This document shows, in pieces, positions 1 through 53,111 of a stretch of 53,111 nucleotides of DNA. How positions within the stretch are numbered: the stretch's first letter is position 1; the number at the start of each line of letters is the position of its first letter. The notes beneath the pieces were generated by a model. It worked only from the letters and a program-made list of their open reading frames with translations. It did not search any database and was not told the origin of the DNA. The position numbers were made by a program, and so were the translations under genes. Source of the DNA: a virus (Duplodnaviria; Caudoviricetes); the IMG/VR virus record IMGVR_UViG_3300025141_014934, positions 1 through 53,111 of that record, one strand, 5' to 3'.

Positions 1-3000
1 ATCTGTTTCCATGAAGGATATTGATAGGGACCGTTGCGGTGATGCATAAGCCCGTTGAACATCTTTTCTTTGCCTTTATATTTGTTCGACCATCCGTAAA
101 CTAGTCCACCTTGATATACTTGGTCAACAAGACCAGGAGGAATGGAAGCTGACCACTCATAGTCTAACGGATACCCAACAGTGTTGATACTAGAGCTTAC
201 CGGTTCATAAAGGTTGGTGTTCAAACCTACAAAATCATCCGGGATAAACTCAAAATACGCAGTTGAAGTTGGCAGTCCCCATGGAATACCATAGTAGCGT
301 ACGCTATCCCAGTAGTAAAGACCAGATCCTACGTCACTACTACTAAGGAATGTTATATCATCAGATGCTGTTGCGTACCCCAAAGCCTTGGAACTCTGCA
401 TCGATGAGGTGATCCATAGGTACTGTGAGTCAGACTGGGGGATAGCATGTTGAACGAACCAGTTGTCGTAGACTGCACTGCCAGGGAGAGCCTTTGTGAT
501 GCTACTTGCAGTCAAGCTACAAGGACCGATACCGGCTTGGTGTGAGGAGGCTGTTGCGGCGGTCAACCCGAAACTCCCGCTAGCTCCGTTAATTATAGCA
601 GTGGCAGAGTCGCCGGGAGTGTCTCCAAACCTATATACGGCTTTTACTGAACTTGATATTCCATGCGTTGAGTGGAACGAATCGCTGTAGTTCGTATAAG
701 GATCTGTTGGTCCCGGAGTATAAGCTGTATCTCCCACATAGCGATAGAACGGCGCGCTAAAGGCGGTACTAGTGCTATCGACAGAGGGAGTAACATATCC
801 AGTGAAGAAAGATAGCTGTGCAATTTCTCCTCGTAAGAAGTTGGCGTAGGCGAGGGTGGCATGCTGCTCGCCGCCGACGGTCAGTATATCAGTGGTACCC
901 ATAGCCATACCCATACGGATGGAGGCGCCCCACCAGACGCCGTCTAGATAACCATCGCCGACATATTTGCTGGTTCCTGCATTGTAATACGAACCAAAAG
1001 TGACGTGGTGCCACTCTCCATCATCCACGCGATTGGCACTAGTGTTAAAGTTTGCACTCGTTGACAATCCTTCATCGGTATCAATGGTCAAGATTCCACT
1101 CGTAGTTACTGTGAGACGGCAGCGAAGTGTGCCAGCGGTGGCGTTCCAAGAAAAAATGGTTTGACTGTACGCAGCCTGTATAGTCTTGAACCATACACTA
1201 AAGCTGACTGGGTGTGGCTCACTGGCGGTTTTGCCACCAAACCACTGAAGCTCTGCGGCTGTTGGGCCATTGAAATACTTACCTGTGTAAAGGTTTGTTA
1301 CGGGCGCGCCGAACACAGCACAGTGCTTATTCTCTGTGGCGTAGAAGCGGCCGGGGTAAGGGATTGTACTCCCCGTTGGCGCTTCTAGAGAAATACGGCC
1401 GGCCGAGGCGGTATTATACGGCACAGCGTAACTGCTGTTTCCACTGAAATCTCTAAGGGTGCGAGGTGCCTGACCTTCAACAAACTCAGAATCATCACCC
1501 ATTCGGTACCAAGCAACCAAACTACCAGAGGCAGGATGCAGTTGGAGATCTGTCGGTCCTGGGTTGTTGTTGTTCCCTGAGTCATAAAGACGCACGATGT
1601 CGCTGCCGGTTAACTCCGTGTTCCAGACTGCAACGTCGGATATCCACCCATTAAATCCGTTATCGAAGAATTTATTTTGGTTGCCGATCCCTATTTTGTC
1701 AGTGGAAGCAATAGAGGAGGAGAAACTTGTTAAAGCAGCGCTCGTATTTACAACCTTGCCGTTAATATACATGGTACCATAGGTAACGCCGCCGTCGCCG
1801 TTGTAACGACACGTGAGCCCAATGTTGTACCACTCACCCTCTGTAAGTACAGAAGAGTCAAAAGAGTCAGAAGAACCAGCATAGGAATCTGCCCGGACGG
1901 CGCCGGTGCTACGGATCCCCAGAGACATTTTTGCATTGTTACCCTGGCTGCCAAGAGCTACCACCACTCCCGTGCCGCTATCATGAGAGAACCCTACAGG
2001 AAACTTTACCCACGCAAACATTGAAAAAGAAGTATTAGTCAAGTTTAAGGTTGAAGCATCTTCTAGTGAAAGATACAGTTTGCAGTCACTGCTGTCGGTC
2101 TGACACGTGCCCTGAGGGAAATAGATTGAATAGTGATTCTCAAATCTCGCATCTTTCTCGTATCTTCGAGCCGTATTTCTGTTGGTCCCCTGATAGTTGC
2201 CGACTACATAATGCGGAAGATTGTCTAACTGCTGCGAGGAAGTTAGGCTGAACGCCTTTATTCCATACTGACCAGAGTGATCTTTAAGTAGTGAATTGAG
2301 TGGCTGCCTTACGCTTAAGTTTCTCCATGGCATTGCATTATATGGAGAGTACTCCTCGGAAGTGTAATCTCTTGTTCCTCTCGCCATCACTTCACCAGAG
2401 CCTGGGGCGCTGAATCTTTCAGTTATGACGGTTTGGTTTGTCGTCCTCTCCGGTAAGGAGTAGTCGACAACACCAGTTACGTATGAGGACTCGCTATTGG
2501 AAATTGACAGATTTTCAATGAACAAATTGTTGGCTTTTCTGCCGCTTGTTTGAACAACTTGGTAATTCTTTTCGAAGTTGCCGATCTTGGTTATACCGGA
2601 GCTTGTAACCTGTTGGATGTTGGCAATGTTAACGGGCCGCTTCGCGTACGTCTCTCTTGTTCTATTGGCGAATGGAAGATATTTATATGCGTTGTCAGCT
2701 TGAAATGTAGTGGGTGGGGCGGCGCCGCGGGTTGGACCTGAACTTACAGTCCCCAAAGTATTTGAGTTACCTGAAGAATCATATAGAAAGCTTTTTTCAT
2801 CAACGCCAAAGCGCCACCAGGCAGCCACATTATTGGGGAATTCCTCCATAACATTCCATGCCCCGGGTCCACCGAGTTTTGAAGCGCCGTAAAGAGATTC
2901 TACGGCATCAATAGTGCCCGTGCTGTACACTACAATCTCGCCAATATGACCCCTGTAGGGAGTGTTGGACGAGGCAGCCACGGTGTCTGCACCAATAGCG

Positions 3001-6000
3001 ATACTGTTCCCGAGTGTAATATCATTTTGAGATGGGTCAGTAGTAGCGTCATCAACAAGTACCCCATCAACATAAAGATATTCATCTTTTATCGGCTGGA
3101 GAAAGAGAGGTTTGGTAAACTCCCTAATATAATGAATAAAGTGCCACTCTCCGTCATTAATTGCAGTACTGCCTTGAATAGTCGGGGTGCCGCCGACGGC
3201 GCCGGCGCTGATGAAGTTGTTCTCATCGATGTAGATTGCAAAGTGATTGGTAACCCCTTCATATATGCGGAAAAGCATACCCCCATAAGTATCAGCAGAA
3301 AAGTCTGCATCCGTTTTGATCCACATAGTAACGCCATCCTGCTGCAGCGGGTTACCCGTGGTGATCTCTCCGCTTAAATCCAAAGTATCAGAGATAGAAC
3401 TAGACAGCACCCTAATGCCAGAAGAGCCGCCGACCGTGTTGTCGAAAAACGCTGAGGCTTCTAGCGTGCCAGTACGACTAGTAGCGGGCCCGGCAACAAC
3501 TACCGAACTACCCGTTCCTCCCACTTCCGTATCCGTTATTATACGATAACCCTCGGGGCGGCTAAACCGGGTATCGAGTACGTGCTCTGGGGATGAATAG
3601 TTTACGTCTACGTGACGATACTGATAACCTCCGACATACTTCTCAGTGAAGGGACCCTGAAGTGGTGTCTCATAATCAGGACCATATGAATCATTATGAA
3701 GATTAGTTGCCTCAATCCCTTCAAAGCCTCCGATTTCATGGATCGTTTTAACATACCCTGTAGTTACTGAGGAAGAATAAAACGTAAACGGAGCATTCTC
3801 TTTGATAACTTCTGTCGGAGATCCATCACTAGCAGAGCCAGTATGGGTATAGTACGATACTCTCTTTTTGGTAGCCGGGTTGCCTTCCGCATCTATAAAT
3901 GTTGGCTTTAGGACATCATCACAGTCCTCAAGCTGTTCGAGATCGGAACCTGAGATATACGAGTAATCGTGATAAAGAGCCATGGACCCTTCATTTTCAA
4001 CACTATCAAACGTTGACAATAGTAATTTTTCTTTTGCATTCGTTGGGGCGTTGGAACCAGCCCTTATATCCTTGACTTCAACTGCCCTGAATTCATAAAC
4101 CGAATTTAACTTTCTATTGAAAGTTTGCTGAGACGCGTCGAGGATCTCTGTCCTATCTGTATTAACACCTGCATCGCTCGATGAAAGGAGCCCGGCGTTG
4201 CGCTCGGCCTTCTGGCGCCACCAAAAACAGTTCTGGCTTTGTAGATTGCTAACCGGGTGGTGTCCGTGCTTCCAATCATATAAAAGCTCGTTGATGCCGC
4301 GGGCAGGATCTTCGGGATCACTAAATTTACTCTCAAGCGTGGGGAACTTGTTCCAGTACTTATTTCTCTCCAGTGCATGACTTTCTACCACAGTTCTAGT
4401 AGTCCCTGCAAAGTTTGCCGATGCTGGGATCAACTGCAGTAGCATTGTCGTTACTGATTGGTCTAGCCACTTATAATACTCCAGATATTTTTCAAACTCT
4501 ATCGTGTCATTTTCAACGTGGCTAAAGAAAATCTCTCGTAATTTCTCTAGATTCTTATAAGACTGACGGTAGCGGTTGACCGACTCGCCAATCAAGTTGT
4601 TGAAATCCGTTATCGTCGCAAAGTATGAGAGCATTTGGCGCGAGACCGCATCATTCATGCTCTTTTCAATTGAGAACATGTAATTCATCGGGCGCGTGGT
4701 GCGATCAAAGTAGAAATCATCGTTCGATGCAACTTTAATCAAGTCAGAACTATCAACGTTTTCCACAGTCTGTTGTTTCTGCATGAAAGCATAATTCGTC
4801 TCGACCACATCAGTTAAATTGGGCAAGAACATTTCGCCGCGGCCCGTGTGTTGTAAGTACAGCAAGTTTCCAAGCCAACCCGCGCCTTGTGAATCTGTTA
4901 GAGAGCCAGAAGAAACATCGATGACATCGAATCCAGCGTCGTTATATATCGGACCACGTGTTCCGGACGAGGAGGAGATGACCAACTCAAAGTCCCAGTC
5001 CAGCATGCGTGTATTAATACGAGGAATGTAATTTTGAATGCTATCATCGCTCCCAGTACCCTGCATCATGAAAGCTTGTCTATACGGATGGAGCCGACCA
5101 AAGCTGGTTGGGTCCTTTGCGTGGGCAAGGATCTCATCATTGTCGAGCACATCCAACCAGGCTCGGGCAGAGGAGATCTTTACATCCGACTGTTGTAGCA
5201 TCGACCCAGTAAAGTTTTGCCTATTTGCACCAACATAGAACCGTTTATGCGCGCGCATGAAAGCTTTCCCTTCTTCCGACGTCATTGTTCCAGTCAGGTA
5301 AAATTCGTGTTGATTCTCACCAAGTTCTACGTTAACGCCATAAAACTCCACTTTGTAATCATCTTCACAACTACCCGTAACCATACACGATTGTGGATAA
5401 GAAGAGGGAGCTACCTTGACAGCAAAGTTCCATCGCTTCGCTGCATACACTCCAGGAATCGCCGATGATGTTAACTCAGGTACAGGTCCTTCAGTCGAGG
5501 CATCCACTTGGGAGCTTGTCAACATAAACTTGACCTCCCCCATTGATGGCTCGCTCTGGGTGTTTTGCTTTACAGCGAATACCTGGAAGTTGGCGCTGTC
5601 GCTGGACTCCCATTGTGTAGTAACACCGTCAGCGACAGGAGTGTGGACTCCGTATATTGATGCGGTGAAAATGGTTGGTCCAATAAGAACGCCCTTTCTT
5701 GTAACGCTGTCATAACCCTGAGGGAATACGACGTCTGCTTCAAACGTCATCCCAAATCCGTCCTGCAAGTATTCAGAACCACTCAAATACGGGGTTGAGT
5801 TCGTGTTGCTGCTAGCGGTCTGTTGGTAGCACACCGCGTTAGAGTTGTCTGCAGTGTGAAAATTGATATACTTTTTTCTAGATGTCTTGTTTCTGAGATT
5901 TTCAGATATCTCGTATTCTACCCCGTCGGCATATATTTTAAGGTCAATTACTTCTTCGTCAACACCGAAGCACCTAACAAGGTTTCTAAACGCGCGTTCA

Positions 6001-7862
6001 GTACCCTTAGATTTATAAATGTGGATGAGGTTATTGTAAACGTTCTCATAAATTCTGCTCTTAACATTGAAGAGATCATCGGCGAACAGTTTATTATCGC
6101 CACGGGCCAAGAGGTCTTCGATAATCGTCGCTTCTACAAACATTTCCGGGGCGGTTAATCCAAGGGACTCAAGCATCTCTCTCATAAACGGATAGGGCTT
6201 ATCTTTGGGAGACGTGTATGTTTTGTTGTCTTTAAGACTTGATAGCTCCTTGATTTGCAAGTAGACACTGTCAAAGTAAGTGGACATTATCTGAACTAAC
6301 TTCTTAAGGGCACCGTTTTCACCGTCTTCCTCTTGAATCCAAGAAGGGAGAGAACGGTACATACTAGAGATGTTCTCGTAATCGTAGACCGATCCAGAGT
6401 TCATCAAGTTTGTCTTAAGTGTAATAACATCCGGATTGTTCTTTCTAACAATCGGATCCTCAAATTCTTTCATTGATGCGCTAGCTTCGATGATCGCCGA
6501 GCCGGTGTTGCGGGCCCCTGCTGCGTACCCAACAAAGGTTCCGTTTGTAATACGTCCGGAATAATCTAAAACTATTCTATCAGTAGCAACGTCACCAGTG
6601 ATGCCTTCGTTAAACTTGTAATAAACACCAAGCTTGTTTGTTGCATCCTCTTTATTTACACCACCGTCAACCTGATCAAGCCAGTTTAGTCCTATCTCCT
6701 TTGCGTTTCTGACAGTTTTCCAATATCTGAATTCGTCTACTGAACCGGAGAGCTTGTACCAGCCTAAGGAGCCAGTTTCCGTAATGACTCCACTACGATA
6801 ACCACGACAGGTGGCACCTATCGTTGCCTGCAGGCTCCCCGTTATGGCTAGTGGCTCATTTCCACAGGCTCGCTCAACAGTGTTTACCAAAGTCCCATTA
6901 CGATAAGTCTTTACCGTCAGAACCCCCGGATAATTAGCTGTGGTTCCGGCGAAGGAGGTGTCCGTGCGCGATTCTACAGAGACAGCATAGTGATTCCACG
7001 AACCGGTGGTAGCAAAATCAAACCCATCATCTACCGAATATATTGGTCTGACAGGAAATGTCGTGTACTTGGATCCACCTCCGATCGTGCCAGATTGGAA
7101 TGTAAATACTAGTCCTTTATAGGCATCACCGCCGCCGTCGGAGTTGTATAGATATAAGGAAACTCGGCCCGAGGAAGCGCCGGCGCCCTGGTCCCATATG
7201 GGAGGAGCCTCTGGGGAGATTCCATTTGACATATCAAATATCATTTGATATGGGGTGGTTGTAGTGGGGTCAAGCTCGCCCATCTTCAACCAGAACTCTA
7301 TCGTCATGCCACTGCCGGAAACGTCACAATAGAGGTTTGATTCTCGAAGACTTCCAGTGTCCCAAACGTTAGATCCACTATAAGTTGTATAGATTGGCTT
7401 TCCAATCATCCCTGCTGAGGCTGTGTTTGGTCCCCCGTAGAAATGGACATATTCCTTCGTGGCTGGGTTTCCCCATTCACCGCTATCAATTGCGTACCCG
7501 CCGGAGGCAAATGTTACGTAGCCGGTTGAGCGCGGGTAATCGTTGTCATACAAATGAAGCTCTAGAAATGATGAGCTATTTTCCCATTGTAATTTTTCGT
7601 AGCGGGATCCATCGTAAGGATAGAGGGTGGTGATGCGATCAATAGCATCTTCGTAATACTTCTCAGCTAAACCAAACTTTACAAAGTTTGAAGCAGATAC
7701 AAAGTCAATATGTGGTAGAAGTCTTCTCTTTTTATCAACATATTCTGCAACGTACTTGTTGGTAACAGAGTTTGTTTCGTCGGCAATCTCAGAGATGCTC
7801 TTGTTATCAAGAGTCGCCCGGTTGCCGCCCTTTTTAAATAAGTTTTTTAAACTGTCGCTCAT
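1..7862 (-). CDS. Giant baseplate wedge/tail protein (gp7/P2 gpI-like motif) with multiple LamG/concanavalin-A-like domains; 3' partial, >=2620 aa
   Basis: Not in the ORF track because it runs off the window. ATG at 7862 overlaps the stop of the upstream gene (ATGA) and reads MSDSLKNLFKKGG...; the same frame is still open at the left edge (...FNGLMHHRNGPYQYPSWKQ). IYKSKGTERAFRNLVRCFGV at ~5960-6020 is a wedge-type KGT motif. LamG-like motifs: TIEFWLK/WNHYAV/SGSVDEFRYW (~6700-7330), DGEWHFI (~3150), SMFAWVK/EGEWYNI (~1830-2030), LSVWFK/DDGEWHHV (~1000-1210). Confidence 0.8.
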   Translation of the reverse strand, partial: MSDSLKNLFKKGGNRATLDNKSISEIADETNSVTNKYVAEYVDKKRRLLPHIDFVSASNFVKFGLAEKYYEDAIDRITTLYPYDGSRYEKLQWENSSSFLELHLYDNDYPRSTGYVTFASGGYAIDSGEWGNPATKEYVHFYGGPNTASAGMIGKPIYTTYSGSNVWDTGSLRESNLYCDVSGSGMTIEFWLKMGELDPTTTTPYQMIFDMSNGISPEAPPIWDQGAGASSGRVSLYLYNSDGGGDAYKGLVFTFQSGTIGGGSKYTTFPVRPIYSVDDGFDFATTGSWNHYAVSVESRTDTSFAGTTANYPGVLTVKTYRNGTLVNTVERACGNEPLAITGSLQATIGATCRGYRSGVITETGSLGWYKLSGSVDEFRYWKTVRNAKEIGLNWLDQVDGGVNKEDATNKLGVYYKFNEGITGDVATDRIVLDYSGRITNGTFVGYAAGARNTGSAIIEASASMKEFEDPIVRKNNPDVITLKTNLMNSGSVYDYENISSMYRSLPSWIQEEDGENGALKKLVQIMSTYFDSVYLQIKELSSLKDNKTYTSPKDKPYPFMREMLESLGLTAPEMFVEATIIEDLLARGDNKLFADDLFNVKSRIYENVYNNLIHIYKSKGTERAFRNLVRCFGVDEEVIDLKIYADGVEYEISENLRNKTSRKKYINFHTADNSNAVCYQQTASSNTNSTPYLSGSEYLQDGFGMTFEADVVFPQGYDSVTRKGVLIGPTIFTASIYGVHTPVADGVTTQWESSDSANFQVFAVKQNTQSEPSMGEVKFMLTSSQVDASTEGPVPELTSSAIPGVYAAKRWNFAVKVAPSSYPQSCMVTGSCEDDYKVEFYGVNVELGENQHEFYLTGTMTSEEGKAFMRAHKRFYVGANRQNFTGSMLQQSDVKISSARAWLDVLDNDEILAHAKDPTSFGRLHPYRQAFMMQGTGSDDSIQNYIPRINTRMLDWDFELVISSSSGTRGPIYNDAGFDVIDVSSGSLTDSQGAGWLGNLLYLQHTGRGEMFLPNLTDVVETNYAFMQKQQTVENVDSSDLIKVASNDDFYFDRTTRPMNYMFSIEKSMNDAVSRQMLSYFATITDFNNLIGESVNRYRQSYKNLEKLREIFFSHVENDTIEFEKYLEYYKWLDQSVTTMLLQLIPASANFAGTTRTVVESHALERNKYWNKFPTLESKFSDPEDPARGINELLYDWKHGHHPVSNLQSQNCFWWRQKAERNAGLLSSSDAGVNTDRTEILDASQQTFNRKLNSVYEFRAVEVKDIRAGSNAPTNAKEKLLLSTFDSVENEGSMALYHDYSYISGSDLEQLEDCDDVLKPTFIDAEGNPATKKRVSYYTHTGSASDGSPTEVIKENAPFTFYSSSVTTGYVKTIHEIGGFEGIEATNLHNDSYGPDYETPLQGPFTEKYVGGYQYRHVDVNYSSPEHVLDTRFSRPEGYRIITDTEVGGTGSSVVVAGPATSRTGTLEASAFFDNTVGGSSGIRVLSSSISDTLDLSGEITTGNPLQQDGVTMWIKTDADFSADTYGGMLFRIYEGVTNHFAIYIDENNFISAGAVGGTPTIQGSTAINDGEWHFIHYIREFTKPLFLQPIKDEYLYVDGVLVDDATTDPSQNDITLGNSIAIGADTVAASSNTPYRGHIGEIVVYSTGTIDAVESLYGASKLGGPGAWNVMEEFPNNVAAWWRFGVDEKSFLYDSSGNSNTLGTVSSGPTRGAAPPTTFQADNAYKYLPFANRTRETYAKRPVNIANIQQVTSSGITKIGNFEKNYQVVQTSGRKANNLFIENLSISNSESSYVTGVVDYSLPERTTNQTVITERFSAPGSGEVMARGTRDYTSEEYSPYNAMPWRNLSVRQPLNSLLKDHSGQYGIKAFSLTSSQQLDNLPHYVVGNYQGTNRNTARRYEKDARFENHYSIYFPQGTCQTDSSDCKLYLSLEDASTLNLTNTSFSMFAWVKFPVGFSHDSGTGVVVALGSQGNNAKMSLGIRSTGAVRADSYAGSSDSFDSSVLTEGEWYNIGLTCRYNGDGGVTYGTMYINGKVVNTSAALTSFSSSIASTDKIGIGNQNKFFDNGFNGWISDVAVWNTELTGSDIVRLYDSGNNNNPGPTDLQLHPASGSLVAWYRMGDDSEFVEGQAPRTLRDFSGNSSYAVPYNTASAGRISLEAPTGSTIPYPGRFYATENKHCAVFGAPVTNLYTGKYFNGPTAAELQWFGGKTASEPHPVSFSVWFKTIQAAYSQTIFSWNATAGTLRCRLTVTTSGILTIDTDEGLSTSANFNTSANRVDDGEWHHVTFGSYYNAGTSKYVGDGYLDGVWWGASIRMGMAMGTTDILTVGGEQHATLAYANFLRGEIAQLSFFTGYVTPSVDSTSTAFSAPFYRYVGDTAYTPGPTDPYTNYSDSFHSTHGISSSVKAVYRFGDTPGDSATAIINGASGSFGLTAATASSHQAGIGPCSLTASSITKALPGSAVYDNWFVQHAIPQSDSQYLWITSSMQSSKALGYATASDDITFLSSSDVGSGLYYWDSVRYYGIPWGLPTSTAYFEFIPDDFVGLNTNLYEPVSSSINTVGYPLDYEWSASIPPGLVDQVYQGGLVYGWSNKYKGKEKMFNGLMHHRNGPYQYPSWKQ

Positions 7863-9358
7863 TTTTCGACTCTAAACTTAAACTCTTTCTCTCCCTCAAC
7901 GTATTTGTTACTCAAGTAATAAATAAATCTTAGAGTGTAAGAGTATCCCGGCTCCAAAGCATCGACATCTATATCAAAATAGCTACCAGTAGTGTCTAGG
8001 GATAACTTTGTACAATTATGATCACTACTGCCGGTGCCATAAGCAAAAATAGGATACTGATCGTAGGTTCTGTACAGACTATAATAAACAGTCTCGACAG
8101 GATAGTTTTCAATTTGAGCTATAGCCTTCGTATAGATATTCGGGTTCCAATTTTTTTGTCTTGTATAGAGTCTAAATCTTGTAGTCTTCTCATCGACATG
8201 GTAAACGGCCTTAAGATTTGTTACTTTCTCAACTAACTCATAATTCAAGTTATAGTTTGAAGAGCCAAAGGTTTTAGGAGTAATGGAAGCAGTATGAAAC
8301 TCAACCCCCGCATCATCATGCCAGATATCAAATAATCTAGTTAATGGAGTTGCGGCAGCCGTAACGGCAAAGGTAGCAGAATAGATGCCTGTCGATACAT
8401 AACCACCGGTTATATTAAGATCATTGGCTGCAGCAACGTCGCCGCCAATACTTAATTGAAGTTTGGAAGCTGACGGCTCACTGTTATCGTCTGAGCCAGA
8501 GTAGACGCTCACATAGATGGCTCCCTGATCGGTCCCGGGAATATCCGCTAACTGCCCTCTAATCACGTTATAGAGATAGAGCGTGTTCAAGTTGTCGGCG
8601 GCCGGGGCTATTGAGCTACTGTAATAGAAGTTCCCTCTATCATCTGTTGTAGAGGAGTCCCATCGTGCCTCGATCAGTGGGCGCTTAAAGAAATATTGCG
8701 AAGAGCGAGCGAAGAATTTCTTGGTGTACTGGGTGGTACCGCCAGTTTCTATGCTTGAAGTGAGGCGTACAACAATTCCGTAGTTGTCCACTCCGGAATC
8801 TCCACTGCCTTTAATCCAGTCCTCGACGAGCGGCGTGATATCTAACTCTATGTCCTCTGTACCATCTTCCATCGCGATATCGAAGACATTCTCATTCTTG
8901 TTTTGATCCAAGAAGTCGCCGCCGGCCGTGGTCCAAGTACTCCCAGAGCCGGCATTAACCCAGTTGGAGCCAGTTTGATCATACGTCAGATCACTATAAT
9001 TCTCCATATCCAAGCCATAACCCTCCTCCCATGATTGGGATACGGGCATGACGGATAAAGTGATGTCTCGTGGAATCGTGGAGGCGTGAGGAGCATTAAA
9101 CATCCGGAGATAGAAAGAGACACTCCCGCTGGCGGGAACGTCGCCGTTTGTTCGGTCAGTAGAAATATCCGAGACCGGGAAGTTGATCAGTACCCGAGAT
9201 AGCTCTTGAGAAGTTGAGGATTCCTGTCCAAAAATGTGAAACACCTCTAAAATATCGGCGCGACCCATGTTGGAGCCGGTACCTCGGGTCACCAAATTTG
9301 TCTCAAAGGCGTTTGTCAGAGTGTTATCTGCATCCGCCGTATATCGCTTGATAGCCAC
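7859..9358 (-). CDS. Virion structural protein with DNRLRE/disaggregatase-like beta-sandwich domain
   Basis: 499 aa. Motifs SRVLINF, VSQSWEEG, WTTAGGDF, DITPLVEDW, NYGIVVRL and RPLIEARW resemble the DNRLRE domain; located within the baseplate cluster. Confidence 0.6.
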   Translation of the reverse strand: MAIKRYTADADNTLTNAFETNLVTRGTGSNMGRADILEVFHIFGQESSTSQELSRVLINFPVSDISTDRTNGDVPASGSVSFYLRMFNAPHASTIPRDITLSVMPVSQSWEEGYGLDMENYSDLTYDQTGSNWVNAGSGSTWTTAGGDFLDQNKNENVFDIAMEDGTEDIELDITPLVEDWIKGSGDSGVDNYGIVVRLTSSIETGGTTQYTKKFFARSSQYFFKRPLIEARWDSSTTDDRGNFYYSSSIAPAADNLNTLYLYNVIRGQLADIPGTDQGAIYVSVYSGSDDNSEPSASKLQLSIGGDVAAANDLNITGGYVSTGIYSATFAVTAAATPLTRLFDIWHDDAGVEFHTASITPKTFGSSNYNLNYELVEKVTNLKAVYHVDEKTTRFRLYTRQKNWNPNIYTKAIAQIENYPVETVYYSLYRTYDQYPIFAYGTGSSDHNCTKLSLDTTGSYFDIDVDALEPGYSYTLRFIYYLSNKYVEGEKEFKFRVEK

Positions 9359-11155
9359 TTACCTAAATGTTCCCTTAATGTCAACTTTGGGGTATTTAAT
9401 TTCCCATATAAAATCGATTGGCATCTCTATAATTCTTCCGTCAATTGTCATATGATCATTTATAATAAAAGAGGTTGCGGAATAATTCCCCCCAGTTAAG
9501 ACCTTGATAGTAACATCAGTCACGTCAACCACCCCTTCAGAATCGTTTACCACGTTGTAAATGTCAGAAATGAAAAAGGACTCTCCCATATTCGGAACAG
9601 TGTCAAAGTAATCCTCTAAAGCTGCCTGAACATCACTCATAACATCTACCCTGTTAGCCCCGTAATCAAGGACTGCACTGAAATCTATTCCAAAGTTTAT
9701 TACTCTCGCATCCAATATATCAACGGTATCATTAATCATTTTAACGCTGGTTAACCACTTCTTTATATTTTGTTTCAGCGTAGCATTCGAAGATATCAGG
9801 CGGCCAGCCCTATTCTCAGAAATAACATATAAATTCAGATTTCGCTTAAAGGAATCTTTGTCCTGCACTATGTTGCATCTCTTTACTGCGCCAAATTCGG
9901 CTGGCATGTTGTATACCATCGTTATGTAGTCTTGTTTTGTGACCGCGCGGTTTTGTGTTGCGAAAGCAGCGTACGCCTTTTTCTTGATTTCCTCTGCGGT
10001 GGGGTAAGAAACACTCCCCACGATAGAATTTTCATTACTAACTTCTAGAGATGATATAACTTGATTTGCAGTTGCAAGATTCAAAGAAGAAAGATTATCA
10101 AATCTCGCAATTGGTCCCACAACATTGTTAAGGGCGCCTGGAGCAGCATTCATGTTTGCTTCACTATTCGTCCTGTATTTAATTGTCAACGTTGTGTCAG
10201 ATGGTCCGACTCCAAGCTTATCTGTTTGAAGAAGACGACTGGGATCGACTGTCTTATCTGTAAAGTAATCGCGACCAATGACCTTTAAAACTACTTGACT
10301 GGGATCGGCGATGGTCCTAGTGTCAAGCTCAGAGTCTGAACCGAAACCAAACTGGAGTACGATCTGAGTGCGATCCTTTTCTACAATGAACCGGCGTGGA
10401 ACTGGTACGGCAGTAAGGACAGAGTTAACATCGTCTTTATCAGAATTCCGATTTCTTGTGGGCTTATATACAACATCTTGCGATAGGTAATCTACTTCGA
10501 AGTATTCATTGCCCTCAGAATCTTTTACTGACAAGACTTCAGTTATATTCTCGCCACTCAACTTGATCTTTCTAAACTTTTCAAAGTTTCCAACGATGAC
10601 ATCCTCGCTCAAGATATCTCCAGATATTACTTGCCCATAAGCTTTGACGGCAAAAAAGCTCGTATTACCTGTTGTCGGATCCTGGCGGGCGGAAACAGGG
10701 TCAATGCCCTCTAGACTCCCGAAGTTCACGTCTTCATTTAAAATGTACCCTCTCCCGTCAGCCGTGGACACTGTTGTGCCGCGCTCAAGGACGGGCATAT
10801 ATTGAGTATCAGGAGCTAATGTGACAGGATCAGCAGGGATAAGAAGATAAAAAGCCGCAGTTCCAAAAGCACTAGGGGTTAGATCCAGCTTGTATCCCAA
10901 CTGTCTCGATAGTTTGACAACATTATCATATTCGATCGCAGTAGGCAAAAAAGACTCGTTCGCCTGATAATCAAGATAGAACGAAAGCATATCGCCCACA
11001 TAAGCTACTGTATCAAGCATCAAGGAGCCAAAACCAGCATCACCAAAATCTCTGAATGTGTCAGGATAATAACGTTTTGCATAATCTACTAAATCCGTTT
11101 TAATGGATTCAAAATCCCTGCTCGTATATTTAACTGCTACTTTTTTCTTTGGCAT
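9359..11155 (-). CDS. Baseplate wedge protein (T4 gp6 / baseplate J-like)
   Basis: 598 aa. YTSRDFESIKTDL, LSFYLDYQANESFL, FGFG and QNRAVTKQDY are hallmark gp6/J motifs; adjacent to gp25. Confidence 0.9.
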   Translation of the reverse strand: MPKKKVAVKYTSRDFESIKTDLVDYAKRYYPDTFRDFGDAGFGSLMLDTVAYVGDMLSFYLDYQANESFLPTAIEYDNVVKLSRQLGYKLDLTPSAFGTAAFYLLIPADPVTLAPDTQYMPVLERGTTVSTADGRGYILNEDVNFGSLEGIDPVSARQDPTTGNTSFFAVKAYGQVISGDILSEDVIVGNFEKFRKIKLSGENITEVLSVKDSEGNEYFEVDYLSQDVVYKPTRNRNSDKDDVNSVLTAVPVPRRFIVEKDRTQIVLQFGFGSDSELDTRTIADPSQVVLKVIGRDYFTDKTVDPSRLLQTDKLGVGPSDTTLTIKYRTNSEANMNAAPGALNNVVGPIARFDNLSSLNLATANQVISSLEVSNENSIVGSVSYPTAEEIKKKAYAAFATQNRAVTKQDYITMVYNMPAEFGAVKRCNIVQDKDSFKRNLNLYVISENRAGRLISSNATLKQNIKKWLTSVKMINDTVDILDARVINFGIDFSAVLDYGANRVDVMSDVQAALEDYFDTVPNMGESFFISDIYNVVNDSEGVVDVTDVTIKVLTGGNYSATSFIINDHMTIDGRIIEMPIDFIWEIKYPKVDIKGTFR

Positions 11156-11173
11156 TCAATAAGTTCTCTAAGT

Positions 11174-11569
11174 TTACATTTCTATGATAGTACCGTCTCT
11201 CAAGGAAGTACTAACATCTATACTATCTGCGACACCGAGTGATGGTACTCGATATTGAATTGAAACATGTACTGCATTAGATTCATCTATATCCGAAACG
11301 TCAATATACTGAAGCTCCACATAAGGCATGTATTTGCCCACTTGTTGCGAGATCGCAATCTTCAAGTTTTCGTGAACCTCAAAAACATTCTGAGAGAATA
11401 GGTAGTTTCGTAAGCCCACGCCGAAGACCGGATCCATCATCCGTTCACCAGGACTTGTCAGCACAATATTTTTTAAATTCTGTGTTATTAGGTCTGCGTA
11501 TGTCTGAATTAAAGCATATCCGTCTTGAGGAGTTCGCTCTATCGGCAATCGTGGGGTAAGTCCTGGCAT
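11174..11569 (-). CDS. Baseplate wedge subunit gp25 / GPW_gp25 family
   Basis: 131 aa. QNLKNIVLTSPGERMMDPVFGVGLRNYLF is the gp25 signature. Confidence 0.92.
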   Translation of the reverse strand: MPGLTPRLPIERTPQDGYALIQTYADLITQNLKNIVLTSPGERMMDPVFGVGLRNYLFSQNVFEVHENLKIAISQQVGKYMPYVELQYIDVSDIDESNAVHVSIQYRVPSLGVADSIDVSTSLRDGTIIEM

Positions 11570-11635
11570 TTTTATCCTACACTAATTATGAACTTGGACG
11601 GAAAACTAGCAAAGTTTTATCTATAGTATCCAATT

Positions 11636-14600
11636 TCAGCTATCGTCCGGTTCAGCTGGAGGGCTGGCACTGAAAGCCCAGGCCGAGAGTGGGGATTGTT
11701 CGGATTTGTTGTCGCTGGCGTCCAGGGCGATGCGGGTAGCGGCCCTCTCAGCGTCTTGACGCGTCTCCTTAGCCGTATCCAGTGCCTCTTTCGTGGTGTA
11801 AGTGATCACAGGATCGTTGGGCCCAAGTCCCGGCTTAAACTCTTCTGGAATCTCCAAGAGTTGATTTCCGTCGGGCCCTTTAATAATCGTGTACTGGGGC
11901 ACGTTTAGGCACTCTGGTGAAAGTCCGCCGGTCTTGCATGCTGTGGGAGAGTCAGATGATGGAAGTTGCGGGAACGGAGGTAACGTTAGGCAGTCCCACT
12001 CCTTCTTAATTGTTCTGCCGAAGCCACCAAACTCCCCCTCAGTGGGTATTAATGGGCAAAGCACTAACTTTAACAGCCCAAACGGATCTATGGCAGATCC
12101 TAAGATGTTAACGGCCGCCATGAGGATCGATGCAAAGAAGTCAAACGTGATCTGTATAATATCGATGCCCATATCTTCCATAATTGAACCCCAATCAAGT
12201 CCCATTAGCGATGCCATGATGTCTGCGTCTTCGTATTCTTTGCACTTATTAATAGGATCATCGTTAATCAGCACGTAGAACAGATTCCTTAATGCCCTCT
12301 TAACTGCTGTATAAGAGTTGTTGGTTTCTCGATAGTTTTGAGAAACGTTAAGGTTAACATTTACAAAGGCATCTGCGAACAATCTATCTGTTGGGAAGAT
12401 ATAATCAAATAGAAACTTAAACTCTGGCTCATTTTCCAGTTCGCTTCTTAAATCTACAATTCGTGTATTTTGAGCGGCGAGATGGTTATTGGAGCGGGCT
12501 GCCACGCGGGACCAAGAGTCACCGCTAGCGATCAGGTCGAACTCTCTTTCCATGAGCGGCAAAGAAATTATTTGACGAGTCATCGGTGGTACAGTATGGG
12601 TGACCTGCAGCAGGCGGCCGGCTTTCTCATTTCGAGAAAATTCTGGGTTCATCACCGAAACGAGGGTTTCCGGATCTGCAAAAATGCTGTGACCGTCAAC
12701 ACCAAGGATATTATCTGGATCATCTACTGGCGGTAGGGCGGGGTCGCCGGGAAATTGTGAATAAGGAAGTACATATACAAGCCTCACTCCAAGTGATACA
12801 CTTTCAAAAAAGTCTGACGGCTTGTTTGTTAAAAGAAGATCGCTTATTCCCTCTTGTTCTCTAGCATCGTCCCAAAATGCACTCCAATCCTCAATGTTTA
12901 CAACATTAACTAAATCTGGTTTGGAAAAGAAGTCTTGAATCCTGTGGTAGTAGGGATGGCCCTGGAGCGGGTGTTGTAACCACGCTTCCTCTATCATAGC
13001 GGCTCGTCGTTTAGTACCTGTTGCCGGCGGTACTCGTACGATACTTAACAAATTGGTTATCGCATTGTTTTGTGGCATTTGATCTTCGGGTTTGTCAATT
13101 ACCCGTATATATTTTTCAAAGTAAAACTTTCCGCCGCTACTGCCCTCATATTTTTCCCCTGAAGGATTGGTATAAAATGCATAATTTGAAGCACAATCTA
13201 GAGTGTCCGGATCTAACAAAAAGAAATCTAGAGGTTTCTTCTTCTTGTCGCGTCGGACGCGTTCCCACGCACGTTGCTTCTCTGGCGTCAATAAGTTTAG
13301 ACCCTCCATTTCTTTAAGGTGATCCTCAATAATGTATTCGAATTCCTCATTCAAGGAAGCAATCTGCTCCTTTATGAAGAACACCAACATATCGTCTTGT
13401 GAATTCATCTCAATGGGGCGGCCGGTGATGGGGTCGCGACTCACAAGTTCATCGTTTCTTATTTTCCTCTCCCTCATAATACTGCCGGCAATTTCCATAA
13501 AGTCACAATAAAATCCCGCATCTTGGCTAAGATCTGCCTTGAATTTTTGTGCGATATGAAGAGGAACCAAATTAGAGCGACAAATGTCAAGAAGACTATA
13601 CTGTACTGAGAATGGATATATTTTCATGAAGAATTGTAGTGTATATGTCCTCATGTAGAGGTATATGACCCCCAGGAGTGCGGCTTTGGCTAATTGTGGT
13701 ATGTTCTTATCCTCTAGCGGTGAGCCGGCAGGATCACATACAGGCGTTTCCTGGAAAGCATCCTTTACCAGCTTCTTTAGGGCACGCATGCTAGTGAGAT
13801 CCCCGTGCGGGACCGAGGGTGGGATTTCCATAAAATCAATTGGCTTTCCCGGTGCAACAGGGGCTCCGTCAAGAGGAGGGCGCTCTATGAAGCCATTTGC
13901 TCTCCATGTTCTATCCTGACGTGAAGGAGTAAACTCTATATTTGTCAGATCATCAGCCGTCTGAATCGGGCCATTTGGTGCAGTATCGATAACTTCGGCC
14001 GTATAGAGCAAGCACTGCATCATGTAAGCTTTTTTAAATTTAAATTTATCGACATCATCAGCGAGTGATACATCTGCGCGAAGCTGAAAATATCTATCAA
14101 TTTTCTTTAAAAACATCTCGCTCTTTTCTTCGCCAGGCGGCTTTAACTCTGGGTCAGTTCCATTTTCAACAATATCATAATAATTAACGTCATACTGTTC
14201 CACGTTAGTAAGGGAGGGGTCTTCGGCAGCAGCCGGCTGTGTTACTTCGGTACTATTGTTATAAAATGCCCGGAACTCATCCCGATCATTTGCACCTGTA
14301 TCGATCTTATCTGTAAGCACCTGGCTAAGATTCATCTTAAATTCCAACTTAGAGTTGGGCTCTTTATTAAATTTAACTTCGCTGATGTTGTTGTACGCAA
14401 ATTGTTTAAACTGCTTTGATAGTTTGTCAACAACTTCTGTGGCAGGGTATAATAATGTCTGTGCCCTCTCAGGAATTCTTGTTATTTGACGTGAGTTCCA
14501 TTGGTTATGGCGGTGGTTCGGAATTTGCCCATCCAGAGTCCCGATAGTGGCAGGGGCAACAACAGCTGCGTTCTCTATTTGATGCATCACCTCAGAAAGA

Positions 14601-17600
14601 GGGGGTGTTGGTCCCGGAAGGCTGTTTTCGTATATTATTACAAAATCGTCAAATGTATTGCCTGAATATGGGGCGCCGAGCATGTCGCCTTGTAAAAACA
14701 AAACATCAGGGAGACTGGGCAGATCGGTCTCTTCTGGTTCGCCAAAATAATGAAGATTTAAAACCTGGCGGCGCACTGAACCGCCGCTGCCGCGTCCGCC
14801 GGCGAGGGAGAATTCGTCTTTGACAAAATCTGCGTGTGCCAACGGAACTATACCAGGGGTTATAAAGCGTACAAATCCGGGGGAGGCGCTCATTGCTGTC
14901 AGCTTTTCAGATATCGCTATCTTTTTAGCTGCAAATAGGGTGTTGGCGTCCTCGTCGCCGTCGCTGGCGCGAGAGTAGGCTTGTTGAATTTCTAGGGCCC
15001 TGGCGTAGTCTGCAGCGGTAAGTGGTGCTTCTCTAGTCGTCGCCTCGTCAGACAACTTGATCGTGTTTTTGTAAGACGAGGGTATATTGGAAGCAAAGCG
15101 CTGTTTAATATTGGCATAAAACACATTGATCGCAGTATTGTTCGAGGCTTCGACAACTGGGATAGCCTTCCAGTTTACAACGGGAGGCTTTGGCGGGGTT
15201 GCCGACGCAGGATCCGCAGGGGGCGGATTGCACGGGGGCTCTATTAAATTATCCATGATCTGGCTTTGATCACCAGAGGCTAGTTTCAAATACTGTTGGA
15301 GTTGTGCGTCTAAATCCTGCTTAAGATCCTGATAATCCTTTTGGTTTCTCTGCCCTAGATTATCGGAAGGGGGAGGGATATCGCACGTGTCATCTATTAT
15401 GTCCTCGTTGAAGGATAACAACGAAGCACAGAACCCTGGGCTCACCAGCGATCCTAAGCGCAAGAAAACCTGTCGCGTAGTGTCCGCATCCAAGAAAACG
15501 TCGCGTAGCTCTGGGTGGCGTCTAGCGGACTTAAGTGTGCTTTTGAGCGTAGCGGACGATGCAACGCCATTAAGTAAGTTGCATAGAGTACTGGGTAACA
15601 TTTTAGAGGTTATCTCGTCCAGGAACAACTGTAGCTGTGCTGCCGTGTTATCGCTTGATACGGATAACTCGAACGGTGCCTTGAATTTGGGGAGAGCACC
15701 TTTTCCTGAGTTACCGTCAGGTCCGAACAGTCCGTCGAGGAGACCCTGTAGATCTGCCGCAGAGATTGGTACCTTGGGTGTATCACCTACTTGCTTTCCC
15801 GCCTTGACCGCATTTCGCAAATCCTGACATATCCTAAGGATTGTTTTGAGAAGTGCGCGGACTAAACCAGCGGTTGCCTTTTCGATCGCCTCTTGGAGAG
15901 CCTCCTTCATCGCTTCACCAATCGCATCAAGCAGTGCGCCGGTGGCGATCGGTTTTATGGTGGGAAGACCAATCTTAGGAGGATTTGGCATTTTAAAGCT
16001 GAAACTAAGATCATTGAAGCCAATATCAGTTACGATGTCCATCAACTGGCTTAAGTAGCTTGCTAAGTTTTCACAAATTGACTCTAATTCGAATCTTTCA
16101 CCTAGTTCCTCGATGAATAACGCTGCGTCTTCGGAAAAATCTACAAATGACGCCCGCTTCGTCGTCTGGGCATCTAGCTCGGCTAGCCCTTGTTTGGCGC
16201 CGGCGGCGCTTTCAAAGGCTTTTTCCAAATCCTCAGCGCTCATGAACATATAAGAGCTATCTATTTTGGCCAAAGAACCGTAATAGGTTTCACGACGACG
16301 TTGACGAACTGGCTCTAGAGCGGCTTCGGCTTGTGCGTACGTACTTGCAGTCGATTTAGCAAGGGCGTCTGCGCCCCAGCCAGCGATCTCAAAATAAGGA
16401 AGAAGGACGTTCTTTCTAAACTCTTCTACACCAAGATAATTAAAGGCGGCTTCAAGGCGAGCTTCACAACTCCAGTCTATCCCTATTAGTTCAATTATGC
16501 ATTGCATAATCTGCTTAGCAACTTCAGTTACACCATACTTGGCAAGGAAGTGTTCATATGCATCGCTAATGCTTTGTATTTTTGACGTAGTCTGTTCTAG
16601 GAATACAAAAGTAGGACTCCCACTCCAGTGAGCCCTCTTTTCAGTGGCTTCTGCTACCATTTCCTGGATCTTGACGTCGCTCAGATAGTTGTTTTCTTCG
16701 TTAAGTTGTTGGAGTGTTTTCACGCTGTCATGAAGTTTACCCTTCTCCGTAGAAGTAGGAGTAAGAGTCGGGGGACTAATGACAAAATCTCTTAGGAAAT
16801 CTCCTATACTTTTCTTCGCCAGGTCCGCCTCAACAATTTGCTCCATGTTAATGAGATACAGTATGTTTTGTTTAGATACTGCGAGATCATTTCGGAAGGC
16901 GCCAAACCCAATTCTGAGCGGCCTTTTTTGCCCGTTGACAATTGCGTAAATGCCCTTTAAAGAATAGGCAGAGTCGCAAATGAATACAAGTTCTCCCTTC
17001 TTTTCAGCAAGTTCACGTGGCTTTACCTCATAACCATGAGAAGAGTTTGTTTCTAAATATTCGGCGGCGCTGCCCTCAAAGTATCTTGAGGGTGCAACAA
17101 GTTGTGTAAAACTATCAAATTGACTTAATTGAGGGCCGGAGGGTGATCCATAGATAGCGAAATTCTCGTCGCTGATGATCGAGTTCCGCTTCTCTTCCTC
17201 CAGTTTGTCTTGGAAGCTTTCCATTGCTAAGGTGAACTTTTCAAGACTCTTTTCGAAACTGCCGTTGAACCTAAGGTGGTGTTCGTAATAACCTCCGTAG
17301 TATGAGCCCTCACCAAAAGCTATCTCATACTTGGACATTTGGTTAGTGTTGCGCGGGAGCACATCAAAGTAACTTCTGTGTATGGTTGCCGTAAGAAAAA
17401 GATTTCCCCCTTTTTCTTGATGGTAGTTGGTCACGAAGGTATGATTGGCTATGAGTTCCAAAACCTTCGGATTCGACCATCCTCGATCGGTGGGTCCACC
17501 CATCTTATCAAGATTTTTTAATATATGACTTACGGCTGATTTTTTGACTTTCTCAAGAAATTTCTCTTGTCCCTCGCCAGATACTGACAACCAGTCTCGT

Positions 17601-18967
17601 GAAGAGTCTCCCAAATATCTTCCTAGAGGTGTCTGCGCTGCAGGGGTGGGTCCAGCAAGACTGTTGGTAATATTTTCTTTAATCTCTGATTCTTTAGTGC
17701 CAAGTAAACTTTCAAAGTCTTCTGCAACGATGGGGGATGTAAGAGCCAGAAAGAACAGATCTGGTACCTCGCCCGTGTAAAGTTTTATCCATTTAGAATC
17801 ATCACCAAGGAGGTTTTCGGCGCGGTCTGCTGTACTCTCGGGGACTAAATCCGTATATGGGCGGGTAACCACTCCATCACATTCTATCGTAATGTTGATC
17901 GTGTTAAAGAGTTCTTCGCGCCAGGGCTCCTCGTGGCTTTTTTCATACCACTTTGTCCCGTCAAAAAGTGGAAACGGCAGCGGTGTACTATTGGTTATTC
18001 CGTTGAAGTGCGTCCACTTACCTTCTTCTATATTATCAATAAAGCCAATATTGTATTCCAATACTTGCTGAAATGCTCCACCAGGAATCAAATATTGTGG
18101 ATCTATTTTTTGTCTCACATCCTTGGTGGCATCGTTGGCGGCACTATTAAACCCCTGTAAGCCCCGGCTTGTTAGATCTCCGCCTTTTTGCCATTGTTCT
18201 ACAATTTGTGCTTTGTAAGAGCTTCGCCCAAGCAAGTATCTTTTCTCAATTAAAGCCTTTGGAAGTCCAGAGTCTTCATCGATCTTCTCTTTTGCATATT
18301 CTTCTATTGCCCCATTCTCTTCTTCAAATTCAATATTGGCAGCATTCAGTAATGAGGCACGGCCGTAAACGTAAGCAATTTGTGCCTCTGAGCCGGGAGG
18401 GGCTTCTATCATTGATGCTGGCAGTGGAGAGTTTGGGCGCCCTAGCGGAGCCTTGTAGTGTGCTGGGTCATTGAATGAATTTTGAAATGTTTTTAAAGGC
18501 GCGCCTAGCTCGATTGCCGTACGAAGCTTATCGATTGATCCCGGAGGGTACCCTAAGATCTCTCCGAGATACACATCTAGATACCAATTACGGAATTGTT
18601 CAGATGCCACAATATCTGCACCATCAGGTACTGACGATACGGCTAGCTTATACGAAGACTCCATTAGGTCTACTGTCGCGTTTTCTGCAGCAGCACCATA
18701 GGCGTCCACACGAAGCTGGGGGCTTAGCTGCTGTCCGAAAGATGCCTTATAATCCTCAAAAATGTTCGTGGTGGTGTCACTCCAGAGGTCCTCATTTCCA
18801 AGAGCAACATCGGAAATGTCGGCGCCCATGTCCAGCGTACGCTCCACGCTGGGGGCGTTGTCCCCATAATACCGCCAGCCATAACCATTTTCAACAGCCA
18901 AGCGTAGCCAGTTAATGAGTTTGGATTTAAGTGCCTCAGGTTTATGTTCGCTTACTCTTAAACTCAT
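11636..18967 (-). CDS. Very large hypothetical virion/baseplate-associated protein
   Basis: 2443 aa uninterrupted ORF between gp25 and the gp5-like genes; largely helical, Pro-rich linkers, hydrophobic segment near the C-terminus; no recognised domain. Confidence 0.8.
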   Translation of the reverse strand: MSLRVSEHKPEALKSKLINWLRLAVENGYGWRYYGDNAPSVERTLDMGADISDVALGNEDLWSDTTTNIFEDYKASFGQQLSPQLRVDAYGAAAENATVDLMESSYKLAVSSVPDGADIVASEQFRNWYLDVYLGEILGYPPGSIDKLRTAIELGAPLKTFQNSFNDPAHYKAPLGRPNSPLPASMIEAPPGSEAQIAYVYGRASLLNAANIEFEEENGAIEEYAKEKIDEDSGLPKALIEKRYLLGRSSYKAQIVEQWQKGGDLTSRGLQGFNSAANDATKDVRQKIDPQYLIPGGAFQQVLEYNIGFIDNIEEGKWTHFNGITNSTPLPFPLFDGTKWYEKSHEEPWREELFNTINITIECDGVVTRPYTDLVPESTADRAENLLGDDSKWIKLYTGEVPDLFFLALTSPIVAEDFESLLGTKESEIKENITNSLAGPTPAAQTPLGRYLGDSSRDWLSVSGEGQEKFLEKVKKSAVSHILKNLDKMGGPTDRGWSNPKVLELIANHTFVTNYHQEKGGNLFLTATIHRSYFDVLPRNTNQMSKYEIAFGEGSYYGGYYEHHLRFNGSFEKSLEKFTLAMESFQDKLEEEKRNSIISDENFAIYGSPSGPQLSQFDSFTQLVAPSRYFEGSAAEYLETNSSHGYEVKPRELAEKKGELVFICDSAYSLKGIYAIVNGQKRPLRIGFGAFRNDLAVSKQNILYLINMEQIVEADLAKKSIGDFLRDFVISPPTLTPTSTEKGKLHDSVKTLQQLNEENNYLSDVKIQEMVAEATEKRAHWSGSPTFVFLEQTTSKIQSISDAYEHFLAKYGVTEVAKQIMQCIIELIGIDWSCEARLEAAFNYLGVEEFRKNVLLPYFEIAGWGADALAKSTASTYAQAEAALEPVRQRRRETYYGSLAKIDSSYMFMSAEDLEKAFESAAGAKQGLAELDAQTTKRASFVDFSEDAALFIEELGERFELESICENLASYLSQLMDIVTDIGFNDLSFSFKMPNPPKIGLPTIKPIATGALLDAIGEAMKEALQEAIEKATAGLVRALLKTILRICQDLRNAVKAGKQVGDTPKVPISAADLQGLLDGLFGPDGNSGKGALPKFKAPFELSVSSDNTAAQLQLFLDEITSKMLPSTLCNLLNGVASSATLKSTLKSARRHPELRDVFLDADTTRQVFLRLGSLVSPGFCASLLSFNEDIIDDTCDIPPPSDNLGQRNQKDYQDLKQDLDAQLQQYLKLASGDQSQIMDNLIEPPCNPPPADPASATPPKPPVVNWKAIPVVEASNNTAINVFYANIKQRFASNIPSSYKNTIKLSDEATTREAPLTAADYARALEIQQAYSRASDGDEDANTLFAAKKIAISEKLTAMSASPGFVRFITPGIVPLAHADFVKDEFSLAGGRGSGGSVRRQVLNLHYFGEPEETDLPSLPDVLFLQGDMLGAPYSGNTFDDFVIIYENSLPGPTPPLSEVMHQIENAAVVAPATIGTLDGQIPNHRHNQWNSRQITRIPERAQTLLYPATEVVDKLSKQFKQFAYNNISEVKFNKEPNSKLEFKMNLSQVLTDKIDTGANDRDEFRAFYNNSTEVTQPAAAEDPSLTNVEQYDVNYYDIVENGTDPELKPPGEEKSEMFLKKIDRYFQLRADVSLADDVDKFKFKKAYMMQCLLYTAEVIDTAPNGPIQTADDLTNIEFTPSRQDRTWRANGFIERPPLDGAPVAPGKPIDFMEIPPSVPHGDLTSMRALKKLVKDAFQETPVCDPAGSPLEDKNIPQLAKAALLGVIYLYMRTYTLQFFMKIYPFSVQYSLLDICRSNLVPLHIAQKFKADLSQDAGFYCDFMEIAGSIMRERKIRNDELVSRDPITGRPIEMNSQDDMLVFFIKEQIASLNEEFEYIIEDHLKEMEGLNLLTPEKQRAWERVRRDKKKKPLDFFLLDPDTLDCASNYAFYTNPSGEKYEGSSGGKFYFEKYIRVIDKPEDQMPQNNAITNLLSIVRVPPATGTKRRAAMIEEAWLQHPLQGHPYYHRIQDFFSKPDLVNVVNIEDWSAFWDDAREQEGISDLLLTNKPSDFFESVSLGVRLVYVLPYSQFPGDPALPPVDDPDNILGVDGHSIFADPETLVSVMNPEFSRNEKAGRLLQVTHTVPPMTRQIISLPLMEREFDLIASGDSWSRVAARSNNHLAAQNTRIVDLRSELENEPEFKFLFDYIFPTDRLFADAFVNVNLNVSQNYRETNNSYTAVKRALRNLFYVLINDDPINKCKEYEDADIMASLMGLDWGSIMEDMGIDIIQITFDFFASILMAAVNILGSAIDPFGLLKLVLCPLIPTEGEFGGFGRTIKKEWDCLTLPPFPQLPSSDSPTACKTGGLSPECLNVPQYTIIKGPDGNQLLEIPEEFKPGLGPNDPVITYTTKEALDTAKETRQDAERAATRIALDASDNKSEQSPLSAWAFSASPPAEPDDS

Positions 18968-18976
18968 GAAGATTCT

Positions 18977-19933
18977 CTAGTTGGTATTATTGAACGCACT
19001 CAAAATATAGAACGGGGCGCTATCGATAAGGTAGTTACCAACATATGTTGCGTTATTTACACGTGCTACTACCAAATCTGGCATCAATTTGCCTGCCAAC
19101 TCTTTTGCATTTTGTTGTGCTGCAACCGGTAATAGTGGTGACGGTGTCGTGGGCGCAGCAAACGCAGGGCTAATGTGATTATGACTAGCTACGGCAGCAT
19201 TCCAGGCTAACTGATATGCTGAAAATGCTGCTACCGAGTTGATCACGCTTGAGATTTGAAACGCCAATTCTTCCAGAGCAAGAGATATGTTAATGCCCTT
19301 GACTAGAGGTTGGAGTAGTGGGTTCCCTTCTGCATCTGTACCGTCGCTGTTTAATGCAATCAGATCAATACCACTCTTTGCTGGCTCACCACCAAGAGCG
19401 TTGGTCTCGCCCTTTCTTCCTTGCCCTGTAACTATTTTGATTCCCGAGCGACCAATTAACCTGACACTGTCGGCTTTAACCACAACTGCGGAGGTAGCTT
19501 TGGGGCAGCCGACTTTTCCCTCCACTATGCCAAAATTCTGGTCACAATTGGTCTTTTGAGAGATATAGATGCGTGCTGCGTCGCGGAATGGATCCGGATC
19601 AACGTATTGTTGCGGGCTTGAATTGTTGCCATTTCGTCCGACGACAAGGTCAATTCGGGCGCTGCGAGTTTCGCCAGATCCGCCAAAGCCATGGCTGCGT
19701 GGACCCAAGTTATCGGTACCCATGCACATGGAAGCCCCTTCAGGATGAATATGATTAATTTCATTGGGGCGCGGAATGTAGTGCGGGGCGACTGAAGCTT
19801 GGGGGTGACAATACACCCCTTTATAATCTACGGGTGGGGCGCCCTGGTCTTTCATTTGTTGATTACGGAGACGTTCATCTGACGTCATGCTCTCCGTATC
19901 ACGGGCGACGGTCCTAATCGATGGCTTACTCAT
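18977..19933 (-). CDS. Baseplate hub/central spike-like protein (gp5 C-terminal-like)
   Basis: 318 aa. Beta-rich repeats (ARIDLVVG, RIYISQKT, VVKADSVRLIGR), LVKG motif and HNH (ASHNHISP) typical of metal-binding spike tips; baseplate context. Confidence 0.55.
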   Translation of the reverse strand: MSKPSIRTVARDTESMTSDERLRNQQMKDQGAPPVDYKGVYCHPQASVAPHYIPRPNEINHIHPEGASMCMGTDNLGPRSHGFGGSGETRSARIDLVVGRNGNNSSPQQYVDPDPFRDAARIYISQKTNCDQNFGIVEGKVGCPKATSAVVVKADSVRLIGRSGIKIVTGQGRKGETNALGGEPAKSGIDLIALNSDGTDAEGNPLLQPLVKGINISLALEELAFQISSVINSVAAFSAYQLAWNAAVASHNHISPAFAAPTTPSPLLPVAAQQNAKELAGKLMPDLVVARVNNATYVGNYLIDSAPFYILSAFNNTN

Positions 19934-21636
19934 TATTCTTTTGCGGCGGCTGGCTCTTCGGCATCATCCACACCTGGCTCGGCAGCGGGATAGCCGGGCG
20001 GAGGCGTTGTGGTCCAGTACCTGTCTTCAAACAGTCTAGGGAGTTCGGCTCTTTGACGCTTTGCTCTATCGTGATATTCTCCTAGGGCGGTCACCTCTCT
20101 TCTAATATTTGCCTCCATGCCGCCGGTGTGGGTGCCGTGCTTATCCAGCTGATACCAACGGGGGCCCCCGTGCTTGGCAGTCCAGTGAGTCGTCGTTGGT
20201 ACGTTTCCTCGACCCTGCTTTCCAGGGTTTCGAACATCGTAGTGGACAAACCCTTTCTGTCTACCAGTCTTGATGTTCCGTCCATACGAGTAGTAGCCAA
20301 GACCACCATCTTTCATGGCGCCTCGGTAAATAAGATCTGAAATTGCTAAGAAGACTTGGCGTGGAGGAAACTTAGTAAATACGATATCTGAGGCACGGGC
20401 GAGCATATGCTGACTAATCTTTGATGTACCTTCGGTTTCAGCATTTTTTTTGCGACTACGATAACCACTGGTGATCCTAAACTCTTTGAAGTTTCGTGCT
20501 TTAATTTTAGTAACCCCTTCTGGGTGTAGGTATTGAATCAACACTTCTAAATTCATAGCCAAGATCTTAACATTTTTATAAAACTTCCGGGGGACATTTC
20601 CGAAATCCTCCAAATACAAGTTTTTTGTTAACTGCTTCTTTGAAGGATCAATAAATGTCTCATTCATTTTTCCAACAAAAGGCAGTCCTGCTATGTTTTC
20701 ATCCGTGAGTTTCGAGTCTTGCTTTGTAGGGTCCGCAACCACCTGTGGGGGGAGCGGAGGGTCTAGACACGGATTGGTGACTTCCTTAGCCTTAGCCTTA
20801 GCTCCGGGAGGACCCCCGCCAGATAGGATAATGGGCTGGCTGTTATCGTTTCTTATAACCTCAAGTATTGTGCCTCCTTGAGAGACATCCGGGACTCCAG
20901 AAGTGATCCCTTGGGGTCCCATGGGTTTATAGGTCAATCGGACTCGGACAAGGGCACCTGGGGTGATAAAGTTTTGATCTGTTAAGCTCAACCCATATTG
21001 AAACACCGGGTACGTTTCGGCAATCGATAGTGACAGTTTTTGCCCCTTGCGGCAGCCGGCTTGAAGATCCCCTGCTGCCGAGCTTGGCCACTCAGAAGGA
21101 AGTGGTCGTGGATCGAGTTCGGGAATGCATACTCTAACATATCCTATGTTGTTCTGTACTTCTGTAGCGTTTAAGATGTTGGTCGTAAATGCCTTGTTTT
21201 TTTCTTTGCATTCAATGTACTCTTTGCGTTTCCGTTTCCAGTCTGCCATATCGGCGGATCCATCGTCGGCTGCGCCGGCTTCGGCGCCATAGCGGCCGCC
21301 GCCGCGGGCGTGTGTTGCTTTAGGTTTGGGTCCGGGGTGTTTGCATTCCTCAACCCGTGCAGCGTTTGTTTCAATCGTCTGTAATTGTTGTCCTTCGTCT
21401 TTGCAGCTAAGAATGCTTCTCTCAATTTTTACTACGATCCCAACGAACTCGCTTTCAGTCTTAAGTACTTGAGGATTTACATAGTCGTCTATCACGCCTC
21501 GCATTAAAGAAAATTCGTCAACAGCGTTAGTGTCATACGGAGTTTGTTTGGAAACCACGGCCGGGTTTAGTTTACCATATGCCAACCCTGTTGTTCCAAA
21601 GGCATTCTCCAGTTCTGAATCGTTATAATTGGCCAT
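19933..21636 (-). CDS. gp5-like baseplate protein with C-terminal peptidase M15 (Zn peptidoglycan peptidase) domain
   Basis: 567 aa. N-terminal FVGIVVK...YVRVCIPELD is OB-fold-like. ITSGYRS...N...SQHMLARASDI...GGLGYY...FVHYDVR is the M15A His/Asp/His signature. Confidence 0.75.
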   Translation of the reverse strand: MANYNDSELENAFGTTGLAYGKLNPAVVSKQTPYDTNAVDEFSLMRGVIDDYVNPQVLKTESEFVGIVVKIERSILSCKDEGQQLQTIETNAARVEECKHPGPKPKATHARGGGRYGAEAGAADDGSADMADWKRKRKEYIECKEKNKAFTTNILNATEVQNNIGYVRVCIPELDPRPLPSEWPSSAAGDLQAGCRKGQKLSLSIAETYPVFQYGLSLTDQNFITPGALVRVRLTYKPMGPQGITSGVPDVSQGGTILEVIRNDNSQPIILSGGGPPGAKAKAKEVTNPCLDPPLPPQVVADPTKQDSKLTDENIAGLPFVGKMNETFIDPSKKQLTKNLYLEDFGNVPRKFYKNVKILAMNLEVLIQYLHPEGVTKIKARNFKEFRITSGYRSRKKNAETEGTSKISQHMLARASDIVFTKFPPRQVFLAISDLIYRGAMKDGGLGYYSYGRNIKTGRQKGFVHYDVRNPGKQGRGNVPTTTHWTAKHGGPRWYQLDKHGTHTGGMEANIRREVTALGEYHDRAKRQRAELPRLFEDRYWTTTPPPGYPAAEPGVDDAEEPAAAKE

Positions 21637-21944
21637 TACTCTTCTTGTCCTCCGCCATTAATAATGTCGAACAACTCAGACTTGTCAACTTCGCTAAGTC
21701 CTTGAGTCTTACTGTCTTTTTTGTGGAGAATGCTTGATACTTTAACAAGTTGCTCATTTGAGCGCTGGAGGGTTTCTACGTACTTCGAAGCGATCAGTCC
21801 GCACTCTTTATGTGAAGAGTCGTCCTTCTTCATGTAGATGATAAGATCGGCCAGAAGCGAGTGAATGATTGTACGATCTTTGCGCACATTATCTACTGCT
21901 TCTTCTAATCTCTCTTCTAAGTTTAAATCTTTCCCTCGTCCCAT
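21636..21944 (-). CDS. Hypothetical coiled-coil phage protein
   Basis: 102 aa helical ORF translationally coupled to both neighbours. Confidence 0.7.
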   Translation of the reverse strand: MGRGKDLNLEERLEEAVDNVRKDRTIIHSLLADLIIYMKKDDSSHKECGLIASKYVETLQRSNEQLVKVSSILHKKDSKTQGLSEVDKSELFDIINGGGQEE

Positions 21945-22618
21945 TTTCTCTTGAAAATCCTATATTTCTCGCGCATTTTGTTGAGATTGTTGACAACTTG
22001 CTTGGTATTCAAACCAGTTATCTCTCTCATATACAGGTAAATAGCTTTTTTATTAAAAATTTCAATATCATCTGGCTCAGTTAGTAATATTTTAACTGCT
22101 TCATACACCTTGCGTTCGTTAACCTTCATCCCGTCGCCTAAATCCCATGATTGCATCTCTGTCCATAGGAAGTCCCAAAACTCCTCTTTCTCTCGCAATC
22201 TATGATATCCTAAGTCGGTCGACAAATGGGTGTGTTCAAGATCCTTTGATATATCTTCAAAGTAAACCTCACGTTTATTTTGCTGAGATATCTTCTTTAC
22301 TTTGTGAATAAACCAGTTTTTGGTTATAACGCTGAAGTAAGAGAATGCTTTTGAGCCTTTGTTGGGATCATATTTGTCTAATATTGTGGTCAGCCAGAGC
22401 TTACATTCCTCGCTTAGCGAGTCGATATTGGGAAGAGTTGTGAACTTATAGGTATAAACGATCTTATTTACCATCTCATTGAACGCTGGCTCAATAAATT
22501 CAATATAAAGCTCTGTTTTTATTTGTAAATCGTCCGTTAAAGCATATTTTACAATTGCGTTTTCGTGGTCTTTTGTAAAATAATACCGCTTGGTATCTTT
22601 TTTGCGCTGGTTTGCCAC
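21923..22618 (-). CDS. Phage RNA polymerase sigma factor (T4 gp55-like, probably late)
   Basis: 231 aa. N-terminal YYF motif and LDKYDPNKGSKAFSYFSVITKNWF match sigma region 2 of gp55-like factors. Confidence 0.72.
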   Translation of the reverse strand: MANQRKKDTKRYYFTKDHENAIVKYALTDDLQIKTELYIEFIEPAFNEMVNKIVYTYKFTTLPNIDSLSEECKLWLTTILDKYDPNKGSKAFSYFSVITKNWFIHKVKKISQQNKREVYFEDISKDLEHTHLSTDLGYHRLREKEEFWDFLWTEMQSWDLGDGMKVNERKVYEAVKILLTEPDDIEIFNKKAIYLYMREITGLNTKQVVNNLNKMREKYRIFKRKWDEGKI

Positions 22619-22977
22619 TATGCTGCCTCAGTCTCTTCAGGAGCTTCTTCCTTAGCTTCTTCCTCAGAGAGTTGATCTGACCATTTAAAAGCCTCATCAA
22701 TTTGCTCATCGTCGATGAGGAAGATCTCTACGTACTCCCTTACACTGGCATTAATGATCTGAGTGTGTTCTAGGAGATTTTGCAGGATAGGTTCTCCAAA
22801 AAAAGTATCCATTGAGTACACCGCTTTCAGGTGGGACTCATACCCATTGAGATTATATTGTAAATCAGAAATCCCCTCAGAATAAGTGGTAAACTTGCTC
22901 AATACTGCGCGCAGATAAAGAACCAAAAAAACGTTGAGCACGATTGATAGTGCTAACCCAAAATATATCCAATTCAC
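22618..22977 (-). CDS. Hypothetical membrane-anchored protein
   Basis: 119 aa; N-terminal hydrophobic helix, then coiled coil and acidic tail. Confidence 0.7.
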   Translation of the reverse strand: MNWIYFGLALSIVLNVFLVLYLRAVLSKFTTYSEGISDLQYNLNGYESHLKAVYSMDTFFGEPILQNLLEHTQIINASVREYVEIFLIDDEQIDEAFKWSDQLSEEEAKEEAPEETEAA

Positions 22978-23243
22978 TTTTTTGTTTCCTTTTTCATCTC
23001 TTTCTTTTGTTGCTCAAGATCCTTCCTTGAGTCCTCAATAAACCTCTTTACTGTCGCTCCTACGCGTTTTGGAGAGGCTTCTGTATTAGGACGATGGATG
23101 TTGACAACTCCGAAGAGTTTTTTAACGGGGGCCGACTCTGTACACTCACTTATGTCTGCACAAGTTTCGATTTTTTCACCGAGAGTGTGAATAGACTCAA
23201 TCTCTTTTTCACATTCTAAGCACACATAAGTGTAACGCGGCAT
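22974..23243 (-). CDS. FmdB-family zinc-ribbon protein
   Basis: MPRYTYVCLEC...C...C pattern typical of FmdB-type zinc ribbons. Confidence 0.75.
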   Translation of the reverse strand: MPRYTYVCLECEKEIESIHTLGEKIETCADISECTESAPVKKLFGVVNIHRPNTEASPKRVGATVKRFIEDSRKDLEQQKKEMKKETKK

Positions 23244-23605
23244 TAACTGTCGTCAGCATCCGTAGCGCTGACTTTGACTGTCGCTTTCACACGTTTCTTT
23301 GATGGTGCACGGCGGCTTGGAGCCTTCTTAGCTCTCGTCTTTGTGGTAGTCTTTTTCTTTTTAGTTTTGGTCTTGGTCACAGGAGTAGTAGTCTCCTCTG
23401 ACACAGCGTTAATGCGCTCAAAGTCATCATCAAACCTCACAATAGGGGGATTCATTACAACCAGTCCCGTATCAGAACTTTGAAACTTAAACCCCTTCAA
23501 AACTGGAACAATGTCTGATTGCTCCATTAGGCTCTTTTGAAGAGCCATCATAACTGCGCCTAGCGCTTGATCTGATAATTGCATTTTTTCTCCTTTACCA
23601 TACAA
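23243..23605 (-). CDS. Hypothetical protein with Lys/Thr/Ala-rich basic C-terminal tail
   Basis: 120 aa (start may be the second Met); tail TKTKTKKKKTTTKTRAKKAPSRRAPSKKRVK. Confidence 0.7.
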   Translation of the reverse strand: MYGKGEKMQLSDQALGAVMMALQKSLMEQSDIVPVLKGFKFQSSDTGLVVMNPPIVRFDDDFERINAVSEETTTPVTKTKTKKKKTTTKTRAKKAPSRRAPSKKRVKATVKVSATDADDS

Positions 23606-24548
23606 AATTATCCTTATAATACTTCACTATGGAACCAATTTCCTCGTCAAAATTCTTCTTCGGCTCCCAACCCAAACTCCTCAATTTGTCATCGTTTAGG
23701 GCGTAACGTACATCCTGTCCGGGCCGTACGTAGGACAAATCTACATACGATTCCCAATTAATCTCTGTATCATTATAATATGATTCAATTATTTTTTTAA
23801 CTGTTAACCTGTTTTCTTGCTCAAAACCGCCTGCTATATTGAAAATCTCATTCTTAATCCCACTTTCTATGATGGTTGTGACGGCTGTTGCTGTGTCGGC
23901 CGCATGGAGCCAGTTACGTATTGGGGTCCCTTTGTTGTGAAGCCTCACCTTCTTCCCACCTTGTAACAGTTTTACGGTTAGTGGAATCAACTTTTCTGGG
24001 TATTGTCTTTCCCCATAGTTGTTTGTTGGTCTCAAAATAACATATTCTATTCCATATGTTCGAGACCATGACGTGACCAGCAGGTCGGCGGCCGCTTTAG
24101 AGGCTGAATACGGGTTGCTTGGACTTAGAAAGTCCTTTTCAGTGTGCTCTCCCTCGTCGATATCTCCATAAACCTCGTCTGTGCTAATGTGTAGTAAAAT
24201 GGGTCTCTCGCGTACATTCGTAGGCTTATTTTTAATGAGGTCTAAGAGGTTTTTGACCCCCTCAACGTTAGATCTGATGAAGTCTGTGCTGTCAATGATA
24301 CTGTTGCCGACGTGTGTTTCGGCTGCTACGTTGATCAAGTAATCACAATCAGGAAGACTCTTTAGATCGCAGATGTCTTTTTCTAGAAATGTAAAGTTCT
24401 CGTTCTTTAGAAAGGTCTCAACCATTTCTCGGTTGCCCGCGTACGTGAACTTGTCGATTCCCAAAACGCGGTAGCCACTGGTGAGAGCCTCTTCTGCGAT
24501 ATAAGAGCCTATGAAGCCCGCGACCCCTGTTATAACAACATTCTTCAC
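23595..24548 (-). CDS. rmlB: dTDP-glucose 4,6-dehydratase (RmlB-like)
   Basis: GVAGFIG, DKFTYAG, AAETHV, STDEVYG, YSASK, NNYG.RQYPEKLIP, RPGQDVRY. Confidence 0.88.
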   Translation of the reverse strand: MKNVVITGVAGFIGSYIAEEALTSGYRVLGIDKFTYAGNREMVETFLKNENFTFLEKDICDLKSLPDCDYLINVAAETHVGNSIIDSTDFIRSNVEGVKNLLDLIKNKPTNVRERPILLHISTDEVYGDIDEGEHTEKDFLSPSNPYSASKAAADLLVTSWSRTYGIEYVILRPTNNYGERQYPEKLIPLTVKLLQGGKKVRLHNKGTPIRNWLHAADTATAVTTIIESGIKNEIFNIAGGFEQENRLTVKKIIESYYNDTEINWESYVDLSYVRPGQDVRYALNDDKLRSLGWEPKKNFDEEIGSIVKYYKDNFVW

Positions 24549-24979
24549 TTTAACAACCCCACATAATCACTGCAAACACCAGCCAAGCCTTTAAGTGCGG
24601 TGGCTTGTGTCTCTTCTGCGGAATGACATACAATAACTGATCTCTTACCTACTGGCTTTTCAGGGTAGGTCCAAATATAGCCTTTGCTCGTTAAGGTAAA
24701 GTCATCGGTCTGGTGCCAGAAACAATGCACATCATTTTCTACCATTCTTTCCAAGACTTCCCGTGATTTTGCGTGGCACCAAAGTCCAGGGGTCTTTAAG
24801 AATTCTATATCCACTTCGTGCATGGATTCATCATGCCCCAGATAAAACTTATCATCAATATACCATACGTCTATCTCGCTATCATAGCCACCCTTTAGTG
24901 CTTCCTTGATATATGCCGGGTTGTTCTCTCGTTCGGGATTTCGCCCGTGTGTATTACCACGATGTGCGATTAAGATCAC
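24545..24979 (-). CDS. Small PLC-like/glycerophosphodiester phosphodiesterase-fold protein
   Basis: IAHRGN, ENNP, EIDVW, LGHD motifs. Confidence 0.7.
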   Translation of the reverse strand: MILIAHRGNTHGRNPERENNPAYIKEALKGGYDSEIDVWYIDDKFYLGHDESMHEVDIEFLKTPGLWCHAKSREVLERMVENDVHCFWHQTDDFTLTSKGYIWTYPEKPVGKRSVIVCHSAEETQATALKGLAGVCSDYVGLLK

Positions 24980-25693
24980 TTATCGGTTCTCCAAAAAGTG
25001 CTTAAGATCTTCCGGCGTCCCAATGCCCCACATCTTGTGGACATAAAATGGGATCAGTGACTGACCCTCTTCTATGAGTTCGTTGTATACCGGCGCGATA
25101 TAGAATTCATTATTGACTCTGACATTTTTCTCAATCATGCTCTTTGCATGTCTCACGAAGTCAGATCCCTTGCGATACCAGTAAATGCCACATGTGGCGA
25201 TATTGGATATGGGCTTCTTTTCTGCAACTTCCGTAATGTACCCTCGTGAATTAGTTTTTACAAACGACCACTTAGGGTGCACTGCGTTGAAAGTGAACAC
25301 GATAGCATCTGTGCTCGTTAAATTCTTGAAGGCTTTGAAGTTTTCTGCCTCGTACTCAATATACTGATCGGAGTTTGCGATAAGAAGATCCTCATCGTTG
25401 TCTATATGTTCTTCAGCCAACAATGCAGTACAAGCCGCACCCTCCGTAAGTCCATCGACTACAACGTACTTGAACCGGTCATTAGTAATGCGGCCGAGTG
25501 TATCTAACACTCCTTCATACTTCTGGATATGTTCTCTTCGTACCAAAAAAATGTACTCGCAATCAAAATCTAAGTTCTCAACAACCGTCTGGATCATTGG
25601 CTTTCCGGCGACGTCTATTAGCGGTTTGGGGAAGGTGTATCCCTCTTTAACAAAACGACTTCCCTCACCCGCCATAGGAATTAAAATTTTCAT
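24980..25693 (-). CDS. Sugar-phosphate nucleotidyltransferase (BcbE-like GT-A fold)
   Basis: IPMAGEGSRF, PKPLI, EKKPIS, EFYIAPVYN, GTPEDL. Confidence 0.85.
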   Translation of the reverse strand: MKILIPMAGEGSRFVKEGYTFPKPLIDVAGKPMIQTVVENLDFDCEYIFLVRREHIQKYEGVLDTLGRITNDRFKYVVVDGLTEGAACTALLAEEHIDNDEDLLIANSDQYIEYEAENFKAFKNLTSTDAIVFTFNAVHPKWSFVKTNSRGYITEVAEKKPISNIATCGIYWYRKGSDFVRHAKSMIEKNVRVNNEFYIAPVYNELIEEGQSLIPFYVHKMWGIGTPEDLKHFLENR

Positions 25694-26303
25694 TTATGTA
25701 ATCCTCCACTGTATTTTTTGTAACCTGTTCGGAGTTCTTTACCTCCATTACACTACACCCTGATGCGTAGGCGGACGCTAGTCCCTTAGGAGAGTCTTCG
25801 ACTATCAACGTCTCGGATGCCGCCACTTTGTAGTGTTCCAGTATCTTAAGATAACCTTCAGGGTGAGGTTTGGCTTCGTGTACATCCTGATTAGTCACCA
25901 ACATATCAAGATGCTCATAAATCCCTGTTTTTTCAAGCATCAACGTTGCAGTCTCTCGAATGCTGTTTGTGAAGCATGCTACATTTATTGAATTATTCTT
26001 AAGCCACGTAATAAGCTCTATTTTCTCATTGCGCTTTTTGGCTAAGCGCTCAATAATTTCGACTGTTTTCGCTTGCTTAAGTTCATTAATAAGAGGTGAC
26101 TGCTCAGGTGTCAATGTACCAGCTTCTACTAATAAGTTTAGCTTAGTTTTCGTCGGGAGCCCGTTAAAAGTAGTATAGTGTTCCTCAATTGGTATCTCCC
26201 AGCCAGCCACCTCTTGTAACGCCTCGTTCAAGGCAACGCGGTGCCACTCACAAGCCTCTACCAGCACTCCGTCCATGTCAAAGATTACCAGACGTAAACT
26301 CAA
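25665..26303 (-). CDS. HAD-family phosphatase
   Basis: FDMDGVL, KPHPEGY and EDSPKG are HAD motifs I, III and IV. Confidence 0.9.
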   Translation of the reverse strand: MSLRLVIFDMDGVLVEACEWHRVALNEALQEVAGWEIPIEEHYTTFNGLPTKTKLNLLVEAGTLTPEQSPLINELKQAKTVEIIERLAKKRNEKIELITWLKNNSINVACFTNSIRETATLMLEKTGIYEHLDMLVTNQDVHEAKPHPEGYLKILEHYKVAASETLIVEDSPKGLASAYASGCSVMEVKNSEQVTKNTVEDYINENFNSYGG

Positions 26304-26419
26304 CAGATACCTCGTTTTTCATAATCCATACCGATCTCCTTCAGGGAAATATGAATTGAGCTACCCCCCGTCTTAGGGACGTGTATAAATACAAATTTGT
26401 CTTTGAGTGAAACAAACAT
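26300..26419 (-). pseudogene. Truncated sulfotransferase remnant (39 aa mini-ORF)
   Basis: Manual translation: MFVSLKDKFVFIHVPKTGGSSIHISLKEIGMDYEKRGIC*. FIHVPKTGGSS is the PAPS-binding loop of sulfotransferase family 2. The ORF fills the intergenic gap almost exactly. Confidence 0.75.
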
Positions 26420-26426
26420 TCAAACC

Positions 26427-27230
26427 TTAGGAGGTTGCATCATCCATTGTGTCAACTGCATGGTGATTGCTGAATAAGTCATCAGGATAGTCGGGTTGTC
26501 CCTTGTACCACTCTTTCTTGGCGCCGCTGCGGCGGAGTCTGTAACCATCAAGCTCGTTTACGTTAACAATGTGAAAATTGTCTTTAAACGTATCAATGTT
26601 GTTGATATTCTGATCTTGCCACCATGTTGGACCTGGCTGAAGGATTCCCTTTGCCCAAAGAAAGGATAACGCCAGGACAACCTCACATGTTGCGTCGAGG
26701 AAGTTGCCGGGCTTGGCGCCCTCGGCTGCCCACGATTCTAGAGGCAAAAAACCAGACTGCATCGCTACCAAGTGATTTAGACCACTCCTTAAGAGGTCCG
26801 TCCTCGCCATAAATATATGGTCCCCAATGTGATACGGTTTGTCGTCCCACGCTCTTGCAAAGATATTAGCACACACAAGGCGGTCAGGATCCTCAAGAAA
26901 TGGCTCAATCAAAGGTTCAAAATTAGAAAAACACTCGTCGCTCCTTGTCTTTATGACATATTTTGTCTTGACGTGCGCGAGACCATTTAAAATAGAATTT
27001 GTGGCATAGTAAAAGCTGCTCCCATCAAGAACACCAGAAACGTTCCCTCCAAGTGTCGGCTGGGGGTGCACTATGAAGGGGGCTGAAAACGACTCGGGTA
27101 TTTTACAAGGACTAGGACTATCCCACGTACTTACAACGACTTCTCCATACTTCTCATATGTTTCTAGAACTGACTCTCTCATTGAGTTCTCATGCAGAGG
27201 ACCTTGGATGAGGATGCTGATATCTGACAT
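26427..27230 (-). CDS. WavE-like lipopolysaccharide synthesis protein
   Basis: DISILIQGP, EVVVSTW and NGL...KTKYVIKTRSD resemble the WavE family. Confidence 0.65.
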   Translation of the reverse strand: MSDISILIQGPLHENSMRESVLETYEKYGEVVVSTWDSPSPCKIPESFSAPFIVHPQPTLGGNVSGVLDGSSFYYATNSILNGLAHVKTKYVIKTRSDECFSNFEPLIEPFLEDPDRLVCANIFARAWDDKPYHIGDHIFMARTDLLRSGLNHLVAMQSGFLPLESWAAEGAKPGNFLDATCEVVLALSFLWAKGILQPGPTWWQDQNINNIDTFKDNFHIVNVNELDGYRLRRSGAKKEWYKGQPDYPDDLFSNHHAVDTMDDATS

Positions 27231-27233
27231 TGC

Positions 27234-27716
27234 TTACCTCGACAAGTTAATGTAGCATGGTTTAGGCTCATTAACAAACTGCTCAAACGCCTTTTCCATT
27301 TCTGCTCGATCTTCGGGCCACATTTTAATAATGTTTTCAAAGCCGCTTAGATGCTTTTTGTCATCAGTTGCCCAGTGTGAGAAGCCGGCTTCGGCATAGT
27401 CCTTATCGCGTCCTGCTGCAGCTAACATGACCGGGATCTCTTCGTGGTCAATATAAGTTCTTAATATCTCAAAAGGTCGATAGAGAAGAAACGGGGTCAT
27501 AGAATAGCATACAGGTAATTTTCCATCCATTGCAAAACCACAAGCCATACCAAGTATTAGTTGTTCTGCGGCACCTGGATTGAACACTCTGTCGGGAAAC
27601 TCTTCCCTTATCTCGTCGAAGTGACCGTAACCGAGATCCCCAATGATAAAAACGACGTCTTCGTTCTTTCTCATCTCTTGATGTAATATTTTTGCAAACT
27701 CTTTTCTAATGCTCAT
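27234..27716 (-). CDS. Transketolase-like, pyrimidine-binding subunit
   Basis: GDLGYG, FPDRVFNPGAAEQ..LGMACG, RPFE. Confidence 0.85.
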   Translation of the reverse strand: MSIRKEFAKILHQEMRKNEDVVFIIGDLGYGHFDEIREEFPDRVFNPGAAEQLILGMACGFAMDGKLPVCYSMTPFLLYRPFEILRTYIDHEEIPVMLAAAGRDKDYAEAGFSHWATDDKKHLSGFENIIKMWPEDRAEMEKAFEQFVNEPKPCYINLSR

Positions 27717-28350
27717 TATTTAGAATCTCCAAAGCTTCCTTATATTGCTCCTCGTTGATCTTAATATAGTGTGCATCAATTCCCTTGAGGAATGGAAATG
27801 GAAAAGTTTGTTTTTCAGTGCGATGAAAGTGAATCCTTGGTAGAAAAGACTTGCAGCGGCGCTCTAAATAGTCAACATCCATTTCGTCATAACAGGCATA
27901 CCCATTCGCGTTAACATGGACTTCGATGTTCTTGACACCCTTTTCTTCAATAAAACGCAATGCTTCCCAAACAGAACCCTCAGTGGATTCACCGTCGCTG
28001 ATCATGACATGTACCGTCCTTTCAGGCTTGGCTAGGGCGCGTCCGACGGACATCATGATACCCATCCCAAGACTGCCGGCGGAGCAGTAAATGTGATTCT
28101 CCTCATCCCTGTTCGGATGACCTCCGTGCTTTTTAACCAATTCATCGGCATCCACGTGATCGTAATACTTGTCTAAAATACTATAAAGCGCAAAAGCAGC
28201 GTGACCATTGGATAATATAAAGATATCATCTTCTGCCTTATTTTCAAAGATGTCATCAATTATATCGATACAAGAGAAGCAACTACCAACATGCTCTTCG
28301 TTGTGTTCGTAGAGCAGTTTTAAAAGCCGTTTATTTAAATCATAGTCCAT
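27706..28350 (-). CDS. Transketolase-like, TPP-binding N-terminal subunit
   Basis: HVGSCFS, LSNGHA, GHP, GSLGMG and SDGE..EGSVWEA...N (ThDP motif). Confidence 0.88.
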   Translation of the reverse strand: MDYDLNKRLLKLLYEHNEEHVGSCFSCIDIIDDIFENKAEDDIFILSNGHAAFALYSILDKYYDHVDADELVKKHGGHPNRDEENHIYCSAGSLGMGIMMSVGRALAKPERTVHVMISDGESTEGSVWEALRFIEEKGVKNIEVHVNANGYACYDEMDVDYLERRCKSFLPRIHFHRTEKQTFPFPFLKGIDAHYIKINEEQYKEALEILNNEH

Positions 28351-28355
28351 AATAC

Positions 28356-29516
28356 TTACCCAACTGTCTTCTTCATTCTCGTCATGTGGCGGCCGCCGTC
28401 AAAAGAGGATTGTTTCCAAATCTTCACCATCTTGTCAAGCATAGCACCACTAACGTATTTTTCTGGAACTGTTAGGAAGTTTGCGCAGTTATGGCGAATT
28501 GCGTACTCTGCTGTGTACTCGTCAAAGACTAAGGCAGCCCTTGTGTTCTCCAGATGGTTTGCTAACATGTTTATACCTTGTCCTGTTCTGCAAAACCCAA
28601 GTACAAAGTCACACGTATTCTCACTCATCGCCCGCACAGCCTGAGTCACATACTCATTATAATCACAGTCCTGGTTCACATACGTCCCAAAATCAATATA
28701 TTCTATATCGTTGTCTGTTAACACCCTTCTTGCTTTCTCTTTAAGAGCAAATCCTGAGTGATCACAACACAGTGCTACCGGCTTGGCGCCGAACTTTGGA
28801 GTAACATGATCAACGAAAAACTCTAGCTCGGCCGGGGTTCCCAACACATGCATCTTTTCCGTCTGGTGTACGCCTACATTCATTCCTTCTTCAATTAAGT
28901 AGTTAAACATGGGGCATATATAATATTCATTTTTTACTCGTACGTCCTCTTCTATTAGTCTCTCTGCATACTCGACAAACATTTTGCCGGTACGATAATA
29001 ATACACACCAACGGCGGCATTTTGACTAATCACCTCTTTTTCTGCTGTCCTAATTGCACGGCCGTCTTCATCAAGCTCAACATAACTGTGAGCGGGACTG
29101 TTTGCTTTAAAGGTCAGTAGAAAGCCGTCTAAATCCTTAGATATCGACGCAGGGTCAAACACTGGTCGATAGTAAACATCCGGTGTGTAGATGATCAAGG
29201 GTAGCTCGTTGTCGATGTGCTCTTTGGCTAAGAGACACGTCTCAACCGAGCCACGAGTAATCCGGTCAATGACTACAATCTTTATGTCGTCTCCGAATTT
29301 CTGCCGTAAGATATCGTCAATCGCAAAATTATGTATATGATCTAGCCTTAAAGCAAAGATTATATTACATTCGTCTGTGTTGAAAGAGGACATTGCCCAA
29401 TCGATAATATGCTTGTCCTTGGACATAATAAGCGGTTTGGGCATTGTATAGCCCTCATCGATAAATCTTTGTGCTCTGCCTGCAATAGGCAATAGAAGGT
29501 TGTATTTCTTGGACAT
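28356..29516 (-). CDS. Fused sugar nucleotidyltransferase / RpiB-LacAB sugar-phosphate isomerase
   Basis: N-terminal PIAGRAQRF..PKPLI..GTPAEL; C-terminal CDHSGFALK, CRTGQG, HNCAN, FDGGRH. Confidence 0.85.
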   Translation of the reverse strand: MSKKYNLLLPIAGRAQRFIDEGYTMPKPLIMSKDKHIIDWAMSSFNTDECNIIFALRLDHIHNFAIDDILRQKFGDDIKIVVIDRITRGSVETCLLAKEHIDNELPLIIYTPDVYYRPVFDPASISKDLDGFLLTFKANSPAHSYVELDEDGRAIRTAEKEVISQNAAVGVYYYRTGKMFVEYAERLIEEDVRVKNEYYICPMFNYLIEEGMNVGVHQTEKMHVLGTPAELEFFVDHVTPKFGAKPVALCCDHSGFALKEKARRVLTDNDIEYIDFGTYVNQDCDYNEYVTQAVRAMSENTCDFVLGFCRTGQGINMLANHLENTRAALVFDEYTAEYAIRHNCANFLTVPEKYVSGAMLDKMVKIWKQSSFDGGRHMTRMKKTVG

Positions 29517-29524
29517 TTTGATGT

Positions 29525-30412
29525 TTATTTCTCCAGGCTTTGTTTTTTAATAAAGTTTGTCGCGTGTATATGTGCTTGCTCAAGCGCTTCAGGAATGCTA
29601 ATCTCTTTCTGTAACATCTTGGTGATAAACGCTGCGGCGAAGTTATCGCCTGCACCCAGGACGTTAACAGGTCCTTGAAGTATCTCTGGGCACTTTACCT
29701 CGGCGCTGTTGCTCCCATTTGAGCAAAGACTGTAGGTGGGTGTGTGAACAATAGCGTACCCCCGACACTGAGAACCCAACCGATGTGCGGACTCTGCGAC
29801 CGTAGAGGTCTCTGTCAAACTAAGCGCCTCCGTTGAACCCGCAAAAACGTAATCAGCATGATGCAGCATCTGGTTTATCCTGCTTCTTTCCATATCTGTA
29901 TGTTTGTTGCTGCACATATCTAGTGATATTATAGATCTTTTTGAGATACTTTTTAATGATTGTTCTGTTAAATTTGGCAACTTATCAACGTAGAGTATGT
30001 GATGCCAGTTGCTTTTAGTATTGTCAAGCTCAGAAACCTGTTGGCAGGCTCCCCATTTCACGATGCTGCTTCTGACCTTCTTGTTGATGTCTGAGATGAT
30101 TGCTGCCTCGGATGTTGGGATCTCCCACTGTTGTGGTAGATTTACTCCTAATTCGTTTCTATAAAGCTTTCCAAAGTGCTTAAACCATTTAAGGATGTGA
30201 GCGCCGGATGTGTCGTGGCCCAGGAGAGAATCAACAGCCATTGATATGTCAGAAGTTATCTTAGCAACAGCCAAGACCATGTTAGCTAGGGCGCCGGGGG
30301 ATGAATATGCATCCAAACAGTTATTAGATTCTCCCTCCGCAAATTCAGCTACGCAATATACATTGTCTAGAATGAGATTCCCATGAAAGCTTATATCAAA
30401 GCTTTTCGTCAC
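29525..30412 (-). CDS. PfkB/ribokinase-family carbohydrate kinase
   Basis: GNLILD, PGALAN and C-terminal VNVLGAGDNFAAAF. Confidence 0.8.
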   Translation of the reverse strand: MTKSFDISFHGNLILDNVYCVAEFAEGESNNCLDAYSSPGALANMVLAVAKITSDISMAVDSLLGHDTSGAHILKWFKHFGKLYRNELGVNLPQQWEIPTSEAAIISDINKKVRSSIVKWGACQQVSELDNTKSNWHHILYVDKLPNLTEQSLKSISKRSIISLDMCSNKHTDMERSRINQMLHHADYVFAGSTEALSLTETSTVAESAHRLGSQCRGYAIVHTPTYSLCSNGSNSAEVKCPEILQGPVNVLGAGDNFAAAFITKMLQKEISIPEALEQAHIHATNFIKKQSLEK

Positions 30413-31154
30413 AGTGATATCCTTGTTTAATCAACCAGTCTCCATATCGTGAATTCATGAATTCAATCTCGCTCTGCGTGAAGAATGTTTTGTAAGAGCC
30501 GATCTTACCCTTGTTCGTTACATGATGCTTGGTTAATCTAGTTAACAACTCAAAATTTTCAGCGTCTTGAGGGTTGCGGAGTGCTTCTCCGCTCTCATAA
30601 TAATTTTTGAGACCCTCGCACTCATTAATAATTCTTGCCAAATCCTCATCAGAATTATGCGTGCCCAGAACCGATTGCATTTCCTTAACGATGCGAATCG
30701 GATCCTCTTTGTATTTCTCATAACACCAGTCATAATCCACCGCATGTTCCCATGTTTCGTAATATGAGAGGTTTCTATCGCATATTTCTTTTATAAGCTC
30801 TAAGTTCCACTCTTCCGAACGACTCTTTCTTATGTTTGATGCCGCGGCGTCACGGAGATCTCGTACAACCCTAATAACTGTAAAATTGTTTTCGCGCTTG
30901 GCAGTCTCCCAACCGGGGTTGCGGGGGTTGAGGACGCATGCTGGCGACAGGTCGTGCTGCTTAATCAGCGCGCAACGTTGTCCGGTTGGGTTTGTTCGCG
31001 GTTCCTGACCGATGTGGAGGGGGGGGTCTTCTTGTGCAGAGATGACCACACCTACTCCAGATTCTAGAAGCAACACCCGTGCTAAATTAAAACAAAGAGT
31101 GCTTCCAGACTCCGACATCCCACCAACCATGAGAAGAGATTCAGAACTTTTCAT
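30396..31154 (-). CDS. Sulfotransferase-like P-loop protein
   Basis: GMSESGST, RDLRDAAAS, YE..K.DP and KGKIGSYKTFFT match the sulfotransferase layout. Confidence 0.65.
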   Translation of the reverse strand: MKSSESLLMVGGMSESGSTLCFNLARVLLLESGVGVVISAQEDPPLHIGQEPRTNPTGQRCALIKQHDLSPACVLNPRNPGWETAKRENNFTVIRVVRDLRDAAASNIRKSRSEEWNLELIKEICDRNLSYYETWEHAVDYDWCYEKYKEDPIRIVKEMQSVLGTHNSDEDLARIINECEGLKNYYESGEALRNPQDAENFELLTRLTKHHVTNKGKIGSYKTFFTQSEIEFMNSRYGDWLIKQGYHCDEKL

Positions 31155-31665
31155 TCTTATCTAGATCCTCAATCTGCTCCATCGTTGCATCAGATACTAA
31201 ACCCTTGCGCAAAAACATCTCAACCATTTCCATAATCACGTTATGCCCACCAGAGGATGTCAATACCCGGGCGGGCCCGCAGATTGTTTTAATTTTTCCG
31301 CAAGAGTCTGCTGGGCAGTATGCATATTCCACCTCTTCCATAATCTTGGCGTCGAATAGATCGTCCCCAATGTAAGCCATCTCCTCTTTGGTAGCACCAT
31401 ATGTCTTAGCCAGGAGGGGCAAGAAATCTGCTTTCTCCTTGCCTCTTGCCGAATAGAAATCAATATTTCTATTTTTTGCCATTTCCTTATTTACAAACTC
31501 ATCTCCCGATAGAAAGCACACCTTTATACCAGCGCCACGGAGGCGCTTTATGGCAGTGAAGTCTTTATCACAATAGGTCTTAGCATATGGCATGCCATTT
31601 TTATCATAGTATTTCCTACCATCAGTCATGACACCGTCTATATCCAGAACAACAAGCTTAATCAT
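31141..31665 (-). CDS. KdsC/YrbI-type HAD phosphatase
   Basis: LDIDGVMTDG, YIGDDLFD, CPADS, GG. Confidence 0.85.
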   Translation of the reverse strand: MIKLVVLDIDGVMTDGRKYYDKNGMPYAKTYCDKDFTAIKRLRGAGIKVCFLSGDEFVNKEMAKNRNIDFYSARGKEKADFLPLLAKTYGATKEEMAYIGDDLFDAKIMEEVEYAYCPADSCGKIKTICGPARVLTSSGGHNVIMEMVEMFLRKGLVSDATMEQIEDLDKNEKF

Positions 31666-32390
31666 TATGCTATTCCTCTTATTTGTGGGTTTATTCCATA
31701 CTCGTATAACAATTCATCAAGTATTAGGCTATATTCTGAGTAATTCCACTGTCCTCGTACGATAGCTGTTGCAACGTATGGATATACAGAAGAGTCGTGG
31801 TGGTACATCCCTCGCTTCGGCTCTCCTCGATATGCATATACACCATGGATCGAGTTCTTTCGGCAGGTCTCCTGACTCTTAGGCTCAAACTCTCGTATGT
31901 GTGATACTTTTGTTTCTGTATAGACAGTCATGAGCGCAGCGGTCTTCCAAATGGTGGGCTGTACAGCAAAGATATACTCCGAATCATGCAGTATGGCAAA
32001 CAACTCAGGGTTCTTCTTGTAGGGGATTTCCCTCATTTCGCCGCCTTTCAAGAGTTTACAGTATGCCAAGTTATTATCTTCATTTAAGCATTTTAGGTAA
32101 GATTCAATTCTGTTCTTATCGGGCGCACTGAAAAGTGGCATGTCCTCGTGATGCAGAATCGAGTATTCCTCGCTCACTGATTCCAGGCAACTTGAAAACC
32201 TTTCGTTGTAAGACATCTCCTCTTTATAATAGATTACCTCCCAGGAAGATGGCAACTCACAGGGCACGCTATCTGTAAAAACATACTTTTTCAGCTCCGG
32301 AAAGTACTTTTCCTGCTGTCCAACAAACATAGGCCAAGCATCGGCGTAGCTGCTGTGACTATACATGATTATCGCTGTGTCTTGAAGCAT
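31665..32390 (-). CDS. Putative glycosyltransferase (GT-A-like) / glycan-related protein
   Basis: SHSSYADAW, HEDM and QPTIWK; glycan cluster context. Confidence 0.5.
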   Translation of the reverse strand: MLQDTAIIMYSHSSYADAWPMFVGQQEKYFPELKKYVFTDSVPCELPSSWEVIYYKEEMSYNERFSSCLESVSEEYSILHHEDMPLFSAPDKNRIESYLKCLNEDNNLAYCKLLKGGEMREIPYKKNPELFAILHDSEYIFAVQPTIWKTAALMTVYTETKVSHIREFEPKSQETCRKNSIHGVYAYRGEPKRGMYHHDSSVYPYVATAIVRGQWNYSEYSLILDELLYEYGINPQIRGIA

Positions 32391-33217
32391 TATAAGTCCC
32401 TTGTAATATCTATTAACCTAGATTTAGCGTGAAGCCCCGTCTGAATCAGGTGCCACTTATAGAGTTTGTGATTGTCGATACATCCCCACCGCGGAAAGGA
32501 TTGCAGTTTTGAAGCGCGTTGGTTCTTCTCCAAAAAACACTCATTGCTAAACTCGTCTTCGGCATTGCTTTCTGGCCAGCCGGTTGTGACAGCCTTGGTG
32601 TACTCACTGTCTACTTGGTAGTACTCAGTCACGCCGTGATACAGCGCACCAACTGTGTCCATATTTTCAGAATTGGAATAAAACCAATGATCAGCATATC
32701 CGTGATTTGTCTGATTCCAGAATGCACTATACATGTAATCCATGTCCAGCGCAGGGTTGAAGTTCATGTCTGTGGCATAATATTTTTGAGGGTGTTCCTT
32801 GCCGCGGGTACCTAAATCAAATCTCGCCGCCACGACACAATCGTAACGAAAGCCGTTTTCCTCTTCGTGTTGTTTTTTGATCTCTATCGAGCGCATGCGA
32901 GAATACAAAAAACTTAATCCACGAAAAATAGTATTTGTACGATACATCGTGCTTTCACGGTCAAAACCGGAGTTAAACCAGTTCTCATCAAATCTCTTTA
33001 ATTCCTCTTTGAAATCTTTTTGCTTCTCATATTGAGAAATCACAGGAGCATATGTGGTTTCGATTTTTTCTTTATTATCTAAATCCCAGCTATGAACAAA
33101 GATGTCCACATCCCCTTTCTCCAAGACCTTTCGCGTGATATAAGAAATTGCTTCGTCCGAAGCTTTGGCGCCGCCAGCATTGGCATAGTATCCGTGTAAG
33201 CAAAGTGCTATTTTCAT
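32390..33217 (-). CDS. Putative glycosyltransferase-like protein
   Basis: MKIALCLHG, DIFVHSW and YDCVVAARFD, as seen in phage and capsule-cluster glycan proteins. Confidence 0.55.
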   Translation of the reverse strand: MKIALCLHGYYANAGGAKASDEAISYITRKVLEKGDVDIFVHSWDLDNKEKIETTYAPVISQYEKQKDFKEELKRFDENWFNSGFDRESTMYRTNTIFRGLSFLYSRMRSIEIKKQHEEENGFRYDCVVAARFDLGTRGKEHPQKYYATDMNFNPALDMDYMYSAFWNQTNHGYADHWFYSNSENMDTVGALYHGVTEYYQVDSEYTKAVTTGWPESNAEDEFSNECFLEKNQRASKLQSFPRWGCIDNHKLYKWHLIQTGLHAKSRLIDITRDL

Positions 33218-33831
33218 CGTACGTTTATATCCTTAAATAAATCAAATTCTGTCAAATCGCGATAAGGTGGATCTTCTGGTAAGTCCTCCACATGCTCAGG
33301 GTAGTTCTGCATTAGCATCAAACCCCGGCATGCCTGCTCTGGGCTCATATACATGTTCCATCCCTCCTCAACAATGTTGTCCTCGTGGTAGGGCACGGTG
33401 CCTCGGCCTTCATATCTAGCCTTTTTGTACCAGTCGACAGCTTCTCTATTATCAGCTAAGATCATACCACCCTTTCCAATCTTAAGATGCTTCTTAATAT
33501 GAAAACTCAAGCACATGGTGCTCTGGGGAATATACATTTCCGAGGTAAGTCTCTTCGCTGCGTCATAAATGGGGAATGGCTTAAGTTGATAGATACCCTT
33601 CCACGCAACGTCCTCGAACTGTAGCTTTCCGCCGGCTTGGAGTATGGATTGTGGTGGCGAAAGGTACGTTCTTTTTGGAATTATAACCTCTTGTCCCTCA
33701 ATCTTATGGTATTTGCATGCCAAAAAAATAGCGTTTGTGCAACTATTGACTGACACCGCATAGGGAGCGCCGGTGTAATGAGCGATCTCTTCCTCAAACA
33801 TCTGGACTATTTTGTAGGGGTTATGAAGCAT
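33214..33831 (-). CDS. DegT/DnrJ/EryC1/StrS-family PLP aminotransferase (short form)
   Basis: FEEEIAHYTGAPYAVSVNSCTNA, DAA and SFHIKKHL.IGKGGM; only 205 aa. Confidence 0.8.
   Translation of the reverse strand: MLHNPYKIVQMFEEEIAHYTGAPYAVSVNSCTNAIFLACKYHKIEGQEVIIPKRTYLSPPQSILQAGGKLQFEDVAWKGIYQLKPFPIYDAAKRLTSEMYIPQSTMCLSFHIKKHLKIGKGGMILADNREAVDWYKKARYEGRGTVPYHEDNIVEEGWNMYMSPEQACRGLMLMQNYPEHVEDLPEDPPYRDLTEFDLFKDINVR
33813..33831 (-). repeat. 19-bp direct repeat, copy 1 (start of aminotransferase gene)
   Basis: Plus strand tgtaggggttatgaagcat, identical to 34537-34555. Confidence 0.9.
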
Positions 33832-33832
33832 G

Positions 33833-34555
33833 CTATGTTATCTTCCTATTTACTAAGAACAAATTTGTTTCTTGTTCTAACTCCCTAACAGTGATTGGGT
33901 TTGATAATGAGTGTAGCTCAAGGGCGCCTGCTGGGGCGAGGGGAGAAATGTGGTAAAACTTTTGAAGGCGCTTTAAAAGCCTTCTCTTTCTCTCCTGACC
34001 AAAAAATGTATGGATTTCCATCACTATGATGGAGACTTTCTCGTAATCGTCAAAGTTTTCCAATATCTCATATTCGCTACCTTCGCAATCTAGCTTGAGA
34101 TAATTAATCCGTGGAAGTTGCAACGTTTCCAACATGTCTTTTAATGAGACTGTTTTGCACCCTTCTTCGAGTTCCACGAATCCATATTTATCCTGTTCCA
34201 AATCAGCGCAACTTATGTCTTTAGAGTGACCCTCTTTGTGGGATTTAAGCGGCAAATCCAGTGCACTGGTGCCATAAACCGCCATGTTATAGGTCTGTAC
34301 ATTTCTAATCTCTAGCTGCTCAAGTACTCGGGTTAGTATGTTGTAATTGTCCCTGAGCGGCTCAAAAGCGTATATTTGTTCGAAAAAGGCACTAGCATGC
34401 ACACAAAACCCACCAACATTTGCCCCGATATCCACTGCAACAGGTAGTCTTGTCTGGACCATAGGGTATGAGCTTCTGCACTCTCTTATACTTTCTTTGA
34501 CCCACTCTTCTATACCTTCGGGAGTAGCGAGATTCCTGTAGGGGTTATGAAGCAT
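33833..34555 (-). CDS. FkbM-family methyltransferase
   Basis: VDIGANVG, AFEP, LKLDCEGSEY. Confidence 0.88.
   Translation of the reverse strand: MLHNPYRNLATPEGIEEWVKESIRECRSSYPMVQTRLPVAVDIGANVGGFCVHASAFFEQIYAFEPLRDNYNILTRVLEQLEIRNVQTYNMAVYGTSALDLPLKSHKEGHSKDISCADLEQDKYGFVELEEGCKTVSLKDMLETLQLPRINYLKLDCEGSEYEILENFDDYEKVSIIVMEIHTFFGQERKRRLLKRLQKFYHISPLAPAGALELHSLSNPITVRELEQETNLFLVNRKIT
34537..34555 (-). repeat. 19-bp direct repeat, copy 2 (start of FkbM gene)
   Basis: Plus strand tgtaggggttatgaagcat, identical to 33813-33831. Confidence 0.9.
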
Positions 34556-35264
34556 CCGGAACCTTCGAAATCAGTATATTACCCGCACCCTCATTGCTGG
34601 ACTTCGAACTCTTCTTAAATTTGTATTTTTTGTTAATGCTCTTTATCCGGCGTTTAAGAGTTGGTAGCTTTCCTGGGTATATCTCTTCAAACTGATGGAT
34701 ATCATCGATCATGATCGTATGTTCCTTGATATTGTGCGCTTTAATCGCTTCAAGCTCTTTAAAAATGGGGAATAACTCTTCGGCAGGAGAATCCTCTGTA
34801 AGATCGCTATTGATGTCGGGGCCCCAGTGGGCATCAAGCCAAAAGGTAGCTTTGTCGGCAATGTTCTCCAAAACGCGAGGGAGAGTGTCCCCACTATCTC
34901 CCCGATAGAGGCTTATTCGGACCTGATTCATAAAACTTACACTAAAATAATCCTCCCTGGCAGTCGTCTCAACTAGAATGTCAGGGTTTGCTATGGCCAG
35001 TAGGGTGATTTTTAACTTCGCAGCCAAAAAGTGAGGTTTACTAAGCTCAATAGAATGAATATCTCGGGCGCCTAGAATAAGGGCAGACATAACCCCGTGT
35101 CCAAAAAACGTGCCCGTCTCAACAAACGTGGTCTCTATGTCCGCAGAGTCCCATATGAGATGTTTCTTGTGCTCCTCCAAATCAAATAAAATATATTTGA
35201 TATCTGCATTATAACCGTGGCGAGTAAGACCAGCGATCGCTATTGATTTCGGTACTGTTATCAT
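34545..35264 (-). CDS. SAM-dependent methyltransferase-like protein
   Basis: FVETGT..G.G, SIEL, GDS, FWLDAH, IDD. Confidence 0.7.
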   Translation of the reverse strand: MITVPKSIAIAGLTRHGYNADIKYILFDLEEHKKHLIWDSADIETTFVETGTFFGHGVMSALILGARDIHSIELSKPHFLAAKLKITLLAIANPDILVETTAREDYFSVSFMNQVRISLYRGDSGDTLPRVLENIADKATFWLDAHWGPDINSDLTEDSPAEELFPIFKELEAIKAHNIKEHTIMIDDIHQFEEIYPGKLPTLKRRIKSINKKYKFKKSSKSSNEGAGNILISKVPDAS

Positions 35265-35266
35265 GT

Positions 35267-36046
35267 TTATATCCTTTCTCCTTTTTCCAATAAATGCATA
35301 TAATATAAATGCTTATAATATTTCTTATTGACAGCGAACACATTATCTAATTCGCGGAACTCACCGATGCGGTCATTTATAGATCTACTGGGCAACTTTT
35401 CATCAAATTGGATGCGCCCGTCCCACAATTCAAATAAGTAAAAGTGATTGCATAGCTCATCAAGAAGGCTTTGCTTACGCTCAAATCCGTAGTAGTTATG
35501 AAGCTCCATAGCTATGAACGTTATTTTGTCACAATCCTGTAAGCCTTCTAAGATATCATACTCGCCGCCTTCACAATCCAGCTTTAGATAATCAATTCTG
35601 TCTATTTCAAGTTTTTCGAAAATCTGGTTTAGGCTAGTAGTCTCACACGTTTCTCCAGTATCCTGCAGCGTTATCCCTTCTCCTATCTGTTGCAGACATG
35701 TAATGTTGCCCGAGAATAACTCAGAATGAGATGGGTGTTTCAACTTAACTAATCGGCCGGGGTGGGCTGTGACAGCCAGATTAAACAATTGAATATTGTT
35801 AAGGCGTAATTGTTCAAAAACCTGTAGTGCAACTCCGCAATTCTGCGTGGAGGGTTCAAAGGCGTAGATTTTTTCGAAGTGCTTATGGGCGTGCACGCAG
35901 AACCCCCCTACGTTTGCCCCTATATCTACAGCGGTCGGAAGAAGAACGCCATTAAAAAGAGGATAAGAAGTCTTACATTCGGCAATACTCTCATATATCC
36001 ACTTTTTTAATTCCTCATCAGATTTGAAATTTTTAAACTTTTTCAT
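35267..36046 (-). CDS. FkbM-family methyltransferase (paralog of 33833-34555)
   Basis: VDIGANVGGFCVHA, AFEP, LKLDCEGGEY. Confidence 0.88.
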   Translation of the reverse strand: MKKFKNFKSDEELKKWIYESIAECKTSYPLFNGVLLPTAVDIGANVGGFCVHAHKHFEKIYAFEPSTQNCGVALQVFEQLRLNNIQLFNLAVTAHPGRLVKLKHPSHSELFSGNITCLQQIGEGITLQDTGETCETTSLNQIFEKLEIDRIDYLKLDCEGGEYDILEGLQDCDKITFIAMELHNYYGFERKQSLLDELCNHFYLFELWDGRIQFDEKLPSRSINDRIGEFRELDNVFAVNKKYYKHLYYMHLLEKGERI

Positions 36047-36432
36047 CCCCTATCCAGCAAGTAGTATTTCTTTACAAACCCACAACTTTCAAACAGTCTC
36101 AGGCTTGCTTCGTTATCTAGCTTAATTTTGGCCACACAATCAGGATGCAGTTTCACCACTTCATTAACCATGAATTTCCCGATTCCTCGACGTTGAAAAT
36201 CAGGGTGTGTCGCAACCCCGATATCATCCCCCATCACCCGTATGAAGCCGGCCGGGGTGTCGTCAGCCACACAAATATAGAATTTTTCTCCATGTGTCAT
36301 CATAAAACTTATATGTTGTTCAGGCTCAATATACTCTTGCTGTATAAACCCAGGAAGTGAGCGGGGGTCATTACGTAAATTTCTTATAAACTCCCAATAT
36401 TTGGATTCATTTTTAACGAGTTCTAGGCGCAC
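36043..36432 (-). CDS. GNAT N-acetyltransferase (PseH-like)
   Basis: RNLRND, HPDFQRRGIG, NEASLRLFESCGF. Likely start is GTG at 36432, since the track's longer start overlaps the upstream gene by 88 nt. Confidence 0.8.
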   Translation of the reverse strand: MRLELVKNESKYWEFIRNLRNDPRSLPGFIQQEYIEPEQHISFMMTHGEKFYICVADDTPAGFIRVMGDDIGVATHPDFQRRGIGKFMVNEVVKLHPDCVAKIKLDNEASLRLFESCGFVKKYYLLDRG

Positions 36433-37205
36433 GACTTGTATATATCTCCAAGCGGCTGCCCTTTCCAATACGCTTTTAGGTAATCCCTCTCTAGTGAAAG
36501 GTCGAGCCACTTGTGGAGTGTTGTCCCTATATCAATATAACTGTTTTTGGCGGATAATTTAAACAATTTGTGAATTAGTATCTCACTTAAGCTACTAGCC
36601 GAGAAGAGAAACACGTGTTCTTCTACATTGTTTTCTGTAACCCAGTCCGAAATCTCCTCAATCAAGTGGTGATCATTGACAATGCAGTTTTTTCCTACCC
36701 TAAAGTCTTTTGTAACCTCGAACGGAAGGTTGTCGAATGTAGCGTTTTCACTACAAACCATGACTATCTTATGATTTTTAAACTCTGGGACGAAGTGATT
36801 GACGAATAAGGGATAATTGGCATTAACGAAAAGATTGGGAGTTGTCCAATGTTCTTCTCCGTTCTGATAATGTTCTTTGAGCCATGGTATGAACTCTCCT
36901 ATGGCACATGTGCAATTGGCGCAACCGGCGCCGACGAAATAGTTCTCCTTCTCGAATACGAAAGAATCAAACAATCCCTCCTTAACATGGGAATCACGCT
37001 CTGGTAAGAACTGTTTGTAGTCATCGGCTGAATATCCAAAGTTATACCGGATATCCCCCACCTCAACATGGTCAGCTTCTAAAACAACCTTCTTATTCTG
37101 CATAACGAAAACTTCACCATCAGAATATCGAGTGAAGGCAAAAGGTTCTCCATTCTTAAGCTTGTTTAGGAGTAGGAAAAAGTCTTCTATGTATCCTTTG
37201 GACAC
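36423..37205 (-). CDS. Putative GT-D-fold (DUF1792-like) glycosyltransferase
   Basis: FAFTRYSDGE and YIDIGTTL motifs. Confidence 0.55.
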   Translation of the reverse strand: MSKGYIEDFFLLLNKLKNGEPFAFTRYSDGEVFVMQNKKVVLEADHVEVGDIRYNFGYSADDYKQFLPERDSHVKEGLFDSFVFEKENYFVGAGCANCTCAIGEFIPWLKEHYQNGEEHWTTPNLFVNANYPLFVNHFVPEFKNHKIVMVCSENATFDNLPFEVTKDFRVGKNCIVNDHHLIEEISDWVTENNVEEHVFLFSASSLSEILIHKLFKLSAKNSYIDIGTTLHKWLDLSLERDYLKAYWKGQPLGDIYKSCA

Positions 37206-37207
37206 TG

Positions 37208-38209
37208 CTATATTCCCTCAGCTACAAATATTTCCGCTATCTTCTTAGAGGTGTGTCCGTCACCGTAGGGGCACGGCTCGTCGGGGTCTGGAACAGGCTG
37301 TTCATAGGCCCACGAGAAAGCTGCTGGCAGTTCATCCGGGGTGGGGCATAATGTAGAGAACACTCCCATTCCTTCAACGCGCTCGGTGGTCTTTCGACAC
37401 ACAATGCACTTCTTTCTAAAGAATGATGACTCTTCCTGAAGTCCTCCGCTATCTGTTATGACAAAACGGCTCTGGGAAAGCAGCTTGACGAAGTCTTCGT
37501 ATCCCATAGGATCGACGACACGGACATTTTCAAAGATATCCTTGTGTTTATAAACATTTGGGTTGGGGTGGATAGGCAAAATGAATTCTAGATCGGGGTT
37601 TTGTGCAGCTAAGCTGTCAATAGTCTCAAACCACTCTTTAATCAGTGGGTGGTTTTCCCTTCGGTGCATTGTTATAACAATTTTATTGCTATATTCTGGC
37701 TCAATTTCAACGATGTTGTCTAAAACAGTATTACCAACCACATATACCTTCCCTGATATGCGTTCTTTTGCTAGATTGGCGGCTGACTCTTCCGTGGGGC
37801 ATAGGTTGATGTCGGCTAATCGAGATACTGCCTGTCTATTAAACTCCTCCGGATATGGATTTTGCAGATCATAGGTGCGCAAACCTGCCTCAAGATGGAC
37901 CACTTTTAACTTTCTGTGAAACGCAGCTAATGCAATTGCAAAGGCAGAAGAAGTGTCACCCTGTATCAACACACTCGTCACTCCTTCAAAGACTTCATCA
38001 GAATTCATTATAGAAGAAACAATCGAATCTAAGCGATTTGTGCCATCCTCAATTTGTAACCTTCTTACAGTACTGTCTGAAACGTGAGCCAAAAGATCTT
38101 CATGTTGTCCTGTAAAAAGAAGAACGTGCTCGATCTTTCCCTGTAGCTCTTCGATTAATGGCTTGATCTTGATGTATTCTGGACGTGTTCCAAAACTTAT
38201 AAGCAGCAT
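37208..38209 (-). CDS. wecB: UDP-N-acetylglucosamine 2-epimerase
   Basis: GTRPE.IK, TGQH, QGDT, HLEAGLR, PEE.NR, HRREN, TDSGGLQEE, PYGDG. Confidence 0.92.
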   Translation of the reverse strand: MLLISFGTRPEYIKIKPLIEELQGKIEHVLLFTGQHEDLLAHVSDSTVRRLQIEDGTNRLDSIVSSIMNSDEVFEGVTSVLIQGDTSSAFAIALAAFHRKLKVVHLEAGLRTYDLQNPYPEEFNRQAVSRLADINLCPTEESAANLAKERISGKVYVVGNTVLDNIVEIEPEYSNKIVITMHRRENHPLIKEWFETIDSLAAQNPDLEFILPIHPNPNVYKHKDIFENVRVVDPMGYEDFVKLLSQSRFVITDSGGLQEESSFFRKKCIVCRKTTERVEGMGVFSTLCPTPDELPAAFSWAYEQPVPDPDEPCPYGDGHTSKKIAEIFVAEGI

Positions 38210-38210
38210 A

Positions 38211-39806
38211 TTACTTCTCCTGATCTTTTACTAACGTCCACCCACGAGCGATAGCAGTGCTTACGCAATAATCCCTCTCGGAAAAGAAAGCATGATGGCT
38301 TAAGCTCGAATTGGTGGAGGTTGCTTTATCGTCAATCCCTAATTCATTACCTAAGATAGAACCGTGAAGTTCTTTATCGTCGGGAGGATGAGGCGGGCAA
38401 TAGGTGTTAATGTTTCCGTATTTCTGTGCAGTATATGAGAACTGCATATCTTCACCGTTGTCCCAAGTAATGGGGGCTTCGGCCCACAAGTACTTTAACC
38501 AGTCTCGTTTAAAAAACCATGCGTGCCCCACCAGATCAACCTGTGTTATTTCTGGATTGTGGGTTGGCCAACCGCAGCGCTGATGTGGATTATAAGTATC
38601 TCCCTGAAGAATGACGCCGGCTGATCCTAGGATACCTTCATGGGTCTCCATGGTGCTTAGGCAGTTCTCAAGCCATCGCGAGCCTGGAATTGTGTCGTCG
38701 TCGAATATAGCAATATGCTCTGTCTCTGCCAGGAGCGCTCCCGCAAACCTTCCGTAGAACTTCCAATTATGGTCATTCCTGAACACCTTATCAGAATCTA
38801 TTTGAGTGAAATCAAACCCGTTGAGATCTTCGTGATCGTTAACCCATACCCAGATTTGTTTTGGAGGTCTTGTCTGTTCTCTTATTGCTTTGATTTGCGC
38901 ATCCAAATTATAAGGGCGTCTATAGGCGTTTAGGATAACCGTGATGTCTTCATACGGAGAACGCCTATCCGACAAAAAGGCTGATGTGAACAATCCAGCG
39001 ATTTCGTATCGAGCATTTCTAATATGTTCAATCAATTCTGCGCCCTTCAATGAAAACCATTCCTCGCTCGTGGCGCCAATCAGGGCGTTGGTATATATCT
39101 TGCACCCCAGCATCTTTGCTTCCACAACAACGCGGCTCATCGTCTCCATGACCCCGGGGAAGAATGCAAAACTATCGCATTCACTCAACTCTTTGATGAA
39201 CCCCTCATGGGTACTCGGGGGGATTAGTTTGTACTCATGCCCCTGCTGCTTACAGAATCGTATAGCGCCTTCAGTGTTCTTTACACTGTTTGGCGAGTCC
39301 ATAATACCACATAGTGCCTTTTTGGGGGAGTCTAGATACTTCTCTATAACGCGCAGATGCTCCTCGGGCCAAGGGTTGCCGCCGGCATTGACGATATTCC
39401 TCAAGCCTGTGTTTTTATGCATTACGTCTGCATGCATCTTGCTTTGACACACGACTGCGACGGCGCTGCGATAGAATTCTTGATTGATGACCTGATCTCT
39501 TGGAGCCTGCAGATCTGGGAAAACAGACGGGTCACGCGTTTTTAAGTACTTGTGATCGTGCTCATAAATCACATACCTCTCGCTCTGCAAACGACGACGG
39601 GACGCAGGAGATAAATTTAAAAAATTGCCAACGATGAAGTTGCAACCCGCATGCTCTTCAATAAAGGGCAATGTAACCATATGACTATGAATTCTGATCG
39701 ACTCACCGTCTTGTGAGGCTGACAGGGCTCTTAGTACTTCATCGTTAACAATCTCTCCGCCGCCGGGAACATCTTCTTTAAAAAAGTCAGCTATTAAAAC
39801 ATACAT
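38211..39806 (-). CDS. Two-domain glycosyltransferase (GT-B-like + GT2/GT-A)
   Basis: N-terminal GGGE...ETMSRVVVEAKMLGC; C-terminal ITVILNAYRR...FDDDTIPG...GED. Confidence 0.78.
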   Translation of the reverse strand: MYVLIADFFKEDVPGGGEIVNDEVLRALSASQDGESIRIHSHMVTLPFIEEHAGCNFIVGNFLNLSPASRRRLQSERYVIYEHDHKYLKTRDPSVFPDLQAPRDQVINQEFYRSAVAVVCQSKMHADVMHKNTGLRNIVNAGGNPWPEEHLRVIEKYLDSPKKALCGIMDSPNSVKNTEGAIRFCKQQGHEYKLIPPSTHEGFIKELSECDSFAFFPGVMETMSRVVVEAKMLGCKIYTNALIGATSEEWFSLKGAELIEHIRNARYEIAGLFTSAFLSDRRSPYEDITVILNAYRRPYNLDAQIKAIREQTRPPKQIWVWVNDHEDLNGFDFTQIDSDKVFRNDHNWKFYGRFAGALLAETEHIAIFDDDTIPGSRWLENCLSTMETHEGILGSAGVILQGDTYNPHQRCGWPTHNPEITQVDLVGHAWFFKRDWLKYLWAEAPITWDNGEDMQFSYTAQKYGNINTYCPPHPPDDKELHGSILGNELGIDDKATSTNSSLSHHAFFSERDYCVSTAIARGWTLVKDQEK

Positions 39807-39815
39807 ACAACATCA

Positions 39816-41102
39816 TTATTCAAATGTTTGGACTTGTGCAAACTCAGACCGCGACGGCTCTTCAGCTTCTTCCTCTCCCCATGTAGCATCAGCAAATATC
39901 TTGCTTTGATTCTCAAAAGAAAACCTTTCCGTGATATATTTCTTGAGTTTCTTGGCGGTGGTGCGCTTCGTCTTGATATTTTTTAGGGTATCTCGTAAAG
40001 CCTTTTTATACGCATTCTCGCGTGGGAATGCCCAAAGGGCCTCCTTTATAATCACACCCTCCCAGAGGGCTTCGTCCTGAACTGGCGAAAGGTTATAATC
40101 AACTCGCGTAAAGTGACGTTTAGATTTAATCTTGTCTGATCCTTTTTTCTTGGTCGGAGCGTATAAAAAGTCTAGCTGCCCTCCCCAATCTATGGTAACA
40201 ACGGGCAGTCCAGTGCAAGCAGCCTCAAACAGGGGGAGCCCAAACCCTTCGCCATGAGCGATGTTGACCAGGGCGGTCATCTTTGGATGTGCATAAAGTC
40301 CGTGAAGCTCTTGCTCGCTCATCTCTCCGTGCACTACATAAATCTGACATTTGATGTCTTCTGCAGCCAGTTTTGTGTTCTTAACAATGTTTTGGACCAG
40401 CTTCACAGTTCTTTCATGATCGATAATTGATGTATCAGCACAGAAAGTCTTCAAAACAAACCCCACATCGGGATCATCCTTAAATTCCTCAACAAACCAT
40501 CTTATAGTGTTTTCAAGGTTCTTCCTGGGTCCGTTCTGAGCTACAAACAAGAAGTTTGAATTCGTCTCTAGCTCAATCTCCGGTACCTCTGGAGTAATCT
40601 CTCGTACGGGGAAGTTCGCTACCGTGATGGGAGTCTCGCATTTATAATTGGGAAGAACCTGCCCGGTCTGCTTATTTTTGGCATAATATTCCGTGTTCTC
40701 AAAACCGAATTTTGCGTGATTGGAGACAACAATAATCTTATCCATCATATTGGCTTTCTCCACCCATACGGGGGCAATTTTGCTACACTCAATTCCTGCT
40801 GTAAAGCCGATGTTGCAAGTTGCAATTCTCTCCCACTCGTTAGGAATCGTAACCTGGATAGATATATCGTACCTCGGGTTAGGCTGTTCGTTCGTAACGA
40901 TGGTCTTATGAATCAAGTGGTCAATCCAGCGACGCTCTTCGTCATCAAGCGCCAGCCAACTGGTCTGGCCCCACCCCACATTAATGAGAAAAATGTTGAA
41001 TTTCTCCTCATGTGCCCTTAAAGATCGAAGGGCGAACCTAGTCTGCTCTCCATAACCGCTGCGTGATAGAGCCGGTCCTCGGACTATTACTTTTTTTCTC
41101 AT
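39816..41102 (-). CDS. GT4-family glycosyltransferase
   Basis: SGYG, RKN, HGEGFGLPLFEA. Confidence 0.85.
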   Translation of the reverse strand: MRKKVIVRGPALSRSGYGEQTRFALRSLRAHEEKFNIFLINVGWGQTSWLALDDEERRWIDHLIHKTIVTNEQPNPRYDISIQVTIPNEWERIATCNIGFTAGIECSKIAPVWVEKANMMDKIIVVSNHAKFGFENTEYYAKNKQTGQVLPNYKCETPITVANFPVREITPEVPEIELETNSNFLFVAQNGPRKNLENTIRWFVEEFKDDPDVGFVLKTFCADTSIIDHERTVKLVQNIVKNTKLAAEDIKCQIYVVHGEMSEQELHGLYAHPKMTALVNIAHGEGFGLPLFEAACTGLPVVTIDWGGQLDFLYAPTKKKGSDKIKSKRHFTRVDYNLSPVQDEALWEGVIIKEALWAFPRENAYKKALRDTLKNIKTKRTTAKKLKKYITERFSFENQSKIFADATWGEEEAEEPSRSEFAQVQTFE

Positions 41103-42373
41103 GCTGCTACCTTAATCCTTTCAAAGCGCCAACTCTTATAGTTCTTCCTGGTGTCCCAAGAACCGTTGGTTTCAATAATTTCCTGCATAAGTTCGTCCCA
41201 AACCTCCATGGTTTTATCAAAATTATAATTCTTCATAACATATTTGCGGCCGCGTGCACCCATGGCGTCCCGCTGCTTCTTGGTTTTGTTAAACATCTTT
41301 ACCAAAGCTTTAACCACTATCTCTTCAGAAAGTCGGTCTTCATAAATCATAGGGATATCTTGAGATCCTATAATAGCCTTAGACGTGGGTTCCATGCCAA
41401 TGCCAAACCAACTCTTTCCGTCTGTCACCTGCTCCTGCAACCCTCCGGTCATATTAACAATGATGGGCGTACCACAGGCTAGCGACTCCATGGTTGAGAG
41501 TCCGAAACCTTCCGCATCTGAAACGTTTATGGTACAGTCTGCCATATTATAGATTAGGGCCAACGTTTTTTGATCAAGTTTTTGTGTTGACAACATCACC
41601 TCCCCGTTGTTCATCCCAAGGTTCTTAAGAAGGTACTCTAGGTTTTGACCATGCATATCGTTTGGATCGGTGTGCATAATGAGAAGTGCTTTATCACGAC
41701 CAACCTTGTCCAGAAAAGTCTTAAACCAATAGATCAAGGACCCACTCTGTTTCCGGCGGGCGTTACGGTTATTCCAGAAAAAGACAACTCGGTCTTCTGG
41801 GAAGTTGGTACCGGCGAGGCTGTCACTCTTGAAACTATTTACCTCTTCGTCAGGATACGGCTGAAATATATCCGGAACGACGTGCCCAATGCGCGTGCAG
41901 GGTACGTCCGGGGAGACCGTGCGGACAAGATCGTCGGTTACTTTTGAAATTGTAACGATGTGGTCATTAGAATCATAATACTTCTTGTTGAACATGGGAT
42001 AAGGGTAATTATCCCACACGTGGTGATACACCATGGGACACAGTGGACGTATTTCGTTTTCAATCTCCCACAACCATCGCCAAAAGCGTGGATCAGTCAT
42101 AAACCAGACTACATCTGGTTTTTCTGCACGGAGGATCCCCCGTACAACCTCTTTGGTACCATACCCATCAATGGGATGGATGACCCAATCGTCGCCCCAT
42201 TCCTCAGTCTTAACAGCATTGTAGTTTTCGTGTTTTATGGCGCCGCCGAGAGAAAAGAATTGATAGCGGCCGGTTTTAAGGAGCCCCTCAATAAAATATC
42301 TAGTTTGAGTTCCCACGCCGGAGGGTGATAGTGGATGGTCTCCGAGCGTCAGTATCTTATGTTTCTTAGTCAT
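41099..42373 (-). CDS. GT4-family glycosyltransferase
   Basis: NRNARRK, SDAEGFGLSTMESLACGTP. Confidence 0.87.
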   Translation of the reverse strand: MTKKHKILTLGDHPLSPSGVGTQTRYFIEGLLKTGRYQFFSLGGAIKHENYNAVKTEEWGDDWVIHPIDGYGTKEVVRGILRAEKPDVVWFMTDPRFWRWLWEIENEIRPLCPMVYHHVWDNYPYPMFNKKYYDSNDHIVTISKVTDDLVRTVSPDVPCTRIGHVVPDIFQPYPDEEVNSFKSDSLAGTNFPEDRVVFFWNNRNARRKQSGSLIYWFKTFLDKVGRDKALLIMHTDPNDMHGQNLEYLLKNLGMNNGEVMLSTQKLDQKTLALIYNMADCTINVSDAEGFGLSTMESLACGTPIIVNMTGGLQEQVTDGKSWFGIGMEPTSKAIIGSQDIPMIYEDRLSEEIVVKALVKMFNKTKKQRDAMGARGRKYVMKNYNFDKTMEVWDELMQEIIETNGSWDTRKNYKSWRFERIKVAA

Positions 42374-42384
42374 AACTTAATCCT

Positions 42385-43290
42385 TCACTTACAGTGCTCA
42401 GTATTATAGAACTCGCAGTATCCCCATGGGGATTTGCACCCGAGCCTGTTCTTCAAAAAGTTCTTATTGTTGATATTGTATAGTGCTTTTGTCAATAATT
42501 TAAGAGCATTATCAATTTTTTTATTACCGCTCGTAACACGGAACAGTTCTACTTGGTTATTTTTTGCTGTTCTCTTTAAGAGTGCAAAGTGAGTTTCTAT
42601 CTGGTCGAGGGGAACATTGTGTTTCTTTGACCAGAAATATTTGTAGAATGTCAATTGATATGTAATCATCTTATCGTTCTTCTTGCGCGAATCCCAACCC
42701 CATGAACAGGTCTTCCAATCGATGATGTGGTGTTTGCCATCTGGGGTTTTAACCACTAAATCAATATACCCCTTGAAGTTATATGGTGCATTAGAAAATT
42801 CTTCAATATTCTCATATAGTTGTTCTTCAATGGAGACATATTCAAACTCACCAAAATAGTCATGTAGGGCCGGAATAGCCATCTTTGATAGCACCTGCCC
42901 CTGCGTCTCCATTTGTGAAACACGATCTTTATCCATGGTTTCTAAAACGGTGGATGGCAGCTTTTCTAGCTGCTTCTCAAAAGAACCCAAGAAGTATTTC
43001 CCTGGTTCTGTTGTTTCTTTTAGAATCAGTTTTTCACAAGTTTCGTGAAGAGCCGTTCCGAAAGAAGTATATTCATTACCCTCGAAAGCTCGCAGCTTAT
43101 CTAAGTTAACGAGCTTGTGATAATGAGGACATGTTGTCCAATTCTTCAGTTCTGAATATGATATGTGCTTATTTTTTGCTACTGCGGGATTTTGGTTTTG
43201 TTGTTCGTGTGTCACTATTTGTCTTTTGTGCTGTTTTTGATGCTTTTTGCTTCTTTTCGAAAACCCATGTTCCGATTCTGGTGCGTTCAT
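42385..43290 (-). CDS. PD-(D/E)XK RecB/Cas4-like exonuclease
   Basis: ISYSEL..W..CP, FGTALH, KGYIDL, IIDWKT, QL..Y and C-terminal Cys cluster; true start probably ~43214. Confidence 0.82.
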   Translation of the reverse strand: MNAPESEHGFSKRSKKHQKQHKRQIVTHEQQNQNPAVAKNKHISYSELKNWTTCPHYHKLVNLDKLRAFEGNEYTSFGTALHETCEKLILKETTEPGKYFLGSFEKQLEKLPSTVLETMDKDRVSQMETQGQVLSKMAIPALHDYFGEFEYVSIEEQLYENIEEFSNAPYNFKGYIDLVVKTPDGKHHIIDWKTCSWGWDSRKKNDKMITYQLTFYKYFWSKKHNVPLDQIETHFALLKRTAKNNQVELFRVTSGNKKIDNALKLLTKALYNINNKNFLKNRLGCKSPWGYCEFYNTEHCK

Positions 43291-43492
43291 TCAGGTTATG
43301 TAAAAAAAGAGGAGATTCTATGCATGCCCACCCATCTTTGACCGATGATTTTCTTTGGACTGCCTCTATCACATCCGTGCCACTCACCCAAATCTCTTTG
43401 TTCTCTGTACTGTAAGGAGTATCAGGATTAATCGCTGGCAACTCTACATGTGCTCGAAGGGTGGTGCCTTCTTTTTCTATATCTATGTTCAT
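43169..43492 (-). CDS. Hypothetical protein
   Basis: 107 aa, ATGA-coupled to the upstream gene, basic tail. Confidence 0.6.
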   Translation of the reverse strand: MNIDIEKEGTTLRAHVELPAINPDTPYSTENKEIWVSGTDVIEAVQRKSSVKDGWACIESPLFLHNLNERTRIGTWVFEKKQKASKTAQKTNSDTRTTKPKSRSSKK

Positions 43493-44139
43493 CTGTTTTC
43501 GTCCTCCAGTAAGCCTTCTATCTTATTATAGATCGCAGGGCTTATGTTCTTTAAGTAGTTTCGATCCTTTAAAAAATATTCTTCAAACCCAGTAGAAAAA
43601 TACTCCCTGAGGGATGTTACAGCATACGGAGATACGAATAATCCCATAGATAGGCTCGTCAATAATGGGTACCCTAACACTTCGTATAGATACTTGTCAA
43701 ATTGAGCATTGTACTCTGGGTTTAGGAACTGTTTTGCCCATATATTCATCTTACCACTAAACTCTTGCTTAAGCAAGTGAAATAATCTCTTTCTCTTCCC
43801 TAAGAATTCGACCTCTATTTTGCCATCCGAATAAAGAAATCCAGGATCAGACTCTTCTACGGCGTGGGCCGTCTCATGTACAATGTCATCTATCAAGTCA
43901 TCTTCATCATCTTGCTGGTTTGAAACCATAATGGAACCATTTTCATATTTGGCATTTGTATTCTTCTCAACAAAGTCCTCAAATTCTCCAATAACAATAG
44001 TATCAATGCCATAGAACAGGGTTCTGGGCACGCGGTTCTCTATTTCATCTATGACATATGTCAAATCTACTGGCTCTATAAATGAGTCTTTAAACAGAAT
44101 TGGAATTCCGTAAAGGCTATAGCTTGTTGTTGATTGCAC
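43489..44139 (-). CDS. Putative zincin-type metallopeptidase
   Basis: VHETAHAVE (HExxH) plus downstream YA...REYF. Confidence 0.6.
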   Translation of the reverse strand: MQSTTSYSLYGIPILFKDSFIEPVDLTYVIDEIENRVPRTLFYGIDTIVIGEFEDFVEKNTNAKYENGSIMVSNQQDDEDDLIDDIVHETAHAVEESDPGFLYSDGKIEVEFLGKRKRLFHLLKQEFSGKMNIWAKQFLNPEYNAQFDKYLYEVLGYPLLTSLSMGLFVSPYAVTSLREYFSTGFEEYFLKDRNYLKNISPAIYNKIEGLLEDENR

Positions 44140-44147
44140 CTGTGTAT

Positions 44148-44435
44148 CTACGTCGGGGGGGGAGTTTCTTCGGTGGAGGTGTCTTCCTCGTTAGCTGTAG
44201 AATCCTCTAAGCCTTGGGCGTAGCCCCGCATCCAATTTTCCTCGGCCACAGTTAGAAGAAACTCAGGGAATTCCGATGCAAATGTGTTGATCGTCATCTC
44301 CAAAGTCACTTCTTCGTTTTCTGGATCCAGTTTATCTCCGACATAATTTACAACCAGTTCTTTCAAGCCTGTTGTTCCTATTATCTTTTCTTCTAATGCT
44401 GGGTTTGTTTCCAGTTCTTTTATTTCTTTTGTCAT
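44148..44435 (-). CDS. Hypothetical protein
   Basis: 95 aa acidic ORF coupled to phoH. Confidence 0.7.
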   Translation of the reverse strand: MTKEIKELETNPALEEKIIGTTGLKELVVNYVGDKLDPENEEVTLEMTINTFASEFPEFLLTVAEENWMRGYAQGLEDSTANEEDTSTEETPPPT

Positions 44436-45748
44436 AATACCTTCGATGCCAGTGTTGCTACTCGGGAACGCTCTCCCTTTTTGAGTGTAATATGACCAGA
44501 TAAATCGTGTGTTTTGAATTTTTCAATAGCATAGGTTAGACCATTTGAGGTCTCGTCTATGTATGCATTGTCAATCTGTTCCACGTCTCCGGTCAATATG
44601 ATTTTGGTTCCTTCACCGACTCTTGTAATTATAGTCTTTAATTCGTGACTTGTTAAGTTTTGTGCCTCATCTATTACAATATAAGCATTCGCAATTGAGC
44701 GGCCGCGGATATAGGTTAGTGCTTCGATTTCGATGAGCCCCTTATCAACGTACATATCCAACACATCTTTGTCATTTCCCATCAAGTATTTTAAATTGTC
44801 CTCGATAGGAGCTAACCATGGAGTCATTTTCTCTTCTAGTGTCCCTGGAAGGTATCCGATGTCTTTCCCGAGTGGCTGAACAGGGCGGGATACTACCAGG
44901 CGACTGTATCTTTTTTGTTCTAACACTTGTTCTAACCCAGAAGCGATCGCCATTAGCGTTTTACCACAACCAGCCTTGCCAACTAGAGTTACAATGGGGA
45001 TATCCGGATTCATCAATAGATCGAGCCCAAACGACTGCTCTTTGTTGCGAGGACGGACACCCCATACACCGTCCTTACTGAATTGGGTTACCTTTTGCAG
45101 AGGTGTTGCATGATCTGCGAATCTTGCCAACGCTGTTTTTTTAGAATTTGCACTCGAAACCAACATGATAAACTGGTTAGGGTTTAGGCTGAACTCATCT
45201 TTATCTATGATAACCGGTTCGCTACTGTAATAACGGTCTACCAACTGATCATCTACCAAGAGGTTAGAAAATCCGTCATATAGCTCATCGATATGATCAA
45301 CAATCTGGTTGTCTACGTAATCCTCGCACAATATCCCTAGGGCATCACACTTTACGCGCATGTTTATGTCTCTAGAAACTAGAACCACCTTTTTGCGAGG
45401 AGAGGTTTCCATTTCTTTGAGAGCAACGCCTATGATCTCGTTATCGGCGTTTCCGGTGGGGAAGTCTGTTGGGAGGGTCGATGCGCCGTCGTAAGGGACC
45501 GCCCTAGCATTCCCAAGGCTCTTTCCTATACGCACCCCTTTACGTAAGCTTCCGGCGCTTCTAAGCTCATCTAGAGCCCTAATCGTGCGTCGAGCGTTTG
45601 TGCCCACACCATCTTGACGCTTCTTGTGCTTGTCAATTTCCTCCAACACCTTGAGTGGGATAACAATATCGTTGTTTCCGTAGCATTTTATTGAATTGGA
45701 GTCCGTCAAGTAGACGTTTGTATCTAGAATATATGTCTTCTTTGCCAC
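44432..45748 (-). CDS. phoH: PIN-domain PhoH-family ATPase
   Basis: PIN motif ILDTNV; Walker A GKAGCGKT; GYLPG, RGRS, DEAQN, GD..Q.D. Confidence 0.92.
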   Translation of the reverse strand: MAKKTYILDTNVYLTDSNSIKCYGNNDIVIPLKVLEEIDKHKKRQDGVGTNARRTIRALDELRSAGSLRKGVRIGKSLGNARAVPYDGASTLPTDFPTGNADNEIIGVALKEMETSPRKKVVLVSRDINMRVKCDALGILCEDYVDNQIVDHIDELYDGFSNLLVDDQLVDRYYSSEPVIIDKDEFSLNPNQFIMLVSSANSKKTALARFADHATPLQKVTQFSKDGVWGVRPRNKEQSFGLDLLMNPDIPIVTLVGKAGCGKTLMAIASGLEQVLEQKRYSRLVVSRPVQPLGKDIGYLPGTLEEKMTPWLAPIEDNLKYLMGNDKDVLDMYVDKGLIEIEALTYIRGRSIANAYIVIDEAQNLTSHELKTIITRVGEGTKIILTGDVEQIDNAYIDETSNGLTYAIEKFKTHDLSGHITLKKGERSRVATLASKVL

Positions 45749-45761
45749 GATTAACCTTAAT

Positions 45762-46568
45762 TTAATTAGTTTTGGGTCTTGTTAATTCCAACATATTTCG
45801 ATGCCATGAATCATAATAATCAGTAATGTTGTCATCAATAAAGCGATTAAGGAGAGTCACATCAGAAGCAAAGGTAACGTGGTGGAATCCTCGTATTACG
45901 GAATGAAGTACTCCTACGAGGCGGCCGCGACCGTCTATTATTGGAGAACCAGAACTACCGGGGGCGGCGGGGATTGAAAAGGACGTCGTAAACCGATTAT
46001 AGTTACCTAGAAAACGTCCTTCCAGAAGAGGAACAAATTTGGTCTCTGCTGAGCCAAGAGGGGAAGCAATATTGTAGTATTTTTCGCCGACGTCCAACTC
46101 TCCATAATATCGTTTGAGAGGCTTAACTGAAAGCCTCTTAGCAAACAGGATGCAAGCGTCTAGCTCTTCGTCCATTGCCACGATATCGGCGATCGACTTA
46201 TCCCCCATGAACGTGTGCACGTGCATTTTCTTTTTAATTCTTATCTTTTTCTTTTTTCTGATTTTCTGCGGAATCAATATATTCCCAAATATCTGAACGA
46301 TCTTCTTGTCCATCTTGCGACAGACATGTTCGGCCGTCAATATGAAAACACCAATTGAATTAGTGGCGATAACGGCGCCAGAACCTTGACTACCCACAAC
46401 GAGGTCCTCTACAACAGTGCAGTCTTTTTGTTTGTCACAAACTTCGAAGTAATTTTCGTTTCGTACTTTGATGAAGGAACCGCGAGCAGCAGTGGGGAAA
46501 GAGTCAGAAATACAGGACAGGCTTAGTGTTGTCAGAAGTAGTATAATCGTTAACGATAACCATTTCAC
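45762..46568 (-). CDS. Secreted trypsin-like serine protease
   Basis: Signal peptide ending in Cys; catalytic triad motifs GSG, LTAEHV, D, PGSSGSP. Confidence 0.85.
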   Translation of the reverse strand: MKWLSLTIILLLTTLSLSCISDSFPTAARGSFIKVRNENYFEVCDKQKDCTVVEDLVVGSQGSGAVIATNSIGVFILTAEHVCRKMDKKIVQIFGNILIPQKIRKKKKIRIKKKMHVHTFMGDKSIADIVAMDEELDACILFAKRLSVKPLKRYYGELDVGEKYYNIASPLGSAETKFVPLLEGRFLGNYNRFTTSFSIPAAPGSSGSPIIDGRGRLVGVLHSVIRGFHHVTFASDVTLLNRFIDDNITDYYDSWHRNMLELTRPKTN

Positions 46569-46618
46569 CCTAAAATAAGTAGGGTCTACAAACCTTAAAA
46601 AGTGTTTAAGTTAAAAAT

Positions 46619-46846
46619 TTATTCTTCTGAAAGGAGGATTGCAAAGTTTTCTACGACTCGGCCCGTGTTCTCTTCGCGAATCTCTAATTGGCTATATTTC
46701 CTGTGATCTAAGCCAGTTATGGCACGACGGTCAGCGGTACATGGCTTTATGTACTCCCAAGTTCTAAAAGTAAGAAAACTTCCCTCAGGTGTGCTGTAGG
46801 GTTTCTTGACGCCCCACAGGTGATAGCTAATTTTTTGCTTTTTCAT
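46619..46846 (-). CDS. Hypothetical protein
   Basis: 75 aa with GAGG RBS upstream. Confidence 0.6.
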   Translation of the reverse strand: MKKQKISYHLWGVKKPYSTPEGSFLTFRTWEYIKPCTADRRAITGLDHRKYSQLEIREENTGRVVENFAILLSEE

Positions 46847-46869
46847 GTGTCCTCGTTAGTATTTTTAGT

Positions 46870-47094
46870 CTAATTGATTACGTTGTCTTTTTTAAGACCC
46901 ATTTCGATAAATCTCAATATTATCTCTTTTTTTACAGGATCATAGATTAGACTCAGTCCCTCGGAGGGCTTAATATTCTCCAGATCTTTTTTAGTAATCT
47001 TTACTTCACCCCCGAACTTCTTAATGAGAGCAGAGAGCATCGTAAATAAATGTTCTTTGTCGTCTAAAAGCTTTTTTGGCTTACGCTTGGGCAT
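46870..47094 (-). CDS. Hypothetical protein
   Basis: 74 aa, co-oriented small phage ORF. Confidence 0.6.
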   Translation of the reverse strand: MPKRKPKKLLDDKEHLFTMLSALIKKFGGEVKITKKDLENIKPSEGLSLIYDPVKKEIILRFIEMGLKKDNVIN

Positions 47095-47115
47095 ATGGTA
47101 AGTATGCTGTCGCTC

Positions 47116-47385
47116 TTATAAAAGCCAAGTCTTTAGATACCCCGTATTGGAATGATCACCAACTTCATATGTTAATCTGTACTCTAAAAAGACTTTTATG
47201 ACATGCTGTTGCATGTCGTATGAGTTGCCAGTAATTATGTGAACTTCTTTGCCTGAATTCCAGCGTGATTCTAAGAATCGTATGGTGGTGCTTCTAGCTG
47301 TGTCGTAGTCCAAACCGTGGAGATCTAAAACCTCCGGAGTGTTTCTTCTTCTCTTTTTTCTATTTCTCGGCACCGGCTGATACAA
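47116..47385 (-). CDS. Stand-alone Smr/MutS2 C-terminal domain protein
   Basis: LDLHGL, IITG and N.G motifs. Confidence 0.75.
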   Translation of the reverse strand: MYQPVPRNRKKRRRNTPEVLDLHGLDYDTARSTTIRFLESRWNSGKEVHIITGNSYDMQQHVIKVFLEYRLTYEVGDHSNTGYLKTWLL

Positions 47386-47560
47386 GCTCCAAAAAATTAA
47401 TGTGGAATAGATGAGTTGTCATGTCATCAAAGAGTACTCTCACCATATCTCCCTCATAATTCGGATCAATCTCTACAATCACGCCAATCTTGTCGTGGTA
47501 ATATCTGCTCCACACGAAGAGTTTTTGACTGTCGATCATGACTAAGTCTCCTACTTTCAC
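47360..47560 (-). CDS. Small SH3/KOW-like phage protein
   Basis: MKVGDLV...IGVIVEI...VRVLF...LELV pattern. Confidence 0.65.
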   Translation of the reverse strand: MKVGDLVMIDSQKLFVWSRYYHDKIGVIVEIDPNYEGDMVRVLFDDMTTHLFHINFLELVSAGAEK

Positions 47561-47856
47561 TCATCTTGTGCTCCGACGGCAAGTTCTTCAAGCAATAGGG
47601 CGGTCGCGCGGTCGACCTCTCTTTCCAGAGAGGCGCTAAGGAGCGGTACCGCTATTCCAATCTTCTGTCTGACCACGGTTGGTCGCCTCGTGCGCCAGGA
47701 CGAATCTTCTGTATCATACTCTCGAAATGAAACAATCAGCCCATTCCCAGGAGTTTGTACAGTGTAAAACCCAATCTGACGGCCGTCTTTTATAACTCGT
47801 TCAGTATAGCATCCATATCCTTGTAGATATGACTTATAATCGAAATTAAAATTCAT
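47557..47856 (-). CDS. Hypothetical protein
   Basis: 99 aa, coupled to neighbours. Confidence 0.6.
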   Translation of the reverse strand: MNFNFDYKSYLQGYGCYTERVIKDGRQIGFYTVQTPGNGLIVSFREYDTEDSSWRTRRPTVVRQKIGIAVPLLSASLEREVDRATALLLEELAVGAQDE

Positions 47857-48228
47857 CTATCTTGACGACGCTGCCGTTTTCGTCTTGCCCTGCCAAATAC
47901 TATTCCTAACTTTGATGGTTACATGCCACCGCTTGTGTACTTCTGAGGAGACTCTTTCTTTAAGGGGGACTATCATGGTATGCGTTAGTCTTGTGTCAAA
48001 GGGCATCAACTGCTGTACTATGACGAGCTTTACTTCGGCATCAAACTCAAGAAACTTGTATCGGACACCTTCCCGCAAAAACAACTTATCACTCTCCTCA
48101 CCGCAGATAACTTCTGCTAGAGCCACCTTTTCTACAAAGCTTTTTTGCTTCGCAAGTGCTCGTAGATCCGCTGCTGTCGCCATAGGTTGAATTCCCTCGC
48201 TCTCTTTATTAGTTAGTTGGTTGGTCAT
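47857..48228 (-). CDS. Hypothetical protein
   Basis: Track ORF 47857-48258; the ATG at 48228 overlapping the upstream stop is the more plausible start. Confidence 0.55.
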   Translation of the reverse strand: MTNQLTNKESEGIQPMATAADLRALAKQKSFVEKVALAEVICGEESDKLFLREGVRYKFLEFDAEVKLVIVQQLMPFDTRLTHTMIVPLKERVSSEVHKRWHVTIKVRNSIWQGKTKTAASSR

Positions 48229-48482
48229 CTGATAGGCACTAAATTTTTCCTGCACCAATGGAGCGTACGCTCTCTTTCGTTCCCAGACTTCACCGTCTTA
48301 ACAAGAACCCGGCCAATATCTTCGTGTATACTGATTACAACAAGCTTGATGGTCGGATTGGACTTCAGGTGGTATTCACCCGGGGTGATCTCAATGTGCT
48401 TATACTTCTCATATTCTTCGAGATATCTTTGTTGTCCATTCATGGTTGTCCTGCTGATTGGTGTAACTCTTTTTACTCTCAT
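48225..48482 (-). CDS. Hypothetical protein
   Basis: 85 aa immediately downstream of the tRNA-like RNA. Confidence 0.6.
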   Translation of the reverse strand: MRVKRVTPISRTTMNGQQRYLEEYEKYKHIEITPGEYHLKSNPTIKLVVISIHEDIGRVLVKTVKSGNERERTLHWCRKNLVPIR

Positions 48483-48492
48483 TTCTTTACTC

Positions 48493-48572
48493 TGGTGGGC
48501 GATCTGGGGCTTGAACCCAGGTGTGACCTGCTACTCTTTCTACGGTTTATAAGACCGAGGAGATAATCGCCC
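48493..48572 (-). tRNA. Atypical tRNA-Ile(UAU)-like RNA lacking a canonical D-arm
   Basis: GGGCGAT/ATCGCCC acceptor stem plus ACCA; T-arm CTGGG-TTCAAGC-CCCAG; anticodon hairpin CGGT-CTTATAA-ACCG; only 8 nt between acceptor and anticodon stems. Confidence 0.75.
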
Positions 48573-48580
48573 ATGTTCTT

Positions 48581-48609
48581 AATATACCAGATTAAAAACC
48601 AAATGTCAA
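48581..48609 (-). promoter_or_regulatory. Sigma70-type promoter
   Basis: TTGACA-17 nt-TATATT with TG extended -10, ending 8 nt before the tRNA-like RNA. Confidence 0.8.
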
Positions 48610-48634
48610 GGAAAGTTTATCCAAAGTAAGACGA

Positions 48635-49105
48635 TCATTTGTTTTCCAACAAAAGTTGTAAATCTGAAACCCATGTCTTTTCTATTTTTTGCATAGAAGC
48701 AATTTTATTCCGATAAGTCCTATGGCACCGAAGTTCATTGGTTCGAGCGTAACGATAATCATTTTTTACTCCTGTATGTTCACTCACATCAACAGAAACA
48801 AAATCAGAAAATGCGTTGTCATAAAGCCTATCTGGTACTTTTCCTCTACTTTTCTGGAACTCGGCTTTTAGACATCCATCAGGATAAGCTTCATTTCTTG
48901 CTCTTTTGTGTTCCATTGTTTTTCCATTTATAATAAAGTCTGGATTTCCAGCATTGTCGGACTCTGTGACTTCAACTTTGTAGCCGAGAGAGTCAAGATA
49001 AAGCTTGTGTCTGATTTGTGATAAAGCGCCGCGGAAGGCTACTCCAAATCTTTTGTCTTTTTCGACAAATTTAAGAACCTCTTTAATCTCTTCTTCCGTG
49101 ATCAC
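48635..49105 (-). CDS. Putative PD-(D/E)XK endonuclease
   Basis: 156 aa; NPDFIING.TMEHK fits the PD...E-x-K pattern; AT-richer than its surroundings. Confidence 0.45.
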   Translation of the reverse strand: MITEEEIKEVLKFVEKDKRFGVAFRGALSQIRHKLYLDSLGYKVEVTESDNAGNPDFIINGKTMEHKRARNEAYPDGCLKAEFQKSRGKVPDRLYDNAFSDFVSVDVSEHTGVKNDYRYARTNELRCHRTYRNKIASMQKIEKTWVSDLQLLLENK

Positions 49106-49124
49106 CCTCCTTACCTCCGCCGTC

Positions 49125-49415
49125 CTAAAGAATCATCTTCTTTACTTGTTCGTAAGCTTCAACAAGTGCGTCAATATCCTTCTCGTCTTTAATCATCCGG
49201 TAAGCTCTGACGGCCGCCCAAATCTCTTCCTTGGTCAGATAACCCTCGTCAATGTAAGATTTGCGCACATCCCTCTTGTGTTCTTTGAAGGGTGCCATAG
49301 CATCCTCAGTGGCTACAAGATCCTTAAGGTAATTCTTTACGTGCTCTTCTTTTGAAAGAATTACCTCCTTCTTTTCATCGTCCTTATAAGATTCAATTTG
49401 AATTACATTGCTCAT
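49125..49415 (-). CDS. GapR/T4 DsbA-like dsDNA-binding protein (tentative)
   Basis: 96 aa helical; EDAMAPFKEHKRDVRKSY...G....I..AVR resembles the DUF2312/DsbA layout. Confidence 0.45.
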   Translation of the reverse strand: MSNVIQIESYKDDEKKEVILSKEEHVKNYLKDLVATEDAMAPFKEHKRDVRKSYIDEGYLTKEEIWAAVRAYRMIKDEKDIDALVEAYEQVKKMIL

Positions 49416-49610
49416 TTAAGCTTCTCCTTTCTTAACCCAATCATCAATAACAAACCAAGTAGTCGCTAGACCACCGAGTGCGAAATATAGCACCAAAGTA
49501 CCTTTGGCAGCTTCGGCAGCATCGCTAGTGATACTCCAGAAGCACGTAAAATTAAACAATATCAATAGTAGGAAACCCACTAGTGTTCTTGCTGCCTGTG
49601 TTTTAAACAT
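49416..49610 (-). CDS. Small membrane protein (two TM helices)
   Basis: 64 aa, two hydrophobic segments, GGAGG RBS. Confidence 0.65.
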   Translation of the reverse strand: MFKTQAARTLVGFLLLILFNFTCFWSITSDAAEAAKGTLVLYFALGGLATTWFVIDDWVKKGEA

Positions 49611-49634
49611 AATAACCTCCTTCAGTTAAATTTA

Positions 49635-49718
49635 TGGTAGGGAAGGCGGGATTTGAACCCGCAAGCCCGGGGGCGGGAGATTTTAAGTCTCCTGTGTATG
49701 CCATTCCACCACTTCCCC
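49635..49718 (-). tRNA. tRNA-Leu (anticodon TAA)
   Basis: GGGGAAG/CTTCCCT acceptor, D-loop GGAATGGCATAC, GGAGA-CTTAAAA-TCTCC anticodon arm, long variable arm, GCGGG-TTCAAAT-CCCGC, encoded CCA. Confidence 0.95.
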
Positions 49719-49731
49719 AAATCATAGTAAT

Positions 49732-49760
49732 ATAATACACGGTTTGAGGAACGGTGTCAA
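49732..49760 (-). promoter_or_regulatory. Sigma70-type promoter
   Basis: TTGACA-17 nt-TATTAT just upstream of tRNA-Leu. Confidence 0.8.
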
Positions 49761-49768
49761 GTGTTTTT

Positions 49769-50998
49769 CTAAAATTGTTCTTCTTCTGTCGAGCCGTCTA
49801 GGGCTAACGTAGAAGAGTCCTGAGATATTGTTTGAGCAACTAAGTCAAAATAGCCTGTTCCCACTTCTCTCTGATGCTTTGTTGCTGTGTATCCGTGTTT
49901 CTCAGATTCAAACTCTTTCTCTTGAAGTGCCGAATACGCAGACATGTCTCTCTTCTCATAATCGCGGGCCAACTCAAACATGTTGTAGTTCAGGTTATGA
50001 AAACCGGCGAGGGTAATGAATTGAAATTTATATCCCATCGCCCCAAGTTCTCGTTGGAACTTAGCAATTGTGCTATCGTCTAGGTTTTTCTTCCAGTTGA
50101 ACGATGGCGAGCAATTATATGCTAGCATTTTATTGGGATACTTGTCGTGAATAGCCTCAGCAAACTGCTTAGCTTCATCTAAATCTGGCTTTCCAGTCTC
50201 GCACCACAACAAATCAGCATATGGGGCGTACTGGAGTCCCCGATTGATAGCCATATCAATACCGCCATAAATATGTCGGAAACCCTCGCTAGTAATATTT
50301 CCAGAACAAATGAATGGGGTATCCTCACGATCAACGTCAGACGTTAGCAGCCTGGCACTGTTGGCGTCAGTGCGAGCGATAAGTACCGTGGGAGTATTCA
50401 TGACGTCTGCCGCTAATCTAGCTGCAATAAGCTTCTTAATGAACTCAGAAGCCGGAACAAGTACTTTTCCTCCCAGATGACCGCACTTCTTAGCAGAACT
50501 AAGCTGGTCTTCAAAGTGTACGCCTGCTGCTCCTGCTCGAATCATTGACTTCATCAGTTCAAATGCATTTAAGGGGCCGCCGAAGCCAGCCTCAGCGTCG
50601 GCTATGATAGGAGCAAACCACTCACGTTGAGTTTGGCAGTTATTCTCAAGCCACTCAACCTGATCTGCTCGACGAAAAGCGTTATTGATCTTTTGTACAA
50701 GCATCGGGACGCTGTGAGCGGCGTACAGGCTTTGATCAGGGTACATCTCGTGTGAATCATTTGCATCGGCAGCTACCTGCCAGCCTGAACAGTAGATTGC
50801 TTCCATCCCAGCCTTTACCATTTGCATAGCCTGGTTGCCCGTCACAGCCCCCATGGCGTGCACATAGGGCTTGGACTCTAATAGTCCCCAAAGTGTCTCA
50901 GCAGCCCTTGTGGCCACTGTATAGCTCTCCTGTATTGAACCTCTCAGTCGTAATACGTCTACAGATGAGTATGGTCTGATGATATCGTCGTTTCTCAT
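49769..50998 (-). CDS. aceA: Isocitrate lyase
   Basis: [24 protein letters not shown], catalytic [33 protein letters not shown]. Confidence 0.97.
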
Positions 50999-52503
50999 AG
51001 TAATTCATAAGCCTTTATAGTTAAAAAATCATCTAATGTTTCGTTTAAGCAGAAGTTCCTTAACAATCCAGTTGCTTCTTCGGTACTGGAAACTTCTTCA
51101 CTTACCTCGTCCAGCACCTCGTTGAAATAATCGGGCGTCACGACTTGGTATGTATCCAGTACTACGTCATACTTCAGCCATTGCCAAATCTGTGCTCTTG
51201 ATATCTCTGCTGTCGCAGCATCTTCCATCAGATTGTTTATTGGGACACACCCATTTCCTGCTAGCCACGAATTCAAATAACGGAGTGAGACTTCAATGTT
51301 CTTACGTAGTCCAAATTCGGTAAACGTTCCTTTCGGGGGTTTTACTAAATCCTCCTCGAAAGCTGTATTTTCTGTCTGTCGGCTAATTTGGTTCGGAGTT
51401 GGCATATGCTCGTCAAAAATCTCTTTTGCAATTTGTACTAATCCTGGATGTGCAACCCAGGTTCCGTCATGTCCATTTTGGACCTCCCGCAGTTTATCTT
51501 CTCTAACTTTGTTTAAAGCCCTCTCATTGGACTCAGAATCGTTTTTAATGGGGATTTGAGCCGCCATACCTCCCATGGCGTGAACACCCCTACGATGGCA
51601 CGTGTGTACCAGCAAATCGCTATATGTACGCATGAAGGTCTGAGTCATCGTAACTTGGTCCCGATCTGGTACCAAACAGGCTGAATCTCCGTGTAAAGTT
51701 TTGATATAACTAAAGATATAGTCCCATCGACCACAGTTGAGTCCAGCAGAGTATTCACGGAGGGCATAAATGATTTCATCCATCTGGAATGCTGCTGGCA
51801 GCGTCTCTATAAGTACTGTTGCACGGATGGTACCATGCTCAATCCCTAATTCTCTCTCAGAGAAGGCAAAGATATCGGCCCAAAGTTGTGCTTCGTGGAA
51901 ATGTTCCAGTTTTGGAAGGTAGAAATAAGGGCGTGTTCCCTGTTCTATTAGTGATGCAGCGTTGTGAAAGAAATACAATCCAAAATCAAATAATGAGGCT
52001 GGAATAGCTTCGCCATTATGAGTCAAGTGCTTCTCGGTTAGGTGCAGCCCGCGGGGGCGAACGAATAATGTGGCTGTTTCACTATTTAGTTTATAGTGTT
52101 TGTTCTTTACATTATCGTGATACTCAATTGTCTTTACGGCTGCGTCGCGAAGATTAACCTGTCCTAGGATGCAATTTTCCCATGTTGGTGAGTTTGAATC
52201 CTCGAAGTCAGCCATAAAGACGTTAGCCCCAGAATTCATAGCATTAATGATCATCTTTCGATCAACCGGTCCCGTAATCTCAACTCGCCGATCTAAAATA
52301 TCCTCAGGAATTGCAGCTGCTGTCCAATCATCCTCACGAATTGACTGTGTGGCTGAGAGAAATGTTGTCTTTGAGCCAGTTTTGCGCAGATTCAATAGAT
52401 TTTTAATCTTTTGGCCGTAACCCTCAGTTAACTTAGTTAAGAATTCGAGGGCTTCTGGGGTGAGAATCTGCTCACATTCAGGGATATGCTTTAAGATCTT
52501 CAT
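50995..52503 (-). CDS. aceB: Malate synthase A
   Basis: [70 protein letters not shown]. Confidence 0.97.
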
Positions 52504-52506
52504 TTA

Positions 52507-53111
52507 TTATCTCCGAAAAGGGAGTACCAATGGCTGTGGGAGCAAAACGTTACACCCCGTCAATTCCTCTCCAGAGCCCACCACATCGGTCTTTCCCACT
52601 TCCTCGCATTCTGCGGCGTTGACGAAACCTACTGCCCCGTTCGCGCAATAATCGTCCGGACTCCACTCAGATACGTCTGAGATTCCATTGCCGTCCATAT
52701 CAAAGTCACACTCGTCCCCAATGCCGTCTCTATCTGAGTCGATTTGGTGGTGATTGTAGACGGAGATACAATTATCTGCATGGTCATTAACACCGTCGTT
52801 GTCATGATCCGTTACACACTGCATGTTTTTGGTATAGTCACGACGGTGAAGGAGTGGGCACTCGTCAACTAGGTCTAAAACCCCGTCATTATCATCATCA
52901 GAATCGCAGACATCGCCCCAACCGTCACCGTCGGTGTCAGTTTGACTTGGATTTCCCACATCTGAGCAATTATCTTCAGAATTAATTACCGAGTCTCCGT
53001 CTAGATCCTCGTCGCAAGAATCCCCAAGACCATCAGCGTCCCTATCAAATTGATTTGGATTCCAACTAGTGCGGCAGGTGTCGCATGCGTCGCCCCAACC
53101 ATCTGAGTCTA
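52507..53111 (-). CDS. Thrombospondin type-3 repeat (Ca-binding) protein, 5' partial
   Basis: Frame is open to the right edge: DSDGWGDACD..C....NPNQ.D.DADGLGDSCD, DNC..V.NP.Q.D.DGDG.GD.CD repeats. Confidence 0.88.
   Translation of the reverse strand, partial: DSDGWGDACDTCRTSWNPNQFDRDADGLGDSCDEDLDGDSVINSEDNCSDVGNPSQTDTDGDGWGDVCDSDDDNDGVLDLVDECPLLHRRDYTKNMQCVTDHDNDGVNDHADNCISVYNHHQIDSDRDGIGDECDFDMDGNGISDVSEWSPDDYCANGAVGFVNAAECEEVGKTDVVGSGEELTGCNVLLPQPLVLPFRR

Follow-up and report, generated by a model that had tools for sequence, protein, structure and literature searches.

The minus strand of the window, by which we mean the whole 53,111-nt stretch of phage DNA analysed here, encodes a small RNA that has the acceptor end, anticodon loop and T arm of a tRNA and no D hairpin, and the question is what kind of molecule such a chain could form. 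Outside animal mitochondria, all tRNAs are, to our knowledge, taken to have their arms in the same cloverleaf order. The reverse complement of positions 48493-48572 agrees letter for letter with the RNA of the original prediction, and the tRNA features named there could all be read as claimed: a 7-bp acceptor stem, U8 and A9, a 4-bp stem with the loop CUUAUAA and the anticodon UAU, a T arm (CUGGG/UUCAAGC/CCCAG), a discriminator A and an encoded CCA. The absence of a D hairpin was likewise borne out, there being only 5 nt between A9 and the anticodon stem. The promoter that had been assigned to the gene is present as a motif of near-consensus sigma70 type, with 11 of 12 consensus matches and a TG ahead of the −10 hexamer. 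The features are placed in Table 1; positions in the text are those of the RNA unless they are called canonical.

Table 1. Features of the RNA gene and its upstream motif in the window (canonical, standard tRNA numbering).
Feature	Coordinates	Strand	Description
Permuted tRNA-Ile(UAU) gene (putative)	48572..48493	minus	77 nt + encoded CCA (48493-48495) = 80 nt
Acceptor stem, 5′ strand	48566..48572	minus	positions 1-7
U8 A9	48564..48565	minus	invariant, 142/142
Positions 10-13 (U C U C)	48560..48563	minus	would stand for canonical D-stem 3′ strand (22-25); pairs with 37-39
C14 + anticodon arm 15-31	48542..48559	minus	C14 would stand for canonical 26; stem 16-19/27-30 (4 bp)
Anticodon UAU	48549-48551	minus	inside loop CUUAUAA
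Connector N32 G33 A34 A35 A36	48537..48541	minus	GAAA invariant
Positions 37-40 (G A G U)	48533..48536	minus	probable equivalent of canonical D-stem 5′ strand (10-13)
D-loop-like linker, positions 41-52	48521..48532	minus	A41, G42, C43 A44, G45 G46, U47 C48 A49, C50 A51, C52
T arm, positions 53-69	48504..48520	minus	5-bp stem, loop UUCAAGC
Acceptor 3′ strand 70-76 + discriminator A77	48496..48503	minus	A77 invariant, 142/142
Sigma-70-type promoter	48581..48609	minus	TTGACA, 17-nt spacer, TG, TATATT; ends 8 nt upstream of G1

As had been expected, ARAGORN did not call the gene. The Rfam tRNA model RF00005 gave the window's RNA 32.0 bits, marginally above the cut-off of 29. It did so by fitting 15 D-arm model positions to 4 nt and letting the variable region take up an insert of 18 nt; the first pair of the anticodon stem was marked as non-standard. 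A match to a described Rfam family had been named beforehand as evidence against an unusual architecture; we do not count this one as such, because the model simply skips the D arm. In the minimum-energy fold of the window's RNA alone, a hairpin between 43-47 and 51-55 is favoured and the full T arm does not form. Single-sequence folding is thus no guide here, and the model presented below is taken from the comparative fold only.

To collect relatives, viral contigs were scanned with three motifs anchored at different places, and one genome scan and BLAST against isolated phages were added. They amount to at least 209 copies, at least 143 of them distinct, of 75-78 nt, so that homologs keeping the layout do exist, as the original prediction required. 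The carriers are uncultured phages, phage-like tRNA arrays in MAGs, crAss-like phages, a bajarodcaudo virus and about 77 Streptomyces phage records, with cultured Streptomyces and Bacteroides phages among them. A first BLAST with a 301-nt stretch had returned one phage record only, whereas short family queries matched far more. In GenBank, 58 of the 60 rows listed have no feature at the gene and the other two carry tRNA-Leu. Members score 90-96 bits with the family model R1. RF00005, applied to 16 member loci, placed seven copies at or above its cut-off (29.5-32.8 bits) and two below it (28.4 and 23.1), and left seven unreported at E values up to 10; the canonical tRNAs of the same loci scored 31-73 bits. 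A descriptor that specified structure only found 117 distinct matches in the fetched loci and none in shuffled loci, and the layout is therefore far beyond chance. These results show a large family of putative phage tRNA-Ile genes, which is strongly conserved and hardly ever annotated.

The alignment analysed for conservation and covariation holds 142 sequences. It leaves out a divergent copy (L145:257-333) that has a 5-bp anticodon stem and an altered linker, as well as three family-like sequences (L136, L015 and L349) that failed the acceptor or T-loop filter and in which the 11-13/37-39 helix and the anticodon stems are intact. Eight more core-motif matches are plainly unrelated to the family. 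Of the family-like sequences among 221 core-motif matches, none had the 11-13/37-39 helix broken.

Covariation in these 142 sequences supports the acceptor and T stems, an anticodon stem of 4 bp and, as a fourth helix, three pairs between 11-13 and 37-39; RNAalifold predicted the same four. The overall covariation score was 0.778, compared with 0.183 in shuffles that are blind to relatedness, none of 500 of which reached 0.778; with the partners slid, the score was 0.09-0.18. In the acceptor stem 96.8% of cells are paired and both sides change in all seven pairs, and in the T stem 98.0% are paired, with compensatory changes. The helix that encloses the anticodon hairpin varies in the same manner: 11:39 is CG in 139 sequences and AU in 3; 12:38 is CG in 64, UA in 44, GC in 29, AU in 3 and UG in 2, and is never unpaired; 13:37 is CG in 113, GC in 27, UA in 1 and otherwise in 1. 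The neighbouring 10:40 is U.U in 141/142. The extended helix in which covariation had been sought is thus present, with its two strands 24 nt apart and the anticodon arm between them. Its register, however, is not the one first proposed. The original prediction had paired TCTCCT with AGAAAGA, and this was dropped in favour of the covarying 11-13/37-39 pairs, in which C11-U12-C13 faces G37-A38-G39 and G39 is the first base of what had been taken as the next segment.

A further pair, 42:52, is AU in 99 sequences, GC in 35, GU in 2 and otherwise in 6, and resembles the Levitt pair 15-48 of canonical tRNAs; between the window and its close relative L079 it changes from G42/C52 to A42/U52. In a blind ranking of positions by mutual information, 42:52 and the 11-13/37-39 pairs stood in the top 18, with the exception of 11:39, which hardly varies and ranked 36th.

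The anticodon loop is standard, with 7 nt and the equivalents of canonical U33 and A37, on a stem of four covarying pairs. A fifth pair at 15:31 was rejected, since this position is a conserved Y.U mismatch and forms a standard pair in none of the 142 sequences. Another arrangement, with C14-G33 and U15-A32 paired and U31 bulged, was also dropped, because C14, G33 and nearly all U15 are invariant and because the two sequences with C15 (L029 and L057) keep A32, which gives C.A. At the place of canonical pair 29-41, A-U occurs in 90/142. Minor identity pairs are known for E. coli IleRS, and these are not conserved in the family.

The residues universal in tRNAs are all present and invariant, at relocated places. 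U8 and A9 occur in 73/73 sequences obtained with patterns that left both positions free, and U21 (canonical U33) in 141/142. In the T arm, G57-C65 (canonical G53-C61), U58, U59, C60 and A62 are invariant, giving the UUC.A of the T-loop. The original prediction had seen a D-loop-like A..GG motif in the linker, and A41, G45 and G46 are indeed found in 142/142, including the sequences retrieved by a pattern that left the segment free; U47, C50 and A51 are invariant as well. Linker length varies only just before and just after the GG, as it does in real D-loops. We equate A41 with A14, G42 with R15, G45 G46 with G18 G19 and C52 with Y48; A9, R49 and A51 can be matched only ambiguously with canonical 9, 21 and 46-47. 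The GAAA of positions 33-36 is present in 142/142, and was invariant also where the search pattern left it free; we infer a role as the bridge from the end of the anticodon stem to the strand that corresponds to canonical 10-13.

One interpretation of these results is that two blocks of a canonical tRNA have changed places. ARAGORN called 142/142 sequences as tRNAs after the displaced block had been moved back in silico, compared with 0/142 in the native order and 0/142 after a wrong move. Even with a shuffled D block 75/142 were still called, the tool being lenient about D arms; at 110% stringency the counts were 104-115/142 against 2/142. We read the RNA as a tRNA in which blocks 10-21 and 22-45 (canonical numbering) are transposed, that is, as a circular permutation of the D/anticodon domain. 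The arm-swapped tRNA of the original prediction, with its D-loop at the place of the variable arm and possibly in reach of the T-loop, is supported by the invariant A and GG, by linker lengths that vary as in D-loops, by covariation at 42:52 and in the enclosing helix, and by the outcome of the moves.

In canonical tRNAs, the acceptor strand and positions 8-9 are followed by block 10-21 (5′ strand of the D stem and D-loop), block 22-45 (3′ strand of the D stem, 26, anticodon arm and 44-45), 46-48 and the T arm. Here the chain would run from U8 A9 to the equivalent of 22-25, a C for 26, the anticodon arm and the GAAA connector, and only then to the equivalent of 10-13, the D-loop-like segment (A14, R15, G18 G19), C-A-Y48 and the T arm. 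With the blocks so transposed, the D stem would form round the anticodon hairpin to give one long interrupted helix, in which the stacked layers from anticodon to elbow could stay at about ten. The relocated GG would dock on the T-loop and produce an L-shape, and RNase P, the CCA enzyme, IleRS, EF-Tu and the ribosome, meeting an untouched acceptor/T minihelix, might treat the RNA as an ordinary elongator. As to origin, we conjecture an internal tandem duplication of canonical 10-48, followed by loss of both outer parts.

Anticodon usage bears on whether such an RNA decodes. Among 73 distinct sequences retrieved with the anticodon left free there were 57 TAT, 8 GAT and 8 CAT and no other, and all 117 distinct matches of the structure-only descriptor were NAU. 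Members have what marks tRNA-Ile isoacceptors, GAU, CAU of the lysidine type or UAU together with A73; by sequence, the CAU members could be either Ile2 or Met. No other isotype with the permuted layout appeared in the fetched loci, all of which were ascertained through family motifs, and 'Ile only' applies to these loci for that reason. Other tRNAs occur in 181 of 203 loci, and in 128 of the 203 a tRNA lies on the same strand within 300 nt. A canonical tRNA-Ile is also present in 39/203, usually with the complementary anticodon: permuted UAU with canonical GAU in 16, CAU with GAU in 9 and GAU with UAU in 8. The same anticodon alone in both forms was seen in three loci (two UAU, one GAU), and mixed sets with one anticodon recurring in another three. 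Permuted UAU and permuted GAU occur together in six loci, one of the GAU genes being the divergent L145 copy. The array in L218 holds 20 tRNAs and no canonical tRNA-Ile.

The RNA in the window is probably a phage tRNA-Ile that functions with a rearranged chain and reads AUA through its anticodon UAU. Against this weigh the 4-pair anticodon stem with its fixed mismatch, the U.U at 10:40, the unexplained invariance of GAAA and the poor conservation of the IleRS identity pairs. A working isoleucine tRNA is the most likely reading because the family has only UAU, GAU and CAU and mostly complements nearby canonical tRNA-Ile genes. Of the three functions offered in the original prediction, a decoder of alternative architecture fits best, as judged from the same anticodon pattern: Ile-type anticodons only, a wobble base that varies, and complementation of canonical tRNA-Ile genes. 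The comparison gave no support to nuclease resistance or a decoy, which may still apply. With somewhat more reserve, we are inclined to see a widespread natural class of tRNA that keeps its acceptor/T minihelix unchanged around a circularly permuted D/anticodon domain. Its members would accept isoleucine and serve on standard bacterial ribosomes, and phages might keep them because the rewired core evades a host enzyme acting on tRNA-Ile.

Several other explanations can be set against a working isoleucine tRNA. That ARAGORN misses the gene and that its Rfam score barely clears the cut-off are what a decaying pseudogene with a lost D arm would give; in our view this reading is refuted and deserves next to no credence, since at least 143 distinct copies, from Streptomyces phages to crAss-like phages, share length and layout, every helix has compensatory changes, and in the related phage contig L079 both promoter hexamers are kept despite diverged flanks. 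The first impression that the gene does not look decayed has therefore held. It also seems extremely improbable that the transcript is a precursor whose blocks are brought into canonical order by cleavage and ligation of the RNA. A red alga, Cyanidioschyzon merolae, has permuted tRNA genes with normal mature products (PMC3728597). RNA ligases are encoded by some phages. The acceptor strands of the phage RNA, however, are already in normal order, so that restoration would need two internal cuts and two ligations; no processing signals are conserved in the flanks, and the covarying helices belong to the unprocessed chain. Alternatively, the RNA could be structured without being L-shaped and serve a function unrelated to tRNA, with linker and GAAA engaged in other contacts. 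The hairpin 43-47/51-55 in the minimum-energy fold of the window's copy points this way, as does the invariant GAA, which is complementary to the UUC of the T-loop and could in principle pair with it in a different fold; because both are invariant, covariation is silent on this pairing. Yet the hairpin is absent from the RNAalifold prediction on 142 sequences, the covariation at 42:52, the length variation around GG and the outcome of moving the block back are what an L-shape predicts, and the element lies among tRNA genes on the same strand at tRNA-like spacing. We regard this alternative as unlikely.

Less easily dismissed, though still doubtful, is a mimic of tRNA-Ile that does not decode. 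It might be a tRNA-shaped regulator, or might occupy, as decoy or sponge, some tRNA-Ile-recognising host factor, whether an anticodon nuclease, a modification enzyme or IleRS, and its odd core would exclude it from translation or make it resist cleavage. The fold is unlike that of every standard tRNA, with its 4-bp anticodon stem, Y.U mismatch and invariant GAAA; a canonical tRNA-Ile is often encoded by the same phage; and phage tRNAs have been proposed, in a passage of PMC10264068, to counter defences that target tRNA. A decoy for a single factor would, however, be expected to hold one anticodon, whereas in the family the wobble base varies (U, G or C) with A35 and U36 fixed. Moreover, the anticodon usually complements that of the canonical tRNA-Ile in the cluster and does not duplicate it, and in some dense arrays, such as that of L218, no tRNA-Ile is present besides the permuted one. 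The family also keeps A73, the acceptor/T minihelix and every elbow residue, none of which a decoy for an anticodon-loop nuclease would need.

The putative permuted tRNA-Ile can be compared with several known systems. It shares with canonical bacterial and phage tRNA-Ile, such as the tRNA-Ile(tat) annotated in Streptomyces phage Jay2Jay (NC_029098.1 77444-77518) and that of Kehishuvirus tikkala, the 7-bp acceptor stem, A73, a 5-bp T stem with UUCRA loop, the 7-nt anticodon loop with U33 and A37, NAU anticodons, overall length, residence in the same clusters, and equivalents of U8, A14, R15, G18 G19 and Y48. It differs in having no D hairpin between canonical 9 and 26, a D-loop that follows the anticodon arm, a 4-pair anticodon stem with a fixed mismatch, and the extra GAAA connector. 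Plant viruses have tRNA-like structures (TLS), that of TYMV and a histidine-accepting one among them. The latter, at the 3′ end of a plant RNA virus, is described in passages of PMC8127992, and as in the phage RNA a tRNA-like shape with an elbow of D-loop/T-loop type is reached by another chain connectivity; unlike the phage RNA, which is a free-standing gene of a DNA phage with a standard acceptor stem and a decoding-type loop, plant-virus TLS act in cis in RNA genomes, have a pseudoknotted acceptor and do not decode.

D-armless mitochondrial tRNAs, such as mammalian mt-tRNA-Ser(AGY) and nematode mt-tRNAs, also have no D hairpin at the usual place; according to passages of PMC7609411 they function as adaptors with a short, flexible connector for the D arm and are less rigid, and a passage of PMC12221289 has them needing adapted partner proteins. 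In contrast, the phage RNA keeps, all relocated, a covarying stem of the D type, its loop with GG and a pair of the 15-48 type, and its hosts are ordinary bacteria with standard machinery. The permuted genes of C. merolae likewise depart from the cloverleaf order, with the 3′ half before the 5′ half, and in the account given in part of PMC3728597 processing restores a normal mature tRNA. Genes of this type have their ends joined at a bulge-helix-bulge motif. In the phage gene the acceptor ends are in normal order, with the 5′ strand at the 5′ end, and permutation is confined to the D/anticodon domain; since covariation is seen for the helices of the unprocessed chain, the mature RNA is most likely still permuted. 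Allo-tRNAs and (8/4) tRNAs of bacteria and phages, which also have a non-canonical architecture, came from metagenome mining and lie in some cases in phage tRNA clusters; as reported in passages of Mukai et al. (PMC5389517), they divide the 12-bp acceptor/T branch differently (8/4 or 9/3) and keep the arms in normal order, whereas the phage RNA has the standard 7/5 branch and a changed order of core segments. In the literature outside subscription journals and supplementary files we found no description of the permuted layout, and it does not appear in passages of PMC7609411, PMC13092985, PMC5389517 and PMC5377504. This is apparently a new way of building what may be a working tRNA.

If our reading is correct, a tRNA can function without having its arms in cloverleaf order, and a family that keeps every tertiary-contact residue on a rethreaded chain would be a natural experiment on what in tRNA is owed to geometry and what to history. 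It would also offer a ready scaffold for orthogonal or engineered tRNAs. Because annotation of phage genomes misses these genes systematically, tRNA repertoires, and the codon-usage arguments derived from them, lack one isoleucine tRNA. The question is directly testable, since cultured Streptomyces and Bacteroides phages have the gene.

In the window itself, ORFs of 150 aa or more have 874 Ile codons, 260 of which are ATA. The adjoining tRNA-Leu(UAA) gene also has a near-consensus promoter, and PHROGs gave matches for 2 of 11 neighbouring ORFs, a PhoH-like protein and a protease.

The RNA gene has the coordinates first given for it but lies on the minus strand; the reverse complement of that stretch gives the expected sequence. 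A perfect 7-bp acceptor stem (GGGCGAU/AUCGCCC) is followed by U8 A9, a 4-bp anticodon stem (CGGU/ACCG) with the loop CUUAUAA and the anticodon UAU, a T arm (CUGGG-UUCAAGC-CCCAG), and the discriminator A with an encoded CCA; the D-hairpin, a defining cloverleaf feature, is absent. The promoter ascribed to the gene is present as a TTGACA-17-TATATT motif with 11 of 12 matches and a TG before the −10 hexamer, and the 1.8 kb examined contains just one further 11/12 site, immediately before the tRNA-Leu(UAA) gene. As anticipated, ARAGORN misses the element, tRNA-Leu being its only call there. The original prediction had regarded a match to a described Rfam family as evidence against it. The Rfam tRNA model (RF00005) does score the element above its cut-off (32.0 versus 29 bits), but only by skipping the D arm, with 4 nt set against 15 D-arm model positions and an 18-nt insertion before the T arm. 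Across 16 loci with related genes, RF00005 gave seven copies at least 29 bits, gave two less, and left seven unreported; canonical tRNAs in those loci scored 31–73 bits. The record is estimated by IMG/VR to be 30% complete, and PHROG matches were obtained for 2 of 11 neighbouring ORFs, one encoding a PhoH-like and one a protease-like protein.

An initial BLAST search returned one related stretch, unannotated, among the clustered tRNA genes of bajarodcaudo virus 1. Because comparison of the two sequences suggested conserved blocks, a viral contig collection was scanned with three motifs, anchored on the connector plus GGUC, on the D-loop-like linker plus T-loop, and on the 5′ part up to GAAA, so that every RNA position was free in at least one of them. 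Each scan gave at least 116–118 loci, all family counts are lower bounds, and every locus was found by way of a family motif. The second motif, applied to one genome per prokaryotic species, gave at least nine true members among 120 matches listed, each of them in a MAG or an uncultured assembly. Of the eight loci other than L192, seven sit in arrays of 2 to 20 tRNA genes and one, L170, contains no other tRNA. BLAST of short family queries against GenBank phages gave 80, 48 and 43 records. The first set comprised 77 Streptomyces phage records, Kehishuvirus tikkala (a crAss-like phage of Bacteroides cellulosilyticus), one "uncultured" record and bajarodcaudo virus 1, and the other two queries further yielded uncultured phage cr130_1 and a Microbacterium phage (one record). 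The Streptomyces carriers belong to a group described in PMC5764925 as phages of about 131 kb with 43–48 tRNAs. Among the 60 GenBank matches listed, 58 have no feature at the site and two, both records of phage EGole, have a tRNA-Leu. ARAGORN calls with wrong boundaries, too long at 87–97 nt, overlap three family members, one call being a tRNA-Leu(caa), which points to a route by which the family becomes mis-annotated, as in EGole.

Copies were collected by script: the core motif was located first, and pairing then decided which T arm and acceptor were taken. The family numbers at least 209 copies, at least 143 of them distinct, with lengths of 77 (123), 76 (12), 75 (4) and 78 nt (4) and an encoded CCA in 20 of the 209. 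The core motif had 221 matches, two of them at locus edges; 11 distinct ones were rejected, of which eight are unrelated sequences and three (in loci L136, L015 and L349) failed the acceptor or T-loop filter though family-like with intact inner helices. One divergent copy, in locus L145, was kept out of the alignment; its linker is altered and lacks the usual GGU context, and it may be a relative that is decaying or that is built differently.

The structural counts come from 142 distinct aligned sequences, numbered along the element. Pairing is kept in 96.8% of acceptor-stem cells, with both-sided changes in all seven pairs, and in 98.0% of T-stem cells, and the anticodon stem (16–19/27–30) covaries at all four pairs. 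The helix proposed to enclose the anticodon arm also covaries, as positions 11–13 with 37–39: 11:39 is CG in 139 and AU in 3; 12:38 is CG in 64, UA in 44, GC in 29, AU in 3, UG in 2 and never unpaired; and 13:37 is CG in 113, GC in 27, UA in 1 and otherwise in 1. Position 42, the second base past this helix, varies with position 52, immediately before the T stem (A-U 99, G-C 35, G-U 2, other 6), and the window's closest relative has A42/U52 in place of G42/C52, with both promoter hexamers unchanged amid diverged flanks. The covariation score was 0.778, compared with 0.183 in shuffles, which ignore relatedness (none of 500 as high), and with 0.09–0.18 when partners were slid by 1–3 columns. Structure-blind mutual information with average-product correction placed all named pairs in the top 18 of all column pairs except 11:39, which hardly varies and ranked 36th, and RNAalifold predicted the same four helices. 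Invariant in all 142 sequences are U8, A9, C14, C20, A23, U24 and G33 A34 A35 A36 in the 5′ portion and U40, A41, G45 G46 U47, C50 A51, G57, U58 U59 C60, A62, C65 and A77 in the 3′ portion; the GG is kept even in sequences found with the motif that leaves the whole 3′ part free. Linker length varies only between R42 and GG and just after GGU, and real D-loops show that length variation in their alpha and beta regions.

Read against standard numbering, the element would carry every universal tRNA core residue in a changed order (see table), with canonical blocks 10–21 and 22–45 transposed. Equivalently, the D/anticodon domain would be circularly permuted on an unchanged acceptor/T minihelix, its former ends (45 and 10) joined by GAAA and its new ends opened at 21|22, a point that would adjoin residues 9 and 48 in the known tRNA fold. 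Textbook tRNA structure is also the source from which we infer the layer-by-layer assignment. When the swap was undone in silico in all 142 sequences, the arm-swapped reading was supported. ARAGORN called none of the native sequences by default, at 85% or at 110% stringency, and all 142 in each of three un-swapped variants (104–115 at 110%). Moving the block the wrong way gave none at either setting, and shuffling the D block internally gave 75 by default and 2 at 110%. It typed the un-swapped sequences as Ile-tat (109), Ile-gat (18) and Met-cat (14), with one shifted call. With a covariance model of the family, members score 90–96 bits and the best non-member match in five whole records 24.8 bits; each of three complete phage genomes contains one copy.

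Coordinates of the features and proposed canonical equivalents of element positions
Sequence	Positions	Strand	Feature	Detail
Window	48493-48572	-	RNA gene (element)	
Window	48609..48581	-	Promoter motif of element	8 nt between its end and G1
Window	49635-49718	-	Canonical tRNA-Leu(UAA)	57.3 bits
Window	49732-49760	-	Promoter of tRNA-Leu(UAA)	TTGACA-17-TATTAT, 11/12
Window	44432-45748	-	PhoH-like gene	PHROG 2765, E 2.7e-115
Element	8-9		U8 A9	canonical 8, 9
Element	10-13		U10 C11 N12 C13	canonical 22-25 (D-stem 3′ strand)
Element	14		C14	canonical 26
Element	15-31		Anticodon arm	canonical 27-43
Element	32-33		N32 G33	canonical about 44, 45
Element	34-36		A34-A36	added connector
Element	37-40		G37 N38 G39 U40	canonical 10-13 (D-stem 5′ strand), G37 as G10
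Element	41-42		A41 R42	canonical A14 R15
Element	45-46		G45 G46	canonical G18 G19
Element	50-51		C50 A51	uncertain: 46/47 or 21
Element	52		Y52	canonical Y48
L369 (Jay2Jay)	2960-3481	+	Permuted gene and neighbours	between annotated nucleotidyltransferase gene (directly before) and FtsK/SpoIIIE-like gene
L369 (Jay2Jay)	5791-5909	+	YrlA (Y RNA-like) match	39.8 bits, below cut-off 69; directly downstream of annotated canonical tRNA-Ile(tat)
L028	1455-1816	-	Phage tmRNA gene	57.9 bits; directly beside family member 1844-1920
L328	981-1183	-	Group I intron match	65.3 bits, cut-off 50
L001 (bajarodcaudo virus 1)	2878-2932	+	Weak tRNA-model match	55 nt, 22.7 bits
L370 (Kehishuvirus tikkala)	3154-3227		Annotated tRNA-His	
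L145	257-333	+	Divergent copy	adjoins normal family member; 5-bp anticodon stem, G at loop-numbering position 37
L312	1328-1414		ARAGORN call	overlaps family member
L337	2325-2418		ARAGORN call	overlaps family member
L339	2771-2867		ARAGORN call	overlaps family member

Several observations count against the tRNA model. Position 15:31 is Y.U in 142 of 142 sequences, never a standard pair, 10:40 is U.U in 141 (A-U in one), and these conserved mismatches and the GAAA are unexplained features. In another fold the GAA and the UUC of the T-loop could pair, a choice that covariation cannot decide. Folded as a single sequence, the window's RNA is predicted to form a local hairpin in preference to a complete T arm, which would also weigh against the model. 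Known departures from the cloverleaf differ from the element: D-armless mitochondrial-type tRNAs in that the element retains the GG, a 15–48-type pair and a D-type stem, red-alga-type permuted genes in that the order of its acceptor ends is normal, and allo-tRNAs in that it has a 7/5 acceptor/T branch. Full-text searches that did not reach subscription journals or supplements found this arrangement nowhere described, and a prior report is possible. A 2020 review of non-canonical tRNAs (PMC7609411) does not contain the word "phage", and a 2024 abstract (PMC11551756) describes all known bacterial tRNAs as canonical.

The anticodon is the strongest clue to function. Two motifs that do not touch the anticodon arm gave TAT (57), GAT (8) and CAT (8) and nothing else among 73 distinct sequences; the wobble base thus varies, as the original prediction had proposed to check, and the anticodon is always NAU. 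Run on about 3 Mb of fetched loci, a structure descriptor specifying pairing, U8, U33, GG and a UUCRA loop, with no family motif and no anticodon, picked out 117 distinct sequences, every one a family member with an NAU anticodon, and it gave no hits in shuffled loci. A wobble base that varies beside a fixed A35 U36, together with an invariant A73, is the pattern expected when selection acts on decoding of the isoleucine codon box. By sequence, the CAU members could be classed as Ile2 or Met. The minor identity pairs of E. coli IleRS are not conserved in the permuted family.

The permuted genes behave as members of tRNA sets. Other tRNAs occur in 181 of 203 loci, with a same-strand tRNA within 300 nt in 128, and a canonical tRNA-Ile is also present in 39. 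The two anticodons are mostly complementary, the permuted and canonical genes having UAU and GAU in 16 loci, CAU and GAU in 9, and GAU and UAU in 8. The same anticodon alone occurs in both forms in only three loci (two UAU, one GAU), and in three further loci the sets are mixed and one anticodon occurs more than once. Permuted UAU and permuted GAU occur together in six loci, one such GAU being the divergent L145 copy. Jay2Jay, a Streptomyces phage, pairs a permuted GAU gene with an annotated canonical UAU gene, and Kehishuvirus has the same combination, its permuted gene occupying the gap between tRNA-Trp and tRNA-Met; locus L218 has 20 tRNAs within about 5 kb and lacks canonical Ile. ATA accounts for 260 of the 874 Ile codons in the window (ORFs of at least 150 aa, possibly including spurious ones) and TTA is frequent (17.4 per 1000), matching the two tRNAs that the fragment encodes.

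On the strength of the NAU anticodons, the tRNA-set setting and codon use, the element is probably a working tRNA-Ile, with an acceptor/T minihelix and elbow that are, as far as sequence tells, standard. One possibility is that phages keep the permuted form to escape a host factor acting on tRNA-Ile. Another is that it is a neutral, frozen rearrangement, which could have arisen by internal duplication of 10–48 followed by loss of both outer parts. The family is widespread, strongly constrained and missed by annotation, and its occurrence in cultured phages makes it directly testable there.

Other features were seen near family members. An FtsK-like annotation overlaps the permuted RNA gene in phage Coruscant, and the viral locus with the group I intron match also holds a CAU family member. 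The weak tRNA-model match in bajarodcaudo virus 1 resembles the 5′ part of the annotated Kehishuvirus tRNA-His, its T arm seemingly missing.

What the first reader, a model, noticed from the sequence alone, without database searches (positions are those of the whole stretch)
49769..52503. Complete glyoxylate shunt (aceB-aceA) in a phage genome
Seen: full-length malate synthase A and isocitrate lyase with intact catalytic motifs ([15 protein letters not shown]), coupled by an ATGA overlap. They sit between a TSP3 protein and a phage-type tRNA/small-ORF region, on the same strand as the baseplate genes, with no aceK or iclR in the window. Established: these two enzymes are sufficient to bypass the decarboxylating TCA steps. 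Inference: the phage rewires host carbon flux so acetyl-CoA (from lipids or acetate) feeds gluconeogenesis, which could supply nucleotides and its large sugar-nucleotide pathway. A two-enzyme operon of this kind is an unusual auxiliary metabolic module.
Basis: partly seen in the sequence, partly recalled or inferred. Interest (0 to 1): 0.8.

Follow-up and report, generated by a model that had tools for sequence, protein, structure and literature searches.

The report
Glyoxylate-shunt gene pair in marine phage
A fragment of a large uncultured tailed phage really does carry intact genes for both glyoxylate-shunt enzymes, but the same gene pair has already been published for marine and huge phages, so this is a solid further example and not a discovery.

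Summary
Minus-strand ORFs 50995-52503 (502 aa) and 49769-50998 (409 aa) score above NCBIfam's equivalog cut-offs for malate synthase A and isocitrate lyase. They align end to end with solved structures and overlap by ATGA. The window is an IMG/VR virus record, about 30% complete, with baseplate genes, a PIN-PhoH gene and a large sugar cluster. Thirteen of 79 other IMG/VR loci carry aceB directly before aceA. Four of five long ones also encode a T4-type Gp23 capsid protein, and there the pair lies inside replication and nucleotide-metabolism modules. The viral pairs form one clade apart from all sampled cellular sequences and are under strong purifying selection. No aceK or iclR occurs in 5 of 5 records. 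An aceBA operon in a 179-kb marine T4-like viral genome was published in 2017 (PMC5332604), and ICL/MS pairs in huge phages in 2025 (bioRxiv 10.1101/2025.02.27.640493). This scan found the pair before on other DNA. The metabolic role, host and timing are untested. Verdict: real, ordinary for its kind, low novelty.

The parts
50995..52503 (-). aceB, malate synthase A, 502 aa
   Evidence: TIGR01344 scores 731.6 bits (cut-off 594.5), with Pfam MS_TIM-barrel and MS_C hits. It aligns over residues 7-502 to solved malate synthase 3cux_A, E 1.7e-180. Motifs DFEDS, RPRG and CGRWDY are identical in 14 of 14 viral copies, and [10 protein letters not shown] in 13 of 14.
49769..50998 (-). aceA, isocitrate lyase, 409 aa (short N-terminus)
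   Evidence: NF011645 scores 719.3 bits (cut-off 562), with a Pfam ICL hit. It aligns over residues 5-409 to solved ICL 6lrp_A, E 2.5e-187. [32 protein letters not shown] and SGWQ are identical in 14 of 14 viral copies.
50995..50998 (-). ATGA overlap of the aceB stop and the aceA start (translational coupling)
   Evidence: Read directly. In the 13 related loci the aceB stop and aceA start lie between -23 and +22 nt apart.
52507..53111 (-). 3' end of a thrombospondin-type-3-repeat protein gene, open at the contig end; aceB follows 3 nt after its stop
   Evidence: Pfam TSP_3 E 1e-29 with 4 stretches. The junction was read. The homologous gene also sits at the end of the L003 contig.
52511..52514 (-). 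GGAG Shine-Dalgarno-like motif 7 nt before the aceB ATG, inside the end of the TSP3 gene
   Evidence: Read directly. No promoter-like site lies between the TSP3 gene and aceB.
49732..49760 (-). Near-consensus sigma-70-like promoter (TTGACA-17-TATTAT, 11 of 12) just after the aceA stop and before the tRNA
   Evidence: The total number of promoter-like sites in the region is not above shuffles (9 found against a mean of 10.8), so only the quality of this one site is notable.
49635..49718 (-). tRNA-Leu (anticodon taa) directly downstream of aceA
   Evidence: ARAGORN. A tRNA-Leu(taa) also lies downstream of aceA in relative L003.

Best explanation
This is a genuine phage-encoded aceB-aceA operon: malate synthase A followed by isocitrate lyase, translationally coupled. 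It is carried by a large uncultured myovirus with T4-type structural genes, probably marine. Both enzymes look catalytically competent. In the infected cell, ICL would split host isocitrate into succinate and glyoxylate, and MS would condense glyoxylate with acetyl-CoA to malate. Carbon would then bypass the two CO2-releasing TCA steps and accumulate as C4 acids. The most likely benefit is anaplerosis during infection. Malate and oxaloacetate feed aspartate, and so purine and pyrimidine synthesis. Via PEP they also feed the sugar phosphates needed for nucleotides and for the phage's large sugar-nucleotide cluster. Shown here: gene identity, intactness, viral residence, conservation as a unit and purifying selection. 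Inferred: enzyme activity, the direction and size of the flux, and what the products are used for. The operon has no regulator of its own (no AceK, no IclR). It appears to be read through from the upstream TSP3 gene, so how isocitrate is won from host isocitrate dehydrogenase is unknown.
For: Identity: both proteins exceed NCBIfam equivalog cut-offs and align over nearly their whole length to solved ICL and MSA structures.

Viral residence: the window is an IMG/VR virus record, about 30% complete. It has gp25-like and gp6-like baseplate genes, a PHROG-type PIN-PhoH (E 2.7e-115) and a PD-(D/E)XK exonuclease. Of 79 IMG/VR loci with an AceA relative, 13 have aceB directly upstream. Four of 5 long records among them encode Gp23 above Pfam's cut-off, and 3 of 5 hold a homologue of the window's gp6-like protein at 34-36% identity.

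Phage genes flank the pair in relatives. L010 reads exonuclease-DnaB-RNR-NifU-ClpP-amidase-GS-like-aceB-aceA-ThyX...DnaE-ThyA. L015 reads gp32-RecA-exonuclease-DnaB-RNR-ClpP-aceB-aceA-M15 peptidase-ThyX. L003 reads TSP3-aceB-aceA-tRNA-Leu...DnaB-RNR-protease-SLT-adenylosuccinate synthetase.

One viral lineage: the 14 viral pairs form one group in the AceA tree (155 rows; support 93, or 99 with L016), the AceB tree (31 rows; 99) and the concatenated tree (30 rows; 100), with the same sub-groups in each. The best cellular AceA among the 80 kept of 595 matches in the species-genome collection is 69% identical.

Selection: between the window and L003, AceA is 84% identical in protein while 80 of 110 fourfold-degenerate third positions differ, which is near saturation, and the NG86 dS is not computable.

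Amelioration: the RSCU correlation of aceBA with the rest of the window is 0.61, against 0.34-0.81 for 9 control genes. GC and GC3 of both genes lie within about 1.1 sd of the other genes.

The link to biosynthesis is suggested only by neighbours: RNR, ThyX, ThyA, a GS-like gene and PurA in relatives, and a roughly 19-kb sugar cluster in the window.
Against: No capsid, terminase or portal gene lies in the window itself, and the contig ends 0.6 kb upstream of aceB. The right-hand context of this very phage is therefore unseen, and a metagenome scan returned only relatives of 61% AceB identity or less.

No expression, host or activity data exist. The host is unknown, as it was for the published genome.

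Without AceK, ICL may capture little isocitrate. In E. coli, ICL competes poorly with isocitrate dehydrogenase unless the latter is phosphorylated (recalled textbook knowledge, not tested here).

The neighbourhood of the pair differs between phages: TSP3 and tRNA here, a replication module in L010 and L015, and glycosyltransferase and methyltransferase genes in L004. The gene-neighbour argument for a nucleotide link is therefore soft.

The viral AceA lacks about 20-28 N-terminal residues of cellular enzymes, with unknown effect.

One relative (G004) is classed 'provirus' by IMG/VR, although the 18 kb examined there is a phage replication module.
Confidence: 0.65

Rival explanations
1. Host-fitness factor during a lysogenic or pseudolysogenic phase. 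The phage keeps the shunt, together with cell-surface sugar genes, to help a carried host grow on two-carbon substrates, not to fuel lytic replication. This is the hypothesis offered by Nishimura et al. 2017.
For: It was proposed for the published aceBA virus, which like this window combines aceBA with polysaccharide genes (PMC5332604, section 17). One related record is classed 'provirus' by IMG/VR.
Against: No integrase, repressor or attachment site was seen in the window's Pfam and PHROG scans. The relatives have T4-type capsid genes and large lytic-style replication modules. The region examined in the 'provirus' record is all phage replication genes. The window covers only about 30% of the genome, so lysogeny genes could lie elsewhere.
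Confidence: 0.1
2. Redox or iron-stress relief and not carbon supply. Diverting isocitrate through the shunt lowers NADH production, respiratory demand and oxidative stress, keeping a nutrient-limited or iron-limited host alive long enough to finish the infection.
For: Host aceA and aceB are among the genes most induced in an infected Pseudoalteromonas, and the shunt is described as a general stress response (review PMC10452541, passage only). Relatives carry a NifU-like Fe-S assembly gene a few genes upstream of aceBA (L010), and phage C48C1 carries a NifU-like gene near its ICL. That the shunt is induced under iron limitation in marine heterotrophs is recalled, not searched here.
Against: Nothing in the sequence tells carbon supply from redox relief, and the two are not exclusive. 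The window itself has no NifU or antioxidant gene near aceBA.
Confidence: 0.15
3. Glyoxylate handling and not a full shunt. Malate synthase mainly consumes glyoxylate made by the host from glycolate, an algal exudate, or from purine breakdown, and ICL is secondary.
For: Only the general point that MS alone suffices for glycolate assimilation (established biochemistry, recalled).
Against: ICL is the better conserved partner: 239 of 409 columns are invariant against 160 of 502 for AceB. ICL is also the one that occurs alone in many more phages. Forty-six ICL-only IMG/VR loci hold at least 1.6 kb upstream of aceA, and the 2025 preprint counts 98 ICL against 22 MS genes. The tight coupling of the two genes in 14 of 14 viral copies argues that they work as a pair.
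Confidence: 0.05
4. Artefact: the pair is bacterial DNA joined to phage DNA by mis-assembly, or lies at a prophage or host boundary, or the window is a bacterial contractile-injection-system island and not a phage.
For: The window holds no capsid or terminase gene. gp25-like and gp6-like baseplate proteins also occur in non-phage contractile systems (recalled). The contig breaks 0.6 kb from aceB.
Against: There is no compositional break at aceBA. The same gene order occurs in the separate record L003. An AceA identical or 99% identical to the window's is recorded on several contigs, the longest 84,355 bp (rows P0001-P0007). Homologues of the window's gp6-like protein lie in three records that also encode Gp23 and aceBA. 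The viral AceA and AceB form their own clade away from all sampled cells. The contig break falls in a repeat-domain gene in both the window and L003, which fits an assembly break, although no nucleotide tandem repeat was detected.
Confidence: 0.03

Closest known systems
aceBA operon of the complete marine environmental viral genome TARA_ERS478052_N000008 (179 kb; Nishimura et al. 2017, mSphere, PMC5332604)
   Same: An aceB-aceA pair in a large uncultured marine virus with T4-like structural genes, plus a set of LPS/capsule sugar-biosynthesis genes; the host is unknown (section 17 read in full). The window shows the same combination.
   Different: The window's pair sits between a TSP3-repeat gene and a tRNA/small-ORF region. 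In the 178-kb IMG/VR relative L010 it sits between a GS-like gene and thyX. The window's nearest IMG/VR relative is only 84% (AceA) and 64-65% (AceB) identical, so this is a separate lineage.
Isocitrate lyase and malate synthase genes of huge phages (Huge Phage Genome Collection preprint, bioRxiv 10.1101/2025.02.27.640493)
   Same: ICL and MS are adjacent in phage genomes, and the MS-carrying phages come from marine, soil and plant-related habitats (passages). My IMG/VR survey shows the same imbalance: 13 loci with both genes against 66 with ICL only in the DNA held.
   Different: That study concerns genomes of 200 kb or more. CheckV's 30% estimate for this 53-kb record implies roughly 175 kb. 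Its Supplementary Table 10 could not be opened, so overlap with this lineage is unknown.
Escherichia coli aceBAK operon with IclR control
   Same: The gene order aceB then aceA, and the same two enzyme families. The enterobacterial enzymes (Salmonella records in the phage collection) are 61% (AceA) and 50% (AceB) identical. The solved E. coli-type chains 1igw (ICL) and 3cuz (MSA) match at E 1.2e-160 and 2.5e-155.
   Different: No aceK and no iclR in 5 of 5 viral records. There is no promoter-like site directly before aceB. The genes overlap by ATGA, and AceA is shorter at the N-terminus.
Phage C48C1 (GenBank OQ984149.1, 156 kb, circular, filed under Kyanoviridae)
   Same: A complete deposited phage genome with an ICL homologue (56% identity over 98% of the query), near DnaB-like helicase, NifU-like and endolysin genes, an order like that around aceBA in L010.
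   Different: No malate synthase match anywhere in that record. The ICL is annotated 'hypothetical protein'. It falls outside the aceBA clade on a long branch. A full-text search for the name found no paper on it.

Membership tests
Isocitrate lyase (EC 4.1.3.1; NCBIfam NF011645 / TIGR01346, Pfam PF00463) | Score above the curated equivalog cut-off, and better than the sister families (methylisocitrate lyase, PEP mutase) | tested here: met
   NF011645 scores 719.3 bits (cut-off 562) and TIGR01346 541.3 (cut-off 275.9). The prpB models score 105.2 and 82.7 bits, far below their cut-offs.
Isocitrate lyase (EC 4.1.3.1; NCBIfam NF011645 / TIGR01346, Pfam PF00463) | Signature KKCGH loop with the catalytic cysteine, and the acidic metal-site motifs (roles recalled from the literature) | tested here: met
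   KKCGH lies at residues 170-174. [13 protein letters not shown] and NCSPSFNW are present and identical in 14 of 14 viral copies, and aligned to the same motifs in solved ICL 6lrp_A.
Isocitrate lyase (EC 4.1.3.1; NCBIfam NF011645 / TIGR01346, Pfam PF00463) | Enzyme activity: isocitrate to succinate plus glyoxylate | not testable with these tools
   Needs expression and assay.
Malate synthase A (EC 2.3.3.9; TIGR01344, Pfam PF01274 + PF20659) | Score above the curated equivalog cut-off, and A-type not G-type | tested here: met
   TIGR01344 scores 731.6 bits (cut-off 594.5). Malate synthase G models score 26-31 bits. The end-to-end match to MSA 3cux_A has E 1.7e-180.
Malate synthase A (EC 2.3.3.9; TIGR01344, Pfam PF01274 + PF20659) | Catalytic Asp in the [10 protein letters not shown] loop, Arg in RPRG, and metal ligands in the ET and RWDY motifs (roles recalled) | tested here: met
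   All are present in the window protein. RPRG, DFEDS and CGRWDY are identical in 14 of 14 viral copies, and [10 protein letters not shown] in 13 of 14.
Malate synthase A (EC 2.3.3.9; TIGR01344, Pfam PF01274 + PF20659) | N-terminal domain (Pfam MS_N, PF20656) | tested here: inconclusive
   There is no MS_N hit at E <= 0.001 in the window protein. However, TIGR01344 aligns from model position 1 at residue 13, and relative L004 does hit MS_N. The domain is divergent, not missing.
Enterobacterial-type regulated glyoxylate-shunt operon (aceBAK + IclR) | aceK (isocitrate dehydrogenase kinase/phosphatase) in the operon | tested here: not met
   PF06315 has 0 matches in 5 of 5 viral records, and the E. 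coli control rings.
Enterobacterial-type regulated glyoxylate-shunt operon (aceBAK + IclR) | IclR-family repressor | tested here: not met
   PF01614 has 0 matches in 5 of 5 viral records, and 8 control genomes ring.
Virus-encoded auxiliary metabolic gene (AMG) | Lies inside a viral genome with viral genes on both sides | tested here: inconclusive
   In the window, viral genes lie only on the downstream side, and the upstream side ends after a partial TSP3 gene. The feature is met in relatives L010, L015 and L004, and 4 of 5 long records hold Gp23.
Virus-encoded auxiliary metabolic gene (AMG) | Conserved and under purifying selection within a viral lineage | tested here: met
   A single viral clade in three trees. 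Synonymous sites are saturated while AceA stays 75-84% identical.
T4-like (Gp23-capsid) myovirus | Gp23-type major capsid protein and T4-type baseplate wedge | tested here: inconclusive
   The window has gp25-like and gp6-like baseplate genes but no capsid gene in its 53 kb. Gp23 is present in 4 of 5 long aceBA relatives.

The most novel reading that the evidence does not exclude
The aceBA pair is an old, virus-resident lineage. No cellular AceA above 69% identity appeared among the best 80 of 595 matches in 185,579 species genomes. The pair has been kept as a translationally coupled unit without any regulator. In several phages it lies beside nucleotide-precursor genes (RNR, ThyX, ThyA, a GS-like gene, PurA). 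It would act as an unregulated, phage-timed anaplerotic valve that turns host acetyl-CoA and isocitrate into the oxaloacetate and aspartate needed for DNA synthesis. It may even install a shunt in hosts that have none, which would make it the first demonstrated virus-encoded two-step central-carbon bypass.
Probability: 0.3. Interest if true: 0.5.

Novelty: new member of a known kind. Interest (0 to 1): 0.25.

Why it matters
Phage-encoded shunt enzymes would change how much carbon an infected marine bacterium respires as CO2 and how much it retains in biomass and virions, which bears on ocean carbon budgets. That idea is already in print (2013, 2017, 2025). This window adds one more well-supported lineage, and a clean comparative picture: one viral clade, the two genes inherited together, strong purifying selection, and no AceK or IclR. 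No one has yet shown activity, timing or host for any phage aceBA, and that experiment remains the valuable one.

Tried and rejected
1. Extending the contig to the right. A metagenome scan with AceB returned 80 loci, the best only 61% identical, so none belonged to this phage. IMG/VR's nearest relative L003 also ends in the TSP3 gene. The right-hand context of this lineage stays unknown.

2. Pairwise dN/dS by NG86. dS was not computable because of saturation in all 12 comparisons. I replaced it with a count of differing fourfold sites.

3. A donor for the viral genes. Myxococcota sit nearest in the AceA and AceB trees, but with weak support (83 and 90). In the concatenated tree the virus clade simply splits from all 16 cellular rows. 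Cellular sampling was narrow, being the 80 best AceA matches and mostly Burkholderiales. No donor is claimed.

4. The host. There is no evidence beyond binned-MAG labels on short contigs, such as 'Cytophagales bacterium' for a 79%-identical AceA on an 8-kb contig. I rejected that as too weak.

5. A tandem-repeat explanation for the contig break. TRF found no nucleotide repeat in 52000-53111, so the repeats are at protein-domain level only.

6. PHROGs. Neither AceA nor AceB matches any PHROG family at E <= 1e-5.

7. INPHARED phage records. Apart from C48C1, the matches were bacterial contigs, short unannotated fragments filed as phage, or 31%-identical genes in multi-contig records titled 'Acinetobacter phage MD-2021a'. 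I did not count them as phage carriers.

8. A full-text search for 'C48C1' found only an unrelated paper. The search 'glyoxylate shunt' + 'phage-encoded' + 'isocitrate lyase' found 3 papers, none reporting an assay of a phage enzyme (listing only).
Full report
**Observation.**
- ORF 50995-52503 (502 aa) scores 731.6 bits on NCBIfam TIGR01344, malate synthase A (cut-off 594.5).
- ORF 49769-50998 (409 aa) scores 719.3 bits on NF011645, isocitrate lyase (cut-off 562). Methylisocitrate-lyase and malate-synthase-G models fall far below their cut-offs (Pfam).
- Both align over almost their whole length to solved structures: ICL 6lrp_A at E 2.5e-187, and malate synthase 3cux_A at E 1.7e-180.
The roles of these motifs in catalysis are recalled from the literature, not tested.
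- The ATGA stop/start overlap is read directly.
- aceB begins 3 nt after the stop of a 5'-open TSP_3-repeat gene, with a GGAG 7 nt before its ATG.
- A near-consensus sigma-70-like promoter follows aceA (TTGACA-17-TATTAT, 11 of 12 matches). Then come tRNA-Leu(taa) and a run of small ORFs without family matches.
- No promoter-like site lies directly before aceB and no terminator-like site directly after aceA, so the pair is probably read through from the TSP3 gene.
- One qualification: AceA lacks about 20-28 N-terminal residues of cellular enzymes.

**Is it a phage?** The window is a 53,111-bp IMG/VR virus record that CheckV rates about 30% complete.
- Every ORF I took as a gene is on the minus strand.
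- It holds gp25-like and gp6-like baseplate wedge genes and two giant ORFs (2,443 aa, and more than 2,620 aa).
- It also holds a tail-lysin-like protein, a sugar-nucleotide and glycosyltransferase cluster of about 19 kb, a PD-(D/E)XK exonuclease, and a PIN-PhoH gene that matches a phage PhoH family at E 2.7e-115.
- It holds no capsid or terminase gene, so I tested residence through relatives.

**Relatives.** An IMG/VR scan with AceA gave 79 loci.
- In 13 of them (L003-L015; AceA 75-84% and AceB 52-65% identical) aceB lies directly before aceA. The gap ranges from -23 to +22 nt. Three pairs of these loci are identical, so 10 are distinct.
- In the other 66 no AceB match lies in the DNA held. 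For 20 of these, less than 1.6 kb lies upstream of aceA, so an upstream aceB cannot be excluded. L016, the sister of the aceBA clade, is one of them.
- Of five long aceBA records (75-267 kb), four encode a Gp23 capsid protein above Pfam's cut-off. Three hold a homologue of the window's gp6-like protein at 34-36% identity.
- In those records the pair lies inside phage replication and nucleotide-metabolism modules:
  - L010: exonuclease-DnaB-RNR-NifU-ClpP-amidase-GS-like-aceB-aceA-ThyX...DnaE-ThyA.
  - L015: gp32-RecA-exonuclease-DnaB-RNR-ClpP-aceB-aceA-M15 peptidase-ThyX.
- The nearest relative, L003, comes from a separate record. It repeats the window's order TSP3-aceB-aceA-tRNA-Leu(taa)-small ORFs, then DnaB, RNR, a trypsin-like protease, SLT and adenylosuccinate synthetase.
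- Its contig also ends in the TSP3 gene. That points to an assembly break in a repeat-domain gene and not to a genome boundary, although no nucleotide tandem repeat was found.
- aceBA shows no compositional break. GC and GC3 lie within about 1.1 sd of the other genes. Codon usage correlates with the rest of the window at r = 0.61, against 0.34-0.81 for nine control genes.
- An AceA identical or 99% identical to the window's is on record from several contigs, the longest 84 kb.

Chimera and prophage-edge readings therefore find no support. The right-hand side of this very phage remains unseen, because a metagenome scan gave nothing closer than 61%.

**Evolution.**
- In a 155-row AceA tree the 14 aceBA-virus rows form one group (support 93, or 99 with L016).
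- In a 31-row AceB tree they form one group (support 99) with the same sub-groups.
- In a 30-row concatenated tree they split from all 16 cellular rows with support 100. One very long cellular row, L141, was left out of that tree.
- The best cellular AceA among the 80 kept of 595 matches in the species-genome collection is 69% identical.
- Cellular sampling was narrow and the trees are unrooted, so no donor is claimed.
- Between the window and L003, 80 of 110 fourfold sites in aceA differ, near saturation, while the protein stays 84% identical. Six AceA motifs are identical in 14 of 14 copies. That is strong purifying selection on both genes, with AceB evolving faster.
- No AceK or IclR domain is found in 5 of 5 viral records, while the control genomes ring.

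**Mechanism.** The best-supported reading is that the phage supplies an unregulated glyoxylate bypass in the infected cell.
- ICL takes host isocitrate, and MS adds acetyl-CoA to the glyoxylate. C4 acids accumulate instead of CO2 being lost.
- The likely use is anaplerosis for aspartate-dependent nucleotide synthesis and, via PEP, sugar phosphates.
- This last step is inference from neighbours only: RNR, ThyX, ThyA, a GS-like gene and PurA in relatives, and the sugar cluster here. It is weakened by the fact that the neighbourhood differs between phages.
- How ICL would win isocitrate from isocitrate dehydrogenase without AceK is open (the E. coli branch-point argument is recalled).
- The rivals cannot be told apart by sequence. 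They are a host-fitness role in a carried state (the 2017 authors' proposal), redox or iron-stress relief, and glyoxylate scavenging.

**What is known.**
- Nishimura et al. 2017 (PMC5332604; section 17 read in full) described an aceBA operon in a complete 179-kb marine viral genome. That genome has T4-like structural genes and LPS/capsule sugar genes, and its host is unknown. This is the same picture as the window.
- Hurwitz et al. 2013 (PMC4053976; passages) reported aceAB in Pacific viromes.
- A 2025 preprint (10.1101/2025.02.27.640493; passages) counts 98 ICL and 22 MS genes in huge phages, adjacent in 20 genomes.
- A review passage (PMC10452541) repeats the virome report.
- This scan has met the pair before on other DNA and reached the same verdict.
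- I found no report of an assay of a phage enzyme. Searches; listings and the passages named above.
- The supplements that list the published genomes were closed, so I cannot say whether this lineage is already tabulated.

**Verdict.** It is a new member of a known kind, and interest is low to moderate.

Noticed in passing
IMG/VR loci L024-L063 and others (44 rows of the AceA tree); records G006, G008, G009, G010: A second, larger virus-only AceA clade (44 rows, support 98) sits beside Burkholderiales-type enzymes. It has no AceB match in the DNA held. Four of 5 long records from it (162-316 kb) encode Gp23. So ICL without malate synthase is the commoner state in large T4-like phages, as the 2025 preprint's 98-against-22 count also says.
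   Followed up: partly
L002 = GenBank OQ984149.1 44175-45416 (Phage C48C1): A complete 156-kb deposited phage genome carries an ICL homologue (56% identity) annotated 'hypothetical protein', with no malate synthase in the record. Its neighbours (DnaB-like helicase, NifU-like, endolysin) resemble the order around aceBA in L010.
   Followed up: partly
window 23243-42373 (-): A cluster of about 19 kb of sugar-nucleotide and glycan genes. It includes an NDP-sugar epimerase/dehydratase, two nucleotidyltransferase-like genes (one fused to RpiB), HAD phosphatases and a transketolase split into N-terminal and pyrimidine-binding ORFs. It also includes a PfkB kinase, a sulfotransferase, a truncated DegT-type aminotransferase, two FkbM methyltransferases, a GNAT, a UDP-GlcNAc 2-epimerase and three glycosyltransferases. 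The sugar made is unknown.
   Followed up: no
window 3-7862 (-) and 11636-18967 (-): Two giant ORFs flank the baseplate wedge genes. One, of more than 2,620 aa, has three Laminin_G_3/ConA-like lectin stretches and runs off the contig. The other, of 2,443 aa, has no Pfam or PHROG match at E <= 1e-5. They are probably fibre or host-recognition proteins.
   Followed up: no
window 44432-45748 (-): A PIN-domain nuclease fused to PhoH (438 aa) matches phage family phrog_2765 over its full length (E 2.7e-115).
   Followed up: no
L010 7422-8432 (+); L003 11672-12664 (+): Relatives carry further precursor-supply genes near aceBA. L010 has a short glutamine-synthetase-like gene immediately upstream of aceB, and L003 has an adenylosuccinate synthetase about 9 kb downstream. 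L010 also uses a DnaE-type (Pol III alpha) polymerase although its capsid is T4-type.
   Followed up: partly
record G004 (locus L015): IMG/VR classes this 102-kb aceBA record as a 'provirus'. The 18 kb examined around aceBA is a phage replication module, and the record encodes Gp23. The label may come from host-like metabolic genes and not from integration.
   Followed up: partly
window 48581-48609 (-) and 49732-49760 (-): Two near-consensus sigma-70-like promoters (11 of 12 matches each) lie in the small-ORF region downstream of aceA, one directly before tRNA-Leu. This resembles an early-gene region read by host polymerase.
   Followed up: no
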